From: Francisella tularensis subsp. holarctica
GTDB lineage: Bacteria; Pseudomonadota; Gammaproteobacteria; Francisellales; CACEW01
NCBI GenBank assembly: GCA_945860585.1
Contig: CAMARA010000003.1
Span: 368 to 64,367, forward strand
Direction: 5' to 3'
Length of the DNA stretch: 64,000 bases
Positions 1 to 64,000 of the stretch are shown piece after piece; position 1 is the first letter of the stretch, and each line of letters begins with the position of its first letter. Made by a program: the position numbers and the translations under genes. Under the pieces are notes generated by a model, which made no database searches, was not told the DNA's origin, and was given only the letters and a program-made list of their open reading frames with translations.

Positions 1-165
1 CACGAACAGAAGAAATGCGCGAACCTCCTGTTCGCCTAATTCAGAGGGACACTTCTTGTAATACGCCGCCAGGTTAGTCACGGCTCGCAAGTACTGGAAT
101 TGCGTCCCAAGGGCCATATTCCTTAAGATCATCTCTTCCTTCATTTTATTGCGTAACTTTGTCAT
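1..165 (-). CDS. Tyrosine recombinase/integrase, N-terminal SAM-like domain. Partial: the gene continues beyond the window edge.
   Basis: The reverse strand reads ATG at 165-163 and is open to position 1: MTKLRNKMKEEMILRNMALGTQFQYLRAVTNLAAYYKKCPSELGEQEVRAFLLFV. This looks like the N-terminal core-binding domain of XerC/D-like phage integrases. It is absent from the ORF track because the visible part is only 55 aa. Confidence 0.5.
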   Translation of the reverse strand, partial: MTKLRNKMKEEMILRNMALGTQFQYLRAVTNLAAYYKKCPSELGEQEVRAFLLFV

Positions 166-340
166 AATGCTCGCTCCTGTTTGATTGGTTTGTGATTGCA
201 AAACCACACAAACAAACAGGAAGGCTCTGCTTCTTGTTTGTAATGAGGTTTCACAACTACATTATCCAACAGAGCAGAGCACTTTATACGATATATTTTG
301 TTTTGTTAGATCTAAATACTCCAGAGTAATAATTGTTGCG

Positions 341-1255
341 CTAGCAACTTAGTTCAATACTGTTTTTCAAAAGCTGAAAAACATCCAAGTGATAGCTCAC
401 CATGATTGCGACAGACCCAAAAACTATTAACATCATAAGACTAGGGGATAAAAAGCTTTTATACGGATTTTTTGCTAAACTTATACAATGCATACGACCA
501 GAAAAAATCAACCGCTCAAGTAAAATTAGATCACATTCTATTTGATCAAAATCACTGCCATACAACCCTGCACTGTTAGACGTAAGCTCTATGAGCGGCT
601 TAACACCTTTCTCAGACGGCACCTTGATCTGCACAAATGGCACCTTATCTACCATATTTTTTAGTGCCTTCATGGCTTCAGGCTCGATTGTAGCCAAGCC
701 ATAAAAAGTAGCCGTTTCTTGTAGTTGATTTAACTTCTTAGTTGCTCTTTCCAAATCAAATTGTAGCACCTCTCCTAAATTGCAAAAATCCTCTTCTTTT
801 CGAGATCGAGATGTAGAAAAGTTTTTTAAAACTCTCATTTTTTGCGTACATGTTGAATCGCTAACCTTTGACTTATCTAATATTTCAAAAAATTTATTTT
901 TAAAGTTAGTGATTTTCTGCATCTTAATCATCTCCTCATTAAATTTTTCCTTCAAAGAAAATAAATAAGAACGAAAAGCGCTTATCTCCAAATATATGGC
1001 CTGTAGAGATTCCATTTTTTTTCTTGACTTTGGAATAAAATCTATAAAAAAAGATAAAATAACACCAGAAATAACACCTATAAGCATTTCTCTTGCCATG
1101 TCACCTAACTTAAAGACAACCAAAATAGCAAATAATAGAATAAAAGAGAGTGCCAAAAAAGGTTTTGCTTTTATCTCTTCCAAATAATAACCAATACGCG
1201 CGAATTCCCTGCTTAAATTACGGAAAACCTTCTTCCATCTGTAAACAAAATTCAT
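341..1255 (-). CDS. Hypothetical membrane protein, AT-rich island cargo
   Basis: 304-aa ORF with hydrophobic segments near the N-terminus (FLALSFILLFAILVVF, LIGVISGVILSFFIDFI) and the C-terminus (LMMLIVFGSVAIMVSY). It is very AT-rich compared with the flanking genes. I recognise no family. Confidence 0.5.
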   Translation of the reverse strand: MNFVYRWKKVFRNLSREFARIGYYLEEIKAKPFLALSFILLFAILVVFKLGDMAREMLIGVISGVILSFFIDFIPKSRKKMESLQAIYLEISAFRSYLFSLKEKFNEEMIKMQKITNFKNKFFEILDKSKVSDSTCTQKMRVLKNFSTSRSRKEEDFCNLGEVLQFDLERATKKLNQLQETATFYGLATIEPEAMKALKNMVDKVPFVQIKVPSEKGVKPLIELTSNSAGLYGSDFDQIECDLILLERLIFSGRMHCISLAKNPYKSFLSPSLMMLIVFGSVAIMVSYHLDVFQLLKNSIELSC

Positions 1256-1271
1256 TTTATTCCTCCTAAGT

Positions 1272-2459
1272 TCAATTTTTATCTCTAAGCTGCGTTAGAT
1301 AATCCCCCCAAGCCTGCATCATCCGCCTCCTCTCAGGCAAATACTCCGCATAATTATAAGTCGCCCGAATCTTATCCCGCTCACCATGCGCAAGCTGGCG
1401 TTCAATCGCATCACGATTCCAGCCCTGCTCATTGAGCAAAGTCGAAGCCATTGACCGAAAGCTATGACTAGTGATCTCATCGTTCGTATAACCCATCCTA
1501 CGCAAGGCGCAATTGAGGGTATTGTCAGACATGGGGCGATCAAGATAGCGAATGCCGGGAAAAAGATACTTTCCTCCGCCTGTCAGCGGCCTCAATTCTT
1601 CCAGTATCGCAATCGCTTGCGTGGACAGGGGTACAATATGCATCTCGCGCATTTTCATTTTTTCGGCAGGGATTCGCCATTCTTTGGTTTCAAAGTTGAA
1701 CTCTGACCATTCGGCTTGCCTCAACTCTCCAGGGCGTACGAAGAATAACGGAGCTAAGCGCAATGCACAGCGTGTGGCAAAATAGCCCTTGTATTCATTG
1801 ATGGCTCGCAGAAGGTGGCCGATTTCTGTTGGATCGGTGATGGTGGGGAAGTGGCGCTTTTCTTCTGGTGCCAGGGCTCCGCGTAAATCGGCGGCGATAT
1901 CTCGTTGTGCTCTGCCTGTTGCAAGGGCGTAACGGAAGACTTTTCCGCAATGCTGTAGCGTACGATGCGCAACGCCTAAGGCGCCCCTTGCCTCGACTCT
2001 ACGGACTACGCTTAAGAGTTCTGGCGCGGTGATATCAGTGATCGGGCGCTTGCCCAGCCAGGGAAAGACATTCTTTTCTAAACGACCCATGATCTTTTTG
2101 GCGTGCTTTTCTGTCCACGTGGATAAAAACTTGATATGCCATTCACGAGCAATCGTTTCAAAATTATTTTCAGCGGCGAGCAGCAAGGCGTCTTTAGAGC
2201 TTTTTTTGGCTGCAATGGGGTCGATGCCTGAAGCTACCAGTTTACGTGCTTGATCGCGCTTTTCCCTCGCCTCTGCCAGCTTAACATCGGGATATACCCC
2301 TAAAGCAAGTAGCTTTTCTTTTCCCAGGAAGTAATATTTCAAACGCCAATACCTGGAACCGTTTGGGTGGACAAGGAGGAACAAGCCTTTTTCGTCTGAA
2401 AGTTTGTAGGCTTTCTCCAGAGGCTTGGCATTCCGTATAATCAAGTCATTGAGTGGCAT
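1272..2459 (-). CDS. int: P4-type (DUF4102 arm-binding domain) tyrosine integrase
   Basis: N-terminus MPLNDLIIRNAKPLEKAYKLSDEKGLFLLVHPNGSRYWRLKYYFLGKEKLLALGVYP is the typical P4/CP4-57 integrase arm domain. The C-terminal catalytic region contains HSFRSMAST and HGERDKIRATYN. I prefer the start at ATG 2459, which has GGAG 9 nt upstream, over the ORF-track start at 2507. The gene lies next to the 3' end of tRNA-Asn. Confidence 0.9.
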   Translation of the reverse strand: MPLNDLIIRNAKPLEKAYKLSDEKGLFLLVHPNGSRYWRLKYYFLGKEKLLALGVYPDVKLAEAREKRDQARKLVASGIDPIAAKKSSKDALLLAAENNFETIAREWHIKFLSTWTEKHAKKIMGRLEKNVFPWLGKRPITDITAPELLSVVRRVEARGALGVAHRTLQHCGKVFRYALATGRAQRDIAADLRGALAPEEKRHFPTITDPTEIGHLLRAINEYKGYFATRCALRLAPLFFVRPGELRQAEWSEFNFETKEWRIPAEKMKMREMHIVPLSTQAIAILEELRPLTGGGKYLFPGIRYLDRPMSDNTLNCALRRMGYTNDEITSHSFRSMASTLLNEQGWNRDAIERQLAHGERDKIRATYNYAEYLPERRRMMQAWGDYLTQLRDKN

Positions 2460-2523
2460 AGGGGTATCTCCATGTGCTGAGTTAAATTCTACCCCGCATT
2501 GTACCACTTTGCAAAGCGGATTT

Positions 2524-2614
2524 TGGTGAACTTACCTGAACGACTATGGACGATGATTTTGATGTACGCATTTATTTTAAAGGCTTTGATGAACTTTGGT
2601 GAACGTTACTGAAC
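2524..2614. repeat. Pair of 18-bp direct repeats between int and tRNA-Asn, candidate integrase arm-type sites
   Basis: tggtgaacttacctgaac (2524-2541) and tggtgaacgttactgaac (2597-2614). A related tgatgaac is at 2587-2594. Confidence 0.3.
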
Positions 2615-2621
2615 TAAAAAA

Positions 2622-2697
2622 TGGCTCCCCGAACTGGACTCGAACCAGTGACCCAATGATTAACAGTCATTTGCTCTACCAACTGAGCTATCGGGGA
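2622..2697 (-). tRNA. tRNA-Asn (anticodon GTT)
   Basis: The reverse complement reads TCCCCGATAGCTCAGTTGGTAGAGCAAATGACTGTTAATCATTGGGTCACTGGTTCGAGTCCAGTTCGGGGAGCCA. It has a 7-bp acceptor stem, a GTT anticodon in a CTGTTAA loop, GGTTCGAGTCC in the T-arm and an encoded CCA. Confidence 0.93.
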
Positions 2698-2713
2698 ATC
2701 AAGGCCTGCAATT

Positions 2714-3907
2714 CTAGCTAAAGCGGCCGGTTCTGTCAACAGGTTTATGCAAAAAAAAGATTTGTTCTAAAATGGCAGCGACTTCGGCGTGATGGACGGG
2801 ATGGCACTCGCCGAGGGGGTAGGTGTATTCTTGGTCGATATGAGCGAGAATGTCGGGGATCATCGCCGGGTGAAGCTGGTGGTCTGCGGGGTTGAGGCTG
2901 ACGCCGAGGCGTATTAAAAACTGACGGGTTTGTTCAATGGCTTGGAGGATGAGCTGGTCTTCATCCTGGGTGTGTAAATGCCAGACTTGCCGAGCATAGC
3001 GGACCAGTTTGCGGTGTTTCATGTGCTTTAAAGCGGTGAGCGTGGCGGGGAGGAGGAGGGCCATACTTTGGCCGTGGCTAATATCATAGAGGGCGGTCAG
3101 CACATGACTGATGCGATGGGCGGCGAAATCAGGCTGCATGCCGGCTTGGAGGTGGTCGTTCAGGGTGAGGCAGGCGGCCCACATCAAATGGCCGCGTGCA
3201 TTGAGATCGTTTGGGTTCTGAATGATCGCGGTGGCGGCTTCCATGATGGTGAAGATCAGGGCTTCAGCCTGGCGGTTTTGCAGGGGGGTATCATGATCAG
3301 TGGTGATGTATTGTTCGATGACGTGGGAGAAGGTATCGATAATGCCGTTTTGTAAATGCTTCCAGGGCAGCGTGAGGGTGACAGTGGGATCTAAAATGCT
3401 TAATTTTGGAAAAAGTGCATCCCCGCTAAAATCACGTTTTAATTCTAAACTCCGGCGGCTGATCACGCCCCAGCAATTCATCTCGCTGCCGGCGCCAGGA
3501 AGAGTGGGAATGCAAATATGCGGCAGGGCTGTTTTGACTAGAAAAGGCGTGGCGCTGAGGTCCCAGGGGTCGCCTTGTGTGCAGGCTGCAGCCGCGATAA
3601 ATTTACTGCCATCAATGACTGAGCCACCTCCTGCTGACACAATGATATTTAATTGGTGGGCGTGGATAAGCGGCAGGGCTTGGATCAGATAATCATAATC
3701 TGGATTGGGCTGAATGCCTCCAAATTGGACGACATGCACGCCTTGCAAAGCCTGCATGACTTGCGCATGCACTCCATTTTCCATCACGGCATCTTCATCA
3801 AAGGTAAATAAAATTCGGGCATCTGGCGGCAGATGCTCGCGTAACGCTGCAATTTTGCCTGCGCCAAACACAATACGCGTGGGATTGTAAAAATGAAAAG
3901 GCTTCAT
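2714..3907 (-). CDS. Iron-containing (group III) alcohol dehydrogenase family oxidoreductase
   Basis: 397 aa. MKPFHFYNPTRIVFGAGKIAAL, GGGSVIDGSKFIA and the His-rich metal-site region (HRISHVLTALYDISHGQS) are typical of Fe-ADH/YqhD-like enzymes. Confidence 0.85.
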   Translation of the reverse strand: MKPFHFYNPTRIVFGAGKIAALREHLPPDARILFTFDEDAVMENGVHAQVMQALQGVHVVQFGGIQPNPDYDYLIQALPLIHAHQLNIIVSAGGGSVIDGSKFIAAAACTQGDPWDLSATPFLVKTALPHICIPTLPGAGSEMNCWGVISRRSLELKRDFSGDALFPKLSILDPTVTLTLPWKHLQNGIIDTFSHVIEQYITTDHDTPLQNRQAEALIFTIMEAATAIIQNPNDLNARGHLMWAACLTLNDHLQAGMQPDFAAHRISHVLTALYDISHGQSMALLLPATLTALKHMKHRKLVRYARQVWHLHTQDEDQLILQAIEQTRQFLIRLGVSLNPADHQLHPAMIPDILAHIDQEYTYPLGECHPVHHAEVAAILEQIFFLHKPVDRTGRFS

Positions 3908-5295
3908 TAATACTTCTTGGGGCTCTTGCGACCACTGCGTTCCTGACGCGGGGTGAGCGTTTTATGCTTGTCTTTGTAAGGGTTGACCGAGGTTTTACAC
4001 TCGATACGCACCGGTGTCCCAATCAGTTTGAGATGTTTGCAGTAAAAGCGTTCTAGATATTTCAAATAACTGGAGGGCAGGCTGTCCAATTGATTGCCAT
4101 GAATCACCAGGGTTGGAGGATTGTGGCCGCCACAATGGACGTATTTCAGCTTGATGCGACGTCCGTGTACCATGGGGGGATTGTATTCGACGACGGCACG
4201 TTCCATCAGCTCTGTGAGCAGCGGCGTCGGCATATCCACCATGCTGGAGGCATAAGCGCGTTTCACCGCGTCAAAAAGCAGGCCGACATTCGTGCCATGG
4301 AGTGCAGAGATAAAAAAGGTTTCAGCGAAATCAACAAAGGCCATGCGGCGATCAATCTCATCTTTGACACTATTGCGTTGATCTTCGGTGAGGCCATCCC
4401 ATTTATTTACGGCAAAGACCAGGCTGCGACCGCTGGAGATCACAAAGTCTAAAAGATGCAAATCTTGATCGGTCAAGCCTTCGCTGGCATCGACTAAAAA
4501 AATGACCACATTGGCATCGGCAATGGCTTGCAGGGTTTTGATCACTGAGAATTTTTCAACCGTTAAATTAATGCGCCCGCGTCTTCTGACACCCGCTGTA
4601 TCAATCAAAGTGAATTCATCATTGAGATGGGTAAAGGGAATATACACACTGTCGCGCGTCGTGCCGGGCATATCACAGACAATCACGCGCTCTTCACCGA
4701 GCATGCGGTTGGTGAGCGTCGATTTTCCGACATTGGGGCGGCCGACGAGCGCGATTTTGATGCCGCGAATTTCTTCAGGATGATCAGAGTCTTCGATGTG
4801 CAGATCGCCCATTAGGGCTTCGGCTTTGTGCAGCATCGCTTGTAAATATTTTTTATGCGTAGCGGAGACGCCGATGGGTTCGCCGAGACCTAATTCATAA
4901 AATTCAGCCAGGGCCGTATTTTCGTTGACACTGTCTACTTTGTTCGCGACCAGAATAATGGGCTTGGCGGTTTTGCGTAGCATAGTTGTAATGGCTAAAT
5001 CTTCAGGCGTAATGCCGGCTTTGGCATCAACGACGAACAAAAGAATATCGGCCTCGAGAATGGCTGTTTTAGCGGCTTCGACAATAAAGTGGGCAATGCC
5101 ATCCGCCTCGGTGACCATGCCGCCAGTATCGATCAAAATAAAGGGGATGTCGCCAATCTTGACTTCGCCGTACTGGCGGTCACGTGTAACGCCGGGTTCA
5201 TCCGCAACCAGGGCCTGGCGGCTACGTGTGAGCACATTAAATAGGGAAGACTTGCCGACGTTCGGGCGGCCGATAATGGCCAAAGTAGGGATCAT
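3907..5295 (-). CDS. der: Ribosome-associated GTPase Der (EngA), two tandem GTPase domains
   Basis: Two G1 motifs (GRPNVGKSSLFN and GRPNVGKSTLTN), DTGG/DTAG and NKVD/NKWD motifs, and a C-terminal KH-like domain. Confidence 0.95.
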   Translation of the reverse strand: MIPTLAIIGRPNVGKSSLFNVLTRSRQALVADEPGVTRDRQYGEVKIGDIPFILIDTGGMVTEADGIAHFIVEAAKTAILEADILLFVVDAKAGITPEDLAITTMLRKTAKPIILVANKVDSVNENTALAEFYELGLGEPIGVSATHKKYLQAMLHKAEALMGDLHIEDSDHPEEIRGIKIALVGRPNVGKSTLTNRMLGEERVIVCDMPGTTRDSVYIPFTHLNDEFTLIDTAGVRRRGRINLTVEKFSVIKTLQAIADANVVIFLVDASEGLTDQDLHLLDFVISSGRSLVFAVNKWDGLTEDQRNSVKDEIDRRMAFVDFAETFFISALHGTNVGLLFDAVKRAYASSMVDMPTPLLTELMERAVVEYNPPMVHGRRIKLKYVHCGGHNPPTLVIHGNQLDSLPSSYLKYLERFYCKHLKLIGTPVRIECKTSVNPYKDKHKTLTPRQERSGRKSPKKY

Positions 5296-6467
5296 GACTG
5301 TCCTTTGATTTGGAGGGCGGTAATGCGGCCATCATTGCTGGTCACAATTAATGTATTGCCATTGTAAACAAGGGGCACTGCGCGGATGCCATCGCTGGAA
5401 ACATTGATGCGTGCCAATTCATGGCCATCATTCATTGCTAAAAAATGCACATAGCCCGCATAATCCCCGACAATCACCGTATTGCCCATCACCACGGGCG
5501 CGCTGACAAAGCGATACTGCAGGCTTTTTTGTTGCCAGAGAATTTGCCCGGTGCTTTCATCTACGCCATAGACAATGCCGGTTTCATCGGTCGCGAAAAT
5601 TTTGTTATTGGCGACGGCTGGGCCCTGGAAAGAAGATAATTTTTTCTGCCAGATGATTTGGCCGTTGGGCGCATTAATGGCGCTGAGACTGCCATGATAA
5701 GAGGTGGCAAAAATCGCGCCATTATCTTGAACGGGGGTGCCATCCAGATCCACTAGATTATTGACAATATCCGGACTGCTGGGAATGGCAACGGGGATCT
5801 GCCAGGTTTCTGTGCCCTGATATAAATCATAGGCGCCCATCTGGCCATTATCAAAACCGATATAAGCCGTGCCGTTGAAGATCAGCGGGCTGCTATTGCC
5901 ATACAGGCTTAAATTAGGAGAAGTATTATCGCTGGACCAGAGCATTTTGCCGGTATCGCTGGCAAAGGCTTCAACGGTTGAATTGTGCGCTTGAATCACC
6001 ACCGCATCGCTGACCGCCGCAGGGGCACCGAGAATGATACTGGGCAGGGCGACCTGCCATTGAATTTTACCGTTTTGCGTGCTGAGCGCGTACAGGGTGC
6101 CATCAGTCGTGCCGACAAAAATATCATCCGCATTTAAGGCCGGTATCGCACTCGTGTGTCCAGGGAGGCGCGTTTCCCAAATGAGCTGACCATTACTCGG
6201 ATTCATCAAAGCGACTTTACCATGATAGCCGGAGGTCACCAGCATATTGTTGTACAAAGCAGAGCCCAGTTTTAAATATTCTCCATCGGTGCCGACGGTG
6301 GGTTGGCGTGACCAAAGTGTTTTGATCTGAATTTCGCTGGGGACAATTTGTGATAAAGGTGTGGGCGGCGGCGTATTATCTTTGGTGCAGCCGATCATTA
6401 ATAACGTGCTGGCGAGACTGCCTGTCCAGATGGTCGTCTTGAGTGTACGACGGGAGAATAAAATCAT
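5292..6467 (-). CDS. bamB: Outer membrane protein assembly factor BamB (PQQ-like beta-propeller lipoprotein)
   Basis: Lipobox LLMIGC, repeated G-x-L/V-x-A-L/V-D/N-x-x-x-G-x-x-x-W propeller repeats, and the conserved yfgM-bamB-der gene order. Confidence 0.9.
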   Translation of the reverse strand: MILFSRRTLKTTIWTGSLASTLLMIGCTKDNTPPPTPLSQIVPSEIQIKTLWSRQPTVGTDGEYLKLGSALYNNMLVTSGYHGKVALMNPSNGQLIWETRLPGHTSAIPALNADDIFVGTTDGTLYALSTQNGKIQWQVALPSIILGAPAAVSDAVVIQAHNSTVEAFASDTGKMLWSSDNTSPNLSLYGNSSPLIFNGTAYIGFDNGQMGAYDLYQGTETWQIPVAIPSSPDIVNNLVDLDGTPVQDNGAIFATSYHGSLSAINAPNGQIIWQKKLSSFQGPAVANNKIFATDETGIVYGVDESTGQILWQQKSLQYRFVSAPVVMGNTVIVGDYAGYVHFLAMNDGHELARINVSSDGIRAVPLVYNGNTLIVTSNDGRITALQIKGQS

Positions 6468-7099
6468 GAAGTGCTTCCTATGCTATTGAGTCGTTCGATC
6501 GCCATTTGTGTGACCAGTGGGTCATTTTTAGATTGATTAATTGCCATGGTGAAATTTTGCTTGGCAAGAGCGAGATCACTGAGTTGTAAATACGCTTCGC
6601 CGCTTAAAAGCGCATAGGGCCCGGCAAAACCCAGGGGCGGATTTTTAAGGACATTGATCGCCATTTTGGGATTATTTTCTGCCAGCAGAACGCGTGCCAG
6701 GCGTAAGGTAATAATCGGCGTTAAGGTATTGTGATGATTGTTTGCCAGTGTCTTTTTTAAAAGCGTTTCAGCCTGAGGCAAGTCATTCTGCTGTACGGCA
6801 ATACTGGCAAGCGTTAACTGAGCCATAGACGCATAGACCGTGCCGCCGTAGTTTTGAACCAGGCTCTGGCTTTCTGCAGAAATACTGGCGATGCTGGCGC
6901 CATTTTGCATGCTTTTTAAAATGGCTGCATAGGCGAGGGAAGCATTTTGATTGACGGTGTTTTCATGCTTTTGGATCGCATTGTAAATGCCAAAGGCTAG
7001 AGCGATTGCAATCAAAACCACAATAAATAGGGTGCTGTATTTTTTAAGAAAATTTTTGACTAAATCAGCGCGATCCTGGTCATTGAGTTCATATTCCAC
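6464..7099 (-). CDS. yfgM: YfgM-like TPR membrane protein (ancillary SecYEG translocon subunit family)
   Basis: 211 aa with one N-terminal TM segment (LFIVVLIAIALAFGIY) followed by TPR-like helices. It sits directly upstream of bamB-der, as in many gammaproteobacteria. Confidence 0.7.
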   Translation of the reverse strand: MEYELNDQDRADLVKNFLKKYSTLFIVVLIAIALAFGIYNAIQKHENTVNQNASLAYAAILKSMQNGASIASISAESQSLVQNYGGTVYASMAQLTLASIAVQQNDLPQAETLLKKTLANNHHNTLTPIITLRLARVLLAENNPKMAINVLKNPPLGFAGPYALLSGEAYLQLSDLALAKQNFTMAINQSKNDPLVTQMAIERLNSIGSTS

Positions 7100-7226
7100 G
7101 GCGAATTATCCTCTTGAAAGAAAAAGTGCTGCAAGTGTACCATCAAATCACATGTTTGTCTAAGAGCAGGTTGCTGGAAACGCGCTGAGGAATCAGGATT
7201 CGCGCGGTCATTTGTCGCAGCCAGAT

Positions 7227-9734
7227 TTATAGCTCCGCCAGCGCTTCCTTCTCTGCCCCTTGAGTTTTAGGGGGTGTTGATGCGAACGGCGTAGTGGTCG
7301 CAGTCACTGCTTTTGGTATTTTTACCCCTAGTGCTCTGATCTGTGCTCGAATTGCTTTGTCTTTGATGGGGGCTCCAGGTGTAGCAATAAGCAGTTCAAT
7401 TGCGGGAATATTTTTCTTGTAAATGGCTAGTGTTAAAGGGTTGTGCATTGCACCTGAATACTGTTGCCAATCTATTCCTGCTTGACAAAAGAAAATTAAA
7501 ATTTGCTGTTTATTCATGTCAACAGCCGTGTAAACAGGATCTAGAATGGGCGAGCCGTCGATAATCACTGCATTATGCATGGCAAATCCATTTTCCATTA
7601 AGAGTGTGGCAAAATGAACTAAATTATGTTGTGCTGCTAGAGTCATGAGTGTTATGCCATTTTCTTCTTTTACATCAATCGGTAGATTGCATGCCCTCGT
7701 ATTATTTAATAGCGACATAAAAACGGCCCTGAATTGGAGTTCGGGAAGTGGGGTGGCTGCATGTCGCGTCACAAGATATGTTACCAACAGCATTCCATAT
7801 GTATTCTTTAAGTGCAAATTTATAATTTCTGGATATTTTTCATGAAAATAATTAAATATTTCCAGGCTTCCCTGAAAATATTTTCGGTAAAAACAAGCGG
7901 TAAATGCGATCTTAAAATGTTTTGTGTTTTTATCAGATGCTAGAAGTGCCAGGCTTCTAATGAGGTGCACAAGGGAATGTCCGCCCTCCCACTCCCAAAC
8001 GGGTATACTCTTTAAAAATTTTATTGACGGTTGCAGTTTTGGATTTGCAGAGGATATAAGAACTTGAAGATTGTTTTCTGTCATGCCTGTTTGTTCTAAA
8101 AAATACTTGAAATAAGCGCTTTTTAAATGTGCCTCTAGAGAAGTTGTCATAGATGTGCTAGGTTCAAATACTAATGTGCGCGAGGTTGATATAGATATAG
8201 CCCAGCTATGTCCCTCAGGAATAAGAGGATCATATAAAATAAGTTGGTAAATGCCCGGGGGTAACGTTAATGTATCTTGATGAAGATTTTTAAAAGTGCC
8301 ACGATGTACAAGCACAAATTGTTTGATAACGTATTCAAACAGTCTTTTGGAAACGATAGCTGGAGAGTCTCCAGAAATAATAGTGCCATCTTTCAATGTG
8401 AGTGCAATTGGATTTTTTCTATCTAAGTGATTAAAAAGAGTCTCAAGCAGGGGGTGTGTAAAATGAATGTCTGATTGATAATGATTTCTCAGTAGGTAGT
8501 CCATTAGGCTTAGCAGCCGTCTTTCTACTGCAGGAAACAATGATGCAAGTGGATGCTTGATTTCAGGAATGAGGCTGCTTGACGCCTGGCCAGTAGACGT
8601 TAAATAAGCCTCTTTAAGTTCCTGATATGTGCTGTCTGGAAGGAATATTTTTAAAATGGAATGCGCGACACAGTCCCCAGGATGATTTGCAACATAAGCT
8701 CTTCGGATATAATACATAGCGTGTGTACGATCTTTTGTATCAATTTTAAAGAGATCTGTTGGAGGCGTCCGAGCAGGGGGTGTTGTAGCCATAGGTGCTG
8801 TGGCAAATAGAGCGCTGGCTAATCTGTCTAAAATAGTGGGGGCAGCAGAGGGTGCCAAGTCGAGACTGGCAGCTGCATCTTCAGTGGGTGGGGCAGTGGG
8901 TACATCAGGAAAAAGCGACGCGCTGGTGACGGTCAATCCACTTTCTTCTAAACGTGCGGCACAGGCTTCACGCAAAACGCGATCGTCATGAGGGCTGGTG
9001 AGGTGTACTTCTGTTTCTGAAATGGCATGTATGTCTAAGGTTTTTGTTTCGCCCGTCGTTGGATCTGTAAAAGTTAAACTAATGCCGTCTTCTGTTTCTG
9101 CTTTGTAAGCAAGTCCACAGGCTGTGGGGAGTGCTTTTTCTGTGAATTCAGGCCATTGAATTTGTAATTCACCGGCTTCATCCACACTGACGCGCGGAAT
9201 GAATTGGGCGGGTAACCGGGCCAGCGCGGCCAGCCAGGGTTTTAGAAATTGATATTCAGGGCTCAGTGTTTTCATAAATTGCTCTGCCAGTGTCGTGGCA
9301 ATGGACGGTGCAAAGTATGTTGCTGTCATGAGTCCGGCGCCTTTTAACGCACCCCAGACGCCCTGTGTGACTAAATTAAATCCTAGGCTTGCATGGCTGT
9401 AAAGCGCAAAACCTTTGGTGGCAAGGCCAATGAATTCTTTAAACAGGCTGGCGGGTCTGACACTATACTCCTCTAAATAGTCGCAGTCTGCATCTGTAAT
9501 CTCCCTACCTAGGAGTGCTAATTGAGTGTATATCCTGGCATGCCTTGTCATGCTGAATGCCATTGGTTCCGGCGCTATTTTATTTAAAAAAACATTCACT
9601 ACAGCAGCAATAGAAAGGAGTGAAGGAGGAGTGCCAAAAAATTTATTGGCGATGGCCATGCTTGCCCCTATTTCTGCGAGTGCAGCAGCGAATTCATTCG
9701 GGTCTGGTGTGGAGGGTTTGGTGGCAGTGTGCAT
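7227..9734 (-). CDS. Large ankyrin-repeat protein, candidate translocated effector
   Basis: 835 aa. The C-terminal part (about nt 7335-7667) has ankyrin-like repeats (GITLMTLAAQHNLVHFATLLMENG..., DPVYTAVDMNKQQILIFFCQAGID..., NPLTLAIYKKNIPAIELLIATPGA). The extreme C-terminus is glutamate-rich (GAEKEALAEL). The gene is AT-rich and breaks the usual hisS-yfgM neighbourhood. Confidence 0.8.
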   Translation of the reverse strand: MHTATKPSTPDPNEFAAALAEIGASMAIANKFFGTPPSLLSIAAVVNVFLNKIAPEPMAFSMTRHARIYTQLALLGREITDADCDYLEEYSVRPASLFKEFIGLATKGFALYSHASLGFNLVTQGVWGALKGAGLMTATYFAPSIATTLAEQFMKTLSPEYQFLKPWLAALARLPAQFIPRVSVDEAGELQIQWPEFTEKALPTACGLAYKAETEDGISLTFTDPTTGETKTLDIHAISETEVHLTSPHDDRVLREACAARLEESGLTVTSASLFPDVPTAPPTEDAAASLDLAPSAAPTILDRLASALFATAPMATTPPARTPPTDLFKIDTKDRTHAMYYIRRAYVANHPGDCVAHSILKIFLPDSTYQELKEAYLTSTGQASSSLIPEIKHPLASLFPAVERRLLSLMDYLLRNHYQSDIHFTHPLLETLFNHLDRKNPIALTLKDGTIISGDSPAIVSKRLFEYVIKQFVLVHRGTFKNLHQDTLTLPPGIYQLILYDPLIPEGHSWAISISTSRTLVFEPSTSMTTSLEAHLKSAYFKYFLEQTGMTENNLQVLISSANPKLQPSIKFLKSIPVWEWEGGHSLVHLIRSLALLASDKNTKHFKIAFTACFYRKYFQGSLEIFNYFHEKYPEIINLHLKNTYGMLLVTYLVTRHAATPLPELQFRAVFMSLLNNTRACNLPIDVKEENGITLMTLAAQHNLVHFATLLMENGFAMHNAVIIDGSPILDPVYTAVDMNKQQILIFFCQAGIDWQQYSGAMHNPLTLAIYKKNIPAIELLIATPGAPIKDKAIRAQIRALGVKIPKAVTATTTPFASTPPKTQGAEKEALAEL

Positions 9735-9851
9735 TTAATTTATTTCTTTTTATAAAGAAGGAAGCATATTATAATAATATAAATATGTCAAGAGCCTCTT
9801 GCAAGAGGGGTGGTTTGCCCTAGGTTTGCCCTGCATGCCCGAAACTGGCAT

Positions 9852-9880
9852 TTGACAATTTTTGCATTTTGCGGTAGTAT
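9852..9880 (+). promoter_or_regulatory. Putative sigma70 promoter for the small secreted ORF / chaperone-like operon
   Basis: TTGACA (9852-9857), a 17-nt spacer, then TAGTAT (9875-9880), about 40 nt upstream of the ORF at 9918. Confidence 0.45.
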
Positions 9881-9917
9881 TGTCTTGTGATAGTTCCTAA
9901 AATAATAATAAAGAGGT

Positions 9918-10130
9918 ATGGTCATGAAAAAAAAAATAGCACTTGGTTGTTTTTTGTTTGGTTTTGCTTTTGTTATATCGGGTAAAGCAGTGCTTGAAGC
10001 ACCTGCTCATGGACAGGCTGTTGTTGTTTCTGATGGTGTTACGCAAGTGTGTACTTTGGATCCAAAAGGCCTGTGTCAAAGCCTGCAAACGGATACAAAT
10101 CATGATGATGTTGGCGTATTTTTGCCTTAA
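9918..10130 (+). CDS. Small secreted protein (70 aa, signal peptide, two Cys)
   Basis: MVMKKKIALGCFLFGFAFVISGKA is a signal-peptide-like N-terminus. An AGAGG Shine-Dalgarno lies just upstream. It is co-oriented with the 255-aa chaperone-like gene and immediately upstream of it. Confidence 0.5.
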   Translation: MVMKKKIALGCFLFGFAFVISGKAVLEAPAHGQAVVVSDGVTQVCTLDPKGLCQSLQTDTNHDDVGVFLP

Positions 10131-10177
10131 GGCAAAGTCTATGTTAAAATAGGCGAATTATAATAAAGGTTTTGTTT

Positions 10178-10939
10178 ATGCGTTGGCGTGCTGGGTTTGT
10201 TTTATGCGGGTTTTTGGCCACAGCTTTGGGCGATTCTAATGCACCTGGATATTTGGCTATGGATTTTTCTGTGCAAACTCCTGGGTCTGTCTTTGCGATG
10301 CAGGATCCCTTAGTCTTAAGGTATCAGGTCAAAAACAATATTGCCAATTCAGTGACGTTGAGTGTTTTTACAAAATATTACCCGCTGGCCCAGTCTGCTC
10401 TTTTTGAAGGCGATAAACAAATCGAAAAAAGTAATGATGTTGATTTAAATCTAGCTCCAGTCATTACACTGACTCCTACGCAATTGACAGTGCCGCGTGG
10501 AGCAACCGAAACTGTGACTGTGACGATTCACCCTACGCAGGAAGAATTAGAGGTTAAAAAAACGTATCGTGGGTATATTGTATTTCAGGAGCAGGCAGCC
10601 CCTCCTGCAACAAGTCCTGTTAATTATCGTCAAATTGCATCTATTTATGTGAATACAGGAAAGCCTGATTTTGGGTTGTTGCAAATTAGTTGCAAAGTTT
10701 TCGGCGCACCTGGCCACATTCAGTTTAATATATTAAACAATTCTGATTATGTGTTTAGTCCCGAAGTTGCTGTTTCTGATGCTGTGGGTCATCCGCTTTT
10801 TAATAGTAAGTTGATGCCTGTGATTCAAAAGACTTCAGCTACGCGATTTTTAAGTTGGAATGAGCGTGTGAAGGGGCCTTATTCAATCATCTTGTCTATG
10901 CCAGATCATTCTTGGCAAAAAACCTATATTTGTGAATAA
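10178..10939 (+). CDS. Periplasmic two-domain chaperone-like protein, paralog 3 (PapD-like by motif)
   Basis: Signal peptide MRWRAGFVLCGFLATALG. Domain 2 has the motif ILNNSDYVFSPEV and a Cys pair (QISCKV ... TYICE), both shared with the ORFs at 14580-15377 and 10943-11851. ATG 10178 with an AAAGG RBS is preferred over TTG 10172. Confidence 0.6.
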   Translation: MRWRAGFVLCGFLATALGDSNAPGYLAMDFSVQTPGSVFAMQDPLVLRYQVKNNIANSVTLSVFTKYYPLAQSALFEGDKQIEKSNDVDLNLAPVITLTPTQLTVPRGATETVTVTIHPTQEELEVKKTYRGYIVFQEQAAPPATSPVNYRQIASIYVNTGKPDFGLLQISCKVFGAPGHIQFNILNNSDYVFSPEVAVSDAVGHPLFNSKLMPVIQKTSATRFLSWNERVKGPYSIILSMPDHSWQKTYICE

Positions 10940-10942
10940 TAC

Positions 10943-11851
10943 TTAAGAACCACTTTTAACCTGGTTGTGAATGGTATTTTTAAGTGGTTTTTTAACTTTA
11001 CTTAATTTCGTTGCTTTAACCTTTGGCAGAGGGGTGTAAATGCAATTAATCATCGTATGAATTGGTTTGGTTTCATAATGCATGGCCCAAGTCAATTGAG
11101 TTTGCTGTGTTGTAATTGTTTTTGCACTTACTGTTGCTGGCAATGTCATGTTACGTATCGCATCACTGTATGGTAGTACAGAGCCTGGATTGTTATCCAA
11201 GACCACCCCTGGTTGCCCTGCAATACTGACTTGATAATAAGGGGAGAATACATATGCGGTAGGGTTGTGAATGTTTAAGCGCATTGCCCCATTGGGCATG
11301 ATGTGACATTCGACGGTAATAGGGCTGTAGTTAGCTGTGCCATTTGAAATATATACACTAGTAATCGATTGCACATTATAGCTTAATACAATGCCTGCGC
11401 TTTGCTTTTTAGTTTTTTTAGATGATGTTTTCATTTTTGGGGCGGAGGATGCAAATTGAATATTTTGATAATAGGTTGCCGGTAAAAGAGTGTTGGGTAA
11501 ATCTAAATACATGCCGACAACCTCAAATTGATGGGGGGGCAGTACAAAATGCATGGGATAGTAATGTACATAGGGTGAAAGATCTAAATTAATTTTAGCT
11601 TTGCCAGGAAGGGAGCGGTCTACTTGGAAAAGAGCATTTTTGATGCCTGGAAACACTTTTCTAGTGCTCACATCTACTTGCTGAGGAGTAGTGCCGGGAT
11701 TGTTCACCACGAAAGCATAGCCTATGTGCGTTGGTGCTTGCACTGTTAAAAAGAAAGGCTCTGGTGTTACATTGACCGTATTGATAACGGTCTTTGCGAA
11801 TGCAGCAGGCGTGCAACAGATGAGCAAAGCAAAAAAAGCAATTTTATTCAT
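10943..11851 (-). CDS. Periplasmic two-domain chaperone-like protein, paralog 2. It is the last gene of the fibre operon and could act as a tip or adaptor component.
   Basis: Signal peptide MNKIAFFALLICCTPAAFA. It carries the motif IHNPTAYVFSPYY, a Cys pair (TVECHI ... INCIY) and a lysine-rich C-terminal tail. Confidence 0.55.
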   Translation of the reverse strand: MNKIAFFALLICCTPAAFAKTVINTVNVTPEPFFLTVQAPTHIGYAFVVNNPGTTPQQVDVSTRKVFPGIKNALFQVDRSLPGKAKINLDLSPYVHYYPMHFVLPPHQFEVVGMYLDLPNTLLPATYYQNIQFASSAPKMKTSSKKTKKQSAGIVLSYNVQSITSVYISNGTANYSPITVECHIMPNGAMRLNIHNPTAYVFSPYYQVSIAGQPGVVLDNNPGSVLPYSDAIRNMTLPATVSAKTITTQQTQLTWAMHYETKPIHTMINCIYTPLPKVKATKLSKVKKPLKNTIHNQVKSGS

Positions 11852-11859
11852 GATTTTCC

Positions 11860-14589
11860 TTATTCTTTTAGTTGGCCCACTGTATTCTTGTCAAAATTAA
11901 TAATGACATTGGATACCCACGATGTATTATTTGGAACTATAATTCTAAATGGACCTTCCGGTTTTTGCAAGCCCGTAAAGGTAATATTATACGTCCCTGG
12001 AATCAAACTTTGAAAGGAGAAATAATTTTGATTGGCAAAAATAGTGCCGTTTATGATGGGTCCAATTGGTTGAGAGTCAATTTTTTGGATTTGAATGCCT
12101 ATTTTTTCTGGAAGAGGGTCATTTGACTGAATATAGCCATCCATGCCTGTGGCGACAGTAATTTCGGGATTATATTCTAGTTCAGCGCCTGGAGTGAGTT
12201 GCATATTAATATTGTTGGTCGTGGGCATAAGAGAGGGGTCTAAAGTAGATAAATCAATCGAAAATTTGACTGGTGTATTGGCTGGCACGCCGATTATACT
12301 AAAATAGCCATCCTCGTTACTGGTTGCGCTTGCAGTTCCAGCTGTGACCACTACCCCTGACAAAGGCGTTGCAGGGGCACCATTGACGCTGGGACTCATT
12401 AATCGGCCAGAAATTTCCCCACTTCCAAAGTCTTTAACTGTATTGACTGTGGCGCCGATTAATTTGAGGGCATCATTAAATGTTAGCTGTAATGAAATTG
12501 ACTGAATAGAATAATTTAATGAGAGTGCCCAATTGGGGTTAGGGTTCCAGCCCAGCCCTACAGTCAATGTATAAGTTGGCTGGCCAATAATTTGCTCCCA
12601 TTGCAAATTTGTATTCCAGAGGCCATTTTGTGGGCGATAGCTATAATTTAAGTTGGTTGTGTCTTCGGTATCATTGCCACTCATTGTTTGAATGGTATAA
12701 CTATATTGTAGATAACTGTTGCCATATACAACAGAATTTAAAAAAGTTTGTGTTGAGCTTACACTATCGCCATTGTTGGTGGCTGTTGTGCCAGCAATGT
12801 TATTGCTTGCAGTCCCGCTTACAGTGCGCATAAATTGATATCCTGGATTTAAAAACCAAAAAGCTCGATAGTTGGTTCCTGTGCTAATGCTTTGCAGTCC
12901 TGGCGTAGATTGAAAGCTTGTTGAAATCCCTAGTTTTGGGAAAACACTCCAGCTATCCGATAGATTAAAATTATTTGTTTGTAGGGTTGAAGATTGGCCT
13001 GTAGGGGTATATATAGGGATTTGCAATAGTGATGAGTTGGGTGTCAAATGGGTGTAAGTCATTTGAATCGTATTGCTTGGAATCCATGTGCTAATGATGT
13101 TAAAATAGTAATTGCTTAAGCTATCAAGCATTTGTGAGTATTCTGCAGCTAAGCCAGGTGAGAGCTGCCAGCGAAAATCAAAATAATTAAAAAAACTATA
13201 TACCGTATCATAAGGATTGATCGTGCTTAAATCATTGACGGGGAAATAAAATCCACCATACCCTACGGTAAAATTGTTAAAGAGGCCATATTGATATAGC
13301 CATTGGGTGAGATTTCCTAATTGTCCATATCCAGATAAAGGTTGTAATTCACCTGTGCTCAATGCATAGTTACTTTGACTTTTTGCTAAAACGCCGATGT
13401 TGCCTGAAGCATAAGTGATGGAGCGTGTTTCTGAGGTGCCATCTGGATAATAATATGTGATTGCATAGACATCTCCAGGTGTTGCTTGATTGTCGGTAAT
13501 TGTATATTTACCGCTGCTATCTACAGTAAAGCTGCTGACTAGGTACGAATTATTTCGCCAAACTTGAATTTCTGTGTCAGGTTGAGTTTGTCCCTGATAT
13601 GTAAAGGTTAGCACAGATTGATTACTTTCAGGTAGTTTTTGTACTAATATGCCATTGGTTAAGCTTTGTTGTGGAAAAAATGGTGAGTTAATGCTTTGAA
13701 CATAGCCAAATTGTAGGGTGTTGATATTGGGGAGATTATTAAATGCATAGTTCCAGGTAAAATCTCCGTTTAATAGCCCCCCCCCTCCTGCAGAGGATGG
13801 ATTGCTGTAAATATTTTGAGATCCAGAAGCTGAAATCGTGCCTTTAAATAACGACCCTAGTAAATTAAAGTTGCCATTCAAGTTGCTGTTTGGTTGCCCA
13901 CCAGATGAATCCAGGGGCTGAGTATAATTTTCGTTTAAGGAATAATAGATTTGGCCTGAAGGAGCGAAGCCACTGCTAATGACTGGTTCTGCGGCTTGTT
14001 CTAGTGCTTTTTTTTGAGCCAGCATTTGCGCATTTAAAGCCGCTTGAGCTGAAGCAGCTCTTTTTTTCGCTGCAATACTTGCGGGTGAAAGAGGCAGGGT
14101 CGTTTTTAAGATAGATTGCAGTGGGTTCCAGTTAGTTTCAGGGTTGAGTTTGGTAAACAGTGCTGCAGAAATCCACCAAGAACCATTGTCAAAAACTAAA
14201 TCTGTTGACGAAAAAACAATAGATTGCTTTTTTTTATTTAAAATATATTGAATAGTATGGTCAGTTGGATTGATGATTAGGCTGGAGCCAGGTGGTCTTG
14301 ACTCTAAATCACAGATAGATTGTGCATCAGTGCAACCTTTTGCGACTTTAAATTCTAGTATGTTACTGTAAAAGTCAAGTATGTCCAGATAGGGATGGCC
14401 TTCATCATCCATTACTGTCGGGTGGGCCAAATCAGAGAAAAAAACCGTATCCTGCCCAGAAATATATACATCTAATTCAATCAAGCCTGGGGATAGCGCC
14501 CCTTGTAGTGAAGCGACGAACAAAAGGAGGGTTACAAGTAAGCCCCCTTTGTTGCATAATTTCATTAACACATTGTTTGCTATTGACAC
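11860..14589 (-). CDS. Large outer-membrane usher-like protein
   Basis: 909 aa with a signal peptide. A long central region is rich in aromatic/Gly/Ser/Asn alternating beta-strand-like sequence. Two C-terminal beta-sandwich-like segments follow (GEISGRLMSP...SGVVVTAGT...NEDGYFSIIGVPANTPVKFSIDL and DGYIQSN...IPGTYNITFTG). It lies between chaperone-like genes, the same position an usher holds in Csu/archaic chaperone-usher operons. Confidence 0.55.
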   Translation of the reverse strand: MSIANNVLMKLCNKGGLLVTLLLFVASLQGALSPGLIELDVYISGQDTVFFSDLAHPTVMDDEGHPYLDILDFYSNILEFKVAKGCTDAQSICDLESRPPGSSLIINPTDHTIQYILNKKKQSIVFSSTDLVFDNGSWWISAALFTKLNPETNWNPLQSILKTTLPLSPASIAAKKRAASAQAALNAQMLAQKKALEQAAEPVISSGFAPSGQIYYSLNENYTQPLDSSGGQPNSNLNGNFNLLGSLFKGTISASGSQNIYSNPSSAGGGGLLNGDFTWNYAFNNLPNINTLQFGYVQSINSPFFPQQSLTNGILVQKLPESNQSVLTFTYQGQTQPDTEIQVWRNNSYLVSSFTVDSSGKYTITDNQATPGDVYAITYYYPDGTSETRSITYASGNIGVLAKSQSNYALSTGELQPLSGYGQLGNLTQWLYQYGLFNNFTVGYGGFYFPVNDLSTINPYDTVYSFFNYFDFRWQLSPGLAAEYSQMLDSLSNYYFNIISTWIPSNTIQMTYTHLTPNSSLLQIPIYTPTGQSSTLQTNNFNLSDSWSVFPKLGISTSFQSTPGLQSISTGTNYRAFWFLNPGYQFMRTVSGTASNNIAGTTATNNGDSVSSTQTFLNSVVYGNSYLQYSYTIQTMSGNDTEDTTNLNYSYRPQNGLWNTNLQWEQIIGQPTYTLTVGLGWNPNPNWALSLNYSIQSISLQLTFNDALKLIGATVNTVKDFGSGEISGRLMSPSVNGAPATPLSGVVVTAGTASATSNEDGYFSIIGVPANTPVKFSIDLSTLDPSLMPTTNNINMQLTPGAELEYNPEITVATGMDGYIQSNDPLPEKIGIQIQKIDSQPIGPIINGTIFANQNYFSFQSLIPGTYNITFTGLQKPEGPFRIIVPNNTSWVSNVIINFDKNTVGQLKE

Positions 14590-15377
14590 GCGACAGTATG
14601 TTTGCTTAAGCCAGGTAAAGTCCAGTTAAGAGAGTATGTGCCCGTTTTGCCCTCAGCTGCTAAAAGTAGTCGCGTGCCCATGGAGTAAGGTAACAAGGGC
14701 TGTGGAGTTAGTGTCGCTACAGTTTGGTCATTTTGTACGAGGGTGACGTCGGGCCTAAATAAGTAAGATGTATTATTTTTCACGAGCATATTAAGTTTAC
14801 CGTCTGCGCCAATTTTACAGCTTACTTCCGCTTTATCGGCATTGCCTGTGCCATTATTTAAGTAAATATTATAGTTTAGCCCTACTACAATACTTGCAGC
14901 AGCTTGAGACGCGCCTTTAGGTTGTTCTTGACTATTCAATTGAACAGGAGCTGATTTTGGAGCTAATTTTAATGAGAGAAAATAAGTTCCATCAGGCAGA
15001 TTAGGCGGTCTTTTTATCATAACGCGCAAAGTGCCACTTTGTCCTGCTGGCATGACCAATATTTTAGGCGTGAAAATCATCTGGTTGTTAAGGTTGATAT
15101 ATTGATAACCGTTTTCTAGTGGCAGCGCGGTGTCAGAGGCATATCCGCCTTTTCCGGGTTCAAGAGAGTCACTCCCTGCGGATGTATAAATCGCTTGTTC
15201 TTTGCCTGAGTTGATGACTTGTAATAAAACTCCGCTCAATGGATTAAAAGGAGAGGTGGTGACAGGCGGTGCAATTTGAAAGCCCAAAGAGCTTCCGCTA
15301 TCTGCTTCAGTAGCTATGCCACATAATGGCATTGTCAAGGTGCAGAGGATGACTGACGAGATGAGTTGTTTTTTCAT
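14580..15377 (-). CDS. Periplasmic two-domain chaperone-like protein, paralog 1
   Basis: Signal peptide MKKQLISSVILCTLTMPLCGIA. Domain 1 has FTPKILVMPAGQSGTLRVMIK ... YFLSLKLAP, which resembles PapD-like chaperones. Domain 2 has VKNNTSYLFRPDV (compare NPTPYYV in classical chaperones). The Cys pair is EVSCKI ... TVACQ. Confidence 0.62.
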   Translation of the reverse strand: MKKQLISSVILCTLTMPLCGIATEADSGSSLGFQIAPPVTTSPFNPLSGVLLQVINSGKEQAIYTSAGSDSLEPGKGGYASDTALPLENGYQYINLNNQMIFTPKILVMPAGQSGTLRVMIKRPPNLPDGTYFLSLKLAPKSAPVQLNSQEQPKGASQAAASIVVGLNYNIYLNNGTGNADKAEVSCKIGADGKLNMLVKNNTSYLFRPDVTLVQNDQTVATLTPQPLLPYSMGTRLLLAAEGKTGTYSLNWTLPGLSKHTVACQ

Positions 15378-15862
15378 GATGAAGATTCTCCTGTTGGTAA
15401 TTCGTTAATTTGAACTGAAAATGCACCCTGATAATAACCAGAGCGATGCCCTGAGATGGTCAGCTGTGCGCCGATGTTAAAGTCACAATATCCTTCGCCT
15501 CCTATTGTACAGGTATTATTAGGCTGATTAGAAGTAAACTGGCTCAGTGTGGCAGATTGCTGATTGACGGCATAGAGTGGGGTAGCTTCATTAAAAGATA
15601 ATTGAACGGTGCTACCTGGTGTGTCAAAAACACGTAATAGAGCGGCATGTTTGGTTCCTGCTGTCGTTACATTGTTGGGTAATCTTTGGTCTCCATTTGG
15701 GCTGAGTTGGATTGCGTCAGAGCCGATCGCTCCAACGCCATAGATAATCATGCCAAACTGGAGTGGATTTAGAGTTTGATTGCTGAGCTCTGCTTGAGCA
15801 GGTAGGGTGAGTACAGTCAGCATAAGTGTGCTGCAGCCAAGTCGAAGTAAATACGTTAACAT
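15374..15862 (-). CDS. Small secreted fibre subunit-like protein (DUF4402/SCPU-like by pattern)
   Basis: 162 aa with a signal peptide ending in AQA. It has the LQFGMI motif, a Cys pair (NNTCTIGGEGYC) and the C-terminal GYYQGAFSVQI motif, all shared with the two upstream paralogs. An ATGA overlap links it to the chaperone-like gene. Confidence 0.6.
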   Translation of the reverse strand: MLTYLLRLGCSTLMLTVLTLPAQAELSNQTLNPLQFGMIIYGVGAIGSDAIQLSPNGDQRLPNNVTTAGTKHAALLRVFDTPGSTVQLSFNEATPLYAVNQQSATLSQFTSNQPNNTCTIGGEGYCDFNIGAQLTISGHRSGYYQGAFSVQINELPTGESSS

Positions 15863-16449
15863 TAGTTTACTCCCATAATTAAATCCAGAGCATTATTGTT
15901 ATCATAATGATCTGCTACTGTCGTGGGGGGGATGGTAAGCACTCCTCCTAAATAAAGCACAACTTGTTGGTTGTGTGCAACAGCGCTGCTGACATTGCTG
16001 GTGATTGGGATATAGCGATCTCCTCCGTCAAATAATATAGAATGGCTTTGAATATCTGTAATGTTCAGCAATTGTTGATGCTGTTCTCCAATTAAATAAG
16101 ATTGATTTGCAATTCCTGTTATTGTCACTGTGAGTCCATTTTCTACTTGAAGTAAAATTTTTGCAGGTGAAGATTCGAATGTTTCAGCACCATTATTGCA
16201 AATTGTTTGTACTGCATTAAACCCTGTGGTGCGGGCATCAAGTACACAAGTGGTGGGTTGATTGGCCTGCTTATTTAGTGCTATTTTGCCAAAATTGATC
16301 ATGGTTTGGCTTGCGGCAGCATTGTATGCAATTGTATTCATAATTTCAGCCGTTGCAGTAATGACAATCGGCAAGCCTAAGGCAATATGTACTCCTAGGC
16401 TATCAAGAATACACAGTATCGCAAACTGTTGCAGTTTTTTCATCGTCAC
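15862..16449 (-). CDS. Small secreted fibre subunit-like protein
   Basis: 195 aa with a hydrophobic N-terminus, the INFGKI motif, a Cys pair (TTCVLD...TICNNG) and the C-terminal DHYDNNNALDLIMGVN. Confidence 0.55.
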   Translation of the reverse strand: MTMKKLQQFAILCILDSLGVHIALGLPIVITATAEIMNTIAYNAAASQTMINFGKIALNKQANQPTTCVLDARTTGFNAVQTICNNGAETFESSPAKILLQVENGLTVTITGIANQSYLIGEQHQQLLNITDIQSHSILFDGGDRYIPITSNVSSAVAHNQQVVLYLGGVLTIPPTTVADHYDNNNALDLIMGVN

Positions 16450-16473
16450 TCACCCTAGATAGACGTGCTTACG

Positions 16474-16510
16474 AAAAAAAGCGCTACGACAAATTTAACT
16501 TGCGTAGCGC
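16474..16510 (-). terminator. Rho-independent terminator/attenuator after the putative major subunit gene
   Basis: The minus strand reads gcgctacg (8-bp stem), a 14-nt loop, cgtagcgc, then TTTTTTT. It lies 45 nt downstream of the stop at 16555. Confidence 0.6.
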
Positions 16511-16554
16511 TGTGTGCTCTCAAAAGCTTAGAGGGCATCTTTTAGCAGTCTAAA

Positions 16555-17142
16555 TTAGTTGACTGTTGCAGAGACGGTAATTGCATCGTTGTTTTTGTAG
16601 ACGCCACTTGGAGTTCCCTCTGGGATGCTAACTGTTCCGCCAATTTTTACGGTTACCAGATGCGTGGAGTCAACAGTAACTGCGTCTGCATTTGCTCCTG
16701 TGGATGAATTGGTTGTAACTGTAGAGGAGTTATTAACAAGTGCAGTAATATTGGATAATACCAGTGGCGATGCATCACCGACTTCTGGGGCTAAGTTTGA
16801 GTTAGTTAAGGCAACAGTCACTGTAACTGAAGAGCCTGGAGTAGCGTTAAAAGTAACCGATCCAGCGTTTACACCTACTGTTGCAGCAGTGGCGATCCCC
16901 GTGCAGGTTTCTGCTCCAAGTATACTTACGGTGCAGGCTGTTGTTGAGTAAGCTTGGCCTGCACTCATAATCATGTTACCGAAATTCAAGTTGCTATCAG
17001 TGCCAGTGTGGCCGATAGTATTGCTGACTTGAGCGCTGGCGCCAATAACAGCGCTATCGCTATTGTTAGCAGCAAATGCAGCTCCGGTACTCATGCAGGC
17101 TAGAATTGCGGTTGTAATTGCGATTTTTTTAAATTGATGCAT
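16555..17142 (-). CDS. Putative major fibre subunit (DUF4402/SCPU-like by pattern)
   Basis: The preferred start is ATG 17142 (MHQFKKIAITTAILACMSTGAAFA signal peptide, GGAG RBS). It has the LNFGNM motif, a Cys pair (TACTVSILGAETC) and the C-terminal GVYKNNDAITVSATVN. It is the first gene of the operon and is followed by a terminator, as expected for a major pilin. Confidence 0.62.
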   Translation of the reverse strand: MHQFKKIAITTAILACMSTGAAFAANNSDSAVIGASAQVSNTIGHTGTDSNLNFGNMIMSAGQAYSTTACTVSILGAETCTGIATAATVGVNAGSVTFNATPGSSVTVTVALTNSNLAPEVGDASPLVLSNITALVNNSSTVTTNSSTGANADAVTVDSTHLVTVKIGGTVSIPEGTPSGVYKNNDAITVSATVN

Positions 17143-17194
17143 TTTGAATCTCCATTTGGTTTTTGTTGTGTATGGGTTAACAGCCCATAGAGCT

Positions 17195-17223
17195 AATCTA
17201 GTTTTTTTATGTGTTAATGTCAA
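17195..17223 (-). promoter_or_regulatory. Putative sigma70 promoter of the fibre operon
   Basis: The minus strand reads TTGACA (17223-17218), a 17-nt spacer, then TAGATT (17200-17195), about 50 nt upstream of ATG 17142. Confidence 0.45.
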
Positions 17224-17385
17224 TGGTTTTAATTTGCTTTATGTTTGCTTTGTGTTGGGTTGTGTTGTTTTTTATTTTAAATCAATTACTTATTTTTTTT
17301 TTCTTTTTTGTTTTGGGATTTTGTGTGGCTTTGTGGTGACGTTTTTAGCGCTCTAAAACATCGATTTTTTTGATTTGTTTTATGA

Positions 17386-18285
17386 TTATAGTTCGACGCG
17401 TTCAATTTTGCCAAAGCGATCACTAATTTTTTTGGCAGAAATATTCGCTTCCCGCGCATCCTCATGGGTCTGCTCAATATGACGTTGCAATTGATCCATG
17501 CGGCGTTGGAAGCGTTCAAAGTCTTCGCCTAGTTTGAGAAGGTGCTCGCGAATCAGGTGTACATGTTTTTGCGTGGCTTGATCTTTTAGCACGGCTTGTG
17601 CAGTGGTGAGGACCGCCATCATCGTTGTGGGTGAGGTCAGCCAGACGCATTTTTGTTGGGCATAATCGATGAGATCATAAAAGTGATTATGGATATCAGC
17701 AAAAATGGCTTCGGCTGGCAGAAACAAAACGGCGCCGTTGGAGGTGATGCCGGGTATAATATATTTTTGAGCGATATCATCGATATGCTTTTTCATGTCG
17801 CGGACAAAGGCTTGCTCGAGTGGTTTTTTCTGATCATTCGGCGCATCGACATAGCGGCGATAATTTTCAAGAGGAAACTTCGCGTCAATCGCCAATTTGC
17901 CGGTGGGCTCTGGTAGTAAAAGCAGGCAGTCGACGCGCGTGCCATTGGGTAAATCAGCCTGCAGTTGAAAGTGCGCTTCGGGCAGCATGTTTTTGACGAT
18001 ATTGGCCAGTTGGACTTCGCCAAAAGCACCGCGGGTTTTTTTGTCATTCAGAAGTAAATTCAAGCTGAAAACTTCGCCAGATAACTCAGCCATTTTTTGC
18101 TGGGCCTGATCGATTAAAGCCAGGCGGGTGACGACATCATTAAAAGTGACCGCATTTTTTTCAGAGCTATCGGTCAGATGCAGTTGAATTTGTTTTTTCA
18201 AATCATCAATTTTATAGAGCGCAAAAAATAAAACAGCCAGAAAAAACAGGGCTAATAAAATCAAAAGCGCAGTGGTGCTGATCAT
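17386..18285 (-). CDS. rmuC: DNA recombination protein RmuC (short form)
   Basis: N-terminal TM segment, a coiled region, then GAFGEVQLANIVKNMLP...VDCLLLLPEPTGKLAIDAKFPLENYRRY, typical of the RmuC family. Confidence 0.85.
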   Translation of the reverse strand: MISTTALLILLALFFLAVLFFALYKIDDLKKQIQLHLTDSSEKNAVTFNDVVTRLALIDQAQQKMAELSGEVFSLNLLLNDKKTRGAFGEVQLANIVKNMLPEAHFQLQADLPNGTRVDCLLLLPEPTGKLAIDAKFPLENYRRYVDAPNDQKKPLEQAFVRDMKKHIDDIAQKYIIPGITSNGAVLFLPAEAIFADIHNHFYDLIDYAQQKCVWLTSPTTMMAVLTTAQAVLKDQATQKHVHLIREHLLKLGEDFERFQRRMDQLQRHIEQTHEDAREANISAKKISDRFGKIERVEL

Positions 18286-19274
18286 TGTGTGTTGACCGTG
18301 ACTTCAGCGCTGGCGCCAACACGCAGGGGATATTCATCCTGTTGCTGACTATGCGGGATGATGATTTTAACGATGAAGCGCTGGGTGATCTTGACCCAAT
18401 TTCCAGTGGCATTTTCCGCAGGCAATAAACTAAAGGTGGTGCCGTCGGCCGCGCTGATGCTTTGGACAATGCCTTTAAAGGTGAGGCCGGGATACAAATC
18501 TAATTGAATGGTTGCGCTTTGTCCTGGCTTGATGCGCTCTAGCTGCGTTTCTTTGTAATTGGCATCTACCCAATATTCACTGACAGAGTTGACCATGGCA
18601 AAGAGGTTTGTGCCTGCGGTGACGACCATGCCTGGGCGTAGGGTCAAATCGCTGACGATGCCATCAATGGGTGCGGTGACGACGGTGTAACTGAGGTTCA
18701 GTTTGGCGGTGTTGAGATTCGCTTCTGCCACTTTGATTTGACTGGCTTGGGTGAGTAAGTTTTCCTGTGCTTCGGCTAAGCTGGCGATATCACCATCCAG
18801 GCTGGCTTGCGCTGCTTTTAAATTGGCGGTTGATTGATCGCCATCCTGCACAGAAGCATAGCCTTCTTTCACCAGTTCTTGCATGCGCTGGCTGTTTTTC
18901 TGATTTAAAACCAGGGTGGCCTCTGCGCTGGCTTGATTCGCGGCCGCGATTTTAATGGCTTCCTGATCTGCTTTATATTGCTGCTGGGCAACCAAGTACT
19001 GTGCCTGCGCTTGATCGAGGGCATCTTGAAAAGGGGTGGGGTCGATGGTAAATAAAACCGTGCCTTTAGTCACCGCCTGGTGGTTTAAGACATTGACCGT
19101 AACAACCTGGCCGTTGATCTGGGCGGCAATGTAGGGAATATTTGCATTGACATAGGCATCATCGGTGCTGGGATAGTAGTAGTTATCATAAAAATAATAG
19201 CTGGAGCCACACACAATGGCAGCAATGATCAGGAGGATGGGGATAAGTTTTTTGCGACTAAGGGTAAATTTCAT
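18282..19274 (-). CDS. HlyD/EmrA-family membrane fusion protein (efflux periplasmic adaptor)
   Basis: N-terminal TM segment, STDDAYVNANIPYIAAQINGQVVTVNV (biotinyl-lipoyl-like hairpin), a long Ala/Gln coiled coil, and a beta-barrel C-terminus. Confidence 0.85.
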   Translation of the reverse strand: MKFTLSRKKLIPILLIIAAIVCGSSYYFYDNYYYPSTDDAYVNANIPYIAAQINGQVVTVNVLNHQAVTKGTVLFTIDPTPFQDALDQAQAQYLVAQQQYKADQEAIKIAAANQASAEATLVLNQKNSQRMQELVKEGYASVQDGDQSTANLKAAQASLDGDIASLAEAQENLLTQASQIKVAEANLNTAKLNLSYTVVTAPIDGIVSDLTLRPGMVVTAGTNLFAMVNSVSEYWVDANYKETQLERIKPGQSATIQLDLYPGLTFKGIVQSISAADGTTFSLLPAENATGNWVKITQRFIVKIIIPHSQQQDEYPLRVGASAEVTVNTQ

Positions 19275-20056
19275 GAGGAGACTGCTTCTTGATTAAGGTT
19301 GAAAATATGTTTTAGGCCGACTAAGACCAGGTCGGATTCAATGACATCAAAAATGCCGGCCTGTTCAAATAGGCGTGAAAATCCACCGGTGCCAATGACT
19401 AAAAATTCCTGGCCGGCAAAACTGTTTTTGCGCACTTCAGCGACCACTTCTTTTACCATGCCGAGCGTTGAATAATAGAGCCCAGCTTGAATTTGCTCTA
19501 CGGTATTTTTGCCGAAGACGGTGGTGGGGACTTTGATTTCTACGCTGGGTAATTTGGCCGTGCGTTCCTCCAGGACTTCCATGCAAAGGCGCAGGCCTGG
19601 GGTGATGAGCCCGCCCAGATATTCTTTGTTGTGATTGACGAGGCAGACGGTATTGGCTGTGCCTAAATCAAAGATAACCAAATTTTGATTTGGGTGTAAA
19701 TGCATTGCACCTACGGCGTTCGCTACGCGGTCTGCGCCGAGTTCTTTCGGGTTATGGACGAGAATTTTTAAACCGGTTTTAACGCCTGCATCCAGAATCA
19801 ATGGCCGGATGTTAAAATACTTAATGCAAGCCGAGGCAACGGTGTGATTGAGGTCAGGCACCACGGACGAAATTGCGATATGTTTAATCTGTGTCGGATC
19901 AATTTTATTTTCACGCAGCGCATTCTTGAGGAAAAGGCCGTATTCATCGGAGGAGCCGCTATCCCTGGAGGTGCGGCGAAAACTGAGGAGGGTCTGGTCA
20001 TTGTGAATGACGCCACCAAAGACTTGCGTATTGCCGATATCGAGTACTAATAACAT
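19271..20056 (-). CDS. coaX: Type III pantothenate kinase (CoaX)
   Basis: MLLVLDIGNTQVFGGV, DRVANAVGA and IDLGTANT-like (FDLGTANTV) motifs. I prefer the start at ATG 20056 over the 22-codon-longer ORF-track start. Confidence 0.9.
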   Translation of the reverse strand: MLLVLDIGNTQVFGGVIHNDQTLLSFRRTSRDSGSSDEYGLFLKNALRENKIDPTQIKHIAISSVVPDLNHTVASACIKYFNIRPLILDAGVKTGLKILVHNPKELGADRVANAVGAMHLHPNQNLVIFDLGTANTVCLVNHNKEYLGGLITPGLRLCMEVLEERTAKLPSVEIKVPTTVFGKNTVEQIQAGLYYSTLGMVKEVVAEVRKNSFAGQEFLVIGTGGFSRLFEQAGIFDVIESDLVLVGLKHIFNLNQEAVSS

Positions 20057-20188
20057 AATTTTTATGGGCTTGAAAAACGAATGAGATTCATTATACTTCA
20101 AGCGCACCCTGTTTGACAAAGTTTGCGTGCTTAGCCCAAAAATGGTATACTGTAGGCACTTTAAGAATTACACATTAGGAGTTCAATC

Positions 20189-21388
20189 ATGTCATTCTAT
20201 GGAGTGTTCAATCATATGCCCTGGTGGGGATACATCCTGTATACGCTGATCGTGACCCACATTACGATGATTTCCATCACTGTCTTTTTGCATCGCGCAC
20301 AAGCGCATCGTGCCTTGGATTTGCACCCGATTGCGGCGCATTTTTTCCGCTTCTGGTTATGGCTGACCACCGGTATGAAAACCAAAGAGTGGGTCGCCGT
20401 CCATCGTAAGCATCATGCTAAATGTGAGACGATTGATGATCCACATAGCCCTGTTATTGAAGGAATTGGCACGGTTTTGCTTGAAGGCGCTGAGTTATAT
20501 CGTTATGCGAAAAAAGATCCTGAAACTTTAGAAAAATATGGCAAAGGAACGCCGAATGACTGGCTGGAAAAGCATGTCTATGCGACCCCCTTCATGCGTG
20601 GAAAACAAGGCGTGGTAGCGCTGTATTTGCTGAGTGTGATCTTGTTTGGTGTGCCTGGCATTATTATCTGGGGCATTCAGATGATTTGGACGCCTTTCTT
20701 TGCGGCAGGGATTATCAATGGGATTGGTCATTACTTTGGCTATCGTAACTTTGAATGCCCAGATGCAGCGCGCAATATTTTCCCCATTGGTATTTTAGTG
20801 GCTGGCGAAGAATTGCATAATAATCATCATACCTATGGCAATTCTGCGAAATTGTCCGTACATTGGTGGGAATTTGATATTGGCTGGATGTATATTAAAT
20901 TGCTGTCCTATTGTGGTTTGGCCACACCAAAGCGCCTGCCTCCCGAAGTCTGTCGTAAAAAACGCGCTGCGGGCGGAATGGATTTAGTCAATGTCGAGGC
21001 GATCATCAATAATAAGATTGCGGTGTTTTCTGAATATACACGTAAGGTCATCAAGCCTGTGTTTAAGCGGATGAAAGAAGATGAAGCGAGCTGTGAAAAA
21101 CTCTTCTGCGTCAAGACGAAAAAATTGATTCTGCGCAATCCTGCTCTGAATACGCAAGATCAGCAGGAGCATATCACAGCGGCATTGAATGATGCGCGTG
21201 ATTTACAGGTGGTGTGTTCGTATCGCGATCGCCTCAATCAGATTTGGTCCAAAACTGCGACGTCTAATAAAGAGCTGACAGAGGCTTTTCAAGATTGGTG
21301 TCGTCAGGCTGAAAAAAGCGGCATTGACGCGTTGCAAAATTTCGCTCATTATATCAAGGCCTATCGTTTGAAAAAGAAATCAGTTTAA
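20189..21388 (+). CDS. Membrane fatty-acid (acyl-CoA/acyl-lipid delta-9-like) desaturase
   Basis: Histidine boxes HRAQAH, HRKHHAKCE and HNNHHTY, plus N-terminal TM helices. Confidence 0.88.
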   Translation: MSFYGVFNHMPWWGYILYTLIVTHITMISITVFLHRAQAHRALDLHPIAAHFFRFWLWLTTGMKTKEWVAVHRKHHAKCETIDDPHSPVIEGIGTVLLEGAELYRYAKKDPETLEKYGKGTPNDWLEKHVYATPFMRGKQGVVALYLLSVILFGVPGIIIWGIQMIWTPFFAAGIINGIGHYFGYRNFECPDAARNIFPIGILVAGEELHNNHHTYGNSAKLSVHWWEFDIGWMYIKLLSYCGLATPKRLPPEVCRKKRAAGGMDLVNVEAIINNKIAVFSEYTRKVIKPVFKRMKEDEASCEKLFCVKTKKLILRNPALNTQDQQEHITAALNDARDLQVVCSYRDRLNQIWSKTATSNKELTEAFQDWCRQAEKSGIDALQNFAHYIKAYRLKKKSV

Positions 21389-21400
21389 TAGGATTGATAT

Positions 21401-21589
21401 ATGAAATGGTTGTCTAAGTTGCTGTATTGTTTTGATAAAAAAGAGCGCGCTTTTGTGAGCGAAGCGGATCGCCTTCTCAGTCGCTTTGATGTGGAGCATC
21501 CTGAAAAATCGCCTTCTCAGCAATTTGAAATTGCCAAGCATCGCGGTATTTTTACGCGCAAAGTCGATCAGCGGGTTGATTGGTCATGA
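21401..21589 (+). CDS. Small conserved-looking hypothetical protein (62 aa)
   Basis: The ORF's stop overlaps the next gene's ATG (ATGA at 21586-21589). I recognise no family. Confidence 0.4.
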   Translation: MKWLSKLLYCFDKKERAFVSEADRLLSRFDVEHPEKSPSQQFEIAKHRGIFTRKVDQRVDWS

Positions 21590-22470
21590 GTGTCGATCTG
21601 CATACGCAGGAAGTCGTCAGCAATGATGGCTCGCCGGCCGCTGTAGTCGCGATTCTTTTGGCTTTGCTCGCGTTGGGGCTGTGTGTTTTTCTATTTTTTA
21701 AATTGCATGCGGCCGAGCGTCGCAATCAAGAACAGGTCGCTGTTTTTCAAGCTGAACAGGCGAGCCTAAACAGTCAAGTGACCGATGCGCTGAATCATTT
21801 GAGTCAAGCCGATACCAGTGTGGAACAGGCCAATCAGCTCGGCGGGCAGACGATTTTAGCCAGTCTGCAAATTTTGTTATTGCAAGGGCAGCCCAAAGCG
21901 TTGCTGCAGAGTAATGCTGGGGCTTTGAACCAGGTGATCGCGCGCCTCAATAATGCAGATGCAGTGGCTTTGAATACGAGCCTTAACGATAAGATCAACG
22001 CGCTGCCGGAGATTAATCCTGCCGCAGCCTTGTCGCAACTCAATCAGATCAGCCAAAGTTTTGCGGGTTTGAGTTTTGTACCGGCCGTGGGTGTGCAGAA
22101 TAAAGTAAATATTCCGGAAACGGTTAATGGATTCTGGCCGCGGTTATGGTATAGCATTCGCGGGCTGATCGTAGTGCGCACGGATAATCAAATCGGTACG
22201 ACCTTGATTACTGAAACCGCCCGTTTTGATGCTTTGCGGACGTTCAATTTCCAAGTGCAGCAGGCGGAGTGGCAGATTATCCACAATCAAGATCCCTCTG
22301 TGACGCTGACGCAACTCTCCACCTTGCTGACAAATTTCACCGCAGCAGATGCGCAGCAGGCAGCTTGTCTGGCCCAGATCAATGCATTGTTGGCCTCGCA
22401 TGATTACTATAGTGCAGCGGATGTGACGGCGATTCTTTCTAATATTGCCGCCTTGCAGGCAGTGCTTTAG
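21586..22470 (+). CDS. Membrane-anchored coiled-coil protein, possibly HemX-family
   Basis: One TM segment (AAVVAILLALLALGLCVFLFF), a Gln/Ala-rich coiled region, and a segment FWPRLWYSIRGLIVVRTDNQ...FDALRTFNFQVQQAEW. This resembles the HemX pattern F..I.IRR.D...L...NL...L..A. The function call is weak. Confidence 0.45.
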   Translation: MSVDLHTQEVVSNDGSPAAVVAILLALLALGLCVFLFFKLHAAERRNQEQVAVFQAEQASLNSQVTDALNHLSQADTSVEQANQLGGQTILASLQILLLQGQPKALLQSNAGALNQVIARLNNADAVALNTSLNDKINALPEINPAAALSQLNQISQSFAGLSFVPAVGVQNKVNIPETVNGFWPRLWYSIRGLIVVRTDNQIGTTLITETARFDALRTFNFQVQQAEWQIIHNQDPSVTLTQLSTLLTNFTAADAQQAACLAQINALLASHDYYSAADVTAILSNIAALQAVL

Positions 22471-22508
22471 GCGTTGAGGAACGTAAGCAAAATTAAGTTC
22501 CTATTCTG

Positions 22509-22604
22509 TGTCATTCTCGCGAACGCGGGAATCCAGTCAAATCAATCATACAGCGCCTTGGTTTTGAGAAATTAGACTGGATCCCCGCGTTCGCGAGAAT
22601 GACA
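22509..22604. repeat. Palindromic MITE-like element, copy 1 (96 bp, 30-bp terminal inverted repeats)
   Basis: Left arm tgtcattctcgcgaacgcgggaatccagtc (22509-22538) and right arm gactggatccccgcgttcgcgagaatgaca (22575-22604), with 29/30 complementarity. It lies between convergent genes. The same family recurs at 51258, 57398 and 62098. Confidence 0.85.
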
Positions 22605-22613
22605 CAAGGAGTC

Positions 22614-23060
22614 CTAACAAATTAAGCCTTCTTTGGCGCATTGCGGGCTGAGAAAGGGCTGAATCTGCGTATTAATCTGATTATATTTTGCAATCACTTT
22701 GAGCGCGTAGTCTAGATTATAGTAGGGCGTATGGGAATGATAATCGCCAATCGCGGTGGTCAGGTCTGCAGGATTATTGTAGATGCAGTGGCTGAGAATC
22801 CAGGTGCCGACGTAGACATTTTCACAGGGATCATTGGTGACATCACTCAGCGTATAGCCGCTGTGTTCAAAGCGGGGTGCCCAGCTGCTATTGATCTGCA
22901 TGATGCCGAGATCAACCGTGCCGTTTTCGTTTTTAGACTGTGTGCCATCTTGGCCATTTTCAGTCAGAATAATCGCCATGATCAGCGGCGCCGGCACTTG
23001 ATAGGCTTCGGCCGCTTGATTAATACAGGCAATCGGGACTTCATGAAACATCAGGGGCAT
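22614..23060 (-). CDS. Small lytic transglycosylase (SLT domain, IagB/VirB1-like)
   Basis: 148 aa. PAPLIMAIILTENGQDG...VDLGIMQINSSW...Y is the SLT goose-type lysozyme-like signature. Confidence 0.8.
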   Translation of the reverse strand: MPLMFHEVPIACINQAAEAYQVPAPLIMAIILTENGQDGTQSKNENGTVDLGIMQINSSWAPRFEHSGYTLSDVTNDPCENVYVGTWILSHCIYNNPADLTTAIGDYHSHTPYYNLDYALKVIAKYNQINTQIQPFLSPQCAKEGLIC

Positions 23061-23137
23061 GATAAGGCAGCCTTTTTGAATATTGACTTTTAAACGATTA
23101 TCTCACATGATTGCCTAGACTAAAAAGGGAGGGATGC

Positions 23138-23764
23138 ATGAATATTCCAGGTGAGATTGAAGTAGCGGTAGATCAGTCCGCCAGTGGCGAGAGTACAGGG
23201 CCCATTGTGGTGATCTGCCATCCGCATCCCTTGATGCAGGGGACGATGCAGAATAAAGTGGTGACCACGACGAGCCGCGCCTTTAATCAATTGGGGTTGA
23301 TGGCAGTGCGCTTTAATTATCGTGGCGTCGGTCAAAGTGTGGGTGAATATGGGCATATTCTGGGAGAGTGTGAAGATCTCCAAACCGTAGTGACTTGGGT
23401 GAGGGGTCAGTATCCAAGCCGTGACATTTGGTTGGCTGGGTTTTCTTTTGGCAGTTTAATCGCCTATAAAATGGCAAATCTGCTGGATGCGAAGCGCTTG
23501 TTGTGCATAGCGCCCGCGGTACATGAGCGCTGGTACCAGGAGGCTGCAGAACCGATGATGCCTTTGACCTTGATCGTGCCGGCTGCAGATGAGGTGGTGA
23601 GTGTTGAGCAGACGTTTGACTGGTTGCGGCAGGTCACATGCAGCTATCATCTATGGAAGCTGGCGGGAGTCAGTCATTTTTTTCATGGGCAGCTGCTGGT
23701 TTTAAAGCAGTTTATTCTGGCTCATTATGCGGAGGACGTTCGCGCCAATAATGCTCAGGTTTAG
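23138..23764 (+). CDS. Alpha/beta hydrolase (COG2945-like)
   Basis: VVICHPHPLMQGTMQNKVV and the nucleophile elbow GFSFGS. ATG 23138 is preferred as the start. Confidence 0.75.
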   Translation: MNIPGEIEVAVDQSASGESTGPIVVICHPHPLMQGTMQNKVVTTTSRAFNQLGLMAVRFNYRGVGQSVGEYGHILGECEDLQTVVTWVRGQYPSRDIWLAGFSFGSLIAYKMANLLDAKRLLCIAPAVHERWYQEAAEPMMPLTLIVPAADEVVSVEQTFDWLRQVTCSYHLWKLAGVSHFFHGQLLVLKQFILAHYAEDVRANNAQV

Positions 23765-24917
23765 CCTCAAAGCGGATTAAAGTGCATTCGAGCGTGCCGT
23801 TTAAAAATTGGTATCTTTTTAGTGGGTGCATGCGTATGGCCTTTGCGGGAAGGGGATCACTGGTAAAAACACCGATGCTCCAGCCTTCAAGCTGTGACTT
23901 GATCAGGGTGCCGAGATCCGCATAGAGTTGTTCAATCTCGGTATCGCGCCCGGCCATGAGGCGTTTGCCATACGGCGGATTGGTGATGAGCAGGCCTTGA
24001 TGTTGCTGTAAAATGGGATCATCAATGTCCGCTACGGCCCTTTTTTCCAGTCGCAGTATCGCGCTGAGCTGCAGTTTTTTAAAATTCTGTTCAGCTGCGA
24101 GAAGGGCGCTGGGCTCGAGATCAAAGCCGACAATCAACGGGGCCTTGGCTTTGCGACCTTGTTCAGCACGGGTTTCGGCCTCCAGCATCAGTTTTTGCCA
24201 GACGGCGGGCTGATGCTGTTTCCAGCCTAAAAAACCAAAATAGCCGCGGAGTAAATTGGGTGCAATATCATAGGCCATCATCGCGCCTTCCAGCAGCAGC
24301 GTACCTGCGCCACAGCAGGGATCAAAGAGGAGTGCATTTTTTTGTTTGAACATCTTGGGCCAACCCATGCGGATTAAAATCGCAGCAGCCAGTGTTTCTT
24401 TGAGCGGCGCCGCTCCCGTTTCAGTACGCAGGCCACGACGATGCAGGCTGTCTCCGGATAAATCGATATTCAGGGTAAAGTGCTCATCTCGCACATGCAG
24501 GTGAAAGACGACATCTGGCTGATCAGCTTGAATGGAGGGGCGCTCGCCGGTATTTTTACGGAACTGATCGACAATCGCATCTTTCGCAACCTGTGCAATA
24601 AAATGCGGGTGGGTGAGCGTGGGATGCTTGCCGGACACATCAATCCGAAAAGTCTGGTGAACATCGAGATGTTTTGACCAATCAACACTGCGCATGGCGC
24701 CATACAGATTTTCCTGATTCATGGCCCCAAATTGTTTCAGCTCTAAAAAAACATGATGGGCCAGGCGCGACCATAAGCATACTCGATAAGCGGTTTCCAA
24801 ATTTGCTTTAAAATACACGCCTAAATGCGTGCTTTTTACTTCATTGGCGCCTAGGGTTTTCAGCTCCTCGAGTAAGAGGGGTTCGATATTTTTGGCAGTC
24901 GTGGCGAAAAAAATCAT
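23712..24917 (-). CDS. rlmL: THUMP-domain class I SAM-dependent rRNA methyltransferase (RlmL-like, without an RlmK half)
   Basis: N-terminal THUMP-like region, FDPCCGAGTLLLE (SAM motif I) and LLITNPPYGKRL (motif IV). Confidence 0.85.
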   Translation of the reverse strand: MIFFATTAKNIEPLLLEELKTLGANEVKSTHLGVYFKANLETAYRVCLWSRLAHHVFLELKQFGAMNQENLYGAMRSVDWSKHLDVHQTFRIDVSGKHPTLTHPHFIAQVAKDAIVDQFRKNTGERPSIQADQPDVVFHLHVRDEHFTLNIDLSGDSLHRRGLRTETGAAPLKETLAAAILIRMGWPKMFKQKNALLFDPCCGAGTLLLEGAMMAYDIAPNLLRGYFGFLGWKQHQPAVWQKLMLEAETRAEQGRKAKAPLIVGFDLEPSALLAAEQNFKKLQLSAILRLEKRAVADIDDPILQQHQGLLITNPPYGKRLMAGRDTEIEQLYADLGTLIKSQLEGWSIGVFTSDPLPAKAIRMHPLKRYQFLNGTLECTLIRFEAKPEHYWRERPPHNEPE

Positions 24918-24920
24918 ATA

Positions 24921-26492
24921 CTAAAACCGATCCGCTTGGGCTTGATCCCAGGCTTTCTGATAGCGTTCGGGGACATTGCCGGTGAGGAAGCAACCCATGT
25001 CCACCGGCGTATAAATTTCCGCAAAGGTTTTCACTGTATTCACATCGAGACGACGATAGATTTGATCCCGGTGTAATTCGCTGGGATTCTGGAGGCCCAT
25101 TGCACCGATGATTTCGAGAAAGCTATGCAGTGTGACATCATGGAAATTCGCAACCCGATGTTTTTTATCATCCACGACCAGTGCTTTTTGCAGGCGTTTG
25201 TCTTGTGTGGCGACACCCGTGGGGCAGGTATTGGTATTGCATTGCATGGATTGAATGCAGCCGGTCGCCATCATCATTGGGCGCGCCATATTGCAGATAT
25301 CCGCACCGATGGCCATTTTGGTGACCATATCAAAACCTGTCGCGATTTTTCCCGATGCGGCAATGCGAATTTTATCGCGCAGGCCAATGCCACGCAAAGC
25401 ATTGTCAACAAACTGCAGTGCTGCCTGGAGAGGCGTGCCGACGTGATTGACAAACTCAACCGGCGCTGCACCCGTTCCACCTTCGGCGCCATCCACGGTA
25501 ATAAAATCAGGGTAAATGCCCGTCGTCAGCATGGCCTTACACATGGCAAAAAATTCATGATGGCGACCCAGGCATAGTTTGATGCCGACGGGTTTGCCAT
25601 TGCAGAGATCACGGAGTTTTTGAATAAAGTGCATCATTTCCGTGGGGCCGTTAAAGGCAGAGTGTTTGCCGGGAGACAGCACATCATGCCCCAGTGGCGC
25701 TTTGCGGATTGCCGCAATTTCTGGGGTGAGTTTGGCCGCGGGCAAAATACCGCCATGCGAGGGTTTTGCCCCTTGAGAGAGTTTAAGCTCAATCATTTTA
25801 ACTTCTGGACGATTGGCTTCTTTCGCAAATTCTTCAGGTGCAAAATGACCGGCCTCATCCCGGCAGCCAAAATAACCGGTGCCGATTTGCCAGATGATAT
25901 CGCCGCCCTGGAGATGATACGGACTCAATCCGCCTTCTCCGGTCGCTTGCGCAAAATTGCCGATTTTCGCACCGAGATTCATCGCCATGACCGCATTGGC
26001 TGAAAGGGCGCCGAAGCTCATCCCTGAAATATTGAGACGTGAAGAGGAGTAGGGCTGGGTGCAGAGATCACTGCCGACCATAATACGCGGCTCGACTTCT
26101 GCGGGTTTCAGTGCATTCATGGAGTGAAGCGTCCATTCATAGCCCACTGCCAGAATATCACGCTGGGTCCCGAAAGGAATGGTGTCGCGCACATTCTTGG
26201 AGCGCTCGTAAATCAGGGTGCGGGTTTCGCGATCGTAGGGGCGTTCTTCTTGATCGCCGGCAATAAAATATTGACGAATCTCCGGGCGAATAAATTCAAG
26301 GACGTAACGAATATGCCCTAGAACGGGAAAGTTACGCAGAATCGCATGCTTTTTTTGAACAATATCATGTAAATAAATGACCGCGAGGGGAATGATCACG
26401 ACGCAGAACCAGTCCATGCGATTAAACATTACGAGAAAAAGAAAGATGCTTAAGAGGACCAGTCCGAAAGCATAATAGAAATTATTCCGCAT
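24921..26492 (-). CDS. FMN-binding glutamate synthase family protein (GltB domain-2-like)
   Basis: 523 aa with N-terminal TM helices, then ISGMSFGALS, ITVDGAEGGTGAAP and GKIATGFD motifs typical of the glutamate-synthase FMN domain family. Confidence 0.85.
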   Translation of the reverse strand: MRNNFYYAFGLVLLSIFLFLVMFNRMDWFCVVIIPLAVIYLHDIVQKKHAILRNFPVLGHIRYVLEFIRPEIRQYFIAGDQEERPYDRETRTLIYERSKNVRDTIPFGTQRDILAVGYEWTLHSMNALKPAEVEPRIMVGSDLCTQPYSSSRLNISGMSFGALSANAVMAMNLGAKIGNFAQATGEGGLSPYHLQGGDIIWQIGTGYFGCRDEAGHFAPEEFAKEANRPEVKMIELKLSQGAKPSHGGILPAAKLTPEIAAIRKAPLGHDVLSPGKHSAFNGPTEMMHFIQKLRDLCNGKPVGIKLCLGRHHEFFAMCKAMLTTGIYPDFITVDGAEGGTGAAPVEFVNHVGTPLQAALQFVDNALRGIGLRDKIRIAASGKIATGFDMVTKMAIGADICNMARPMMMATGCIQSMQCNTNTCPTGVATQDKRLQKALVVDDKKHRVANFHDVTLHSFLEIIGAMGLQNPSELHRDQIYRRLDVNTVKTFAEIYTPVDMGCFLTGNVPERYQKAWDQAQADRF

Positions 26493-26510
26493 GGTGAGTC
26501 CTTGTATGGG

Positions 26511-27920
26511 TTAAAGGCTATAGTATAACTTAAATTCGAGCGGGTGGGTGGTGCAGTTTAATTCTGTGACTTCAGCGCGCTTGATTTGGATATATGCATC
26601 CAGCATTTCCTGGCTGAAGACGTCTCCCTGCCGCAAGAAGGCGTGGTCTTTTTGCAGTGCATCTAAAGCCGCTTCAAGAGAATGCGCAACTTTAGGAATT
26701 TTGGCTTGCTCTGCTGCGGATAGCTCATAGAGATCGTGATCACTGGGTGCGCCTGGATAAATGCGCTTCGCAATGCCATCCATGCCTGCCATTAGCATGG
26801 CGCTGAAGGCGAGATAAGGATTGGCGCAGGGATCGGGGAAGCGCACTTCAATGCGACGCCCTTTTTCATTTTGTGAGAAGGGAATGCGAATCGAGGCAGA
26901 GCGGTTACAGCTGGAATAAGCAAGTAAAACCGGGGCCTCAAAGCCCGGAACCAAGCGTTTATAGCTATTGGTCGTCGGATTGGTAAAGGCATTTAAGGCC
27001 TGGGCATGATGGATAATCCCGCCAATAAAAAAGAGGGCTGTTTCAGACAAATGCCCATATTCATCGCCGGCAAATAAATTTTTACCATTGAGGCTAAGCG
27101 ACTGGTGGCAATGCATGCCGGAACCATTATCGCCCACGATTGGTTTGGGCATGAAGGTCGCAGTTTTGCCATGGCGATGCGCCACATTGTGCACGATATA
27201 TTTGAAGAGTTGAATCTCATCGGCTTTTTGCGTGAGGGTATTGCAAGCCGTGGCAATTTCGTTTTGATTGCCGGTGGCCACTTCATGATGATGTGCCTCT
27301 ACTGGAATGCCCGCTGCTTCCAAGAGCACACACATTTCTGAACGCAAATTATGCGCAGAATCAACAGGTGGAACCGGAAAATAGCCGCCTTTGACTTGCG
27401 GGCGATGCCCCTGATTGCCGCCCCGATAATCTGCATCGGAATTCCAGGCTGCTTCGGAGGAATCAACGCTATAGCTGGCGCCATGCATATCCACTTGCCA
27501 TTTGACTTCATCAAAAATGAAAAATTCAGGTTCCGGACCTACAATAAAAGCATCCGCCAAGCCAGTTTTTTTGAGGAATGCTTCTGCGCGTTTGGCAATA
27601 GAGCGAGGGTCTCGATCATATCCCTGCATCGTCTGTGGATCAATGACATCGCAGCGGAGGATTAAAGTCGGCACATCGCTGAAAGGGTCCAGGCAAAATA
27701 AGCTTTCTGCATCAGGCAGTAAGAGCATGTCTGAGTCATTAATAGCGCGCCAACCTTGAATAGAGGAGCCATCAAAAGTCTTGCCTTGTTCAAAAAATCG
27801 GGCATCTACCACATGAGCAGGCACTGTTACATGATGCTCTTTGCCTTTGGTATCGGTGAAACGGAGGTCAACAAATTGAATTGCGTGTTTTTTTATAAAT
27901 TCTAATACAGTATTAGACAT
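26511..27920 (-). CDS. glnA: Glutamine synthetase type I
   Basis: 469 aa. [42 protein letters not shown] and [13 protein letters not shown] are canonical GlnA motifs, including the adenylylation-loop region. Confidence 0.95.
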
Positions 27921-28002
27921 AGGGCGCTCATAAGCTTAGATTGAAAACAATAAGATACAATAGCAAAATGGTAGAAAACTGCAAGAGGGGGAAGCTGATT
28001 TT

Positions 28003-29469
28003 TTACACTTGGGGCACAATATAGCTGTGTTCGCTCATGAGGTGTGTGAGTTTGCGTACACAGAACAGTACCATCAAACCAGCCAGCACTGCTCCGAGGC
28101 CGACGCCTAAAAATGTTTTGTAATAAATTGGGTTGCTGACCGCAAGGGGAACCGCAGTTTGGGGGAGGTTCGGTATGATGGCAATATAGCCCGCCAGGAC
28201 GCCGCCGACGCCTGTTGCCAATTGCCAAAAGCCCATCATCAATCCTTCTTCGCCCTCCGGCGCCAGGCTGCCGACCATGGAAATGCCGAGCGGGCTGACC
28301 AGTAATTCCGCCGTGGCAAAAATCGCATACGCAATGACAATATCATGGGCTGGCATCAGGGTGTTTTTGTGGAGTGTCACCATCCATGCCAAATAGGCAA
28401 AGCCCAGCCCGATTAAAATTAAAGACGCTGCAAATTTCAGGGCCAAGGGCGGGTTTTTGTTTTTCATGCTTAAATAAAACCAGACGCGACTTAAAACCAG
28501 TCCCACCAGAATGACAAATACGCCATCAAACGCAAAGAAAGACGAGGCGGGAAGATTGATGCCAAGGAAGTGGGTATCGACATTGGTATCGATAAAAACG
28601 GATAAAAAAGAAGGTTCCAGCGAATAGAGAATCCAAAACACCACAGAAATGACCGCCAGGAAAATAAAGGCCAGTAGGCGATTGCGTTGTTGTTTGTTAT
28701 CAAGACGAAGTGCCTTGGTGAACAGCCAGCCCACACTCCCTGCCATCAGTATCAACATCAAGGCATTGTTGAGGCTTAGGTGATTAAATAAAGCCAGGGC
28801 AAGCGGTGTACCAATGAGGATCGTGCCACATAAAGCGGCGTAGATTTTTTTTCTGGACCAGGAAACTTGTGCAGCAATGCTGCGTCCCTTGTGCGAAGAA
28901 GTATGGCGACTATAAAATTGGAGGAGGCAATAAGATAAGATGAGGCAGGCCGTATCCAAGCCAAACTCTAAGCCAAAGCCAAATTTTTCAGCCAGCGCGC
29001 TGCCACCAAAAATACCAACGACCGCCCCTAAATTAAAGAAGAGATAAAATAAAGTGAACCCTGCCTCGCGCAGTGGACTGTCTTTGGTATAGCAATGATC
29101 GACCATGCACCAAACCGCCGGAGTGGCCAGCGCATTTCCCACGACAAACAGAGCCAGGCCCAGATATAAGGCGTGAACGCTATTGAGACAAAATGCCGCC
29201 ATGCCCAGCGCGCAAACAAGAACGCCCACGCGCGCAGCCGGCCCATAGCCCCATTTCCCCGCCAGATACCCGCCCACCAAAGGCAGAATCCACAGCAGGG
29301 CCATGGCTGCAGCAAAAACCCCAAATGCCGTATTGTTATCCATATGCAGTTGTTGGGTTTGATACAGTGTCAGCGAAGCCAAGATTCCCGCAAAAGCCGC
29401 CATAAATAAAGTATAGCAAAGTGTCAGTGGAGTCAGCGCGCGTGGATGTTTAAGTGGCGTAGATGTCAT
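28003..29469 (-). CDS. POT/PTR2-family proton-dependent di/tripeptide transporter (MFS)
   Basis: 488 aa and multi-spanning. VGGYLAGKWGYGPA matches the POT signature GGxLADxxxG, with an FYLFFNLGA-type second motif. Confidence 0.85.
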   Translation of the reverse strand: MTSTPLKHPRALTPLTLCYTLFMAAFAGILASLTLYQTQQLHMDNNTAFGVFAAAMALLWILPLVGGYLAGKWGYGPAARVGVLVCALGMAAFCLNSVHALYLGLALFVVGNALATPAVWCMVDHCYTKDSPLREAGFTLFYLFFNLGAVVGIFGGSALAEKFGFGLEFGLDTACLILSYCLLQFYSRHTSSHKGRSIAAQVSWSRKKIYAALCGTILIGTPLALALFNHLSLNNALMLILMAGSVGWLFTKALRLDNKQQRNRLLAFIFLAVISVVFWILYSLEPSFLSVFIDTNVDTHFLGINLPASSFFAFDGVFVILVGLVLSRVWFYLSMKNKNPPLALKFAASLILIGLGFAYLAWMVTLHKNTLMPAHDIVIAYAIFATAELLVSPLGISMVGSLAPEGEEGLMMGFWQLATGVGGVLAGYIAIIPNLPQTAVPLAVSNPIYYKTFLGVGLGAVLAGLMVLFCVRKLTHLMSEHSYIVPQV

Positions 29470-29534
29470 AAAAATTATATCTTTCTGTTCTGGTGATTAG
29501 AAATTATAACAAAGTTAGGTGTCGGGCGCAATCT

Positions 29535-29897
29535 TTAAGTTTTTGTAAAATAGCGCTGAACTTGGCTGTCTGCAGTTTGTATTAAGAGGCGTTCACTGAT
29601 TGCCTGCGCAATCAGTGAGCGGTCAAATGGATCTCGGTGATGCCAGGGTAATTTTAGTAATTGGGTTAGATGTGTTTGTTTGAGTGGTAGCATTTCAAAA
29701 CCTGCTAATTCAATTGCTTCAGGCATGTGAGCAAAATCAAGTTCCAGTTTTTGAATGCTCACCTTAATCGCGCATTCCCATAAAGAGGCTATGCTGACAA
29801 AAACATGGTCCGCATCAAAAATTATGCTGCGTATTGATGGCGGTAGTCTCGGATCTTGATGGAGTGCCCAAATCAGGACATGTGTGTCCAGAAGAAT
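29535..29897 (-). CDS. vapC: PIN-domain VapC-like toxin without a canonical start codon (possibly ATT-initiated or decaying)
   Basis: My own translation of the minus strand gives (N)ILLDTHVLIWALHQDPRLPPSIRSIIFDADHVFVSIASLWECAIKVSIQKLELDF...PWHHRDPFDRSLIAQAISERLLIQTAD. This is a full PIN domain. The frame is open only back to the TGA at 29927-29925, and it contains no ATG/GTG/TTG before GTG 29762. Confidence 0.6.
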   Translation of the reverse strand: MLLDTHVLIWALHQDPRLPPSIRSIIFDADHVFVSIASLWECAIKVSIQKLELDFAHMPEAIELAGFEMLPLKQTHLTQLLKLPWHHRDPFDRSLIAQAISERLLIQTADSQVQRYFTKT

Positions 29898-30142
29898 GTT
29901 AAATGTTTTTTTCCATAAAAAGCATCAAGCAGTGCTTGGGGGAGCGGGGCGTCAAAGTCGCTAGCAACTGTAACCTTTCCTTTTAGTGTTCCAAGGCGAC
30001 GTGGTTTTTTTTCTTGGGTAATGGCGGACATTTTAACTAAGGGGCGTCCTGCTTTAGCAATTACTACCTCTTCTCCTGCCAGAACAGACTGGATGAGTCG
30101 TGAAAAATGCGTTTTTGCTTCATGAATATTCAATGTTTGCAT
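29873..30142 (-). CDS. Phd/YefM-family antitoxin
   Basis: MQTLNIHEAKTHFSRLIQSVLAGEEVVIAKAGRPLVKM is the classic Phd/YefM N-terminus. It lies directly upstream of the PIN toxin and overlaps it. Confidence 0.85.
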   Translation of the reverse strand: MQTLNIHEAKTHFSRLIQSVLAGEEVVIAKAGRPLVKMSAITQEKKPRRLGTLKGKVTVASDFDAPLPQALLDAFYGKKHLTFFWTHMS

Positions 30143-30240
30143 GGCTTTTCCCTTGCTGTGTTGATTGCTCTAATTTAACATGCGGGTTAAGTTTAGTCAA
30201 GTTTGTTTTCTGTCCTGAGTAAAAAGGTGCAAAATAATAC

Positions 30241-30269
30241 TTGCATCTCTTCTTTATTGAGAGTAGAAT
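30241..30269 (+). promoter_or_regulatory. Putative sigma70 promoter of metY-rimP-nusA-infB-rbfA
   Basis: TTGCAT (30241-30246), a 17-nt spacer, then TAGAAT (30264-30269), 16 nt upstream of the tRNA 5' end. Confidence 0.55.
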
Positions 30270-30285
30270 CATGTTCACAGTTGAT

Positions 30286-30362
<77 letters not shown>

Positions 30363-30424
30363 ATTTTTAAGAAGAATTCTAAGAGGCCCCTTGATTGGGG
30401 TTTTTTATTTTTTTGGGGGAAGGG

Positions 30425-30871
30425 ATGCGTCAGGATTTACTGGATTTGATTAGGCCGATCGTTGAAGATCTGGGCTTTGTTTTGTGGGGGGTGGAATTCA
30501 AGCCCGCTGCGGGGGGCGGCAGTGTGCTGCGTGTTTTCATTGATAAAGAAACAGGGATTGTGATTGAGGACTGTGAAGTCGTGAGTCGTCAATTAAGTCG
30601 TGTTTTAGATGTCGAAGATCCTATTATTGAAGAGTATGTTTTGGAAGTGTCATCGCCCGGGCTGAGTCCGACTTTGTTTTTTACGGATCAATATGCGCAT
30701 TTTTGTGGCGAAGTGATTCAGCTCAAAACGCACATGGCAGTTGAAGGACAGAAAAATTTCAAGGGTGAATTGAAAAAAGTAAATAAGGATTCGATTGAAA
30801 TAGAAGATCGTGCTAGAATAGTGTGCATTCATTTTGATAATATTGCGAAAGCAAATGTCGTGGGATTTTAG
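30425..30871 (+). CDS. rimP: Ribosome maturation factor RimP
   Basis: MRQDLLDLIRPIVEDLGFVLWGVEF...LEVSSPGL, positioned between metY and nusA. Confidence 0.9.
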   Translation: MRQDLLDLIRPIVEDLGFVLWGVEFKPAAGGGSVLRVFIDKETGIVIEDCEVVSRQLSRVLDVEDPIIEEYVLEVSSPGLSPTLFFTDQYAHFCGEVIQLKTHMAVEGQKNFKGELKKVNKDSIEIEDRARIVCIHFDNIAKANVVGF

Positions 30872-30882
30872 AGGGGGGTGAA

Positions 30883-32358
30883 ATGAGTAAGGAATTATTG
30901 TTAGTCGTGGAGGCAGTTGCCAACGAGAAAGATGTAGATCGGGAAATTATTTTTGAGGCCATGGAGCAGGCGTTAGCGATGGCGACCAAAAAAAGACACG
31001 GCGTGGAAATGGACGTCCGCGTTGATTTAAATCGCAAGACGGGTGAGTATCTCAGCTATCGGCGCTGGTTGGTGCTCGAAGATGAACAAGAATTAGAAGA
31101 TGCGCTTACGCAAATTCACTTCACCGAAGCGCGTCAAAATCATGCCAATGCAGAAGTGGGTCAGCATGTTGAAGAGTTGATTCCTTCGATTGAATTCGGG
31201 CGGATTGCCGCTCAGACCGCGCGGAATGTGATTATGCAGAAAATTCGTGAAGCAGAACGGGATAAATTAGTAGCGTTATTTAAAGGGCGGATTGGCGAGC
31301 TGATTTTTGCCAGTGTAAAACGCGTCACGCGGGATCTCATCGTCGTGGATCTTGGCGAGCATGCTGAAGGCATTATGCCGCGCACCGAAATGATTCCTCG
31401 CGAAGTTTACAAGGTAGGGGATCGGGTGCGTGCTTATTTGAAAGAGGTAAGTGTGGATCAGCGTGGACATCAAATTATTTTAAGTCGTACCTGTCCAGAG
31501 ATGTTGATTGAATTGATGCGTTTGGAAATTCCAGAAGTGTCCGAACAAGTGATTGAGATTAAAAAAGCCGTGCGTGATCCTGGTATGCGCGCTAAAGTAG
31601 CGGTCAAAACCTATGATAGTCGTGTGGATCCAGTCGGAGCCTGTGTCGGTATGCGTGGTTCGCGAATTCAAGCGGTCACCAATGAATTGGCGGGTGAGCG
31701 CATTGATGTGATCGTTTTTGATGATAATCCAGTGCAGTTTGTTATCAATGCCTTGGCGCCTGCAGAGATTGTCTCAGTGATGATGGATGAAGAGAATCAT
31801 GTGATGGATGTGGCCGTTCCCGAAGATCAACTGTCGCTTGCGATTGGTCGTGGCGGGCAGAATGTCCGTTTGGCAGGTCAGTTAACGGGTTGGCGTTTGA
31901 ATGTCATGGCTGAAAATGATGCCGCTGTGTCTGCGCAAAACAATACTGAGCAGCAACGTCAGGTGTTGATTGATGCTTTGGACATTGATGAAGATGTGGC
32001 CGATCTGTTTATTGCGGAAGGCTTTGTTTCTTTGGAAGAAATTGCCTATGTGCCGGTTCAGGAATTATTGGATCTGCAGGTTTTTGATGAAGAAGTCATT
32101 ATGGAATTGCGTGATCGGGCTAAAAATGCCTTGTTGGCGCGTGCGTTGACGGGCGGGGCGCCGGCGACCTTGGATCCACAAATTCTGGAATTAGACGGAA
32201 TGACGCAAGATGTGGCCACCCAGCTTTTTGAACGTGATATTAGCACGCGCGAAGAATTGGCGGAGCAGGCAGTCGATGATCTGATGGATATCCCAAATAT
32301 GACTGAAGAATTGGCAGGAAAAATCATTATGGCCGCGCGTCAGCATTGGTTTGAATAA
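30883..32358 (+). CDS. nusA: Transcription termination/antitermination factor NusA
   Basis: 491 aa with an N-terminal domain, S1, two KH domains (GMRGSRIQAV, IGRGGQNVRLA) and C-terminal acidic repeats. Confidence 0.95.
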   Translation: MSKELLLVVEAVANEKDVDREIIFEAMEQALAMATKKRHGVEMDVRVDLNRKTGEYLSYRRWLVLEDEQELEDALTQIHFTEARQNHANAEVGQHVEELIPSIEFGRIAAQTARNVIMQKIREAERDKLVALFKGRIGELIFASVKRVTRDLIVVDLGEHAEGIMPRTEMIPREVYKVGDRVRAYLKEVSVDQRGHQIILSRTCPEMLIELMRLEIPEVSEQVIEIKKAVRDPGMRAKVAVKTYDSRVDPVGACVGMRGSRIQAVTNELAGERIDVIVFDDNPVQFVINALAPAEIVSVMMDEENHVMDVAVPEDQLSLAIGRGGQNVRLAGQLTGWRLNVMAENDAAVSAQNNTEQQRQVLIDALDIDEDVADLFIAEGFVSLEEIAYVPVQELLDLQVFDEEVIMELRDRAKNALLARALTGGAPATLDPQILELDGMTQDVATQLFERDISTREELAEQAVDDLMDIPNMTEELAGKIIMAARQHWFE

Positions 32359-32380
32359 AGCGTAAAACTGGAGAATAAAA

Positions 32381-34852
32381 ATGGCTGATATTACTGTAAG
32401 CCAGTTGGCAAAAAGAGTGGGTTTGAGCGTAGAGGGCTTGTTGGCCAAGTTTCTTGAAGCCAAGCTGCCGCCTAAAACTGCAAATGATGTGGTGACCGAT
32501 GCTGAGCGCGAGAAGCTCCTCTCTTCGATGCAAAACCAGCAGCAGGCGCCTAAAAAAATCACTCTGACTTTGAAGAAAAAGCCTGAATTTGATCCGCGTG
32601 GACAGGTGCAGGTGGAAGTGCGTAAAAAACGTAGTTTTGTGATGCCGAGTTCGGAAATGATTCAGCAGATGGAATCAGAAGAGGCGAAGCGTCGTGAGCA
32701 GGAGCGTCTCCGTCATGAAGCAGAGCTGCAACGTCTTGAAGAAAAAAAACAAGCGGAGCTGATCAAAACAAAAGTGACGATTCAAAAAGAAAGCCCAGTG
32801 CCTGATGCTGAGCCTGCGGTGCCAGAATCAAGTGTGGTGCTGCCCCCACTCGATGCTGAGCTCAATCCAGTCGCGAAAGAGAAGCCCAAACATCACGATC
32901 ATCATTCCACAACTGAAAAAGTGGAAGTGGAAGATACAAAGCCTAAAAAGCCTAAGCTTAAAGGCGATGAAGAGCGGGGCACGCGCCATTTTAGCGTGGA
33001 TACGATTGATGCAGCAGATGAGGAGGAGTCACGTCCTGCATTTGTGATTAAGCGTCGTCGCAAGCCGCATGAGAAGCAACGCTCCTTCAAAACGACAGAA
33101 TTTATTGTACGTACCGTCGAAGTGCCTGAATCCATTACCGTGTCAGATCTAGCACAAAAAATGGCTGTCAAAGGCGTGGAAGTCATTAAATCACTCATGA
33201 AAATGGGCGTCATGGCGACGATTAATCAGGTGATTGATCAAGATACCGCAGTGCTGATTGCAGAAGAATTAGGCCATAAGGCGGTTGCGTTGAATGAAAA
33301 CGCGATTGAAGAAAATCTCATTGCGCATGTTGCAGAAGGAGATTTAAGCGCGCGTGCACCGGTCGTCACGATCATGGGGCATGTCGATCATGGTAAAACA
33401 TCGCTGCTCGATTATATTCGCCGTACCAAAGTGGCTGCAGGAGAGGCGGGCGGAATTACCCAACATATCGGCGCCTATCATGTGGAAACGCCCAAAGGGA
33501 TGATTACTTTTTTAGATACCCCAGGCCATGCCGCTTTTACAGCGATGCGGGCGCGCGGTGCACATTGTACAGATATCGTTATTTTGGTGATTGCTGCGGA
33601 TGATGGTGTCATGCCTCAAACCATTGAAGCAATTCAACATGCCAAAGCAGCGAAAGCACCTTTGATTGTGGCGATGACCAAAATCGATAAGCCCGGCGTG
33701 GATACAGAAAAACTCAAGCAGGCTTTAACGACCTATGAAATTGTCCCGGAAGAGTGGGGTGGTGAAAATTTATTTGTAGGTGTTTCCTCTAAAACGGGTG
33801 CAGGGGTAGATGATCTGCTGGATGCGATTTTGCTTCAGGCTGAAGTGTTGGAATTAAAAGCAGTGCGGAATTCTCCTGCGCGCGGAGTGGTTTTGGAATC
33901 GCGTTTAGATAAAGGCCGTGGTGTGGTGGCGAGTATTCTGGTGCAGAATGGCACCCTTAAAAAAGGGGATATTGTCTTGTCCGGCACCGAGTTCGGACGC
34001 GTCCGTGCTTTGTTTGATGAATTAGGTCATCCCGTCACAGAAGCAGGTCCGTCTATCCCCGTTGAAGTGTTGGGCCTCTCTGGATTGCCCAATGCCGGCG
34101 ATGCCGTGATGGTGCTGGAAGATGAGAAAAAGGCGCGTGAAGTAGCCTTGTTCCGCCAAGGGAAATACCGTGCCGTGCGGCTTAATCGTGAAGCTACGAA
34201 TTTGGAAAATCTGTTTGATCGGATTAAAGAAGGGGAAGTGAAATCGGTAAATCTGGTCTTGAAAACCGATGTGCAGGGTTCATTGGAAGCGCTAGTCGAG
34301 TCTCTCAATAAACTGTCCACCAGTGAAGTCAAAGTCAGTGTGATTGCGAGTGGAATCGGTGGGATTACAGAGTCAGACATCAATCTGGCCATGGCCTCCG
34401 GTGCGGTGGTACTGGGCTTTAATGTGCGTGCAGATGCTGCCGCCAAACAATTGGCTGAGCGTGAAAAAGTGGATCTGCGCTATTACAGCATTATTTATAA
34501 TTTATTGGATGAGATTAAGCATGCGATGTCCGGCATGTTATCTCCTGAAATTAGAGAAAGTATTATTGGCATTGCCGCCGTGCGTGAAGTCTTTAAATCG
34601 TCTAAGTTCGGAACGATTTCAGGCTGTATGGTGACGGAAGGCCTGATTAAACGTTCTAGCCCGATTCGTGTTTTGCGTGATAATGTCGTCATTTTTGAAG
34701 GTGCATTAGAATCGCTGCGACGCTTTAAAGATGATGCAGCAGAAGTGCGTCAAGGCATGGAGTGTGGTATTGGAGTCAAAAACTATCAAGATGTGCGTGT
34801 CGGCGACCAGATTGAAGTATATGAGCGCACTACGATTCAAAGAACTTTATAG
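32381..34852 (+). CDS. infB: Translation initiation factor IF-2
   Basis: 823 aa with [17 protein letters not shown] and TKIDK GTPase motifs and a charged N-terminal region. Confidence 0.95.
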
Positions 34853-34854
34853 GA

Positions 34855-35217
34855 TTGACTATGCCCGCAAAATCATCTCATCGCATGGAAAAAATCAACG
34901 ATGCCGTTCATCAAAATCTGGCCATGCTCTTATTGCGTGAGGTGAAAGATCCGCGTCTTCAGAAAATGACGATTTCGGGAGTGGAAGTGTCGCGTGACCT
35001 CAGTCATGCAAAAATTTTCTATGTTGCTCACAATCAAACAGAGAAACTAGGTATTGAACAAGCCCTAAAGTTAGCTAATGGTTTTTTGCGCGTCCGTTTG
35101 GCCAAGTTGTGTGATTTACGCATCATGCCGGAATTGCATTTTCATTATGATCCTTCTTTTGATGAAAGTGATAAAATTGGTGAATTATTGCGCCAGGCCT
35201 TGACTTCGCGTCCATAA
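34855..35217 (+). CDS. rbfA: Ribosome-binding factor A
   Basis: 120 aa. RMEKINDAVHQNLAMLLLREVKDPRL...ISGVEVSRDLSHAKIFY matches the RbfA family, and it follows infB. Confidence 0.9.
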   Translation: MTMPAKSSHRMEKINDAVHQNLAMLLLREVKDPRLQKMTISGVEVSRDLSHAKIFYVAHNQTEKLGIEQALKLANGFLRVRLAKLCDLRIMPELHFHYDPSFDESDKIGELLRQALTSRP

Positions 35218-35259
35218 TAGAATATTGTATGATCAGTTTAATTAAAATACTATCTGAGC

Positions 35260-36192
35260 ATGCGCAACAAACACGATTATTATTTCAAATCCTTGATGAC
35301 AAAGCAGGCCTTTTTTGAGTCATTTATCAAAACATATCTGCCTAAAGAATGGCTGGACCGTTTGGATTGGTCATCGATTCAGTTATATAAAATGAGTGGT
35401 AAGCATCGTTCTGAGAAACTGCACAAAGAGTTTGAGGCAGATGTGATTTATTTGGCGCGTTTTGCTGATCAGGAGTGTCTGATCTGGTTTCATTGCGAAC
35501 ACCAAACGACTCCGGATCGACTGATGACGCTGCGCACGGTGAATTATCAATCTGCCGAGCTACTGGGCTATGCAGAACAAAACCCACAAAAACCGTTGCC
35601 GACAATTATTACCCTGATTTATCATCAAGGCAAGCGGCCCTGGCCTTATAGTATGCGCTTGGAGGATTTGTTTGCTGAGCCACATCTGGCGATGAAATAT
35701 TTTGGTCAGCCTATTTTGATTGATCTGCCCCTGATTCCAGATGAACAATTGCGTCAGCACAACGGCATCGGCCCGGTTGAGATGGTTCTCAAGTACGTAC
35801 GTCGTAAAGAATTTAAAACAAACATGCGAATCTTGTTGACTGAACTTCAGTCAGTGGATGACACTTTGCGTTCAATTGTGATAGAATATCTCATCGAAGC
35901 GGTAGATGTTCCAGATCTGGTAGCAGTAGCCACAGAGTGTTTACCTAACGACAAGGAGGTCATTATGACAGTTGCAGAACAATTAATTAGACGTGGTGTT
36001 CGGCAAGGAATGCAGCAAGGCATGCAGCAAGGAATGCAGCAAGGCATACAGCAAGGCATGCAGCGGGGGATGCAAGATGGAATTTATCTGGTTGCAAAGA
36101 ATTTGCTAGAAAATGGTTCAGAAGTTTCCTTCGTAGCGAAGTGTACGGGCTTATCTACAGAGATTGTTACACGTCTTCGTGGCGCTCAGTAA
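35260..36192 (+). CDS. Rpn-family recombination-promoting nuclease / YhgA-like putative transposase (PD-(D/E)xK), intact copy
   Basis: 310 aa. HDYYFKSLMTKQAFFESFIKTYLP...EFEADVIYLARF...IWFHCEHQTTPD is the Rpn/Transposase_31 signature. The C-terminus has AEQLIRRG, a QGMQ repeat region and AKNLLENGSEVSFVAKCTGLS. Confidence 0.85.
   Translation: MRNKHDYYFKSLMTKQAFFESFIKTYLPKEWLDRLDWSSIQLYKMSGKHRSEKLHKEFEADVIYLARFADQECLIWFHCEHQTTPDRLMTLRTVNYQSAELLGYAEQNPQKPLPTIITLIYHQGKRPWPYSMRLEDLFAEPHLAMKYFGQPILIDLPLIPDEQLRQHNGIGPVEMVLKYVRRKEFKTNMRILLTELQSVDDTLRSIVIEYLIEAVDVPDLVAVATECLPNDKEVIMTVAEQLIRRGVRQGMQQGMQQGMQQGIQQGMQRGMQDGIYLVAKNLLENGSEVSFVAKCTGLSTEIVTRLRGAQ
36004..36075 (+). repeat. 12-bp tandem repeat (6 units) encoding (Q-G-M-Q)n inside the Rpn gene
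   Basis: caaggaatgcag / caaggcatgcag / caaggaatgcag / caaggcatacag / caaggcatgcag / cgggggatgcaa. The stand-alone module has about 4 units and the downstream pseudogene copy about 1. Confidence 0.85.
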
Positions 36193-36202
36193 GGAGATTA
36201 TT

Positions 36203-36406
36203 GTGACAGTAGCAGAGCAATTAATCAGGCGCGGTGTTCGGCAAGGAATGCAGCAGGGAATGCAGCAGGGAATGCGAGAAGGCATGCAGAATGCCTTATG
36301 TCTGGTTGCAAAAAATCTGCTAAAAAGTGGAGCTGAAATTTCTTTCGTGCTGAAGTGCACAGGTCTATCTGCTGAAATGGTTGCAAGCCTTCGAGACTCA
36401 GCCTAG
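36203..36406 (+). CDS. Stand-alone duplicate of the Rpn C-terminal module (67 aa)
   Basis: GTG 36203 is preceded by AAGGAG (36191-36196). The product VTVAEQLIRRGVRQGMQQGMQQGMREGMQNALCLVAKNLLKSGAEISFVLKCTGLSAEMVASL parallels residues 236-310 of the upstream Rpn protein. Confidence 0.55.
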   Translation: MTVAEQLIRRGVRQGMQQGMQQGMREGMQNALCLVAKNLLKSGAEISFVLKCTGLSAEMVASLRDSA

Positions 36407-37581
36407 ATTTTGGGAAAGCTTAATATAAAGTGCGTATACTCTTTTGCCACTGATTCACAGCGAATAGTTCCGCCAAAACTTTCCATAATCATTTTGCAAA
36501 AGGCCAGCCCGATTCCTGTCCCGTGGTGCGTTTTTGTATAAAAAGAGTTAAAAATAAGGGGCAAATTTTCCGGGCTGATGCCCATGCCGGTATCTTTAAA
36601 GTGAATCACATTATGATGTGCCTGCTGCTCGCACCAGATATGAATTTTGCCTCCTCCTGGTTTTGCACGCACATAGAAAATTCCATTCTTCAAAAGATTA
36701 AAGATGATATGGCGAAAAAAAGTCTCATCCCCCATGAATTCAAAGCTCTCTGTCTCATCATATTGCACCAGCGGTGCTGTGATGTCGTTCAGAGGGTAGC
36801 GACCAACAGCATTTCTAATCTCAGTCGCAGCCGAAAGTCGCACTAAAGGCCTGCTGTTGCTGGGCACATCCTCAAGGCTCACCTTTGCCAAAAGCATATC
36901 AATAAAAGTGTTGGCGCTTGCTGCTGTCTTATTCATATCATCAGGCAGCTCAGCCAGCGCTTGAAGATAAATGTCATCTAATGGTTTAGTAATTTTTCCT
37001 GCTGCAAGCGCATAGTGATAACCCTCCAATAAAGTCGGCAGCAGTTGCTGAAGCACGCCACTCTGCGCATTAACGGTCGCCATTGGTGTGCGAATTTCAT
37101 GTGCCACACTTGCTGCCATGAGGCGTAGTGCTGTGAGCTTTTCGTGGATGATATTAGCTTTCAGTCTAGTATTTTCTTTCAAAGCCATTTCTTGTTCGCG
37201 CTTTAACTCAGTAATATCTACTGCGAATCCAAGCATGCCAATAACTTGCTTTTCATCATAAATTGGTGATTTTTTAGATAAGTAAATGCGTTCTTCATTA
37301 TCAAGCTGCATGCGCTCTTCAATAATCACTGTGGTGCCATTTTGCATAATCAAGCTATCGTTTTTACTAATTAACTCAGCTGTTTTTTTATCATGTAAAA
37401 TTTCAAAAATTGTCTTTCCTATAAAATCAGCGGGTGAGCGAAATCCAAGATTTTTTGCTTGATTTAAATTCGCACCCTGATATACTCCATCGGTGTCTTT
37501 CCAAAAAAGATAGGGTAATTGACTAAACAGAATATCTAGAATTTCATAATGTTTCTGAATTTTCAATGGGGAAATAGCCAT
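36403..37581 (-). CDS. Cytoplasmic PAS-domain sensor histidine kinase (orphan)
   Basis: PAS-like region (FWKDTDGVYQGANLNQAKNLGF...), H-box SVAHEIRTPMATV, and N/G1/G2 boxes (NLLKNGIFY, DTGMGI, GTGIGLAFC). ATG 37581 is preferred over 37704 because it removes the overlap with the divergent gene. There is no adjacent response regulator. Confidence 0.85.
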   Translation of the reverse strand: MAISPLKIQKHYEILDILFSQLPYLFWKDTDGVYQGANLNQAKNLGFRSPADFIGKTIFEILHDKKTAELISKNDSLIMQNGTTVIIEERMQLDNEERIYLSKKSPIYDEKQVIGMLGFAVDITELKREQEMALKENTRLKANIIHEKLTALRLMAASVAHEIRTPMATVNAQSGVLQQLLPTLLEGYHYALAAGKITKPLDDIYLQALAELPDDMNKTAASANTFIDMLLAKVSLEDVPSNSRPLVRLSAATEIRNAVGRYPLNDITAPLVQYDETESFEFMGDETFFRHIIFNLLKNGIFYVRAKPGGGKIHIWCEQQAHHNVIHFKDTGMGISPENLPLIFNSFYTKTHHGTGIGLAFCKMIMESFGGTIRCESVAKEYTHFILSFPKI

Positions 37582-37635
37582 AATGTAATCGGTGGTGTGT
37601 ATGTGTTGTACTATGCTACCGTTTGGAGGTGAAAA

Positions 37636-38943
37636 ATGCAAGTCTATATTTTTATATACAATGTGATTTATATTAAATGTGATTTTTCTAGCATTATAAA
37701 TCATGGGGATCGAAAATTAGTTTTAATTGGAAGCCCGCATTGCTTAAAGCAGCTAAGTGTAAGAAACCGAAATTGCTTTGACCATATTCATGAAATAAAA
37801 CGTGATTTTCATGATGTGAACTTGTCAGAAGTGACTGCAATTGTATCTCGGTATGTGCAAGACCATGGTAAGGATAATGTGTTTTTATTAACGAATGAAG
37901 AGAGTGCGCAATTAACCTGCGCACACGTTCGTGAGCATTTTGATCTTCAGGGAGAGGGGGCGTTAGAAATAGAGCCGTATGTAAATAAAGTGGTTTGCAA
38001 AAATAAATTGTCTGGCCATGTTAATTTTCCACGTTTTGTACAGTTTGATAAACAGGAATATCAAGCGCACTCTAGGCATTATTTGGATGCTTTAGAAGCT
38101 CAGCTTGGATATCCGATGTTTTCAAAGCCCATTGATCTTGTGAGTAGTATTGAAGCGAATAAAATTTCTTCACGCTTTGATCTGGAGCGGATTGCCGAGC
38201 GAATTCTAATGCTTCAATATGAGTTTGAGATAGATGCGTTTGTGGATGGTGAATTATTTCATTGTGATATTTTTTTGATAAATGGTCAGGTGAAGTTTTT
38301 TATGACGGGGCAGTGTAGTTTTGCATTATCTCGTTTTTTTGAGGGTAAGCCGGTTGGAAGTATTCCGGTCAATGATCCAGTTTTATTTGAACAGTTAAAA
38401 GCCTTTTCTCTTAAAGCGCTGCAGGTTTTAAATCCACGATCTGGAGCATATCATATGGAAGTCTTTAAAGAGAAAGAAACGGGGAAGTTATTTTTTCTAG
38501 AAGTGGGGGCAAGAACCGGTGGAGCGCTTATTTCTAAGGTAATTGAGAAAATTTATGGTTTTAATATCGAAGAAATAAACTACAAAATTAAAATGGGTTT
38601 GATTGATGATTTTACTTATGAAGATCAAGGGTTTTATGCTGGGTTCTTGAATTATCCAACAATGGATGGCCTGGTGCACAATATTTTGGAGCCAGAATTA
38701 AATATTCGACATCAGTTTATTCACTTTTTTAGGCGGGGTGATCCAACCAATCAGGCAAAAAATTTATTAGATATGTCCTTTAGTATTTTATTTTGGGATA
38801 AGTCTTTTGAAAAAGTGGCCGCAACATTTGAATACCTGAAAAATTATACGCCTGTGGTCTATGATGACGAGCTTGAGTCAGTTCTTACATCGTATCAACA
38901 CTATATCACCAGAAGGCAAGAAATTGAATTATTGGCATATTGA
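37636..38943 (+). CDS. ATP-grasp domain protein (start uncertain)
   Basis: 435 aa. YPMFSKPIDLVSS, AFVDGELFHCD, YHMEVFKEKETGKLFFLEVGARTGGALI are ATP-grasp hallmarks. The gene is AT-rich. The first about 20 codons look non-coding, and I found no in-frame ATG to replace the start. Confidence 0.72.
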   Translation: MQVYIFIYNVIYIKCDFSSIINHGDRKLVLIGSPHCLKQLSVRNRNCFDHIHEIKRDFHDVNLSEVTAIVSRYVQDHGKDNVFLLTNEESAQLTCAHVREHFDLQGEGALEIEPYVNKVVCKNKLSGHVNFPRFVQFDKQEYQAHSRHYLDALEAQLGYPMFSKPIDLVSSIEANKISSRFDLERIAERILMLQYEFEIDAFVDGELFHCDIFLINGQVKFFMTGQCSFALSRFFEGKPVGSIPVNDPVLFEQLKAFSLKALQVLNPRSGAYHMEVFKEKETGKLFFLEVGARTGGALISKVIEKIYGFNIEEINYKIKMGLIDDFTYEDQGFYAGFLNYPTMDGLVHNILEPELNIRHQFIHFFRRGDPTNQAKNLLDMSFSILFWDKSFEKVAATFEYLKNYTPVVYDDELESVLTSYQHYITRRQEIELLAY

Positions 38944-39068
38944 TTGTTTGGGGGACTTATTAGGGGGGCATAAGTCTCTCGGTTTCGCTGGCCTGGCATC
39001 AGGCGGCTTATCCTGCGTTGTCAAAAGCAGGGCATTTGATTTTGATTGAATCGTTTTAAAAAAACAGC

Positions 39069-39097
39069 TTGGCATTCTGGCAAAATTGTAGTAGAAT
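39069..39097 (+). promoter_or_regulatory. Putative sigma70 promoter of rplS
   Basis: TTGGCA (39069-39074), a 17-nt spacer, then TAGAAT (39092-39097), about 47 nt upstream of the rplS ATG. Confidence 0.5.
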
Positions 39098-39143
39098 TCG
39101 CAGTTCTTTATGAGTTTAAATTTGTTTTATTTGGAGAGTAACA

Positions 39144-39488
39144 ATGCGTCAAATGGTTCAAGAGTTTGAAAAAGCTCAGCAAAAACAGGATTTCCCAGCG
39201 TTTCGTGCAGGCGATACCGTCGTGGTTCAAGTCCGGGTTAAAGAAGGAAATAACGAACGTCTGCAGGCTTTTGAAGGCGTCGTGATTGCGAAACGGAATC
39301 GTGGTTTGAATTCTGCGTTCACTGTGCGGAAAATTTCTGATGGTGAAGGCGTGGAACGTGTATTTCAAGTGCATAGTACGGTGGTGGCGAGCGTAGTCGT
39401 CAAGCGTCGTGGTGATGTGCGTCGTGCTAAACTTTACAATCTGCGTGCATTGCGCGGTAAAGCTGCGCGGATTCGCGAAAAGCTTTAA
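39144..39488 (+). CDS. rplS: 50S ribosomal protein L19
   Basis: [56 protein letters not shown] is the canonical L19 sequence. Confidence 0.95.
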
Positions 39489-39497
39489 GTCTTACAC

Positions 39498-39563
39498 GAT
39501 AGTCTGTCTCGGCTATCTTTTTTATTTCAAAGGGCATCACGTGGTTTCGTTGATGCCTTTTTT
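39498..39563 (+). terminator. Two tandem rho-independent terminators after rplS
   Basis: First hairpin: gatagtc / ggctatc (one G:U pair) followed by T6, at 39498-39523. Second hairpin: ggcatca / tgatgcc followed by T6, at 39533-39563. Confidence 0.65.
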
Positions 39564-39636
39564 ATTGTGCAAAGTCTTGACCCCTGTGTCCAGGTAGAAT
39601 ATTATATCTGCAGTTTAAATAAAATTCTATGCAGAT

Positions 39637-40518
39637 GTGAAAAACAAACACGATCATTATTTTAAAGCCCTGATGACAAAACGGGCCTTTTTTGAGTCTT
39701 TCATCAAGGCGTATCTGCCTAAAGAGTGGCTGGATCTTTTGGATTGGTCATCGATTCAGTTATATAAAATGAGCGGCAGGCATCGTTCTGAAAAACTGCG
39801 CAAAGAGTTTGAAGCAGATGTAATTTATCTTGCGCGTTTTGGAGATCAGGAATGTTTAATCTGGTTTCATTGCGAACACCAAACGACTCCAGATCGACTG
39901 ATGACGCTGCGCACGGTGAATTATCAATCTGCGGAGTTGTTAGGCTATGCAGAACAAAATCCACAAAAGCCGTTGCCGACAATTATTACCCTGATTTATC
40001 AACAAGGCAATCGGCCCTGGCCCCATAGTATGCACTTGCAGGATTTGTTTGCGGAGCCACAGCTGGCCATGAAATATTTTGGCCAGCCTATTTTGATTGA
40101 TCTGCCCCTGATTCCAGATGAGCAATTGCGTCAGCATAACGGGATTGGCCCGGTTGAGATGGTGCTCAAGTATGTGCGTCGTAAAGAGTTTAAGACAAAA
40201 ATGCGAATCTTGTTGACCGAGCTTCAGTCAGTGGATGACATTTTGCGCCCAATTGTGATAGAATAACTCATCGAAGCGGTAGATGTTCCAGATCTGGTAG
40301 CAGCAGCCACAGAGTGTTTACCTAATGACAAGGAGGTCATTATGACAGTCGCAGAACAATTAATCAGGCGCGGTGTTCAGCAAGGTGCGCAGAATACATT
40401 GTATCTAGTTGCAAAAAATTTGCTAGAAAATGGTTTGGAGGTTCCCTTCGTAGCGAAGTGTACGGGCTTATCTGCCGAGATTGTTGTGAGCCTGCGGAAT
40501 CAAAAAAATTCTAAATAA
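39637..40518 (+). pseudogene. Rpn-family nuclease gene, second copy, interrupted by an in-frame TAA (or split into two genes)
   Basis: By eye it is about 90% identical at the DNA level to 35260-36192. Codon 210 is TAA (40264-40266) where copy 1 has TAT. The frame stays open afterwards to TAA 40516-40518, and the QGMQ repeat region is collapsed. Confidence 0.75.
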
Positions 40519-40536
40519 TACCAAAAGCCCTTAAAA

Positions 40537-40605
40537 AGCATATTAATTGCTGCTCAAACATGCTCGGTTTTACCTGCGCAACTCGCATCAATTAACATAC
40601 TTTTT
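40537..40605. terminator. Long imperfect hairpin flanked by A and T runs, a possible bidirectional terminator between the Rpn copy and fkpB
   Basis: agcatattaattg (40537-40549) pairs with caattaacatact (40589-40601), 11/13 matches. AAAAA lies upstream and TTTTT downstream. The loop is long (39 nt), so this is a weak call. Confidence 0.3.
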
Positions 40606-40635
40606 CAGGACTTTTGTTGTAATGCCTCGTTAGAC

Positions 40636-41079
40636 CTACGCATGCACAGACATAACCTCAATATCAAATAAAATCACCTGCCCAGCGAGTGGGTGATTGA
40701 AGTCTACGGTAATTTCATATTCGTCAATCGCCTGGATAATGCCGGGAATCTCTTGGCCGTTTGGTTGCGTGAACATAAAGATATGGCCGACCTCTAAGGT
40801 GGCTCCGCCTTCTGCTTGGGCGAATTTGGCTTTGGGGACTTGGTAGATCTGCGCGGGATGCGGTTCACCGAAGGCATCTTCTGGGAGGAGCATGATTTTG
40901 GAGCGGTCGCCCGCTTTCAAGCCGATTAACTTTTCTTCGAGTTTGTCTGCAAAAATCCCGGTGCCCAATTTGAATTGGAAGGGTTTGCCGATATTGCGCG
41001 TGCTGTCGGCGATGGAGCCGTCTTTTAAACGAATGTCAAAGTGAATGCTGATTTCACTGTTTGGGGTAATGATGTTCAT
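40636..41079 (-). CDS. fkpB: FKBP-type peptidyl-prolyl cis-trans isomerase (SlpA/FkpB-like)
   Basis: 147 aa. HFDIRLKDGSIADSTR...PFQFKLGTG...GLKAGDRSKIMLLPEDAFG, lying downstream of lspA as in E. coli. Confidence 0.85.
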   Translation of the reverse strand: MNIITPNSEISIHFDIRLKDGSIADSTRNIGKPFQFKLGTGIFADKLEEKLIGLKAGDRSKIMLLPEDAFGEPHPAQIYQVPKAKFAQAEGGATLEVGHIFMFTQPNGQEIPGIIQAIDEYEITVDFNHPLAGQVILFDIEVMSVHA

Positions 41080-41591
41080 GCTTTGCGAAATCCACTCAGG
41101 ATGAAAAAGAAGACGCCGATGCAGATAGCGGAGTCTGCGATATTAAAAGCCGGCCAGTGATAATCATTGATGTGAAAGTCAATAAAGTCGACGACATAGC
41201 CATCAATCAGGCGATCATAGAGATTGCCGAGGGTGCCGCCTAAAATCAGGCTAAGTGCGGCGGCGGTGAAAGAATGCTTGCCATTCGCGCGCCAGAGCCA
41301 GGCTAAAATACCTAGAGAAACGGCGACGGCAATGAATACAAAAATCCACAGTTGCCAGCCGCCTGCGCCGCTTAAAAAGCCAAAGGCGGAACCGGTATTG
41401 TGGACGAGTTCAAAGTTTAAGAAAGGGAAAATGGGGTCGCTGATGAGGCGATTGAGATAGTATTCTGCCATGCTTTTGGTGGTAAGGTCGAGGGCAATCA
41501 CGATGAGGGTCAGCCAGAGCCAACGCCATTGGCCGCCGCCGCTCCCGCCGCGGGATTTTTTGCCTTCGCTGGGTGCTTTTTTCTTGGCCAT
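41076..41591 (-). CDS. lspA: Lipoprotein signal peptidase II
   Basis: 171 aa with four TM segments and the NTGSAFGF and FNIADSAI motifs. Confidence 0.9.
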   Translation of the reverse strand: MAKKKAPSEGKKSRGGSGGGQWRWLWLTLIVIALDLTTKSMAEYYLNRLISDPIFPFLNFELVHNTGSAFGFLSGAGGWQLWIFVFIAVAVSLGILAWLWRANGKHSFTAAALSLILGGTLGNLYDRLIDGYVVDFIDFHINDYHWPAFNIADSAICIGVFFFILSGFRKA

Positions 41592-41621
41592 GATGTGCGT
41601 TCCTTGATTGAGTTTAGCCTA

Positions 41622-42629
41622 TTATAGAGTGTCTGGATGCATTTCACAACGCGCTTTCACTTGAATCTCCAGGGCAAAAGTATGATCTTTTTTAAAATTC
41701 AACGCGCCCACCAGTGCAATCATGGCGCCATTGTCAGTGCAAAACTCCAGGCGTGGATAGTCCACTTTAAAATGATGGGTCTGGCTGAGGCGGGACAATT
41801 CAGCGCGGAGGGTCTGATTGGCGCTCACGCCGCCTGAGACCACCAGATGCGTGTAACCTGTTTTTTGCAAAGCTCGGAGTGATTTTTGACAGAGGGTTTT
41901 GATCATCACGCCTTCAAAGCTCGCCGCAATGTCGGCGCGCGTTTGTGGGTCTTGCGCCTCCCGTTCGATCAATAAGCGGGTGGCTGTTTTCAGGCCGCTA
42001 AAGCTAAAGTCAAGCGAATCAGCTTGCAGGAGGGGCAGCGGCAGCTTGAAGCGGGGCGTCCCGCGCGTGGCAAGCTCCGCTAAATATTTGCCGCCGGGAT
42101 ACGGGAGGCCAAGAATTTTGGCAGTTTTATCAAAAGCCTCGCCCGCTGCATCATCGAGGGTATCGCCGAGCAGCTCATAGCGGCCAATTCCCGTCACTGC
42201 GTAAAGTTGCGTGTGTCCACCTGAAACCAGCAAAGCAATAAATGGAAAGTGGATGGCGGTTGTTTCCAGAAACGGCGCTAGCAGATGTCCTTCCATATGA
42301 TGCACGGGAATGGTGGGCAAATTCCACGCCAGTGCCAGGCTTTTTGCAATGCCCGCGCCGATCATCAACGCGCCGACCAGTCCCGGTGCATAGGTATACG
42401 CAATCCCGTCCAAGGCCTGGGCATCGATCTTTGCCTGCTGAAGACAGGTGTCAATCAGGGGTAAAATCGTGCGGATATGATCGCGAGAGGCCAACTCCGG
42501 CACAACGCCCCCATATTGGGCATGCAGTTTAACTTGGCTATAAAGCGTATGCGCAAGCAGGCCGCGGTCGGTATCATAAATGGCAATGCCGGTTTCATCG
42601 CAGGAACTTTCGATCCCCAGAATTTTCAT
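41622..42629 (-). CDS. tsaD: tRNA N6-adenosine threonylcarbamoyltransferase TsaD
   Basis: [19 protein letters not shown]...[10 protein letters not shown]...LLVSGGHT is the canonical Gcp/TsaD sequence. Confidence 0.95.
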
Positions 42630-43804
42630 GAAGCAGGGTGGGTTGTGACGTCAATTGAGTTATCATAACCTTTTTCACTGCTTTGGCAAAGGCTTGCGTG
42701 TGAAAGTGTAGCGAGCCAATTTTTAAAATTGGGGTCATCAACAAAATAACCTCCTCTATCTTCTGCTTTTCCGATGATTCCTTTGCGGAGTAATTTTTTA
42801 ATAGACGCTTGCAGCATAGGCACGGGCATGTCTGGGAGGTTCAACTTGAGGGCAAGACATCGTCTTGAATCTGCCGAAAAAAGATGCTCCGTTTCAATCA
42901 CTATTTCCTGTAAAATAGTTTGCTCTATTATGGATAAAGATTCCCACTGCCCTTTAAACTCCCTATTGTCGAAAATTTCTGTGTTGAGTTCATCTTTCGC
43001 CTGATCGATGGTTAGATTTGGATTTAGAGCCATTCTTTCAACCAGGCTTCTTGCCAGGAGAGGGACTTTGTTCATGGCGGTAAAGGCATCCCATAAGCCT
43101 TGGGCGCTGAGCTCTCGTGTGGTGACGGTCTTAAAAACTTTGCTTAAATGATCTGTAAATCCACGATCTAAATCTGGAAAAGTCAAATTTTGTCCAAAAT
43201 GAAAGAAGGGCGCTTTTGCCTGAGAAAACATTTTGCGTAATCCCGCCTGAGAGGAGCCTGTAAAAATAACTTTTAGATGGTCTTTGTACATATCTAATGC
43301 CGTTCTGAAGCTGGCAATAAAGACATCATTTTTATTGTGCAATGCTAAAGCCTGCACTTCATCCATCAAGAGTAAGGTTTTTTTTGATTTTGCGAGGGCT
43401 CCCAGTAACTCTTTAATATCAACCAACTCAATGGGCTCTGATTTGTTAAATTCTACGCCCGCGCTCAGCTTGGAAACGCCGGCGCTGACTTTAGCAATTT
43501 TTCTAGCAGCGTTTTTGATTCTTCCCATGAGGCCATGACTGTTAAGGTATTGCTCTAAAGCGCGCTTAAATTTGACGGTTGGATTATCTGCAGCATCCAG
43601 GAAGCTAAAGTAAAAAACATTCCATCCATTTGTTTCTGCAAGGGGTTGGATATCCTTGCGTAAAAATTCGGTCTTGCCCATTCTGCGCGGGGCAAAGAAA
43701 ATAAAAGACGAAGACAGGCCGCTATCAAACATGGCAATAATCTGAGTGGCAAGTATCGTTCTGGCGTAATGCCAAAGGTCATTTTTTTGCATAATTATCC
43801 ACAA
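42626..43804 (-). CDS. AAA/STAND-like ATPase (archaeal-ATPase/ATPase_2-like P-loop protein with a C-terminal wHTH-like region)
   Basis: Walker [14 protein letters not shown], Walker [11 protein letters not shown], and a C-terminus [27 protein letters not shown] resembling a winged-helix domain. A 4-nt overlap links it to tsaD. Confidence 0.6.
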
Positions 43805-43938
43805 TTATTTATGACATGGATAATTATACCATTTGCATATAATGATGTCTAATTTTGTGAAGTGTGCGCTTGCCTTTTAGACATAACTTTTTTATTCTAC
43901 TTCAATTACATCAGTTATACATAAATGGAGACACCCCG

Positions 43939-45375
43939 ATGAATCAAAAATGCCCCTTGACGACTTCTAACGGCGCGCCGATTGCCGATGATCAAAACAG
44001 TATCAGCGCAGGCGAGCGGGGTGCACTGACGTTTGATAATTTTCGCTTGTTTGAAAAATTGGCGCATTTTAATCGGGAGCGGATTCCTGAGCGCGTGGTG
44101 CATGCACGGGGAGCGGGGGCCTACGGCACGTTTACCTTGAATCAGGATTTATCCCATTTAACGATTGCAGATTTTTTGCAGGGCGTGGGCAAAGAGACGC
44201 CGGTGTTTTTGCGTTTTTCGACGGTGGGTGGCGGGCAGGATTCAAGTGACTATGCGCGGGATCCACGTGGCTTTGCCCTGAAATTTTATACCCAGCAAGG
44301 CAATTGGGATATGGTGGGAAACAATACGCCTGTGTTTTTCTTGCGGGATCCAAGTAAATTCCCTGATTTTATTCATTCGCAGAAAAAGCATCCACAGACG
44401 AATTTGCCTGATCCTGCGGCGATGTTTGAGTTCTGGGCGAATTCACCACAGTCTCTGCATCAGATGACGATTTTGATGTCTGATCGTGGTATCCCGGCGA
44501 CGTTTCGGCACATGGACGGATTTTCCTCTCATACTTTGAGCTTGTGGAATCAGCAGGGCGAGCGGGTGTGGGTGAAGTGGCATTTTAAAACCCAGCAGGG
44601 GATTCAAACCTTAACTCAGGATGAGGCCGCCCAAAAACCCCCCTTTGGCGCGCAGCAGGATTTATTTGATGCGATTGCGCGCGAGGAGTTTCCACGTTGG
44701 CGGGTATCGATTCAGGTGATGACCCTGGCGCAGGGGCAGACGTATCACATCAATCCGTTTGATTTAACTAAGGTCTGGCCGCATGCAGATTTCCCCTTGA
44801 TCGATGTGGGGATCCTGGAGCTTAATCGCAATGTGCACAATTATTTTGCTGAGGTCGAACAGGCTGCGTTTGCGCCATCTAATGTCGTCCCGGGCGTGAG
44901 CGTGTCTCCGGATAAAATGCTGCAGGCGCGTCTCTTGGCGTATCAGGATGCGCAGCGTTATCGCCTGGGGGTGAATCATGCCCAGTTGCCGGTGAACGCA
45001 CCGCAGTGTCCGGTGCATCATTATCAGCGCGATGGATTGATGGCGCGGGATGCCACGGCGGCGGTGAACTTTTACCCCAATGATCGTGCGGCAGAAGGCG
45101 CACCGGTCCCCATGCCTGAATTCACGGAGCCGCCGTTGCCGATTTTGGGCGAGGCGTGGGTGAAGGCGTATGATACGCAGGATGAAGATAATTTTTCTCA
45201 GGCAGGCGCCTTGTTTCGCTTGATGTCAGAGGATCAGCAAAATCAATTGGCGCACAATATTGCAGGAGGTCTGGTACATGCCAATGCGAGCATTCAGGCG
45301 CGGATGCTGGCGCAGTTTCAAGCGGCTGATCCGAATTATGCGCTGCGGGTCAAACAAGCCCTGATGCAGCAGTGA
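43939..45375 (+). CDS. Monofunctional haem catalase
   Basis: FNRERIPERVVHARGAGAYGTF, RFSTVGG and PVFF.RDP are canonical catalase motifs. I chose ATG 43939 with a GGAG RBS as the start. Confidence 0.93.
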   Translation: MNQKCPLTTSNGAPIADDQNSISAGERGALTFDNFRLFEKLAHFNRERIPERVVHARGAGAYGTFTLNQDLSHLTIADFLQGVGKETPVFLRFSTVGGGQDSSDYARDPRGFALKFYTQQGNWDMVGNNTPVFFLRDPSKFPDFIHSQKKHPQTNLPDPAAMFEFWANSPQSLHQMTILMSDRGIPATFRHMDGFSSHTLSLWNQQGERVWVKWHFKTQQGIQTLTQDEAAQKPPFGAQQDLFDAIAREEFPRWRVSIQVMTLAQGQTYHINPFDLTKVWPHADFPLIDVGILELNRNVHNYFAEVEQAAFAPSNVVPGVSVSPDKMLQARLLAYQDAQRYRLGVNHAQLPVNAPQCPVHHYQRDGLMARDATAAVNFYPNDRAAEGAPVPMPEFTEPPLPILGEAWVKAYDTQDEDNFSQAGALFRLMSEDQQNQLAHNIAGGLVHANASIQARMLAQFQAADPNYALRVKQALMQQ

Positions 45376-45382
45376 TGCCCCT

Positions 45383-46132
45383 GTGAATATTACGGTCATT
45401 GTGCCCACCTATAACGAAGCGGAATGTATTGGTAAGGCACTGTTCGCTTTGGAGGCCGTCCGGGTCACTTTGGTGCATCATCAGCTCAATATTTTGGTGT
45501 TTGATAGTGCGTCTCAGGATGATACAGTCGAAATCGTCAAAGCATTCCAGGCCGAATTTGCGCATATTCATCTACTGACAGAGCCACGTAAATCAGGCCT
45601 GGGAAGTGCGTATGTCCAAGCGATGCGCTATGCCTGGGAGGTGTTGCAGGCAGAGTTGATTTTTGAATATGATGCCGATGGCTCCCATCAACCCCAGTTT
45701 ATCCTGCCGATGATTCAGGCGATTGAACAGGGGGCGGATGTGGCACTGGGGAGTCGCTATATTGCAGGCGGGCAGATTCAAGTGGGCTGGCCCTGGTATC
45801 GACGCTGGATTTCGCAGTGGGGGAATCGCGTGGCGCGCTGGATTTTGACGCGGCGTTATCGTGATTTTACCAGTGGCTTTCGCGCGACGCGGACGGTATT
45901 TTTGCAGCAGGCTTTGGCAGCGCCTTTGCTCTCGCAGAATTATGCCTACAAAATTCATCTGCTCTGGAATTTACATCAATTGCAGGCGCGGATTGTCGAG
46001 GTGCCGATTGTCTTTATTGATCGAGAGCGGGGCGATAGTAAATTTCCGCGCAATAATATCGGGGAATCTTTGAAGCTGGTGCTACTTTTGCGTTGGCGCG
46101 CTATGAAAAAACAACCGATTGTGTCAGAATAG
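45383..46132 (+). CDS. Family 2 glycosyltransferase (polyprenol-phosphate mannosyl/glucosyltransferase-like)
   Basis: ITVIVPTYNEAECI, VFDSASQDDT and YDADGSH (DxD region). Confidence 0.8.
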   Translation: MNITVIVPTYNEAECIGKALFALEAVRVTLVHHQLNILVFDSASQDDTVEIVKAFQAEFAHIHLLTEPRKSGLGSAYVQAMRYAWEVLQAELIFEYDADGSHQPQFILPMIQAIEQGADVALGSRYIAGGQIQVGWPWYRRWISQWGNRVARWILTRRYRDFTSGFRATRTVFLQQALAAPLLSQNYAYKIHLLWNLHQLQARIVEVPIVFIDRERGDSKFPRNNIGESLKLVLLLRWRAMKKQPIVSE

Positions 46133-46153
46133 TCAAAAAAGAAGGGCTTCTGT

Positions 46154-46930
46154 ATGTCATATTTAGTGGATTCCCATTGTCATCTGGATCGCTTGGATCT
46201 TTCGCCCTTTGATGGTTCTCTTGCCAAAGCGCTGGAAGCCTCTGTGCAGATGGATGTCAAAAAAATGCTCTGCATCTCGGTGGATATGGAGAGCATTCCC
46301 CTGATCCTCAGTCTGGCGGATCAGTATCCCATGGTGTATGCCAGTGTCGGCGTTCATCCCAGTGAAGATGAGGGGGATGAGGTCGATCCAGTGCGTTTGC
46401 TGGAATACGCGCGCCATTCTAAAGTGATTGCCATTGGTGAAACCGGCTTGGATTATCATTATCACACCACCGATCAGGCCTTGCAGCGTGAGCGTTTTAT
46501 CCAGCATATTCAGGTCGCACAGCAGTGTGATAAGCCCTTGATCATCCACACGCGCCAGGCGCAGGATGATACTTTAGCCATTTTGCGGGAACAGGCCGTG
46601 AACCGGGCGGTGTTTCATTGTTTTACCGAAAGTATTGACATGGCGCGCCAGGGTTTGGATCTGGGCCTGTATATTTCTTTTTCAGGGATTCTCACTTTTA
46701 AAAATGCCGAGCCCTTGCGTGAGGTGGCACGCTTTGTGCCTTTGGACCGCATTCTGGTGGAGACCGATGCGCCTTATCTCACCCCCATGCCCTATCGCGG
46801 TAAACCCAATTATCCCGGATATACGCGCCTGGTGGCAGAATGCCTCGCAGAATTAAAAGGGCTGCCTTATCCTGACATTCGGGACCAAACCACCCGTAAT
46901 TTTCATCAATTATTTCAACTGGGAGACTGA
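46154..46930 (+). CDS. TatD-family metal-dependent hydrolase (YcfH/TatD-like DNase)
   Basis: VDSHCHLD, AIGETGLDYHY, PLIIHTRQA, FHCF and ETDAPYL motifs. Confidence 0.9.
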   Translation: MSYLVDSHCHLDRLDLSPFDGSLAKALEASVQMDVKKMLCISVDMESIPLILSLADQYPMVYASVGVHPSEDEGDEVDPVRLLEYARHSKVIAIGETGLDYHYHTTDQALQRERFIQHIQVAQQCDKPLIIHTRQAQDDTLAILREQAVNRAVFHCFTESIDMARQGLDLGLYISFSGILTFKNAEPLREVARFVPLDRILVETDAPYLTPMPYRGKPNYPGYTRLVAECLAELKGLPYPDIRDQTTRNFHQLFQLGD

Positions 46931-46932
46931 TT

Positions 46933-48732
46933 ATGCATGTGTTAAAACGGCTATGCAAATGGGTGGTAGGTTTGCTAATTTTGTTGCTGGTGCTTGGCGC
47001 GCTGGGAGCGGTGGCGCTGACGAAGTGGGTGAATCCCAATGATTTCAAGCCGCAGATTGTAACGATGATCGATCAGCAAACCGGGCGTCATCTGACTCTG
47101 ACCGGCAATCTCAGCTGGAATTTTTTCCCACGCCTCGGCGTGCATATGGGCGCTGCAGCCCTAAGTAATCCAGCTGGTTTTAGCCAGGTTAATTTTGTGC
47201 AAATCAGCTCGGCCGATTTGTATTTAAGCTGGCCCGCTTTATTGCATGGTGAGATTGCGGTCAGTAGTCTCAATATCGATGGTCTGCAAGTGTTTCTAAG
47301 GCAGATAGGCCGGCAGAATAACTGGACATTTGCATTGCCGCAGGCGCCAGTGCATGCATCAACTTCTAAAGCATCTCCCGCACATCAGGCCATTGATTTT
47401 AGTATGGATGCTTTGAGTATCACCAATGCGCAGGTTACCTATGATAACGATCAGACGAAAACGCATCTTGTCGTGAGTAATCTCAATGTTGCAGTGAATC
47501 AATTTTCCTTGAGTCAGTCTTTTCCTATCGCTGTGAGCGGCACACTGAATCTTGATGATTCCTTGAGTGGCCACTTTAATGTGGCGGCCTTGTGTGCCTA
47601 TAATTCTGCAAAAAGCATTTTGTATTTAAGTCAATTAGCCGTGCAGAGTAATCTCAGTTATTTGAATAATGCGAGTCAGACAATCAATTTCAGTACGCAA
47701 CTCTCTGGTGATGTGGTCGCTGATTTAGAGAAGCAAACTCTGGCGCTGACGGGCATGAGTTTTGATCTCGACCAAATTGTCAATGGCAATTTTAATGTAC
47801 AGGTAAAAAATTGGGGGGCCTTGAATTATACAGGGGATCTCAGTTTGAATGCGTTTTCTGTGCCGGATCTTGCGAACAGTCTGGGCATGCATTTTCCAGT
47901 TTTGCCGAATAAGCTGGTATTGCAAGCGGTACAGGCCTCTGCGCATGTGCAGGGTAATCTGCAAAAATTAAGTGTGAATCCAATAAAGCTTAGTTTTGGG
48001 CCGACGCATATGCAAGCGGCGGTGAATGTGACCTCATTCCAGCCTTTGCGTCTTGGCGAAAGTATAAGCGCGGATCAGTTGGATGCAGCGGATTTTGTGA
48101 ATTTGGCGGGGGCGCGTTTGCCGATGCAGAATCTGGCTGTATCAGGCACTTTAACGCATGGTCAAAGTCTGAGTGTGAATCAGAATGTGAGTGTGCAGGA
48201 TATTCAGCTGCAGGGTTTTGATTTGCAGGCGCTGATTAATCAGATCAATCAAATTGTCACGAATCTGCTCAATGTGCGCAATGTCTTGACCGCGACCGGG
48301 CAGATTAATCAGTCGATGCAAAACTTGCAGGCCAATCAAGGCGGCATTCATGCCGGCAATGGTCAGCAGACGGATCTCGGGACCCTCAAGGCGAATATTG
48401 TCCTTGATCACGGTCTCCTCACCACGCCGGTGATGCAGATCAAAGGTCCGCTGGTGGATATCAATGGTTCCGGGCAGGTGGACTTGAATCAGCAAACGAT
48501 CAATTATATTTTGGTGAGTAAACTCGTGGCCCCGGGTAAAATTCAAGGCCTGGTGATTCCCTACAAGCTCAGCGGTCCGCTCAATAAAATGCAGCAGGGT
48601 GTCGAGTGGCCGTTGGTGCAAGCGCAGATCGTGAAATACTTAAGTGTAGCGCTGAGCTCCGCCGTGACGCAGTCTGTGGGCTCCGTCGTCGGCGGGGCGG
48701 TGAATGCGTTGAAAGGCCTGCTGGCGCATTGA
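46933..48732 (+). CDS. AsmA-family outer-membrane biogenesis protein
   Basis: N-terminal anchor LLILLLVLGALGAVAL followed by NPNDFKPQIVTMIDQQTGRHLTLTGNLSWNFFPRLGV, the typical AsmA N-terminus. The rest is a repetitive beta-rich body. Confidence 0.8.
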   Translation: MHVLKRLCKWVVGLLILLLVLGALGAVALTKWVNPNDFKPQIVTMIDQQTGRHLTLTGNLSWNFFPRLGVHMGAAALSNPAGFSQVNFVQISSADLYLSWPALLHGEIAVSSLNIDGLQVFLRQIGRQNNWTFALPQAPVHASTSKASPAHQAIDFSMDALSITNAQVTYDNDQTKTHLVVSNLNVAVNQFSLSQSFPIAVSGTLNLDDSLSGHFNVAALCAYNSAKSILYLSQLAVQSNLSYLNNASQTINFSTQLSGDVVADLEKQTLALTGMSFDLDQIVNGNFNVQVKNWGALNYTGDLSLNAFSVPDLANSLGMHFPVLPNKLVLQAVQASAHVQGNLQKLSVNPIKLSFGPTHMQAAVNVTSFQPLRLGESISADQLDAADFVNLAGARLPMQNLAVSGTLTHGQSLSVNQNVSVQDIQLQGFDLQALINQINQIVTNLLNVRNVLTATGQINQSMQNLQANQGGIHAGNGQQTDLGTLKANIVLDHGLLTTPVMQIKGPLVDINGSGQVDLNQQTINYILVSKLVAPGKIQGLVIPYKLSGPLNKMQQGVEWPLVQAQIVKYLSVALSSAVTQSVGSVVGGAVNALKGLLAH

Positions 48733-48766
48733 GGCTTCTCCCCTCCACCCGAAATAGATAGTGTGC

Positions 48767-48795
48767 TTGACACCTATTTTGTAATGCTATATCAT
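48767..48795 (+). promoter_or_regulatory. Putative sigma70 promoter of the chorismate-utilising operon
   Basis: TTGACA (48767-48772), a 17-nt spacer, then TATCAT (48790-48795). Confidence 0.45.
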
Positions 48796-48826
48796 TACAG
48801 AACTTGAAAAAAATGAGAGGCATGGA

Positions 48827-50287
48827 GTGAAGGTTCGCAATACGGTGGAGCGTTTTCCACAGCCATTGAGTGCATTTCAGGCGTATGTGTGCTTAAAGCA
48901 GCAGCGTGGTGTGGATGATTTATTTTTGCTGGAGTCCCTCTCCGGCCCAGAGCGTACGGTGCGCAAAGCCTTGCTGGCTGTGCAACCGCTGTTGACACTG
49001 CGTGTGTCGGGGCCGCAACTCAGTCTGTCCGGGCATCCGCAAGTATGTGCTGCAGTGCAGTCGGTCTTAGATGCCTCCCCGCTGCTGCAGGATCTGAAAT
49101 TGCACGCATTGACCGATCTGTTTGCCGTCTTACGTTTGATTGAAGCGAGTTTTGAGGTGGAGTATCAAGCGGGATTTGATTTTGACTATCGTTTTGGCTT
49201 CCTCGGTTATTTTGGCTATGATGCCATGCAGTATATCGAAGCAATGGAGCATACCATCACGGCGGGAGAAGATCTGCCGGATATCGTGCTGCGGCTCTAT
49301 CAATCTGTTGTGTATGTGGACTTAAAAACCCAGGCCTCGTATTGGATTCACAGTCATTTTCCTGGCGTGGCGGATCATGATCTGCAAACGGTATTATTGC
49401 AGGCGGGATCGAGCACAGTCTTGCCGCTGCCTGCTGCCGATGTCCCCCTCCCTGATTGCGTGGAAGATTCTCTGACCGAGGCGGAATATCTGCGTTTAGT
49501 GGATCGGGCTTTGCATCATATTGCGCTGGGCGATATCTATCAAATTCAGCTGGGACATACACTGCAGATTCATACTCCGATTGATCCGTTCGTGGTCTAT
49601 CAGCGTATGCGGGCGCATAATCCATCGCCCTATATGTATTTTGTAGAAATAGGGTCGCTGCGTATCATTGGCGCCAGTCCTGAATTATGTGTGAATCAGC
49701 ACGCCGGGCAGGTAACGATCCGGCCTTTAGCAGGGACGATTCATCGCGGTAAAACTCCAGAGGAAGAAGTACGCTTGCAGGAAAAACTCCGCAATGATCC
49801 TAAAGAACAGGCCGAGCATATTATGCTGGTCGATCTGGCGCGCAATGATATCAGCCGGATCTGTCAGGTGAACACCTTGAAAGTGACGGAGCTCATGGTG
49901 ATCGAGGCCTACTCCCATGTGTTTCATCTAGTGTCCAATGTGATGGGCCAATTAGCGGCCGGGCTGGATCATTATGATGTGATTGCGGCGAGTTTTCCTG
50001 CAGGCACCTTGACTGGAGCCCCCAAAATTCGGGCGATGGAACTCATTGAGAGCATGGAAACCTCCAGGCGCGGTATTTACGGCGGCTGTCTTGGCTTTAT
50101 TGACTTTCGTGGCAACACTGAAATGGCGATCTGCATTCGCACGGCCGTCTATCAGCATGGCGCGTATTTGATCCGGGCGTCGGCGGGGATTGTAGTCGAC
50201 TCGATCGGCGCACAGGAATGGCGCGAGACGTTATCCAAATTAGGCTCCAGTTATCATGCCATCACCGGACAGGAGTTGCCGAAATGA
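48827..50287 (+). CDS. Chorismate-utilising enzyme, anthranilate/aminodeoxychorismate synthase component I family
   Basis: LLESLSGP, SPELCV, RPLAGT, DPKEQAEHIMLVDLARND, GAPKIRAMELIE and RGIYGG motifs. I cannot tell TrpE from PabB by eye. There are no trpD/C/B/A genes nearby. Confidence 0.85.
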   Translation: MKVRNTVERFPQPLSAFQAYVCLKQQRGVDDLFLLESLSGPERTVRKALLAVQPLLTLRVSGPQLSLSGHPQVCAAVQSVLDASPLLQDLKLHALTDLFAVLRLIEASFEVEYQAGFDFDYRFGFLGYFGYDAMQYIEAMEHTITAGEDLPDIVLRLYQSVVYVDLKTQASYWIHSHFPGVADHDLQTVLLQAGSSTVLPLPAADVPLPDCVEDSLTEAEYLRLVDRALHHIALGDIYQIQLGHTLQIHTPIDPFVVYQRMRAHNPSPYMYFVEIGSLRIIGASPELCVNQHAGQVTIRPLAGTIHRGKTPEEEVRLQEKLRNDPKEQAEHIMLVDLARNDISRICQVNTLKVTELMVIEAYSHVFHLVSNVMGQLAAGLDHYDVIAASFPAGTLTGAPKIRAMELIESMETSRRGIYGGCLGFIDFRGNTEMAICIRTAVYQHGAYLIRASAGIVVDSIGAQEWRETLSKLGSSYHAITGQELPK

Positions 50288-50868
50288 AAATTTTATTAGT
50301 CGATGCTTATGACAGTTTTGTGTATACGATCGATCAGTATTTGCAGGCTTTGGGGGCACAAGTGGACGTGATTCGCCATGATCAGCTGGATTTTCAGCAG
50401 ATTGAGGACGCGGCTTATACCAGCATTGTCCTGGGCCCTGGGCCGGGTCATCCGCGTGATTGCGGTTATGTGGAGGTGATTCAGCATTTTAAAAATAGTC
50501 TGCCGATTCTAGGCGTCTGTTTAGGCATGCAAGCGATGGCCCTCGCGTTTGGCGGGAATGTCGTCTCCGCGCAACACCGCATGCATGGCAAGATCAGTCA
50601 AATCGAACATGATGGTCAGGGCTGTTTTGTCGGCCTGCCGCAGCCCCTTTCCGTGACCCGCTATCATTCCCTCATCGCTGAAGAGGCATCCTTCCCCGCG
50701 GAGTTGAGCATCAGCGCGCGTTCTCTCGACGACCACTATATCATGGGCCTGCGCCATCGCACTCTGCCGATTGAAGGCGTGCAGTTTCATCCCGAAAGTA
50801 TTTGTACGCAAGAAGGCGCGCAGATTTTTAAAAATTTTCTTGCTAAAGGAGCCGGGTTTGGTAGATAA
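50284..50868 (+). CDS. Glutamine amidotransferase component II (TrpG/PabA family)
   Basis: MKILLVDAYDSFVYT, the GVCLGMQA catalytic Cys and the VQFHPES His-Glu pair. An ATGA overlap links it to the upstream gene. Confidence 0.88.
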   Translation: MKILLVDAYDSFVYTIDQYLQALGAQVDVIRHDQLDFQQIEDAAYTSIVLGPGPGHPRDCGYVEVIQHFKNSLPILGVCLGMQAMALAFGGNVVSAQHRMHGKISQIEHDGQGCFVGLPQPLSVTRYHSLIAEEASFPAELSISARSLDDHYIMGLRHRTLPIEGVQFHPESICTQEGAQIFKNFLAKGAGFGR

Positions 50869-50916
50869 TACCCCACGTTTATATTAAGGTTTAGCTTTAA
50901 AAACAAGGAGTGTGCT

Positions 50917-51246
50917 ATGGTTCAACATATTGTTCTATTTGATTTTTCACATTGTCCAAAATATGACTTCCCGATTCGCCATTTTTTTGAGCAAATCCGC
51001 CTACGTCACAGAGTGTTCAGATTTGATTCTTTCCACTGCGGCGCAAATTGCAGCCCAGAACTCTTAGATAAAGGGTACACTCATGCCATGAGCATGGTCT
51101 TTGAAAACATAGAAGATCGTGATCGTTATCTCACGCATCATGAGCATCTCGATATCGTCAAACGCTTCTTGCACCCGCTCACCGAACAAAAACCAGAACG
51201 TGTTCTAGTTATGGATATCGAAAGCGAAGTCAGGGGGAGCGTGTAA
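50917..51246 (+). CDS. Dabb (stress-responsive alpha/beta-barrel) domain protein
   Basis: MVQHIVLFDF...FENIEDRDRYLTHHEHLDIVKRF fits the Dabb family pattern. Confidence 0.72.
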   Translation: MVQHIVLFDFSHCPKYDFPIRHFFEQIRLRHRVFRFDSFHCGANCSPELLDKGYTHAMSMVFENIEDRDRYLTHHEHLDIVKRFLHPLTEQKPERVLVMDIESEVRGSV

Positions 51247-51257
51247 TCGTCAAGGAG

Positions 51258-51287
51258 TGTCATCCTCGCGAAAGCGGGGGTCCAGTC
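51258..51287. repeat. Solo arm of the palindromic MITE-like family
   Basis: tgtcatcctcgcgaaagcgggggtccagtc matches the 30-bp arm of the elements at 22509 and 62098. There is no partner arm. It lies between the convergent Dabb and cspA genes. Confidence 0.6.
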
Positions 51288-51322
51288 CAATCCCCCCTTT
51301 CATTATCTAGCGCGCCAAAAAA

Positions 51323-51535
51323 CTATTCCAGCACCGTAATATCATCTGCCTGCAAGCCTTTCGGCCCATCAATCACAATAAACTCAACCTGTTCACCCTG
51401 ATTCAGCGTCCGAAACCCATCACCCCGAATACTTTTATAGTGCGCAAAAATATCTTCCCCGCCTTCCTGCTCAATAAACCCAAACCCTTTCTTGTTGTTA
51501 AACCACTTAACAACACCGATTTTTCTCTCTGACAT
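51323..51535 (-). CDS. cspA: Cold-shock protein (CspA family)
   Basis: GVVKWFNNKKGFGFI (RNP1) and DIFAHY (RNP2), 70 aa. Confidence 0.93.
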   Translation of the reverse strand: MSERKIGVVKWFNNKKGFGFIEQEGGEDIFAHYKSIRGDGFRTLNQGEQVEFIVIDGPKGLQADDITVLE

Positions 51536-51570
51536 GACGATCCTTACCTCGTTGATTAAAGTCTAAGTAT

Positions 51571-51599
51571 AATATAACGAGGTTTAAAAAAAATGTAAA
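51571..51599 (-). promoter_or_regulatory. Putative sigma70 promoter of the csp gene
   Basis: The minus strand reads TTTACA (51599-51594), a 17-nt spacer, then TATATT (51576-51571). Confidence 0.4.
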
Positions 51600-51620
51600 G
51601 CCCCTTTTTTCTATCCTCGG

Positions 51621-52991
51621 TTAGGCTCCGGGGGTAAGTGTGGGGGCTGAAGTAGATTGTCCATTTTTTAGTACATCGTAAAAGGGGGCAGCCACTTGCT
51701 GGTGGGGCTTGGCCTGCCTACCGTTGATCGAGGGATCTCCTAAAAGACTTTGTTTGCTTTGAGTGGTAGGAGTTCTTACTGTGGACGTATCATGCACTGT
51801 AGTATTTAAAGAGGGCTCAGGAGCAGGTGCATCCATCTTCTTGGGTGAGCTAAACAGTCGCGCTGCAAATTTTGAGATGGTATTTCCAATTGCGTTCAAA
51901 GCGCTGCCAATTAATTTATACCACGGCTGTTTGTTTGGTTGATTCACTGCTGTAGCATTATTATTTGTTTGAAGGCCGCGTGTGTTCAGCGTCGACATTG
52001 CATCAACTCGATTCCTTGCCGCTTGCTGCGTTATTCTAAGTGCGGCGTCACGATGGTGTGGTGCTTTTTGGGCCGAGCTAGGTGGCGTCTGAGGTGCTGT
52101 TGCCATATTACTATGTGAAGATCCCGCGGTTCGAGTAGGGCTGCCGGTGTCTGTAGAGGGTTGCTCCGATGCTTGGTGGTGAGAACCTGTAGCAGATCTG
52201 TGCCCATCTACATAAGGGTTAGATAGGATCAGATTTAGAGGGGAATGAGCACCGGTGACGGGAGCCGCGCCATCTGTTGACATCGTTACTCCGCTAGACC
52301 AGCTGCCACTCCGGGCTCGATGCATTTGCACCGGTTCGGTATCGTATGTCGGAGCATTTTTATCGAGATTCATAATCTCGTTTGCACTCTTAAGAAGATT
52401 TGCCCATAAAGGAGGAGCTGAGCGTACGTCAAGCGTCTCTTTTTCAGATGTCGTGGTAAGTGACTTTATTGATTCTCCAGCCCCAAGCTTGCTTTTGTAA
52501 TCAAAGAACAGCTTTCGCCTGTTGCCGTGTAAGCGACTATCAAGTGAGGCCATTACTTTGATTAGTGCATCTATCTTCATCTGGTGATCCCAAATTTCTT
52601 CTTGTCTTACAATCTGTATAATTTGCTGCAGAATAGACTGTTTTGCTTCTTGCAGTTCTGCTTCAGTTGGATCAGCAGTCGATCCAGAAGCTGCTCCACT
52701 TGAAGTGACGGCCAGTGTGGGCTTTATTGTTGTAGTTGTAGTAGCAGCTTTTTTTAATTTCACTAGGGTGTTATAATATCCATTCTCTTTGCGGCGTTTT
52801 TCCGTCGGAAGTCTTGGTATGTCTTTATCGCTTGGAAATGGATCAGATAAAAGTTTTGCAGTCGTCAAGCTGTTCGAGTGTTTTCTGGTATCTACGATAG
52901 GTTGCGTCAGCTCACCATCATCATGTTTTTCCTTCAGATATGCTGCTTCTCTCTCTTGGTATGCCATAATCATTCCCCTTATAATCGTCAA
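51621..52991 (-). CDS. Ser/Thr/Pro-rich hypothetical protein, effector-like
   Basis: 456-aa ORF with low-complexity S/T/P/A/Q-rich stretches, no signal peptide and no TM segment. I recognise no family. Confidence 0.5.
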   Translation of the reverse strand: MTIIRGMIMAYQEREAAYLKEKHDDGELTQPIVDTRKHSNSLTTAKLLSDPFPSDKDIPRLPTEKRRKENGYYNTLVKLKKAATTTTTIKPTLAVTSSGAASGSTADPTEAELQEAKQSILQQIIQIVRQEEIWDHQMKIDALIKVMASLDSRLHGNRRKLFFDYKSKLGAGESIKSLTTTSEKETLDVRSAPPLWANLLKSANEIMNLDKNAPTYDTEPVQMHRARSGSWSSGVTMSTDGAAPVTGAHSPLNLILSNPYVDGHRSATGSHHQASEQPSTDTGSPTRTAGSSHSNMATAPQTPPSSAQKAPHHRDAALRITQQAARNRVDAMSTLNTRGLQTNNNATAVNQPNKQPWYKLIGSALNAIGNTISKFAARLFSSPKKMDAPAPEPSLNTTVHDTSTVRTPTTQSKQSLLGDPSINGRQAKPHQQVAAPFYDVLKNGQSTSAPTLTPGA

Positions 52992-53194
52992 AATGATGAA
53001 CTTGTTTTGCTCTATTGAAACATGCGCTTTAAAACAAATACACTCATTTTTTAACTGACAATTTTTGCATGAGAATTCTGAAATGTTATTTTTAGTTGTT
53101 GGTTTTCAGAATTCATAATTGAATTATAGATGAATAAAAAAAATATGTCAACATCTAGGTTTTTGTCTAGTGTTTATTTGTAATTTTGGTGGGC

Positions 53195-53866
53195 TTAGGG
53201 GGCGGGGTTGAAGTCTGCGCTGGCGAAGAGTTTGGGGTTGGTGGGGGGGGTGTGGTTGAGGATTTTTCTGTCGCGGTGGTGTTGGTAAAGAAGGCAGAGG
53301 GCGGCAGCGCAAAGTAGGGGGCCGGCGATGAGCAGTCCAATGCCGGCATGGGCGACGCTGGGGACGATTCCTTTGTCTGAAGTATAGATGGATGAGCCGA
53401 TGAGGATTGAGGCTAAGCCTGCTAAGGCGGTGATGGGGGTAAGATATGTTAGGATATTCTCTCGTAATCTTGCTTGCCTGCAGCGGGTGGCCACGTTGTC
53501 GATGCTTGTTTTGAAAAAGGGAAGAGGCTCTATGCGGTTTTGGCACTTTTGCAGTAAGTCGATCGTGGTTTTTTCCGTGCCGAGATTGATGAGAACGTGG
53601 CGAGCGGTGGGGAGGAGCGCTAGAATTTGTTTCTTGATTGTATTCCGAATTTCTTTGTTGGTGAGACGCAGCTTGAGCAGGTCATCAAATTCAAAGAATT
53701 CTGCGATCTTGCAAAGCATTACTGTAGGAAAAAAACCTACTCCCGCTAATCTGGGTGGGATGATAATGGCGATGTCACCTGCTGAACTCCCCGCTGTGCC
53801 TCTTTCCGAAAGAAGCGGTATGGTGAAGGGGGAGTTTGGTCCGTCTATACGTATGGCTTTGTACAC
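53195..53866 (-). CDS. F-box-like domain membrane protein (eukaryotic-like, effector candidate)
   Basis: Residues about 46-84 (nt 53615-53731), FPTVMLCKIAEFFEFDDLLKLRLTNKEIRNTIKKQILAL, fit the F-box consensus LP.E.L..I..fL...DLl.lrlV.K.w...v. Two C-terminal TM segments follow (ITALAGLASILIGSSIY, IGLLIAGPLLCAAALCLLY). Confidence 0.62.
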   Translation of the reverse strand: MYKAIRIDGPNSPFTIPLLSERGTAGSSAGDIAIIIPPRLAGVGFFPTVMLCKIAEFFEFDDLLKLRLTNKEIRNTIKKQILALLPTARHVLINLGTEKTTIDLLQKCQNRIEPLPFFKTSIDNVATRCRQARLRENILTYLTPITALAGLASILIGSSIYTSDKGIVPSVAHAGIGLLIAGPLLCAAALCLLYQHHRDRKILNHTPPTNPKLFASADFNPAP

Positions 53867-54613
53867 TTATGAACGCAGTGATGGTGTGGCTTCAGCTTCA
53901 AGACTTTGCTTTTGAAGGGTCAAGAAGGGATGGCTTAAAGCAAGCAGCAGTTGCAGTTTCATTGCGATCATGCTGGAGCGCTCATTAAGGGCAGTATTAA
54001 AAACAGACTGATAAATATTTTTTGGCAATAAGGCTTGTTGTTGGGTAAACAAATCATACTGACGCTGTGCCTGAGTACGCACGCTAGTATGCTCGTGCTG
54101 CAATGTCACGATTGCTTTTGTGAGAATCGCTTTTTCCTCGGCCTGTTCGGGATGGGATGTTTCACCGATGTTTAAGTATTGTTTGTGCAATGCTTTGCCT
54201 GTTTCTACAAGGGAATCTAAGTTATTGATATGCGTTGCGACGTCATCTAACAATGCCATCATGGTTGCTAGAATATGTTTTTCTTCGACGGTCATTGCAT
54301 CTTGTTGTTGGAAATTTTTTGCTACATCGGGAGAACCTTTGCTTTCGTCTTCGGGGAGCGTAAATGTTTGCGGGGCTTGATCCTGTTTGGCAGAAATGGC
54401 CTGCTGTGCTCTTTCCCAGGAGATGAGGCGCTCCTGGTAGGTGTTAAATAGATTATCCAGCTCTGTTTGTATCGCCGTGTTGATTTTAACTTGTGCAAGC
54501 TCGCTATACAGCACTTGAATTTCAGGATCATGGGGATGGCTGCGAAGCGCTTGTTTAATTGCGTTTTTTAAAGCGTCAAGTCTTGCATTTATTTCTTCGA
54601 AATGAACTGGCAT
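53867..54613 (-). CDS. Coiled-coil hypothetical protein, abutting the F-box gene
   Basis: 248 aa, helical and Gln/Glu/Leu-rich. Its stop codon lies directly against the ATG of the F-box gene. I recognise no family. Confidence 0.5.
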   Translation of the reverse strand: MPVHFEEINARLDALKNAIKQALRSHPHDPEIQVLYSELAQVKINTAIQTELDNLFNTYQERLISWERAQQAISAKQDQAPQTFTLPEDESKGSPDVAKNFQQQDAMTVEEKHILATMMALLDDVATHINNLDSLVETGKALHKQYLNIGETSHPEQAEEKAILTKAIVTLQHEHTSVRTQAQRQYDLFTQQQALLPKNIYQSVFNTALNERSSMIAMKLQLLLALSHPFLTLQKQSLEAEATPSLRS

Positions 54614-54895
54614 AGCGAGGGCTCCTGGTTTTTGAAAATATAAAAATATTAATCATTATAGCCAATCTATTATTTCGCTGTCAAGTTGAGGTTTTTTTAA
54701 AATATTTTACATAAAAATTGATAAGTGTAAATAATGATATATATTAAGTATTTATTTTTTTATTAAGAATCTTTTTTATTCAATATCTTGCGCTGAGATT
54801 TGCAATCAAGCGTGGGATTGTCTTGCTTTTTTGCAAACAGTTGGTATTATATGCTCATATTAATTAAACAGTTTATTAAAAGATAGGGTGAGGCG

Positions 54896-55534
54896 ATGCT
54901 GGAATTGTTGATGGTAGCGGGGGTGGGGCCTGATCATCCTACTGAGAAGCGTAAAATCTTTGATGATGCGGGTGGGGTGATTGGGCGGGATCAGCGCGCG
55001 GATTGGGTCTTGTATGATCCTAGCCGGCAGATTTCCAGCCAGCATGCGCGGATTATTTTTGCGCAGGGGCGCTATTTTTTGCTGGATATCAGTGTCAATG
55101 GTATTTTGACGGCGGCAGGAGAAGCGCTGCGTAAAGGCGAGCAGCGGCCCCTGCAATTGGGCGAGGTGTATGTGATTGGGCCATATCAGTTTGAAGTGAT
55201 GCGCATCAGTCAGGGGCAGGCGCTGGAGTCCTTTAAAATGGCGGGGCTGGAGCATCTTCTGGCTGAGCCGGCGACGGAATCCGCAACTTTGACGCCGCTG
55301 GTGTATGCAGAAAAATCGCAGCAGATCGCCCCGTTTTTGCCTGAAACGAATACGCTGAAAGCCTTTGATTTTATGCCGGAGCCGCTGGATTTTTATCCGA
55401 CAGCGGGCGTTAAAAAAGGCTTGCTGGATTTGTTTCGGGAACGCTTTCAACTGCCGGTAGAAGCTTTTGCTGGCCTGTCCGAGGCGCAGTTTCAGCAGCA
55501 GATTTTAGAAGTATGGTTGGACAGTATCAAATAA
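54896..55534 (+). CDS. fha: FHA-domain protein of the T6SS (Fha/TagH N-terminal type, short)
   Basis: FDDAGGVIGRDQRADWVLYDPSRQISSQHARIIFAQGRYFLLDISVNGILT is a classic FHA core. It sits directly upstream of tssJ, as in the P. aeruginosa H1-T6SS. Confidence 0.8.
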   Translation: MLELLMVAGVGPDHPTEKRKIFDDAGGVIGRDQRADWVLYDPSRQISSQHARIIFAQGRYFLLDISVNGILTAAGEALRKGEQRPLQLGEVYVIGPYQFEVMRISQGQALESFKMAGLEHLLAEPATESATLTPLVYAEKSQQIAPFLPETNTLKAFDFMPEPLDFYPTAGVKKGLLDLFRERFQLPVEAFAGLSEAQFQQQILEVWLDSIK

Positions 55535-55541
55535 GAGGAGC

Positions 55542-56009
55542 ATGCGTATGTTTAAAAAAAGTATAGCCCTGGCAGCGGCCCTGGCTTTGGGTGGTTGTGC
55601 CAGTGTGGATACGGAGATGTCAGCATCGAGTGATATCAATCCCGATATGAATGGAAATCCTTCCCCCATCGCAGTGAGTGTGTTTGAACTATCAAGCCCC
55701 AGTGCGTTTATGGCGGCTGATTTTATCCATTTGTATACCGAAGCGCCGGTGACACTGGGAGCGAGTTTGTTGCTGGAGCGCAATCTCATGCTGGTGCCGG
55801 GTACAAGCGAGAAACTGAGTTTACCCGTGGTGAAAGGCGTGACGGCGGTGGGCTATGTGGCGGCGTATCAAGATGTGACGGCCACGCAATGGCGGCAGCT
55901 TGTGCCCGTGGCGCCGAGTATGATGCAAGGCGTGACTGTGACTGTCAGCCTCGATAATCAGGGCATCCATATTGCCAACAATCCCACATCGGCTGGGGGC
56001 AGTTTATGA
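55542..56009 (+). CDS. tssJ: T6SS outer-membrane lipoprotein TssJ
   Basis: Lipobox ALALGGC, then INPDMNGNPSPIAVSVFELSSPSAFMAADFIHLY, the TssJ/VasD signature. 155 aa. Confidence 0.85.
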   Translation: MRMFKKSIALAAALALGGCASVDTEMSASSDINPDMNGNPSPIAVSVFELSSPSAFMAADFIHLYTEAPVTLGASLLLERNLMLVPGTSEKLSLPVVKGVTAVGYVAAYQDVTATQWRQLVPVAPSMMQGVTVTVSLDNQGIHIANNPTSAGGSL

Positions 56010-57331
56010 AAAGAGTGTTGTGGAAAGAAGGCCTGTTTATGCGCCCGCAACATTTGCAGAAACAGGATTTTTATTGGATGGAGCGCACACGTGAACTCTA
56101 TCAGCAGCAGGGGCCGTATGCGTATGGAATCAGTCATTTTAAATATTTAGAGGCGGCTCTGCAGCGCGGGGAGATCCGCATTCAAAGTTTGGAAGGCGTG
56201 ATGCCGGATGGAACGGTGTTTAATCTGACGGGGCGGGAGGCGCAATTGGCCTGCGCGCTGCCGGAGCAGATTGATCATGCCTGGCTGATTTTGACGCTGC
56301 CGCTTGAGACGGTTAAAGGCGTGCGCGTGGCAGCAAGTTATAGCGCGGCGCGGGAAGAGCGTTATTTTATCAGCCGGGAACAAGTCTCGGATGAGCTGAT
56401 CGGCGAGCAGGAAATGTTGGAGTTGGAAATTCTGGAGCCCAATTTTAAACTGCGCGTGGTGCAGGATCTCAGCGAGGCAGTGGGAGAGCACGCATTGCCT
56501 TTGCTGAAGCTGATTGAACGGCGTGAAAATGGTGTTCTGATCGTGGACGAACAGTTTGTGCCGCCTTTGCTCAATCTGCGTGCGCATGCGGAGCTCAATC
56601 AAATCATCAAGGAAATTGCGACGCTCCTGAATGTGCGGCGCCAGAAGCTGCTGGAGCGGATTGGTGGGGGTGATCAATATGGTGTGGCAGGGATCAACGA
56701 ACTCCTGCTGCTGCAGCTGATCAATCGCTACGAGCCCCTCTTACAGCATTATGAAAAACAGAGCCTGCTGCATCCCGAAACCGTCTATATTTTATTTTTA
56801 AAATTGGCGGGCGAGCTGCGGACGTTTACGAGTGAGGATCGGGGTTATGCAAACGCGCCGGCCTATCAGCATCAGGATTTGGGCGCTTGTTTTGCCGTCT
56901 TGATGGCGGATTTGCGCGAGGCGTTTAATTATGTCTTTGATGAGCCTGCGATTTTAATCCCCATCAAAGCGCATCAGTATAATTTGTATCTGGCGGAATT
57001 CGGCAAGATGTATTTTGATTATCAACGCCTGGTGCTGGAAGTCACAGCAAAAATGCCCCTGGAGCAGCTGCGCCATTTGTTCCCGACCCATGTCAAATTA
57101 GGCCCGACTGAGATGATCCGCGATCTGGTGAATCTGCAGATCCCCGGTATTCCGGTGACAGCGTTGCCCGTGGCCCCACGGCAGATTCCCTATCACAGCG
57201 GTACGGTTTATTTTGAGCTCGATAATCAGGGCGAGCTGTGGGAAAAACTACGCAATTCGCCCGGTCTGGCCCTGCATTTGGGCGGTACTTTCCCCGGTGT
57301 GGAACTGCGTTTGTGGGCGATTAAAAGATGA
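56006..57331 (+). CDS. tssK: T6SS baseplate/membrane-complex connector TssK
   Basis: MKRVLWKEGLFMRPQHLQKQDFY is the hallmark TssK N-terminus. 441 aa. Confidence 0.92.
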   Translation: MKRVLWKEGLFMRPQHLQKQDFYWMERTRELYQQQGPYAYGISHFKYLEAALQRGEIRIQSLEGVMPDGTVFNLTGREAQLACALPEQIDHAWLILTLPLETVKGVRVAASYSAAREERYFISREQVSDELIGEQEMLELEILEPNFKLRVVQDLSEAVGEHALPLLKLIERRENGVLIVDEQFVPPLLNLRAHAELNQIIKEIATLLNVRRQKLLERIGGGDQYGVAGINELLLLQLINRYEPLLQHYEKQSLLHPETVYILFLKLAGELRTFTSEDRGYANAPAYQHQDLGACFAVLMADLREAFNYVFDEPAILIPIKAHQYNLYLAEFGKMYFDYQRLVLEVTAKMPLEQLRHLFPTHVKLGPTEMIRDLVNLQIPGIPVTALPVAPRQIPYHSGTVYFELDNQGELWEKLRNSPGLALHLGGTFPGVELRLWAIKR

Positions 57332-57384
57332 ATAAATTGTTAAAAGATAGAATGTTGAATAAATTGTTAAAAGATAGAATGTTG
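57331..57384. repeat. Perfect 27-bp tandem duplication immediately after the tssK stop
   Basis: aataaattgttaaaagatagaatgttg occurs at 57331-57357 and again at 57358-57384. A partial related copy (ttaaaagatgaat) overlaps the last tssK codons. Confidence 0.9.
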
Positions 57385-57397
57385 AATTTGCCCGCCG

Positions 57398-57446
57398 TGT
57401 CATCCTCGCGCACGCGGGGATGACACAGGGCGTGGCGAGGATGACT
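57398..57446. repeat. Truncated/rearranged copy of the palindromic MITE-like family in the tssK-tssL spacer
   Basis: tgtcatcctcgcgcacgcggggatgaca (a self-complementary arm remnant) followed by cagggcgtggcgaggatgac. It shares gtcatcctcgcg / gcgaggatgac with the element at 62098. Confidence 0.65.
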
Positions 57447-57490
57447 CAATCATGCTTTTTTGAAAGCAAACATTTAAGGAGAGCGAAAAA

Positions 57491-58288
57491 ATGAATGGAT
57501 CATTGGAAGCAGATGATAAAACTGTTTTTATGCCGAATATTTCCCAAGGGCAGGCGCCGGCGGTGGCGGCAGTGCGGAATGTCAGTCCGAGTTTGCAGGC
57601 TTTGCAAGTCGATTACCGTTCCGGCCTGAATCCCTTGATGGAGCATGCAACAGAGCTCTTTCTGCTGCATTATCAAATTGTGAAGGGCCATTTTCGGGAG
57701 GCGGAATCGCTGCGGGCCATGGTGCAGGATGCCTTGCTGAAATTCGAATTACGCGCACAACAGGGTGGGGTGCAAAAGACGGTCATTAAGAGTGCGAAGT
57801 ATGTTCTCTGTACCTTCATGGATGAAGCGGTGATGCAGCAGTTTGGTCATGAATCTTCCTGGGGGCAGCGGACCTTGCTGGCGCAGTTTTTTAACGAAAC
57901 TTGGGGTGGCGCGACGGTGTTTAAAATTCGCCAGTTTTGTGTTGAGAATATCCATGAATATGCAGATTTATTAGAGATGATTTATGTCTGTCTATGTCTC
58001 GGTTTTAAAGGGCAATACGGCACTTTGGCGCAGGGAGAGACACAGCTGGAAAGTCTGAAGCGTGAGAGTTATCAGGCGATCATGGGGGTGAGGGGTAGTG
58101 ACCTCAATGCGCCATTATCTCCGCATGGGCCCTCGCGCTATCAGGGCAAAACGACTTTGAAAAAAGCGACCTCCTGGCGTTGGCTGGTGGCCGTCTGCCT
58201 GGGATTTATGCTGATTTCTTATCTGAGTTTGACGGTCTTCGTCAATATAGAAAGCGGGCCGGTATATGACAAAGTAATGGCGGCATGA
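57491..58288 (+). CDS. tssL: T6SS inner-membrane protein TssL (DotU family)
   Basis: NPLMEHATELFLL, AKYVLCTFMDEAVM, WGQRTLLAQFFNETWGG, LLEMIYVCLCLGFKGQY, and a single C-terminal TM segment. It has no peptidoglycan-binding extension. Confidence 0.9.
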   Translation: MNGSLEADDKTVFMPNISQGQAPAVAAVRNVSPSLQALQVDYRSGLNPLMEHATELFLLHYQIVKGHFREAESLRAMVQDALLKFELRAQQGGVQKTVIKSAKYVLCTFMDEAVMQQFGHESSWGQRTLLAQFFNETWGGATVFKIRQFCVENIHEYADLLEMIYVCLCLGFKGQYGTLAQGETQLESLKRESYQAIMGVRGSDLNAPLSPHGPSRYQGKTTLKKATSWRWLVAVCLGFMLISYLSLTVFVNIESGPVYDKVMAA

Positions 58289-58304
58289 GGCGAGTGAGGG
58301 CAAG

Positions 58305-61300
58305 ATGAGCATGATTAAAGCAAGCAAAGCAGTATTTAAGAACAAGATCTGGTGGGGATTATTTTTCTGCCTGTTGCTGTGTGCATTTATTTGGTGGGTG
58401 GGCCCGGCGATTTCGATTTATTCCAGTAGCCCCTTGCAATCCGTGGCGCTGCGTCTGCTTCTGATTGCAAGCATGCTGCTGCTCTTGGTATTGATGCGTT
58501 ATCGTGTGGCTTGCAGTCACGCTGTGGCCAGCTTTTTTAATGTGCATGCTAAATTGGAGTGGCCCCGTTTTCATCCCGGGTATCGTCTGGAAAAACGGCA
58601 GATGCGTCGCGATTTTAAAAAGCTAAAGGCTCAGCGTTCCTACGATTTGCCTTGGTATCTGGTGATGGGAGAGCAGGGCGCGGGTAAAACCAGTCTGCTG
58701 CGCGAGGCGGAGCTGAATCTGAGTTATCAGTCCTATAATCACATCCGGCATCATACCAAAAGCTTCCAGTGGGTGTTGGCGGAGGAGGGCTTGTTTATGG
58801 ATGTGCCGGCCGCTTTGTGTTGGCAGCGCGAGGAGGCACAGCGATTTTCCTGGCTGATGTTTTTGAAATATTTGAAAAAAGCCCGCAGCCGTCGTCCGAT
58901 CAATGGCCTGATCTTAACCATTAATCTGCGGGATTGGTTGGATCAGAAGCTGGATGATTGGCTGGAGTCCATGCGCCTGCGTTTGCATGAGTTGCAGGAT
59001 AAAGTCGGCCTGTCGATTCCGGTGTATCTGGTGTTTACGCATATCGATGTGCTGCCGGGATTTGCGGAATTTGTGTTGCGTTTTAGTGAAGAAGAGCGTC
59101 ACAGTATTTTAGGCCTGACCTTTGCGGAGTCTTCTCCCGCGCTGGCGCAATTGCCGTTGGCTTATGATGCCTTGATCCGTGCCTTAAACCAACGCATGCG
59201 CCGTGATTTGGATCAAAGTGCGAGTTATTATTTCCCCATGCAGATGGCAGCGCTGCGGGAGAAATTGCTGGGTCTGGGGCAGTTTTTGTTTCATCCGCGC
59301 AAAAATTTTATGCCGACCCGTTGGCGCGGGCTGTATTTTGTCAGCAATGGCGGGCTGGGCGCTGAGCAATATGATGTGATTTTGGGGGAGGCTTGTTTAA
59401 GCAATCTCGCGTGGCCGCGTGCTTTGCGGAATCGGCGGTTTTTTAGTGAGGAGATGTTCAAGCAGGCAATTTTGCCGGAAGCAGAACTGGTGGGCGTGCA
59501 GGCGGGTTCAGAGTGGCGTTTTAGTCTGTGGCAGGCCCTGAAGTTGGGCGGGTTGCTGCTCGCCACGCTGGGCGCAGTGGGAGTCTGGACGGGTAATATG
59601 GTCCAGCATCTGAATCAAAATAATCGCCTGGAAGCCGTCACCTCTGCGACCGATCTGTCGACCCTGGCGCAATGGTATCACGCGGGTTTAAACATCTGGC
59701 CAACGGGATTGTATGTCTATCAGAATCCGCAGACAGCGCTTGCATCTTTATATCAGCAGCAATTACAGAAGCAATTTTTGCCGCAACTCATCACGACCTT
59801 GCAAACAGGACTGGCTGCTGCCACCGCCACGGCGAATAATAACAATATGAATTCGATTGAAAATGTCTACAATTGGCTGTCCTGTACCTTGATGTTGAAT
59901 CAGCTGAATCAGCTCAATCCCGGGCAGATGCAGGCGTTGCTGGATAATAAGGCCAGTCTGCAGTTTTCACAAAATCTGGCGGATCTGCTGCAGCTTGGTT
60001 TTTCACCTGTCACAACGCTGGATCAAAATATCATTCAAAAAGCGCGCGCCGCGATGTGGAATAGTCCTTTGTACATGCAGGCCTATCTGCGCTTGAAGCT
60101 GGAGGCCGCCTCCCAAAACCAGCAAAACTTTCAATTGGCCGGCGCGATGAGTGCAGATAGTGCTGAAGTATTCAGTAATTTAAATGCCGTGTCCGTCCCT
60201 TATTTATTTAGCAAAGCAGGCTATGCGCAGTTTTATGCCGCACAGGCCAATCAGAGCTTGACGACGGTGGCGGATCAGTCCTGGGTGTTGGGGGATCAAT
60301 ATCATGCGCAAAACCCACCGCCCGATTTAGCTGCGGCGCGCGCACAGATGGATAATTTATATTGGACGGATTATATGAATGCCTGGGACAGTGCCCTCGC
60401 GCAGTTGAATATGGCGCAGTTCACCAGTCTGCAGCAGGAAATTGATTTGCTCACCACTTTGACAGAAAAAGATTCGCCCTTGATCAGCGTGGTCATGGTC
60501 GTGACGGATAATAGTAGCGCTGGCTTGATCAATAATAATTTGGTGGCGACGCATTATCTGCCGCTGACAGCCTTGCTCACGCAGAGTCAAGGCGCGGGGA
60601 TGCAAGGGGTGCTGGCCAGTTTGACGGCCTTGCAGCAGTATTTAAATAGCCTGGCCAATTCGAGTAATCCGCAGTTGTCAGCGTATACCGCGGCGACGCA
60701 GATTTTTGCCGGGCAGGCGGATCATTCCCTGACGGCGATTACCAGCGAAGCGCAGACCCTGCCGATGCCGCTCTCACGTTGGCTGAATCAGATTGTCGCC
60801 AATACCTATGCGATTATTTTTGCCACGGCCAATCAATATCTGGCGGATCAGTGGCAGGCGGGAGTGGTCTCTTATTATCAGCAAACTTTGGATGGGCGCT
60901 TTCCTTTTGCGGATTCTGAGAATGAAGTAACGCTGCAGGATTTTAGCAATTATTTTAAACCCGGCGGTGTGGAAGATAGTTTTGTCAAAAAATACCTGAG
61001 CCCCTTTTTGACCTATGATAGTTTTGGTCAGGCGCAGTGGGCGAGTGTGGATAATCTGCCCTTTAGTGCCGATGCCGCTATCCCGCGGGAAATCACGGCA
61101 GCGACGGTGATCCGCAATACTTTTTTTGGCGGCAATAATGGGGCGCTTAATTTTACGATTACGCCCGCGGCCATTGATAATGCGCATCGTGCGGTGCTGA
61201 ATTATGATGGCAAAGCAGTCGTGTTTGATGGCGATAGCGATCCTGGCATCAATATGGTCTGGCCGCCGCAAAATACCGATGGTTCGATCAACATCAGCTT

Positions 61301-61526
61301 TGATCGCCTGTTGATGCCGGATGAGGTCAAGAATTTTATGGGGCCCTGGGCGTTGTTCCATTTGCTGCAGGCCTCAACTTTAGTGCGTTCCAAATATAGC
61401 AGTCAGTATCAGGTGGAGATATCGCAAGATGGCATGGCGATTCATTTTAGTTTAAGTGCCAATAGTGTGAACAATCCCTTTGATTTGCGCCTGCTGCGTG
61501 ATTATACCCTACCCCGTAACTTTTAG
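58305..61526 (+). CDS. tssM: T6SS inner-membrane protein TssM (IcmF family) with an intact Walker A
   Basis: 1073 aa with an N-terminal TM hairpin and PWYLVMGEQGAGKTSLL (Walker A at 58668-58694). INGLILTINL, a third TM segment, and a long periplasmic ImcF-related and IcmF C-terminal region follow. Confidence 0.93.
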   Translation: MSMIKASKAVFKNKIWWGLFFCLLLCAFIWWVGPAISIYSSSPLQSVALRLLLIASMLLLLVLMRYRVACSHAVASFFNVHAKLEWPRFHPGYRLEKRQMRRDFKKLKAQRSYDLPWYLVMGEQGAGKTSLLREAELNLSYQSYNHIRHHTKSFQWVLAEEGLFMDVPAALCWQREEAQRFSWLMFLKYLKKARSRRPINGLILTINLRDWLDQKLDDWLESMRLRLHELQDKVGLSIPVYLVFTHIDVLPGFAEFVLRFSEEERHSILGLTFAESSPALAQLPLAYDALIRALNQRMRRDLDQSASYYFPMQMAALREKLLGLGQFLFHPRKNFMPTRWRGLYFVSNGGLGAEQYDVILGEACLSNLAWPRALRNRRFFSEEMFKQAILPEAELVGVQAGSEWRFSLWQALKLGGLLLATLGAVGVWTGNMVQHLNQNNRLEAVTSATDLSTLAQWYHAGLNIWPTGLYVYQNPQTALASLYQQQLQKQFLPQLITTLQTGLAAATATANNNNMNSIENVYNWLSCTLMLNQLNQLNPGQMQALLDNKASLQFSQNLADLLQLGFSPVTTLDQNIIQKARAAMWNSPLYMQAYLRLKLEAASQNQQNFQLAGAMSADSAEVFSNLNAVSVPYLFSKAGYAQFYAAQANQSLTTVADQSWVLGDQYHAQNPPPDLAAARAQMDNLYWTDYMNAWDSALAQLNMAQFTSLQQEIDLLTTLTEKDSPLISVVMVVTDNSSAGLINNNLVATHYLPLTALLTQSQGAGMQGVLASLTALQQYLNSLANSSNPQLSAYTAATQIFAGQADHSLTAITSEAQTLPMPLSRWLNQIVANTYAIIFATANQYLADQWQAGVVSYYQQTLDGRFPFADSENEVTLQDFSNYFKPGGVEDSFVKKYLSPFLTYDSFGQAQWASVDNLPFSADAAIPREITAATVIRNTFFGGNNGALNFTITPAAIDNAHRAVLNYDGKAVVFDGDSDPGINMVWPPQNTDGSINISFDRLLMPDEVKNFMGPWALFHLLQASTLVRSKYSSQYQVEISQDGMAIHFSLSANSVNNPFDLRLLRDYTLPRNF

Positions 61527-61535
61527 GAGAACCTT

Positions 61536-63629
61536 TTGAAAATCATTGTGATGAAAGATCGAAAGCAGCATCAGCATGCCCTGCCGGAATGGGAGGCCCA
61601 ATTTGCCCAATTAAAACGAAGCCTGCGTTGGGATCAGCGTCCCTGGTATTGGGTTTTAGGTGAGAGCCTGTTTGCAACAGAAGGACATGTTTCAGTGCAG
61701 GATCATGGCGTATTTATCGCGCCCGAAGCCGCAATTTGGCAGGATCAGCCGACTGCGCTGCGAGAATCCAAATGGCAGAGTTTTCAGCGGCAATGGCGAT
61801 GTGCGCAACCCTGGCATGCGCCGGAGGCGGTGATCGTGGGATATTCAATCGCATTGCTACAAGATCCAGAGCGCCTGGCTGCGTTTAATCAGGCGCTGGA
61901 GCAGGCTCTGCGTGAAGGGCGCCGGCATTGGAAGCCTCGGCCGATCTATGTGATGATCTCCGGGGTAGAGTCGGTCTCTGGTTTTGATGCTTATTTTAAG
62001 GCGCTCAAATCTGAGCAGAAGCAGCAGATTTTGGGTTTTACTTTTCCCTCTAAACAGGCTGATTTATACTGTGCACGGTCACAAATTGAGGTTTCTGTGT
62101 CATCCTCGCGAACGCGGGGATCCAGTCTAATCCAACAAGACCAAGGCTTTGAAGATATTGGACTGGATCCCCGCGTTCGCGAGGATGACACGTTACTTCA
62201 AAAGTCCCAATCTTTGGCCGCGTTCAGTATAGAAGCCGAATGTACAAGTCTGCAGCAGCGTTTGAGCACCAAAGTCCTCGCGCATTTAAGCTGGGAGGCC
62301 GCGCAAGCGCATGAAAATGCAGACATCTTGTTTTTCCCGCAAGCCTTGGCAAAAATCTATCCGCCTCTGATCACCGCAGTTAAGCCTTTGCCTTTAGTGC
62401 GGGGCGTGTATTTTGCCAGCGCCGATTCCCTCAAGCAGATTGAGACCGAGGTACTGGCAAAAGAGGCGCAGGCCTTCAAGCCCTGGAGCGCGCTGTGTGA
62501 GTATGTCGAAACGCAGCATAAAAAAATCGCCGTCGCGGTGTTGGTGGGCATGCTACTGCTATGGAGTATCGGCTGTTTCAGTCTGTTAAAAAAAGAGGCA
62601 ATGGAGCGGCAAGACAGTGCATCCTTGCCAGTCGTATCTGCGCCTGCGGTGGTCCGGCAAACCCAAACCGGCCTGAATGTCCCCGCGTTTGCGAGTATCG
62701 CTGCTGCGTCTTCCTGGCTCAGCGCGGCGAGTCAGCAGTCTTTTGCTGATCCTGCCACGCAGACGGCGATTCAGTCCGCTTTGCAGGCAGCGAGTGCCGC
62801 CTTGGCGCAGGTGCATGGCAGTGAGGCTGCGCTCAATTTATCCATTCAAATTTTAAAGGGTCAATGTGCGCCCTTGAATCAATTGGAGGCTTTGAGTGCA
62901 GCGGCTCCCCAGCCTGTGCAAGAGATCTTGAAGAAGATCGTCCAGGCAGTCACGCGCACTGTTTTTGCGGAAACGGAAAGGGGGATGGTGCAAAATTGGC
63001 AGGCGCAGCTGGCTGGATCTTGTCTCCAGGTGATTCAGAATCCCAATCCAGACCTCACCGACTTCAGTCATTTTTTCAGTCCGAGTGGGACGGGCGGCCG
63101 TTTTCTGGGTGAGCGCGTGGCGTCCCTCGTGAATATCCAAAGCGGTCAATTGCAGGAGCGTTCTGCCTATGGCGTGCCTTTTGTCCTGCCGGAATTTTTG
63201 CAGCAGGATATTGTGCGCCTCTTGTTGATTCACGATGCATTTTTTCATCATAGCAATACGCCGAGTTTGAGCATCAGTTTAACGCCGATGGTCTTGAGTA
63301 AAAACCTCGCCGACTTTAGCATTCAATATGGCGCGCAAAGTTTGTTTTATCAAAATGGCCCGCGCTTTGCCACGCTCTGGAATTGGCCTGCTGCTGCCGG
63401 TGATGTGGTCGTGAAATTTGTGGATTTGAACGGTCAGGTGCAGACCGACACCTACTCTGGCACCTGGGGTCTGATTCAACTCTTCAATTCCGCCAGTGTC
63501 AGCACGATTGATTCAAGCCATTTTGCCCTGACCTTCACCAAAGGAGACGCCTCTGCCACCTATGAATTGTCGCTCACCCAAGGTAATTTTGCCGGCGTGT
63601 TAGCCTTGCAAGGTTTTAATTGCCAGTAG
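61536..63629 (+). CDS. Truncated TssM/IcmF paralog with a degenerate P-loop, sitting in the position tagF usually occupies
   Basis: 697 aa. TTG 61536 lies 6 nt after AGGAG. The N-terminus aligns by eye to the TssM NTPase domain (PWYWVLGESLFATEG vs PWYLVMGEQGAGKTS; RPIYVMISGVESVSGFDAYF...ILGFTF vs IPVYLVFTHIDVLPGFAEFV...ILGLTF). There is one TM segment (IAVAVLVGMLLLWSIGCFSLL). The C-terminus aligns to the TssM C-terminus (DLTDFSHFFSPSG vs TLQDFSNYFKPGG; SGTWGLIQLFNSA vs MGPWALFHLLQAS). Confidence 0.7.
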   Translation: MKIIVMKDRKQHQHALPEWEAQFAQLKRSLRWDQRPWYWVLGESLFATEGHVSVQDHGVFIAPEAAIWQDQPTALRESKWQSFQRQWRCAQPWHAPEAVIVGYSIALLQDPERLAAFNQALEQALREGRRHWKPRPIYVMISGVESVSGFDAYFKALKSEQKQQILGFTFPSKQADLYCARSQIEVSVSSSRTRGSSLIQQDQGFEDIGLDPRVREDDTLLQKSQSLAAFSIEAECTSLQQRLSTKVLAHLSWEAAQAHENADILFFPQALAKIYPPLITAVKPLPLVRGVYFASADSLKQIETEVLAKEAQAFKPWSALCEYVETQHKKIAVAVLVGMLLLWSIGCFSLLKKEAMERQDSASLPVVSAPAVVRQTQTGLNVPAFASIAAASSWLSAASQQSFADPATQTAIQSALQAASAALAQVHGSEAALNLSIQILKGQCAPLNQLEALSAAAPQPVQEILKKIVQAVTRTVFAETERGMVQNWQAQLAGSCLQVIQNPNPDLTDFSHFFSPSGTGGRFLGERVASLVNIQSGQLQERSAYGVPFVLPEFLQQDIVRLLLIHDAFFHHSNTPSLSISLTPMVLSKNLADFSIQYGAQSLFYQNGPRFATLWNWPAAAGDVVVKFVDLNGQVQTDTYSGTWGLIQLFNSASVSTIDSSHFALTFTKGDASATYELSLTQGNFAGVLALQGFNCQ
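62098..62190. mobile_element. Palindromic MITE-like element (93 bp, perfect 30-bp inverted repeats) inserted in frame in the TssM-paralog CDS
   Basis: tgtcatcctcgcgaacgcggggatccagtc (62098-62127) and gactggatccccgcgttcgcgaggatgaca (62161-62190) are exact reverse complements. 93 bp is 31 codons. It translates as SSSRTRGSSLIQQDQGFEDIGLDPRVREDDT within the 697-aa ORF. Confidence 0.85.
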
Positions 63630-63685
63630 TGCTTTAAATAAATTTGTGTCATAATGGCAGGAGTTGTCAAAAAATGTGGATGTGC

Positions 63686-63931
63686 ATGATGGAAAAAGTT
63701 GTCAAAATGGGAAGTAATGGCAGAATATTGTTGCCAGCGACGTATCGTAAGGCGTTGCATTTGCAGGAAGGATCCCGTGTTTTCTTAAAGCTTGAGAATG
63801 GTCGCTTAGTGCTTTCGTCTATTGAGTTGGCAGCAAAAAAAGCCCAAGACTTAGTGAAGAAGCACTGTGCCGGGCATAGTTTAGTTGCCGACCTAAAAGC
63901 GATGCGGGATGAGGAGAATCAGCATGAGTAA
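63686..63931 (+). CDS. vapB: AbrB/SpoVT/MazE-fold antitoxin (VapB-like)
   Basis: MEKVVKMGSNGRILLPATYRKALHLQEGSRVFLKLENGRLVL is a swapped-hairpin AbrB-type DNA-binding domain. Its stop overlaps the downstream PIN gene. The start is ATG 63686 or 63689. Confidence 0.8.
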   Translation: MMEKVVKMGSNGRILLPATYRKALHLQEGSRVFLKLENGRLVLSSIELAAKKAQDLVKKHCAGHSLVADLKAMRDEENQHE

Positions 63932-64000
63932 AGTGGTTCTGGATGCATCTGCATTGCTGGCATTTTTAAACGAAGAGCCAGGGGCTGACATAGTGCGGCC
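63924..64000 (+). CDS. vapC: PIN-domain VapC toxin, N-terminal fragment (runs off the window)
   Basis: ATG 63924 gives MSKVVLDASALLAFLNEEPGADIVR, the typical VapC N-terminus with the first acidic residue (D7). Confidence 0.7.
   Translation, partial: MSKVVLDASALLAFLNEEPGADIVR

Follow-up and report, generated by a model that had tools for sequence, protein, structure and literature searches.

The locus analysed here very probably codes for a machine of the chaperone-usher type, which would build a thin surface fibre out of DUF4402 subunits. The subunit, chaperone and usher genes are clustered in one operon, both in the window (the whole stretch of 64,000 nucleotides that was analysed) and in 14 of 15 further loci, and structure models predict usher and chaperone folds for the encoded proteins. 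Open reading frames and gene calls confirm the minus-strand order given in a preliminary description of the locus, namely subunit A, terminator, subunit B, subunit C, chaperone 1, usher and chaperone 2 (Table 1), with neighbouring genes from subunit B through chaperone 2 overlapping or being separated by gaps of at most 14 nt. The two chaperone-like proteins of that description are both present, but the two plus-strand genes in the range 9918-10939, a third chaperone paralogue and a 68-residue secreted ORF, had been missed.

Table 1. Features of the locus, with positions counted from the first nucleotide of the window
Feature	Position	Strand	Remarks
Accessory island	7166..17385	.	Whole cluster plus 835-aa ankyrin-like gene; between rmuC and yfgM-like gene
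Small secreted ORF, 68 aa	9924..10130	+	Upstream of chaperone 3; signal peptide; called as gene
Chaperone 3, 253 aa	10178..10939	+	Third paralogue, convergent with chaperone 2; alignments, gene call
Chaperone 2, 302 aa	10943..11851	-	Paralogue of chaperone 1; Lys-rich 35-aa C-terminal tail
Outer-membrane usher, predicted, 901 aa	11860..14565	-	AF2 model, Foldseek, hhalign
Chaperone 1, 265 aa	14580..15377	-	Predicted two-domain PapD-like periplasmic chaperone; AF2, Foldseek, hhalign
Subunit C, 162 aa	15374..15862	-	DUF4402; without N-terminal extension; mature ELSNQTLNPLQFG
Subunit B, 193 aa	15862..16443	-	Paralogue of A; N-terminal extension LPIVITATAEIMNTI
Intrinsic terminator or attenuator, candidate	16473..16511	-	Between subunits A and B; 14-bp GC-rich stem plus U7
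Subunit A, candidate major pilin, 195 aa	16555..17142	-	Signal peptide, ~31-aa N-terminal extension, DUF4402 domain
Sigma-70-like promoter, predicted	17195..17223	-	TTGACA-17-TAGATT; upstream of subunit A, below A-rich tract; consensus scan, 10/12 matches

The 68-residue ORF is preceded by a promoter-like TTGACA-17-TAGTAT sequence at 9852-9880 (consensus scan). Its mature product of about 46 residues has one Cys pair and no Pfam match, and it is uncertain whether it belongs to the fibre system.

The predicted usher and its chaperones

The 901-residue protein (909 residues when translated from an upstream GTG instead of the ATG) had been put forward as a putative usher, and FimD and PapC are by far its best structural matches. 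In the AF2 model (pLDDT 85.8, pTM 0.72), a signal peptide is followed by an N-terminal domain (residues 25-157), a charged or Ala-rich helix (162-192), a barrel (203-703) with a plug sandwich (319-384), and two C-terminal domains (716-804 and 806-891). The top 17 Foldseek matches in the PDB are all FimD or PapC structures, aligning over the full length with E values of 7e-29 to 8e-14 and TM scores of 0.44-0.55. The published usher plan has a barrel of 24 strands, interrupted by the plug between strands 6 and 7. DSSP assigns to the model an N-terminal domain, 6 long strands, a 6-strand sandwich, 18 long strands, and two sandwiches, so that the modelled order matches this plan, with the predicted plug after strand 6. 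The region that hhalign aligns with FimD, HtrE and EcpC (E 2.5e-5) comprises the first barrel strands plus the plug.

The Ala-rich linker noticed earlier, AAKKRAASAQAALNAQMLAQKKALEQAAEP, is present in the usher sequence. A charged helix of about 30 residues between the N-terminal domain and the barrel is conserved in the family, which has 120 members among 1.84 billion proteins; we know of no such helix in described ushers. The two carboxypeptidase-like sandwiches reported for the C-terminus are found as well, but they occupy the usher CTD1 and CTD2 positions rather than replacing FimD-type domains. The Pfam Usher model (PF00577), which does detect archaic ushers, finds no match in the window usher and matches 1 of 50 family members (E 8.4e-5). 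Remote family ushers show weak CooC_C matches in the first C-terminal domain.

The Pfam matches of the window usher are confined to CarboxypepD_reg (E 1.2e-6, below the cut-off), SdrD_B and Big_6. Some TonB-dependent receptors also have a CarboxypepD_reg domain at their N-terminus, and TonB receptors and porins appear in the Foldseek list, so the protein might be imagined as an unrelated outer-membrane protein (TonB-dependent receptor, porin or autotransporter) surrounded by unrelated small secreted proteins. We regard this as extremely improbable: the receptors and porins reach E values of 2e-8 or worse and TM scores of 0.15-0.26 (0.2-0.26 for the TonB receptors), far below the usher matches; TonB_dep_Rec, Plug and Autotransporter domains find no Pfam match; the sandwiches are C-terminal, as in ushers; and synteny with a PapD-like chaperone is kept in the 14 loci mentioned above. 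A TonB-dependent receptor or autotransporter identity is thus disfavoured. The preliminary description had named such an identity, together with non-Ig chaperones, as the outcome that would speak against it; the opposite was found, with the FimD/PapC match on one side and an Ig-like chaperone model on the other.

The 265-aa chaperone 1 is indeed modelled as a two-domain, Ig-like PapD-type chaperone, with moderate model confidence (pLDDT 69.2, pTM 0.63). Its best Foldseek matches are almost all chaperones of chaperone-usher systems, the top ones being CupB2, FimC, Caf1M, PapD, SfaE, DraB and YadV (E 5e-9 to 5e-7, about 240 columns), and hhalign against E. coli chaperones gives an E value of 1.3e-4. 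The model has a long, low-confidence F1-G1 loop (residues 144-165), followed by the G1 strand IVVGLNYNIYL. The loop is also long in chaperone 2 and short in chaperone 3. The paralogues agree in P, Y, G and N positions and in a pair of Cys residues (C187-C264, in domain 2). Chaperone 2 is found by the family HMM with an E value of 6e-105, its sequence being itself part of the training set of the model.

A proline in strand D1 is invariant across chaperone-usher chaperones (PMC4654587), and the aligned P104, which corresponds to FimC P52 and EcpB Pro60, is present in 13 of 13 family members. Non-classical chaperones also have a conserved Arg about 29-30 residues past this proline (CsuC/EcpB Arg89), which anchors the subunit C-terminus (PMC4654587). 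Family position 133 (P104 + 29) aligns with EcpB Arg89 through FimC, a mapping that depends on the alignment. Seven of the 13 members have Arg there, chaperone 3 (YRGYI) among them; chaperone 1 has Phe and chaperone 2 has Tyr.

By sequence, chaperone 1 scores 12.1 bits against PapD_N (PF00345), under the cut-off of 23, whereas a homologue found by the family HMM at 2e-28 (locus L015) passes it with 25.6 bits, and the UniRef name of another homologue is [quoted passage not shown]. EcpB is the sole pilus chaperone found in the PDB sequence search (E 0.15), and the family HMMs miss FimD, HtrE, EcpC, FimC, YadV, EcpB and EcpE at E <= 1. The earlier impression of a cluster built from unfamiliar parts therefore holds, in that the window proteins have no significant PF00577, PF00345 or SCPU matches and carry the public names "hypothetical" or "carboxypeptidase regulatory-like".

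DUF4402 subunits and candidate transcription signals

Subunits A and C match DUF4402 (PF14352) with 31.4-32 bits and 56.2 bits (E 7e-15), respectively, both above the Pfam gathering cut-off of 25.2 bits. Subunit B has no Pfam match of its own and aligns with subunit A at 33% identity. Across the loci, 21 of 23 subunits match the DUF4402 model, and none of the 23 matches SCPU (PF05229) at E <= 1, so that of the two families proposed earlier, DUF4402 is upheld and SCPU is not. Because SCPU membership is unsupported, the term Csu-type describes an analogy and not a family assignment.

The [LI]-[NQ]-F-G-x-[IM] motif and the C-terminal strand that had been reported as shared are confirmed in all three subunits, as LNFGNM and GVYKNNDAITV in A, INFGKI and DHYDNNNALDL in B, and LQFGMI and GYYQGAFSVQI in C; the subunits across the loci all end in G-x-Y-x-G-x-x-T-x-x-V-x-Y-like strands. 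The single Cys pair described for each subunit is likewise found in all three mature proteins, but its placement differs, lying in the N-terminal third of A and B and in the C-terminal third of C, the latter being the position seen in most related subunits.

The region between the signal peptide and the LxFG motif separates the subunits further. The distance from the cleavage site to the motif is 9 aa in C versus 26-31 aa in A and B, and the extension of A, SAVIGASAQVSNTI, has alternating hydrophobic residues. Among 21 subunits from 9 loci, with cleavage sites judged by eye, extension length is bimodal (8-9 versus 18-31 aa), and six loci have one extension-less subunit each. The alternating-hydrophobic extensions, the one extension-less subunit per locus and the conserved C-terminal strand are consistent, as sequence features, with a donor-strand scheme, and subunit C is a candidate for the tip or first-in subunit. 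A two-domain adhesin is absent from the locus, and our literature search found no mention of DUF4402.

Subunit A is flanked by its own promoter-like site and a candidate terminator behind the gene. Its true start is the ATG at 17142, with a GGAG ribosome-binding site ahead, and not 17223. The RNA of the 95-nt terminator stretch (16462-16556) folds with -30.6 kcal/mol (z -3.53), and 0 of 200 shuffled sequences are equally stable.

Comparison with known chaperone-usher systems

Classical pili (E. coli type 1 FimA-H with FimC/FimD; P pili with PapD/PapC) have the usher architecture predicted here, in which an N-terminal domain and a barrel with its plug after strand 6 precede a pair of C-terminal domains, and they also resemble the locus in the two-domain chaperone with its invariant D1 proline and in the terminator after the major-subunit gene. 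They differ in sequence, with about 12-14% identity in the structural alignments. Furthermore, the A1 strand in the alignment of the chaperone family shows no evident conserved anchor of the Arg8/Lys112 type, the subunit profiles resemble neither Fim/Yad pilins nor EcpA at domain level, and the locus has no lectin-domain adhesin.

The operon logic is shared with archaic (sigma) pili, such as A. baumannii CsuA/B-A-B-C-D-E, P. aeruginosa CupE and Myxococcus Mcu, where the major subunit also comes first, followed by minor subunits, chaperone and usher. In both, the subunits are small beta proteins of one domain that have a Cys pair and a G-x-Y strand at the C-terminus, and in the chaperone family here Arg is frequent at the position that aligns with Arg89 of non-classical chaperones (PMC4654587). 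The locus could accordingly be a very divergent archaic member without a clade of its own, with DUF4402 as a diverged offshoot of the SCPU pilin fold. A remote DUF4402 subunit from L015 with weak, sub-threshold SCPU similarity (E 0.0074; 17.1 bits versus a cut-off of 22.4), the CooC_C matches of remote ushers and the EcpB hit also point in this direction. We nevertheless consider this reading unlikely. Archaic subunits belong to SCPU, which none of the 23 subunits here matches; PF00577, despite its reach to archaic ushers, and PF00345 fail to pick up the usher and the chaperone; and the family HMMs miss the known ushers and chaperones listed above. The locus also differs from archaic systems in the conserved charged helix of its usher and in its three chaperones, and in place of a two-domain CsuE-like tip protein the candidate tip is a single-domain protein lacking an N-terminal extension.

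The alternative systems (E. coli common pilus EcpA-E; CS1/CFA-I CooB/CooC) resemble the locus in having multiple chaperones in an operon (EcpB and EcpE) and a YYR/YR motif at the position aligned with Arg89, in addition to the weak CooC_C and EcpB matches. They differ in that no sequence match to EcpB, EcpC or EcpE is significant, EcpA is unrelated by profile, and no EcpD-like large adhesin is found here.

The F1-G1 loops of chaperones 1 and 2 recall FGL chaperones such as Caf1M of Yersinia pestis (Caf1M/Caf1A/Caf1), which is among the best structural matches of chaperone 1. The fibre would also probably be thin and made of one main subunit, as in FGL systems. By sequence, however, Caf1M is a member of the classical family, the chaperones here have their Cys pair in domain 2 and not at the F1-G1 hairpin, and the locus encodes several subunit types, one without an extension. 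FGL chaperones build non-rod polymers. The usher-like pore and its chaperones might thus export DUF4402 proteins that make no pilus at all but stay monomeric on the surface or form a coat or a layer resembling a capsule, comparable cases being the Mcu spore-coat system of Myxococcus and the F1 capsule, which is amorphous; the small, single-domain subunits and the missing adhesin domain would suit such a role. This appears improbable, since most subunits carry an extension of donor-strand length and one per locus does not, as expected for an ordered linear polymer with a defined tip. As donor-strand polymers also make up the Caf1 capsule and the Mcu coat, it is also a variant of the main explanation rather than a true alternative to it.

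The TLP-1a/b environmental fibrils described by CryoSeek are formed by unannotated secreted bacterial proteins through N-terminal donor-strand exchange, with no genes or assembly machinery assigned to them (PMC11494351). They are no more than a lead here, as no link by sequence turned up: a PDB search with the subunit profile retrieves none of these chains at E <= 10.

Genomic context and proposed assembly

In 14 of the 15 other loci (for one of the 14, judged from the gene table only), a chaperone-like gene adjoins the usher-like gene just upstream, with DUF4402-type genes nearby; in the exception, L014, no chaperone was detected. Loci with the cluster include Coxiellaceae MAGs and replicons of Vibrio parahaemolyticus and V. 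campbellii. The system is part of a conserved but unannotated family and is not unique to this genome. The V. parahaemolyticus cluster is annotated "hypothetical", and the V. campbellii record has no gene entries at that place.

In the window, which comes from an organism represented only in metagenomes, the cluster lies on an accessory island. A close relative (L021, with a Der protein in the same 90%-identity cluster) has rmuC and the yfgM-like gene 58 bp apart, without the island, and its flanks align on either side of the insertion. The cluster, described before as AT-rich, does have a lower GC content (0.410 versus 0.476 in the rest of the window), but the difference is moderate, with 9 of 284 equal-sized windows being lower; the island of about 10 kb has a GC content of 0.41-0.43. 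The adjoining gene at 7227-9734, described as effector-like, exists and has a weak ankyrin match (E 0.002).

For the fibre machine, we infer donor-strand complementation and exchange, a subunit order, a chaperone-subunit pairing and actual fibre production, as follows. Subunits A, B and C would be exported by Sec, and in the periplasm each would be captured by a two-domain PapD-like chaperone, whose G1 strand would fill the groove left by the missing last beta-strand of the subunit (donor-strand complementation). With three chaperone paralogues and three subunits, the pairing is probably one to one. The complexes would dock at the periplasmic N-terminal domain of the usher, subunit C, without an N-terminal extension, entering first and ending at the tip. 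The N-terminal extension, of about 13 residues, of each incoming B or A would then displace the chaperone strand (donor-strand exchange), and the plug would move aside before the growing chain threads through the barrel. Subunit A would be produced in excess, owing to its own promoter and the attenuating terminator, and would form the shaft.

The locus and about 100 relatives (in Coxiellaceae MAGs, other uncultured Gammaproteobacteria, V. parahaemolyticus, V. vulnificus and V. campbellii) may represent a further, undescribed chaperone-usher class, a proposal that we make tentatively, with DUF4402 pilins, a charged-helix usher and a single-domain tip without a donor strand. If so, DUF4402, a family without a known job, would gain a function, and some of the unassigned donor-strand fibrils in environmental cryo-EM could be products of such systems. 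In this genome the system has three chaperones, possibly one per subunit. Since its island places it beside the gene of an ankyrin-like protein and the bacterium is of the Dot/Icm type (IcmF-encoding), the system may serve attachment to a eukaryotic host.

Gene layout and sequence-family searches

The cluster at 9918-17223 very probably encodes a chaperone-usher-type fibre system. Eight genes were counted in this region, and the products of all eight have an N-terminus that reads as signal-peptide-like. The genes from subunit B to chaperone 2 overlap or lie at most 14 nt apart, and the start of subunit A was placed at an ATG preceded by GGAG, with an upstream TTG of the raw ORF being rejected. 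The 95 nt surrounding the hairpin behind subunit A have a predicted folding energy of -30.6 kcal/mol (z -3.5), which none of 200 shuffled sequences equalled. The minus-strand gene set of the preliminary description stands, and every motif that it quoted was found in the cluster proteins, but it left the two plus-strand genes undescribed. The first of these, the small secreted ORF, lies just upstream of the chaperone 3 gene, has its own promoter-like site, and encodes a clear signal peptide followed by a mature part of about 46 aa with one Cys pair. It has no match in Pfam and may act as a mini-subunit or pair with chaperone 3.

Genes of the cluster and segments of the predicted usher model (component names are putative)
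Feature	Position	Strand	Remark
Subunit A	16555-17142	-	195 aa; first in transcription order
Hairpin + U7	16473-16511	-	between subunit A and subunit B genes
Subunit B	15862-16443	-	after hairpin
Subunit C	15374-15862	-	after subunit B
Chaperone 1	14580-15377	-	265 aa
Usher	11860-14565	-	901 aa
Chaperone 2	10943-11851	-	302 aa; last minus-strand gene
Small secreted ORF	9924-10130	+	68 aa; converges on chaperone 2 gene
Chaperone 3	10178-10939	+	253 aa; converges on chaperone 2 gene
Usher signal helix	N-terminal end		predicted model
Usher beta N-terminal domain	residues 25-157		predicted model
Usher long helix	residues 162-192		predicted model
Usher six long strands	residues 203-309		predicted model
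Usher six-strand sandwich	residues 319-384		predicted model
Usher eighteen long strands	residues 398-703		predicted model
Usher two beta sandwiches	residues 716-804 and 806-891		predicted model

In the Pfam search, subunits A (31.4 bits) and C (56.2 bits) pass the DUF4402 cut-off of 25.2 bits and subunit B has no match. The usher protein yields only sub-threshold matches to CarboxypepD_reg, SdrD_B, and Big_6, and chaperone 1 matches PapD_N with an E value of 0.19. The NCBIfam search of the cluster proteins found nothing, and when the usher, the three chaperones, and the three subunits were used as queries, word-indexed searches of 5.8 billion proteins gave back nothing beyond the window's own proteins. 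PDB sequence searches with single proteins and profiles gave no significant usher, chaperone, or pilin match, the best pilus-related one being EcpB (E 0.15). As far as sequence models go, the remark in the preliminary description that the cluster is built from unfamiliar parts thus holds. Relatives came to light only when 1.84 billion cluster representatives were scanned exhaustively with HMMER, which recovered 120 usher relatives (54 below 1e-30), most of them 800 to 1000 aa long and many aligned nearly over their full length at 22 to 32% identity.

Predicted structures of the usher and the chaperones

The AlphaFold2 model of the usher, built on an alignment with 50 relatives, has a mean pLDDT of 85.8 and a pTM of 0.72. 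The Foldseek search of this model against the PDB places FimD/PapC ushers at ranks 1 to 17 (E 7e-29 to 8e-14), with full-length alignments and TM scores on the target of up to 0.55. TonB-dependent receptors and porins follow at E values of 2e-8 or worse and TM scores of 0.15 to 0.26, so that the usher-like match lies far ahead of the TonB-dependent receptor that the preliminary description had set against its own reading.

The PapC/FimD usher plan comprises a 24-strand barrel with a plug between strands 6 and 7, an N-terminal domain, and the C-terminal domains CTD1 and CTD2. The strand order predicted for the 901-aa protein is that of the published plan, and on the model the protein is an usher. 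The usher-family profile aligns with FimD, HtrE, and EcpC over the first barrel strands and the plug (E 2.5e-5, 75% probability). Two C-terminal carboxypeptidase-regulatory-like segments, which had been described as standing in place of usher domains, are indeed present, but they occupy the CTD1 and CTD2 positions in the model and are thus the predicted usher C-terminal domains in a transthyretin-like guise. Likewise, the Ala-rich “coiled linker” exists, and in the model it is a helix joining the N-terminal domain to the barrel. Its length of about 30 residues is kept in all 50 relatives, and its composition is rich in Ala, Lys, and Gln in the window and in Lys, Arg, Glu, and Gln among the relatives. 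To our knowledge, a helix in this position has no counterpart in described ushers.

The three putative chaperones are paralogues with 21 to 26% identity and have Pro, Tyr, Gly, and Asn positions and a Cys pair in common. The model of chaperone 1, built from 13 sequences, is of moderate confidence (pLDDT 69, pTM 0.63). Its structural matches in the PDB are almost all chaperones of chaperone-usher systems (CupB2, FimC, Caf1M, PapD, SfaE, DraB, YadV, and FaeE; E 5e-9 to 5e-7), aligned over both domains and about 240 columns, which agrees with its earlier designation as chaperone-like and makes it, as modelled, a two-domain PapD-like chaperone. The sole internal low-confidence stretch, residues 144-165, is a loop ahead of the strand IVVGLNYNIYL; by position, these are the predicted F1-G1 loop and G1 donor strand. 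The F1-G1 loop is also the main difference among the three chaperones, being long in chaperones 1 and 2 and at least 13 residues shorter in chaperone 3.

The hhalign comparison of the chaperone family with FimC, YadV, EcpB, and EcpE (E 1.3e-4) pairs FTPKILVMPAGQSGTLRV with VTPPLFAMKGKKENTLRI and thereby places the family-invariant P104 on FimC P52 and EcpB Pro60, a proline reported to be the one residue that never varies among chaperone-usher chaperones (PMC4654587). Arg89 of CsuC and EcpB is the hallmark of the non-classical chaperones (PMC4654587). The corresponding family position, P104 + 29 in this alignment, is Arg in 7 of 13 members, including chaperone 3, with chaperone 1 having Phe there and chaperone 2 Tyr, suggesting a partial, alignment-dependent signature of this type. 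An origin of the family within or near the non-classical chaperone-usher systems is a possible but less likely alternative.

Searched with the chaperone-family HMM, the more distant locus L015 yields its chaperone at 2e-28. This protein lies above the Pfam PapD_N cut-off, and a homologue from a SAR324 MAG carries the UniRef name pili assembly chaperone N-terminal domain protein, so that the PapD-like assignment is transitively supported. A candidate counterpart of the third chaperone in locus L003 (7411-8127) was rejected, as it could not be aligned. The last 35 residues of chaperone 2 form a Lys-rich tail (YTPLPKVKATKLSKVKKPLKNTIHNQVKSGS), which is absent from the other chaperone paralogues and from all homologues examined. 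By analogy with the EcpB/EcpE pair, one chaperone per subunit would be a reasonable guess.

Subunits and proposed fibre assembly

Subunits A, B, and C are paralogues of one another, and DUF4402 is found in 21 of 23 subunit-like proteins across loci, bearing out the family that was first proposed for them. The spore coat protein U (SCPU) superfamily, proposed as the other possibility, did not hold: none of the 23 proteins matches SCPU at E <= 1, and a separate check left a sub-threshold trace in one remote subunit. Subunit profiles compared with Fim/Yad pilins and EcpA aligned over the signal peptide and N-terminus only. The conserved C-terminal strand follows a G-x-Y-x-G-x-x-T-x-x-V-x-Y-like pattern.

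With cleavage sites judged by eye, the subunits fall into two groups by the spacing between their signal peptide and the first conserved strand ([LI]-x-[FL]-[GP]). Most have 18 to 31 residues there, and in each of six loci exactly one subunit has 8 to 9, subunit C being one of these. Hydrophobic residues alternate in the extra N-terminal segment (SAVIGASAQVSNTI, LPIVITATAEIMNTI, and TLTVNAEI), the length of which would be right for a donor strand. Such a bimodal pattern is expected if every subunit except the distal one donates a strand. Two comparison loci, L006 (10932-11471, plus strand) and L008 (6777-7337, minus strand), carry beyond the usher gene an extra subunit-like gene without the N-terminal extension. 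Its product has Cys-rich insertions and a C-terminal Cys, has no equivalent in the window, and may be an alternative tip protein.

From the fold, sequence, and synteny data, we infer that the subunits would most likely be exported by Sec, taken up by the PapD-like chaperones through donor-strand complementation, and handed as chaperone-subunit complexes to the N-terminal domain of the usher. Subunit C would start the fibre and end up at its tip, donor-strand exchange would add subunit B and then many copies of subunit A, and the growing chain would leave through the usher barrel. The promoter-like site ahead of the subunit A gene and the hairpin after it would let subunit A be made in excess, an arrangement shared with other pilus operons. 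A thin and flexible fibre, not a rigid rod, is suggested by the long F1-G1 loops together with the absent adhesin domain.

Distribution, genomic context, and classification

We compared 15 other loci, one of them known from its gene table alone, without DNA. In 14 of the 15, a chaperone-like gene (218 to 286 aa) adjoins the usher-like gene just upstream, and the DUF4402-type genes, one to four in number, are found upstream or, in three Coxiellaceae MAGs, downstream; in the fifteenth, L014, the chaperone was not detected. The named hosts include Coxiellaceae, an Ectothiorhodospiraceae MAG, a SAR324-labelled MAG, and the large replicons of Vibrio parahaemolyticus, V. vulnificus, and V. campbellii. 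The V. parahaemolyticus locus (L019; NZ_CP062152.1, 158823-162980) has the order DUF4402 gene, second subunit, chaperone-like gene, and usher-like gene, which are annotated as a “DUF4402 domain-containing protein” followed by three entries of “hypothetical protein”. The V. campbellii locus (NZ_CP050465.1) shows the same arrangement in a record without genes listed there, and that of V. vulnificus (NZ_CP015514.1) was seen as a tblastn match only. Elsewhere in public records, the proteins are called either “hypothetical” or “carboxypeptidase regulatory-like domain-containing protein”. Our literature search found no paper naming DUF4402 or PF14352 and none on Coxiellaceae and chaperone-usher systems. 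CryoSeek TLP-1 fibrils were considered as a possible product of DUF4402 systems, and no link could be shown.

In a close relative (GCA_947476405.1, locus L021), rmuC and a yfgM-like gene are separated by 58 bp. The window carries an insertion of about 10.2 kb at this site (roughly 7166-17385), with the flanks aligning on both sides, and the insert holds an 835-aa ankyrin-like gene and the entire fibre cluster. The GC content of the insert is 0.41 to 0.43, versus 0.476 elsewhere, and no relatives at 90% identity were found for the usher, chaperones 1 and 2, the three subunits, or the 835-aa neighbour. Together, these features identify the fibre cluster as an accessory island. Housekeeping proteins of the window have relatives of at least 90% identity in MAGs labelled Gammaproteobacteria bacterium. 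An integrase-bearing tRNA island was rejected as the cluster's home: the cluster is inserted in the rmuC/yfgM-like intergenic region, and the integrase, at a distance of about 5 kb from it, lies beyond the tRNA. This tRNA gene (2625-2697, minus strand) and the adjoining phage-type integrase gene (about 1272-2459, minus strand) at the window's left end probably mark the edge of a separate integrated element extending leftwards, away from the cluster.

The 835-aa protein (7227-9734, minus strand), encoded on the same island as the fibre genes, has linkers rich in Pro, Thr, and Ala and matches ankyrin weakly at its C-terminus (E 0.002); it resembles an effector aimed at eukaryotes. In a low-GC patch, a 223-aa protein (53195-53866, minus strand) has an F-box just over the Pfam cut-off (21.4 versus 20.5 bits) and resembles eukaryote-like effectors of Legionella-type bacteria. 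A 1073-aa IcmF/TssM-like protein (58305-61526, plus strand) with IcmF-related_N, IcmF-related, and IcmF_C domains indicates that the organism has a secretion system of either type IVB (Dot/Icm) or type VI. The window also encodes a CBU_0585/lpg0581-family protein; taken with the IcmF-like and F-box proteins, it suggests an intracellular way of life like that of Legionellales. Beside a low-GC stretch at 37-39 kb lies a YhgA-like putative transposase (Transposase_31, E 2e-30; 35260-36192, plus strand).

By architecture, the usher and chaperone, as seen in predicted structures, and the operon correspond to a chaperone-usher system; the sequence-family definitions PF00577 (Usher) and PF00345 (PapD_N) do not recognise the cluster. 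The cluster differs from the archaic (Csu) class in lacking the SCPU subunits that define it, and we therefore do not class it as Csu-type. We regard these loci as a conserved, unannotated chaperone-usher family with DUF4402 pilins, to which the window locus belongs as an expanded case carried on an island.

Chaperone-usher pili are major adhesins, biofilm factors, and drug and vaccine targets, and their census rests on Usher, PapD, and pilin HMMs. The family escapes these models and is consequently labelled “hypothetical” even in complete V. parahaemolyticus genomes. The basic mechanism is already known, and the novelty does not lie there. Variants worth study are the helical linker of the usher, the several dedicated chaperones, the partial non-classical Arg signature, and a single-domain candidate tip subunit without a donor strand, and the Vibrio locus offers a culturable, genetically tractable test system. 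Recognising the family would give DUF4402 a function and would widen the chaperone-usher repertoire to Coxiellaceae-like intracellular bacteria and marine Vibrio.

Follow-up and report, generated by a model that had tools for sequence, protein, structure and literature searches.

A six-gene operon for a type VI secretion membrane complex with a reduced second TssM, probably one part of a split system

What is to be made of a stretch of DNA in which a type VI secretion system (T6SS) is represented by genes for its envelope-spanning anchor, and by none for its tail? The question is raised by a window of 64,000 nucleotides, the whole stretch analysed, in which positions 54896-63629 (+ strand) encode FHA, TssJ, TssK, TssL, TssM and a second TssM-like protein, TssM′, with a MazE/AbrB-PIN pair then following. 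The block is probably one detached operon, for the membrane complex and the baseplate connector, of a split T6SS of the proteobacterial type (T6SS-i), a reading for which we infer what the rest of the genome holds. Independently of it, the six genes are a real, well-conserved and self-contained operon for the envelope-spanning T6SS anchor of an uncultured gammaproteobacterium, and TssM′ is the operon's one unusual feature and a new element.

The operon and its immediate surroundings

By position in the window, the features are:
54614-54895, + strand: AT-rich intergenic region, probable promoter region of fha (consensus matches only)
54896-55534, + strand: fha (TagH-like), 212 aa, FHA domain only (PF00498, E 2e-9)
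55542-56009, + strand: tssJ, outer-membrane lipoprotein, 155 aa, lipobox LGGC with Cys19 (TIGR03352, 113 bits, cutoff 32)
56006-57331, + strand: tssK, baseplate/membrane-complex connector, 441 aa (TIGR03353, 380 bits, cutoff 100)
57332-57490, + strand: tssK-tssL spacer, about 160 bp, specific to the window organism (15-20 nt in relatives)
57491-58288, + strand: tssL (DotU family), 265 aa, C-tail anchored (TIGR03349, 157 bits, cutoff 90)
58305-61526, + strand: tssM, 1073 aa, with N-terminal TM hairpin, Walker A, periplasmic domain and IcmF_C (TIGR03348, 583 bits, cutoff 388)
61536-63629, + strand: tssM′, reduced TssM paralogue, 697 aa (partial IcmF-related_N plus IcmF_C)
62097-62191, no strand: palindromic MITE-like element with 35-nt arms inside tssM′, absent from all relatives
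63674-63931, + strand: MazE/AbrB-fold (VapB-type) antitoxin, 85 aa (PF04014, 37 bits, cutoff 24.7)
63924-64000, + strand: PIN-domain (VapC-type) toxin gene, 5′ end only, cut at the window end (PF01850)

The gene identities given in a first-pass annotation stand, TssJ, TssK, TssL and TssM having passed their T6SS models and the FHA protein being recognised by PF00498; with the TagH model TIGR03354 the latter reaches 85 bits, under the 120-bit cutoff. The absences reported at the same time have also been borne out. The FHA protein is indeed short, its 212 aa having no match to T6SS_FHA_C (PF20232), a domain carried by FHA of the more distant members L011, L014 and L021 and of the outgroup L025. 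Domain search found no OmpA/peptidoglycan-binding extension in TssL, and for kinase and phosphatase there is no Pkinase or PP2C match in the 64 kb. A Pfam scan of all window ORFs of at least 120 aa revealed no tssA, tssB, tssC, tssE, tssF, tssG, hcp, vgrG, clpV, PAAR, Ser/Thr kinase or PP2C gene, the same 64 kb is without TagF_N matches or dot/icm genes, and its 54 kb upstream of fha are devoid of T6SS genes. ORFs at 30395-34852, which are tssB/tssC/clpV-like in size, are actually rimP, nusA and infB. The possibility that the three unannotated ORFs ahead of fha, at 51621-54613, are divergent T6SS parts or effectors was also weighed; none has a homologue beside the module in any relative and, to judge from this, they are not part of it.

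How well are the encoded proteins preserved? The phosphothreonine-binding residues of FHA, GR...SxxH, are invariant across the clade, as is the N-terminal DDKTV[F/I] of TssL (DDKTVF in the window), and the TssJ lipobox is conserved in 7/7 clade members. TssK aligns to solved TssK structures over residues 3-440, i.e., it is full length, and both it and TssL are nearer to the solved homologues 5Y0E and V. cholerae VCA0115 than to those of EAEC. The best PDB match of TssL is V. cholerae TssL (4V3I), and the sequence of TssL shows a hydrophobic segment at the C-terminus. TssM, which matches EAEC TssM (6IXH/6HS7) at the sequence level, shows two TM segments and an intact, invariant Walker A motif, GEQGAGKT at residues 122-129.

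All six genes are under purifying selection, with pN far below pS in each and synonymous divergence saturated. The omega values, ~0.04 for TssK, 0.05-0.08 for TssL, 0.09-0.13 for TssM and 0.10-0.17 for TssM′, are rough, dS being saturated, and the conclusion uses no more than the large excess of pS over pN. Among the genes of the operon, constraint is strongest on TssK. Within that protein the N-terminal shoulder, the part bound to TssFG in solved complexes, is least conserved (79, 51, 40 and 28% identity with rising distance, with a like trend in the outgroup), and the head domain, a surface internal to the module, is more conserved.

Upstream of fha, sigma-70-like consensus matches occur at 54706-54735 and 54718-54745. 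The 11-mer TTAAAAGATAG at 54876-54886, of which two more copies are in the tssK-tssL spacer, was considered as a possible operator, but the loci of relatives do not have it and the site is therefore not conserved. Also in that spacer are a tandem 27-bp repeat (57331-57384) and a hairpin (57399-57426) related to the palindromic element family. At the other end of the block, the vapBC cassette noticed at the outset is confirmed as a MazE/AbrB antitoxin gene with an overlapping PIN gene. The PIN toxin is whole (126 aa) in L003, a contig of the same organism, and both there and in L004 its gene overlaps the antitoxin 3′ end, the layout of a VapBC-type type II toxin-antitoxin (TA) pair. All three of the closest lineages have the MazE antitoxin gene linked to the module.

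The reduced TssM paralogue

Is the sixth gene a tagF? Having no TagF_N (PF09867), and only IcmF-related_N and IcmF_C matches, it is not, and its original description as TssM-like is sound. TssM′ is without TM1-2 and its Walker A motif is degenerate, one TM helix is kept (~333-351), and its periplasmic C-terminal domain is conserved. A sequence search of TssM′ against PDB gave no match, and only a fold search could place it; by this the domain folds like the TssJ-binding domain of TssM (Foldseek TM-score 0.71-0.75 with the EAEC TssM C-terminal domain, E ~1e-11).

Outside its own family the closest relative of TssM′ is a full-length second TssM, and L014 is of the type that carries the full-length tandem pair. 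TssM′ derives from such a tandem duplicate, 1105 aa long, with stepwise shrinkage to 697 and 577 aa. The family has repeatedly lost the N-terminal TM hairpin, the ATPase motif and the periplasmic helical region, and has kept the membrane anchor and the TssJ-binding-domain fold. It is rare, with 13 clusters at 50% identity among 1.84 billion representatives, and the extra TssM-like subunit is clade-specific. The MITE-like insertion in tssM′ keeps the reading frame and coincides with a low-confidence stretch (residues 173-229) of the TssM′ structure model. In the limited collection of literature searched, neither tandem or truncated TssM paralogues nor a T6SS in Fastidiosibacteraceae/Francisellaceae MAGs is described.

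What could such a protein do? TssM′ would insert via its single TM helix and, by way of its conserved C-terminal domain, may take part in the periplasmic TssM/TssJ assembly as an accessory or partner subunit that is not an ATPase. It thus has potential as a natural dissection of the TssM parts sufficient for joining the membrane complex, and may be a new accessory subunit or regulator in the slot held by TagF in H1-type operons.

The block in relatives and the whereabouts of the tail genes

Could the tail genes be just out of view? The source contig is 64,844 bp, at most 844 bp past the window end, so downstream absence is uninformative for the organism's own genome; other contigs of the same organism with TssK, TssL and MazE are 2.2-3.5 kb and reach ~358 bp past the window. 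Around the relatives' loci ~10 kb of flank is readable, and within it no tail, tube, spike or TssEFG genes were seen across the clade. The six-gene block is detached in no fewer than four further lineages, where it lies on contigs of 88-172 kb between unrelated housekeeping genes. In L004 (TssK 85% identical, 172-kb contig) the order is FHA-J-K-L-M-M′ (577 aa)-MazE-PIN, with lpxB and GFO genes upstream and MATCAP, HPF, ctpA-like and iPGM genes downstream; in this closest relative with long flanks it is housekeeping genes, for ~9 kb, and not tail genes that directly follow the TA pair. The same block is present in L008/L009/L017 (86%), where M′ is 827 aa and MazE and then IS66 come after it. 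In L021 (56%, 88-kb contig) the six genes are between a heptosyltransferase gene and COQ7/trmB, and in L014/L020 (46%, 114-151-kb contigs) they follow purA and precede a gene for a DUF2169-pentapeptide protein. Housekeeping genes come directly after TssM′ in L021 and in L006/L007. DUF2169 is a VgrG-effector adaptor family, and its presence after the L014/L020 block suggests that the genome encodes a spike elsewhere. In the outgroup L025 the operon is H1-like, fha-tssJKLM-tagF-pppA, and ppkA is close by; none of the 10 larger ORFs scanned in the L025 flanks had a T6SS match, so a detached membrane operon is normal for the branch. In scans of genome contigs the TssM alignment yielded 4 named MAG loci and TssM′ alone none, and a metagenome scan gave 79 generic TssM loci besides a single clade member, L024. 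Clade members include GCA_964202445.1 (CAXNIG01), CANJQG01, CANJVU01 and CAYGFJ01.

Two alternatives had been put forward in the first-pass annotation. One part of a split T6SS is the better fit, given the same detached block in relatives on long contigs. The other is a stand-alone DotU/IcmF platform linked to Dot/Icm, DotU/IcmF (IcmH/IcmF) of the Dot/Icm T4BSS being homologous to TssL/TssM. It is not supported: with the T4BSS IcmF model NF038226 (cutoff 1000) TssM scores 201 bits and TssM′ 43, against the 583 bits of TssM with the T6SS model, and TssJ and TssK, for which we know of no counterpart in Dot/Icm systems, are present.

If the block is part of a split T6SS-i, the operon would provide the membrane complex (TssJ, TssL and TssM), the TssK connector that docks the baseplate, and an FHA scaffold, with the sheath, tube, spike, remaining baseplate genes and any kinase presumably encoded elsewhere in the genome. 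FHA may bind phosphothreonine in the N-terminal DDKTV motif of TssL, as in Agrobacterium, for which a Ser/Thr kinase encoded elsewhere would be needed. TssM′ would occupy the genomic slot of TagF/PppA in H1-type operons. This would be an ordinary T6SS with its membrane-complex operon apart from the tail genes, and a warning that cluster-based detectors would call such systems ‘partial’. Some observations sit uneasily with a split T6SS-i. Change in the subclade has been reductive, the FHA C-terminal domain being lost and TssM′ having deletions and a repeat insertion. The TssFG-binding shoulder of TssK is the part of it least conserved, tail genes are unseen in the ~10-kb flanks, and there is T6SS loss in the clade.

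Might that loss extend to the block itself, as a remnant whose tail genes are gone and which is heading to pseudogenisation? It is unlikely. The shortened FHA, the shrinking TssM′ and the repeat element inserted in its gene are what would be expected of a remnant, and so are L011, which keeps FHA-J-K only, L023, in which those three genes are fragmented, and L022, where tssM is split; the first two of these loci do imply that T6SS loss is under way somewhere in the clade. However, the six ORFs are all intact in the window, L004, L008/L009 and L021, pN has stayed far below pS across saturated synonymous divergence, the catalytic and binding motifs are invariant and even the repeat insertion is in frame.

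A shade less probable again is that the clade has no contractile tail and that FHA-TssJKLM-TssM′ is an envelope platform, acting alone or co-opted by another machine. Detachment of the block from tail genes in every lineage sampled, the clade-specific extra TssM-like subunit and the greater conservation of the TssK head domain than of the TssFG-binding shoulder are all in its favour. But TssK is the most constrained gene, though to our knowledge its only role is docking the TssFG baseplate wedge, L014/L020 have a DUF2169 adaptor gene after the block, and a detached membrane operon also occurs outside the clade, in the outgroup L025. We know of no tail-less T6SS membrane complex. The more elaborate form of this reading, in which the clade genomes lack a contractile tail and TssM and TssM′ of the autonomous or co-opted machine would form a heteromeric channel, the paralogues filling the non-equivalent inner and outer pillar positions of the EAEC complex, is marginally more doubtful still. 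Least probable is an ordinary contiguous cluster with its remaining genes just past the TA pair, for though the contig ends within 844 bp and IS66 after MazE in L008 means that the break could be repeat-caused, the same TA pair in L004 is followed by ~9 kb of housekeeping genes, such genes come straight after TssM′ in L021 and L006/L007, and 54 kb upstream of fha have no T6SS genes.

Comparison with known systems, and the host lineage

The H1-T6SS operon of P. aeruginosa is fha1-tssJ1-tssK1-tssL1-tssM1-tagF1. With it and with the L025 operon the window block has in common the order fha-tssJ-tssK-tssL-tssM in one transcription-unit-like block. In contrast to H1, the sixth gene here is a TssM paralogue and not TagF, FHA is without its C-terminal domain, genes for PppA, PpkA and TagQRST are not nearby in the window, and there is no adjoining divergent tssA-tssBC-hcp operon. 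PpkA, PppA and TagF are all present in the outgroup L025 and none is in the window. The EAEC Sci-1 TssJLM complex (6HS7, 6IXH; TssM C-terminal domain 4Y7L/4Y7M/4Y7O) has the periplasmic C-terminal domain of its TssM matched by both TssM and TssM′, though here two different TssM-type proteins are involved and identity to EAEC is only 15-18%.

Relevant to a role for FHA, in Agrobacterium tumefaciens Fha binds pT14 of TssL, the phosphopeptide being DLPpTVVEI (PMC3953482). Features in common with that PpkA/TssL-pT14/Fha/TssM pathway are the FHA pocket, an N-terminal Thr-Val motif in TssL and the TssM Walker A, here read from sequence alone; unlike there, the window has no kinase, phosphatase or TagF, and its TssL has no peptidoglycan-binding domain (PMC3953482). 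There is a precedent for dispersed T6SS genes. In a host-associated gammaproteobacterium, the Legionellales symbiont ‘Ca. Centrionella anaeramoebae’, they are reported to be spread over three loci, though the lineage is different, TssL is reported missing and no second TssM is described (bioRxiv 10.64898/2026.04.11.717937).

Is the window organism itself Legionellales-like, as had been thought? That attribution is not supported, the nearest named relatives of its NusA being unclassified Gammaproteobacteria MAGs, with cultured taxa all at ~55% and no Legionella or Coxiella in the top 120 NusA matches. Cultured Francisella use a divergent FPI-type system. The module-carrying genomes are labelled as Thiotrichales or Francisellaceae MAGs, and a canonical T6SS-i module is thereby placed in an uncultured lineage of that labelling.

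A type VI membrane module at a contig end

Six close-packed ORFs, all on the plus strand, lie where the first-pass annotation had placed them, and its identities for TssJ, TssK, TssL and TssM are upheld by TIGRFAM scores above cutoff; the FHA protein is indeed short, with an FHA domain alone, and TssL does lack the peptidoglycan-binding (OmpA-like) extension.

Module genes and the toxin-antitoxin (TA) pair 3' of tssM'
54896-55534, +, FHA protein, 212 aa; TagH model 85 bits, under its 120-bit cutoff
55542-56009, +, TssJ, 155 aa; TIGR03352 113 bits, cutoff 32
56006-57331, +, TssK, 441 aa; TIGR03353 380, cutoff 100
57491-58288, +, TssL/DotU, 265 aa; TIGR03349 157, cutoff 90
58305-61526, +, TssM, 1073 aa; TIGR03348 583, cutoff 388
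61536-63629, +, TssM', reduced TssM paralogue, 697 aa; partial IcmF-related_N plus IcmF_C
63674-63931, +, MazE/AbrB-fold antitoxin
63924 to window end (cut), +, PIN toxin; 126 aa in L003, a contig of the same organism

By function and membership this is the membrane complex of a T6SS-i, with TssK and a Fha-type scaffold. It is not the Dot/Icm DotU/IcmF pair (IcmF_IVB model 201 bits, cutoff 1000), nor is it an H1-type phosphorylation module, because TagF, PppA, PpkA and the Fha C-terminal domain are missing; a profile search gave no TagF_N match in TssM'.

Where, then, is the tail? A Pfam scan of every window ORF of at least 120 aa found no sheath, tube, spike, baseplate-wedge, ClpV, PAAR, Ser/Thr kinase or PP2C gene, which bears out the absence of tail, kinase and phosphatase genes claimed earlier. 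ORFs at 30395-34852, of sizes fitting tssB, tssC and clpV, are rimP, nusA and infB; the housekeeping genes are der, bamB, coaX, glnA, rimP-nusA-infB-rbfA, lspA, tsaD, catalase, tatD, asmA and trpEG, and the other ORFs are mobile-element genes and ORFans. The source contig is only 64,844 bp long, so that the vapBC cassette described at the window edge, though present as the TA pair, marks the contig end, and the lack of T6SS genes downstream says nothing on this genome. Same-organism contigs L001-L003 (run ERR3719143, 2.2-3.5 kb) reach about 358 bp beyond the window.

The module in relatives and its readings

Relatives of TssK form a graded series from 86% down to about 44% identity, followed by generic T6SS TssK at 36-40%.

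Loci of relatives carrying the module or parts of it (TssK identity; contig; arrangement, with protein lengths in aa)
L008/L009/L017: 86%; 184 kb, 'Thiotrichales bacterium RH-23may17-488'; FHA220-J-K-L-M1075-M'827-MazE-IS66
L004: 85%; 172 kb; Na/H exchanger, HU, cupin, lpxB and GFO upstream; FHA209-J-K-L-M1066-M'577-MazE-PIN; MATCAP, HPF, S41 protease, iPGM and others downstream
L019: about 65%; 20 kb, 'uncultured Francisellaceae bacterium'; xseA, FHA215-J-K-L-M1049, ORF6N gene, contig end
L023: 61%; 133 kb; as L011, with FHA, TssJ and TssK genes fragmented
L011: 60%; 216 kb; cdsA, FHA396-J-K alone, rng-yhdP
L021: 56%; 88 kb; heptosyltransferase, FHA404-J-K-L-M1157-M'983, COQ7, trmB
L014/L020: 46%; 114-151 kb, 'Thiotrichales bacterium RH-23may17-780'; hfq-hflXKC-purA upstream; FHA464-J-K-L-M1178-M2(1105)-DUF2169/pentapeptide, then OLD-family nuclease
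L006/L007/L018: TssK not seen; 8 kb, 'Pseudomonadota bacterium', GCA_964202445.1; M (cut)-M'904, then rpsB-tsf-pyrH-frr
L024: TssK not seen; 5.9 kb; M (cut)-M'963

The six-gene block stands in differing housekeeping contexts in five lineages or more, and no sampled locus has tail genes adjoining it within the flanks readable; it is therefore a conserved, self-contained unit. At the nearest locus outside the clade, L025, PpkA is encoded close to an H1-like operon, FHA648-J-K-L-M-TagF-PppA, and the 10 larger flanking ORFs scanned gave no T6SS match, so detached membrane operons occur beyond this clade too. In one sublineage rpsB-tsf-pyrH-frr-uppS-cdsA is followed by the sole FHA-TssJ-TssK (L011 8368-11326; L023 8172-11131), and in L006 (5041-8193) TssM-TssM' lies directly upstream of the same rpsB-tsf-pyrH-frr cluster, which hints that the module ancestrally lay close to these genes and was broken up later.

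Split or scattered T6SS loci have precedent in the literature, and a detached operon of a split T6SS is the probable reading. All six genes are under purifying selection, strongest on the baseplate connector TssK: against L004 and L009, with synonymous sites saturated (pS 0.63-0.72), pN is 0.09 for TssK, 0.11-0.15 for TssL, 0.17-0.19 for TssM, 0.16-0.23 for FHA and TssJ and 0.26-0.27 for TssM'. Intact and invariant across the clade are the TssJ lipobox, the TssM Walker A (GEQGAGKT), the FHA phosphothreonine pocket (GR...SxxH) and the N-terminal DDKTV[F/I] of TssL. This last motif, found too in the PpkA/PppA-bearing outgroup, resembles the Agrobacterium TssL phosphosite DLPpTVVEI, which is bound by Fha (PMC3953482). 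That the phosphothreonine reader is intact although no kinase gene lies close by is in itself a hint of partners encoded elsewhere. Counting against a fully working system are the TssK N-terminal shoulder, the TssFG contact in solved complexes, which is the least conserved TssK region; the loss of the FHA C-terminal domain PF20232 in the window's subclade; and the L011/L023 lineage, where T6SS decay does happen. A decaying remnant is unlikely.

A little less likely still is an autonomous platform without a tail. That the cluster is in truth contiguous and ordinary, its remainder lying beyond the contig break, is very improbable; tail genes right 3' of the TA pair, set beforehand as what would refute a detached module, are not found in L004, which has the same pair.

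TssM', a reduced tandem paralogue

What is new here is the TssM' family, the kind of T6SS being already known. In BLASTP, its own family aside, TssM' is closest to the second TssM of L014, which is full-length (124 bits, 31% identity); first-copy TssMs give only about 60 bits. Window TssM pairs with the L014 first copy (575 bits); TssM' is thus the positional orthologue of an old tandem duplicate. Alignment and motif scan reveal stepwise shrinkage, from that second TssM (1105 aa, with TM1-3 and a GEPGVGKT Walker A), through L021, L024, L006 and L008 (983, 963, 904 and 827 aa; TM1-2 gone, Walker A degenerate), to the window's 697 aa, with the periplasmic helical region deleted as well, and the smallest, 577 aa, in L004. 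All members keep the post-Walker cytoplasmic segment, one TM helix (window residues 333-351) and, at the C-terminus, some 250 residues that are strongly conserved.

An AlphaFold2 model (mean pLDDT 70.7; periplasmic part 80-90) matches the EAEC TssM C-terminal domain crystallised with TssJ (4Y7L/4Y7M/4Y7O; TM-score 0.71-0.75, E ~1e-11) and also TssM of the membrane core complex (6IXH, 6HS7). We infer that TssM' takes part in the periplasmic assembly of TssM and TssJ, as an accessory or partner subunit that is not an ATPase. The family is rare, with three members in a word-indexed search of 5.8 billion proteins and 13 clusters at E <=1e-30 among 1.84 billion representatives, beyond which scores are at generic TssM level; literature searches turned up no account of a reduced TssM in tandem like this one. 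In L014 (12204-19044), the most distant member of the clade, the first TssM (1178 aa) is without a strict Walker A and the second has GEPGVGKT, opposite to the window, where the first copy keeps the motif; how functions were shared out between the two paralogues may differ from lineage to lineage.

Host lineage and neighbouring sequence

The host had been called Legionellales-like, which is unsupported, judging by NusA and genome labels. NusA relatives at 84-92% identity have 'MAG: Gammaproteobacteria bacterium' as their most specific name, the series then falling to about 60%, with cultured taxa (Pseudomonas, Ectothiorhodospira, Alkalilimnicola) all at 54-57% and neither Legionella nor Coxiella among the best 120 matches; module-bearing genomes are labelled Thiotrichales or Francisellaceae MAGs. 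The NusA series parallels that of TssK, and vertical inheritance within an uncultured gammaproteobacterial lineage would fit.

The TA pair is joined to the block's 3' end in the three closest lineages (window 63674-64000; L004 11820-12459; L008 9049-9297, where the antitoxin alone is left, then IS66), which suggests that it travels with the block or stabilises it. Directly upstream of fha, 51621-54613 (-) holds three ORFs without a convincing Pfam family, unique to this organism among all fetched loci: 456 aa, Ser/Thr/Pro-rich; 223 aa, with hydrophobic segments and a match to F-box that is borderline (21.4 bits); and 248 aa, coiled-coil-like. They look like eukaryote-targeting effectors, with no tie to the T6SS.

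A palindromic, MITE-like family of about 95-100 bp with 35-nt arms (GTGTCATCCTCGCGAACGCGGGGATCCAGTCTAAT) occurs at 22507-22606, 62097-62191, 51257-51291 and 57399-57426: one full copy is intergenic, another lies in frame within tssM' and is missing from all relatives, and there are a half copy and a short related hairpin. Such in-frame insertion into a coding gene is reminiscent of Rickettsia palindromic elements. The tssK-tssL spacer (57331-57384) has two copies of a tandem 27-bp repeat (GAATAAATTGTTAAAAGATAGAATGTT), whose 11-mer core TTAAAAGATAG recurs 10 nt before the start codon of fha (54876-54886). All three exact window copies fall inside the module; relatives' loci have none, so it is probably no conserved operator.

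Elsewhere, a tyrosine integrase gene (1272-2507) adjoins tRNA-Asn (2622-2697), and this region (1272-2697, -) resembles the border of an island or prophage that has integrated and runs off the window's left end. A cluster at 11860-17223 (-), which may form a chaperone-usher-like surface fibre locus, encodes two DUF4402 proteins and one of 909 aa that matches CarboxypepD_reg weakly, besides unannotated ORFs. At 20189-21388 (+) a single ORF joins a fatty-acid desaturase domain (residues 12-230) to part of an ISL3 transposase (286-393); an IS remnant has probably cut this gene short or become fused to it. The YhgA-like (Transposase_31) genes at 35260-36192 and 39637-40266 (+) are paralogues with 89% identity over 300 nt, and 3' of them come short repeated ORF starts that carry 12-nt tandem repeats of the QQGMQ type (repeat families D1-D3).

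Follow-up and report, generated by a model that had tools for sequence, protein, structure and literature searches.

The T6SS membrane complex has TssM as its central scaffold, and TssM is normally regarded as one gene product that fills two non-equivalent positions per protomer. We asked what to make of a locus at which tssM is directly followed by a second open reading frame that resembles it. The window, the 64,000-nucleotide stretch of DNA that was analysed, carries an operon-like module on the forward strand (54896-61526) in which fha, tssJ, tssK, tssL and tssM (here tssM1) lie upstream of the second frame, tssM2 (Table 1). No further T6SS genes turned up among the window ORFs that were scanned, and sheath, tube and baseplate genes are absent both from the window and, for most related loci, from such flanking sequence as was available. 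An F-box protein is encoded beside the module. The stop codon of tssM1 (TAG, 61524-61526) overlaps a Shine-Dalgarno sequence (AGGAG, 61525-61529) that lies 6 nt upstream of the TTG start of tssM2 (61536-61538), and a promoter/terminator scan returned no convincing terminator between the two genes and promoter matches of consensus level only. The arrangement TAGGAG-N6-TTG-AAAAT(T/C)AT, with the protein start MKII, is common to four genomes (the window, L005, L006 and L001); ATG starts are found in more distant second-copy members. Antisense ORFs within tssM2, for example 62853-63251 (-), were taken as spurious.

Table 1. Features of the tssM1-tssM2 locus (window coordinates; aa, residues of TssM2)
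Feature	Coordinates	Strand	Basis or remark
fha	54896-55534	+	Pfam
tssJ	55542-56009	+	Pfam
tssK	56006-57331	+	Pfam
tssL/dotU	57491-58288	+	Pfam
tssM1	58305-61526	+	1073 aa, Walker A GEQGAGKT intact
Translational coupling signal	61525-61538	+	stop/Shine-Dalgarno overlap, then TTG
tssM2, whole ORF with stop	61536-63629	+	697 aa, TTG start
Degenerate P-loop NTPase-like cytoplasmic subdomain, about aa 30-177	61623-62066	+	105-sequence alignment, model, PF14331
Dead Walker A, aa 36-50	61641-61685	+	PWYWVLGESLFATEG vs PWYLVMGEQGAGKTS in TssM1
Palindromic MITE/REP-like element, in frame	62098-62190	+	inverted arms, other copies
Helical part of cytoplasmic domain, aa 237-325	62244-62510	+	retained in every second-copy family member
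Single TM helix, aa 333-351, equivalent to TssM TM3	62532-62588	+	Kyte-Doolittle
Low-complexity periplasmic linker, aa 352-404	62589-62747	+	alignment gaps vs P0002 and L006
Periplasmic helical subdomain, aa 405-575	62748-63260	+	BLASTP to TssM1 771-1056; TIGR03348 positions 850-1151
IcmF_C (C2-like) beta domain and C-terminal helix, aa 576-697	63261-63626	+	PF06744
Second-copy signature TPMVLSKNLA...QSLFYQNGPR	63282-63365	+	inside IcmF_C domain
C-terminal stretch GNFAGVLALQGFNCQ	63582-63626	+	end of IcmF_C region

BLASTP aligned TssM2 with TssM1 in two regions, residues 407-684 pairing with 771-1056 (23% identity, E = 6e-14) and residues 23-170 with 104-273 (E = 4e-5), in agreement with the original prediction of a 697-aa protein paralogous to the adjacent TssM at both ends. 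The Pfam scan at E ≤ 0.1 returned two models and no other: PF14331 (IcmF-related_N; 68.9 bits against a cutoff of 25, E = 5.5e-19), with a best stretch at residues 78-179 that covers only positions 6-110 of the 259 in the profile, and PF06744 (IcmF_C; residues 581-680, 64.9 bits, E = 8.6e-18). Among the NCBIfam models, TIGR03348 (TssM) scored 158.9 bits (E = 1.6e-46); because this is below the equivalog cutoff of 388.15, TssM2 is classed as a TssM homologue and not as an equivalog. NF038226 (T4BSS IcmF), at 43.3 bits against a cutoff of 1000, did not reach equivalog level. An AF2 model of the protein (mean pLDDT 87.3) had nine significant Foldseek matches in the PDB, all nine to periplasmic chains of EAEC TssM (4y7m, 4y7l, 4y7o, 6hs7 and 6ixh; E 6e-14 to 7e-11, TMt up to 0.75). 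A sequence search of the PDB with the protein alone or with a 3-sequence profile found nothing at E ≤ 1, and EAEC TssM was reached only by a 105-sequence profile and by the fold search. A TagF identity was rejected for lack of a TagF match in the Pfam scan (E ≤ 0.1), and a TssA or VasL identity for lack of an ImpA_N match. Pfam and NCBIfam reported IcmF/TssM models only and placed the protein confidently in no accessory family, be it TagF, VasL/TssA or any other, so the prediction that the protein bears no likeness to TagF was borne out.

The cytoplasmic NTPase-like subdomain retains alpha/beta secondary structure in the model, with weak Foldseek matches to the GTPases G-alpha, HflX and RABL3. 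The Walker A/P-loop motif GxxxxGK[ST] is absent, GESLFATEG standing where TssM1 has GEQGAGKT; this replacement had been predicted and was confirmed, and the 105-sequence alignment extends it to G3, where Asp is replaced by Ala (FIAPEA vs generic DTAG), and to G4 (SGVE vs generic TKxD). Because G1, G3 and G4 are all gone, canonical nucleotide binding by TssM2 is excluded on its sequence. The helices at residues 213-313 were modelled with pLDDT >90. A hydropathy scan found one hydrophobic segment in TssM2, the helix at aa 333-351 (Kyte-Doolittle score 2.4 in a 19-aa window; inside model helix 316-360), which is preceded by RKK in the orthologs and is predicted to be oriented N-in, C-out. The same scan found no N-terminal TM hairpin, and TssM1 carries one at aa 20-64. 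PF06761 (IcmF-related), the central periplasmic domain, had no Pfam match in the window protein and is present in the orthologs P0002/L005, L006 and P0130-P0134; the linker, with pLDDT <50 at aa 360-378, replaces the domain still carried by L005 and L006. The single TM segment, the missing hairpin and the missing central domain are all as the original prediction had described them. The periplasmic helical subdomain is the counterpart of the helical portion of EAEC TssM 835/869-1129, a fragment that has been crystallised (Foldseek TMt 0.70-0.75). Retention of the C-terminal IcmF-type region, likewise claimed from the outset, is upheld by PF06744 and by the EAEC TssM fold matches. Within this region the window protein carries TPMVLSKNLADFSIQYGAQSLFYQNGPR of the second-copy signature and ends in GFNCQ (pattern C-terminal ...F.C). 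The blocks PWYxVxGE, P(I/V)Y, GF..(F/Y), ILG(F/L)TF, QNWQA/QWQA, DFS.(F/Y)F.P.G, the TP block and G(P/T)W(A/G)L, all listed as shared, occur in both proteins; the W.WP block exists in TssM2 (WNWP), but TssM1 has VWPP.

The palindromic element inside tssM2 has arms that are perfect 25-nt inverted repeats (62099-62123 and 62165-62189). Further copies occur in the window at 22510-22603, 51259 and 57399, with 0 expected by chance. It sits in an insertion of ~59 aa (aa ~178-236, nt 62067-62243) that is missing from all tssM2 orthologs and is modelled as disordered (pLDDT <50 at aa 185-211). The element thus offers an example of a mobile repeat tolerated in frame within a coding gene, as a modelled disordered loop.

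Between genomes, tssM2 shows a pS of about 0.6-0.8, which is saturated, and an overall pN of 0.21-0.27, with 0.13-0.155 in the last 200 aa; for the cytoplasmic helical segment (aa 237-325), pN between orthologs is 0.28-0.33 vs a pS of 0.66-0.86. Overall protein identity is 58-67%, comparable to that of TssJ (63-71%). The last 125 aa are 78-80% identical in TssM2 vs 70-76% in TssM1, and the cytoplasmic domain evolves faster in TssM2 (51-59% vs 69-75% identity). Second-copy ORFs of 430-1104 aa are intact across lineages, and the deletions and the element insertion are all in frame. A pseudogene is ruled out by a pN far below pS and by indels that all keep the frame. Taken together, these results showed that the tssM2 product is a true TssM/IcmF homologue under purifying selection.

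Tandem tssM paralogs, for which a survey of other T6SS loci had been proposed, were found at nine loci besides the window. In all, a pair with the second copy directly 3' of the first is present at no fewer than 10 loci of a single T6SS lineage in uncultured Gammaproteobacteria (the window, L001, L005, L006, L007, L008, L010, L012, L014 and L015). The second-copy family was revealed by an exhaustive HMM search, a word-indexed search with a 16-sequence alignment having given almost nothing new; all of its sequences come from metagenomes or MAGs, and related MAGs are labelled Thiotrichales and Pseudomonadota. The L014 pair lies in a complete cluster with tssA, tssB, tssC, tssE, tssF, tssG and clpV, where tssA, a genuine ImpA_N gene, comes after the pair. 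The placement of tssM2 in the slot of tagF, as first proposed, stands only as an analogy to the Pseudomonas aeruginosa H1-T6SS, where fha-tssJ-tssK-tssL-tssM is followed by tagF, and does not hold for L014. In NJ trees of C-terminal columns the second copies form one clade (99% bootstrap) that includes the window protein, and the core first copies form another (95%); a sister relationship of the two has a bootstrap of only 23% and was not recovered. The second copy could have originated by ancient duplication or by acquisition from another T6SS lineage. A recent tandem duplication was rejected, because the copies are ~23% identical and fall into separate, well-supported clades. The pairwise distances of the two copies correlate over five loci (r = 0.91), which fits co-inheritance.

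The second copies can be ordered by how much of TssM they keep. The least trimmed are full-length proteins that still have the hairpin and an intact Walker A (P0148, P0139 and P0140); Walker A is then lost (P0141), followed by the hairpin (forms of 904-998 aa) and the central domain (forms of 577-771 aa, the window protein included), until forms of 430-492 aa retain only the cytoplasmic domain, TM helix, Pro-rich linker and IcmF_C. There is one case of a full-length second copy with intact Walker A inside a complete T6SS cluster, and the orthologs L006 and L001 lack the first ~95 aa outright. IcmF_C is the sole periplasmic part retained by all second copies, and the signature TP.(V/Y)LSKN.A...Y.NGP shows almost no variation throughout. 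The second-copy TssMs are thus a conserved family trimmed to differing degrees in which IcmF_C is always kept. Full-text literature searches turned up no account of a second TssM or of one in tandem, consistent with the first impression that this is not a described T6SS component, and we regard the family as undescribed.

A comparison of the two copies within IcmF_C revealed a further difference. Typical TssMs share 29 conserved columns in this domain, of which both copies keep 5, TssM1 alone 8 and TssM2 alone 6 (13 second and 10 first copies, one MAFFT alignment). The last six, Q601, Y605, G608, P609, G633 and F694, are lost in the first-copy clade; in the other three domains TssM2-only retention amounts to 3, 0 and 0 columns. 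By this alignment the two copies retain complementary subsets of typical-TssM residues in the C-terminal beta domain. That the TssM1 beta domain is without residues that TssM2 keeps points to complementation and not competition. The Q..Y.NGP motif of TssM2 aligns to Q999-P1008 of EAEC TssM in the 105-sequence profile alignment; for mapping it, the published structure paper gives interface areas only and no residue-level TssM-TssJ contacts.

The most likely role of TssM2 is that of a non-enzymatic TssJLM partner subunit that acts through IcmF_C, having arisen by tandem duplication and repeated trimming, a reading to which we give somewhat better than even chances. TssM2 would be inserted N-in, C-out beside TssM1, and its cytoplasmic remnant would hold it in the TssL/TssM1/baseplate layer, while the NTPase and the channel-forming pillars would stay with TssM1. 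The tethered IcmF_C would provide the ancestral C-terminal contact, most plausibly to TssJ or the outer-membrane-proximal tip, and the C-terminal domain of TssM1 would have lost the residues matching that contact. Redundant parts of TssM2 may have been trimmed repeatedly and independently after the duplication, and the family therefore looks like a case of subfunctionalisation. The conserved trimmed family and the complementary retention together favour a heteromeric membrane complex over a regulator or cap. In the most reduced second copies the periplasmic tether has only ~45 residues, a length that may not suffice to reach a TssJ anchored in the outer membrane, in which case TssM2 could have a different partner. 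More tentatively, and with less confidence than in the partner role as such, we consider an obligate TssM1/TssM2 hetero-oligomer, in which TssM1 would supply the NTPase and pillars and only TssM2 would keep the Q..Y.NGP/LSKNLA surface contacting TssJ or the outer-membrane tip. If this is true, the deletion series from 1100 to 430 aa defines the minimal separable modules of TssM.

The position of tssM2 3' of tssM, which is that of tagF in the P. aeruginosa H1-T6SS, might instead indicate a negative regulator or decoy, whose IcmF_C would titrate TssJ or whose cytoplasmic remnant would titrate TssL, TssK or Fha. Membrane-complex assembly would then be limited by a post-translational brake analogous in function to TagF. 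The weak TTG start conserved in the window subclade suggests sub-stoichiometric synthesis, as would suit such a brake, and the minimal forms are potential binding modules only, unable to form pillars; distant members, however, have ATG starts, and Pfam found no sequence similarity to TagF. Moreover, unlike a brake, the family starts as full-length, Walker-A-intact TssMs in a complete cluster, and the loss from TssM1 of generically conserved beta-domain residues that TssM2 retains argues for complementation, which together make a regulator unlikely.

Two further explanations carry less weight still. A function outside the classical T6SS, as an IcmF-like stabiliser (for example of a Dot/Icm type IVB system) or in a sheathless fha-tssJKLM envelope complex, is suggested by a module that at most loci stands alone amid housekeeping genes, far from any gene for sheath, tube or baseplate, and by the neighbouring F-box protein, which hints at a host-associated lifestyle like that of the Legionellales, whose DotU and IcmF work for a T4BSS (preprint 10.1101/315721). 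Yet the T4BSS IcmF model reaches 43 bits vs 159 bits for the T6SS TssM model, the T6SS-specific tssJ and tssK lie in the same operon-like module, the L014 pair is embedded in a complete T6SS cluster and scattered T6SS loci have been reported in a Legionellales symbiont; we consider this function improbable. Strongly disfavoured, and the least credible of all, is a functionless duplicate decaying to a stage that differs by genome. Large independent deletions of the N-terminus and central domain, the loss of every nucleotide motif, a mobile palindromic element in the window copy and a cytoplasmic domain that evolves faster than that of TssM1 could all be taken for erosion, but the ORFs remain intact despite saturated synonymous sites, pN stays far below pS in every retained domain and no deletion or element insertion breaks the frame. 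In addition, conservation of the C-terminal domain equals or exceeds that of its TssM1 counterpart, and the signature hardly varies across the family.

The trimmed TssM2 series represents a natural dissection of separable TssM modules. It suggests that the function of the C-terminal beta domain can be delivered in trans, that the second copy can do without the NTPase and the pillar domain, and that hetero-oligomeric membrane complexes may exist. For annotation, it follows that short proteins beside tssM that combine IcmF_N with IcmF_C are not necessarily fragments or pseudogenes.

With canonical TssM (IcmF/ImpL/VasK; EAEC TssM 4Y7O, 6HS7, 6IXH), TssM2 shares the IcmF-related_N region, the TM3-equivalent helix, the C-terminal helical and C2-like beta module (Foldseek TMt 0.70-0.75), the blocks PWY, P.Y, GF, G.TF, RG.YF, P.P and W.(W)P, and a place in an fha-tssJKLM module. 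In E. coli TssM, the C-terminal helical and beta module is the crystallised TssJ-binding fragment. TssM2 differs in lacking the TM1-TM2 hairpin, the G1/G3/G4 motifs and, in this genome, the PF06761 pillar domain, in its length (697 aa vs ~1100-1200 aa) and in its place in a clade of its own, whose members are always accompanied by a primary TssM. The T4BSS IcmF (Legionella Dot/Icm; NF038226) is of the same superfamily and pairs with DotU but, unlike TssM2, is a full-length three-TM protein with no tandem pair. The likeness to TagF, a post-translational T6SS repressor, is confined to gene position: TagF is soluble and cytoplasmic, whereas TssM2 is membrane-bound and has a large periplasmic domain, and Pfam shows no sequence or domain similarity between them.

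Precedents exist for both accessory and non-identical subunits. TsmK of Acinetobacter, a lineage-specific extra inner-membrane component, binds TssM, TssL and TssK and lends stability to a non-canonical membrane complex (PMC10564176), and is thus a precedent for accessory membrane-complex subunits. It has a ketoacyl-synthase-like fold and is not a TssM homologue, whereas TssM2 is one; TsmK is also described as compensating for a missing TssJ, whereas tssJ is present beside tssM2. The EAEC complex contains two non-equivalent TssM molecules per asymmetric unit (PMC6517824), and in Citrobacter two TssM length variants are needed in a set ratio (PMC4256274). Two TssM forms occur in one T6SS in Citrobacter rodentium CTS1 and Yersinia pseudotuberculosis T6SS-3 (PMC4256274); because both forms and their ratio are required, they provide a precedent for complexes with non-identical TssM subunits. 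In those systems both forms come from one gene by transcriptional frameshifting, whereas TssM1 and TssM2 are encoded by separate, long-diverged genes. The short form of CTS1 and T6SS-3 is without the C-terminal TssJ-binding domain, whereas TssM2 keeps its C-terminal domain and is instead missing the hairpin, the central domain and the NTPase motifs.

The ORF listing recovered the predicted second TssM copy (TssM2) with exactly the proposed coordinates and length; its gene starts at a TTG 9 nt past the stop of the ORF encoding the primary TssM (TssM1; see table). This TTG lies 6 nt 3' of an AGGAG overlapped by the tssM1 stop TAG, and the TAGGAG-N6-TTG arrangement, with the protein start MKII, is common to tssM2 of the window and three other genomes. 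The claimed similarity to the adjacent TssM at both ends was borne out by two BLASTP segments, TssM2 aa 407-684 with TssM1 771-1056 (E=6e-14) and aa 23-170 with 104-273 (E=4e-5). In Pfam, TssM2 matched IcmF-related_N (68.9 bits, E=5.5e-19) and IcmF_C (64.9 bits, E=8.6e-18) and no further domain at E<=0.1, as expected from the proposed lack of TagF likeness. Walker A is replaced at the predicted place, and in a 105-sequence alignment the other two GTPase-type motifs of typical TssMs, G3 DTAG and G4 TKxD, are lost as well, with FIAPEA and SGVE instead. A hydropathy scan agreed with the prediction of a single TM segment (aa 333-351) and no N-terminal hairpin. The list of motifs shared by the two proteins stood except for W.WP, which is literal in the paralog only. 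The original observation is thus confirmed.

Features of the window, of related loci and of the second-copy family (aa, numbering of the window protein; conserved columns, number retained)
Feature	Location	Description
tssM2	61536-63629 (+)	697 aa
tssM1	58305-61526	1073 aa
Walker A replacement, TssM2	61641-61685 (aa 36-50)	PWYWVLGESLFATEG; TssM1 counterpart PWYLVMGEQGAGKTS
NTPase part	aa 30-180	both 14, first copy only 10, second copy only 3
Cytoplasmic helical	aa 237-325	both 7, first copy only 5, second copy only 0
Periplasmic helical	aa 400-575	both 12, first copy only 7, second copy only 0
IcmF_C beta domain	aa 576-697	both 5, first copy only 8, second copy only 6
Palindrome in tssM2	62098-62190	~93 nt, near-perfect: GTGTCATCCTCGCGAACGCGGGGATCCAGTC, loop, GACTGGATCCCCGCGTTCGCGAGGATGACAC
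Palindrome, full copy	22510-22603	intergenic
Palindrome, solo arm	51259-51283	
Palindrome, solo arm	57399-57423	between tssK and tssL
MazE/AbrB-type antitoxin gene	63644-63931 (+)	directly 3' of tssM2
Three genes	51621-54613 (-)	divergent from fha, precede T6SS module
Mobile-element genes	1272-2507, 20189-21388, 35260-36192, 39637-40266	phage-type integrase near window start; fatty-acid desaturase + ISL3 transposase fragment ORF; two YhgA-like (Transposase_31)
Large ORFs	7227-9734, 11860-14589	835 and 909 aa; no confident Pfam assignment
ORF6N-domain gene, 193 aa	L008 12730-13311	inserted between tssM1 and 456-aa tssM2
TssM pair	L012 6510-10004	first-copy Walker A non-canonical (GPAGSGKK); full-length second copy P0141 without one (LADPDYDFQ)
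Stage 1		full length, TM hairpin, intact Walker A: P0148, P0139, P0140
Stage 2		full length, dead Walker A: P0141
Stage 3		904-998 aa, no hairpin, central PF06761 domain kept: P0130, P0133, P0134, P0129, L005
Stage 4		577-771 aa, without central domain: window protein, L001, L007/P0132, P0135, P0136
Stage 5		430-492 aa, only cytoplasmic domain, TM, Pro/Ala-rich linker, IcmF_C: L008/P0137, P0138, P0142

When 1.84 billion representative proteins were searched exhaustively with a profile HMM of the paralog, ~15 clusters scored clearly over the typical-TssM background. All family sequences derive from metagenomes or MAGs. A second tssM directly 3' of the primary tssM was found in ten loci (the window, L001, L005, L006, L007, L008, L010, L012, L014 and L015), and the second copies fall into stages of reduction. 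Within the window subclade, N-terminus and central domain are both present in L005 and both missing in L001; L006 lacks the first ~95 aa and has the central domain, and the window protein has the N-terminus and lacks the central domain. These differing combinations show that the losses were independent. Both L012 copies may depart from a standard NTPase. In NJ trees on MAFFT alignments (100 bootstraps), all second copies, full-length ones included, form one clade (99%, C-terminal columns) and the core primary TssMs a separate clade (95%). The two are not recovered as sisters (23%), which suggests that the duplication is old or that the second copy was acquired from another lineage. Pairwise distances of first and second copies correlate (r=0.91, five loci), consistent with co-inheritance.

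We compared retention at columns at least 60% conserved in typical TssMs between 10 first-copy-clade and 13 short second-copy sequences, the counts resting on one alignment and modest sampling. In the NTPase, cytoplasmic helical and periplasmic helical domains, the second copy shows mostly plain loss of conserved residues. The IcmF_C beta domain shows a reciprocal pattern: F580, D599, G600, P643, F647, NPF 684-686 and P697 are held by the first copy only, and Q601, Y605, G608, P609, G633 and F694 by the second only. Where typical TssMs carry DGQ...Y.HGP, all second copies have Q.L.YQNGPR after a nearly invariant TP(M/L)(V/Y)LSKNLA, and core first copies have VVFDGDS or VDDSGKS. The first copy of L014 still has YANGP, and its second copy is still full-length. 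Furthermore, many TssMs have a Cys near the C-terminus (F.CP..L), which nearly every second copy keeps (C696, at least 90%); first copies of the window subclade and of L008 lack it. This pattern looks like subfunctionalisation, with TssM2 alone now apparently carrying part of the C-terminal function of the ancestor, which would account for the beta domain being the sole periplasmic module never lost among second copies.

The AF2 model of TssM2 (105-sequence alignment, no templates) has a mean pLDDT of 87.3 and is disordered only at aa 185-211, a mobile-element insertion, and aa 360-378, the periplasmic linker. In the PDB, Foldseek found nine significant matches (E 6e-14 to 7e-11), all periplasmic chains of EAEC TssM (6ixh, 4y7m, 4y7l, 6hs7, 4y7o), with TMt 0.70-0.75 on the 835/869-1129 fragment, the one crystallised with TssJ (PMC6517824). 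As would fit a degenerate P-loop fold, the N-terminal domain had only weak matches (E 0.1-0.5), to the GTPases G-alpha, HflX and RABL3. The insertion corresponds to the palindrome in tssM2, a repeated MITE/REP-like element that is in frame, is translated as SSSRTRGSSLIQQDQGFEDIGLDPRVREDDT and forms a disordered loop in the model. Its peptide is also in frame in P0004, an unrelated 802-aa PDDEXK-family protein on another contig (91% identity over the segment). We take the element to be reminiscent of in-frame Rickettsia palindromic elements.

According to Pfam, tssM2 is preceded by fha, tssJ (T6SS-SciN), tssK (T6SS_VasE), tssL (DotU) and a complete TssM1 (IcmF-related_N, IcmF-related, IcmF_helical, IcmF_C). 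TssM1 is itself atypical (G4 THxD vs TKxD, G3 D(V/L)P vs DTAG): its beta-domain Y.HGP motif is lost, and the Cys near the C-terminus is replaced in L008 and the window subclade, where the protein ends ...DYTLPRNF. In L001, mazE and then a PIN-domain toxin gene lie 3' of the second copy; as mazE follows it in the window too, this subclade conserves the toxin-antitoxin pair as a neighbour; the window ends before any toxin gene. The three genes preceding the module encode a protein of 223 aa that combines an F-box motif (PF00646, 21.4 bits, barely over cutoff) with a C-terminal hydrophobic stretch, a 456-aa protein, Ser/Thr/Pro-rich by eye, and a 248-aa protein, the latter two without a Pfam match. 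They may be candidate eukaryote-directed effectors, a possible hint of a host-associated lifestyle.

Given its losses, TssM2 might be a functionless remnant. Orthologs lie directly after tssM on a 172-kb metagenome scaffold (L001, 577 aa), in a MAG labelled Pseudomonadota (L005/P0002, 904 aa) and in one labelled Thiotrichales (L006, 827 aa). Comparison between these genomes gives saturation at synonymous sites (pS ~0.6-0.8) and a non-synonymous divergence of 0.21-0.27 for the whole gene and 0.13-0.155 for the last 200 aa, and length differences are all in-frame. A pseudogene was rejected on these grounds; by such measures tssM2 is a selected gene, and a remnant is hardly credible. Identity is 58-67% overall, similar to TssJ (63-71%), and 78-80% over the last 125 aa vs 70-76% for primary TssM; evolution is faster in the cytoplasmic part (51-59% vs 69-75%). 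A role outside the classical T6SS might be read from the loci other than L014, where housekeeping genes surround an fha-tssJ-tssK-tssL-tssM1-tssM2 or dotU-tssM1-tssM2 module (just the latter in L015), and where no sheath, tube, baseplate or ClpV genes occur in the available flanks (window 54896-63629, L001, L007, L008, L012, L015); the ORFs scanned across the window included no other T6SS gene. Only in L014 is the pair part of a complete T6SS cluster (tssM1(part)-tssM2-tssA-tssB-tssC-tssE-tssF-tssG-...-clpV), and we consider such a role quite improbable.

Taken together, TssM2 is a single-pass TssM derivative, conserved and under selection, with dead nucleotide motifs and a TssM-type C-terminal module, always encoded together with a primary TssM. 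A decoy or brake we think unlikely; the reciprocal beta-domain pattern inclines us towards a partner subunit. TssM2 would insert N-in, C-out as a non-enzymatic partner within the TssJLM complex, its tethered IcmF_C contacting TssJ or the outer-membrane-proximal tip in an ancestral manner no longer possible for TssM1, which would supply NTPase and pillars.

Against known accessory families, the profile check matched the original prediction: TssM2 has no similarity to TagF, TssA/VasL or T4BSS IcmF, the model of the last scoring only 43 bits. TssM2 is homologous to TssM but lacks four defining features, namely the P-loop, three TM segments, the central domain and an equivalog score (NCBIfam TIGR03348, 158.9 bits, under the 388-bit cutoff), and on this comparison should not be classed among equivalogs of TssM. 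Full-text literature searches yielded no description of tandem or second TssMs, in line with its not having been recognised as a described T6SS component, and the family, whose database clusters are without names, is a TssM-derived accessory family for which we found no prior description. For a partner subunit, precedents for non-identical subunits come from the EAEC complex, where TssM occupies two non-equivalent positions (PMC6517824), and from Citrobacter, which requires two TssM length variants (PMC4256274), and TsmK exemplifies a lineage-specific accessory membrane-complex protein (PMC10564176).
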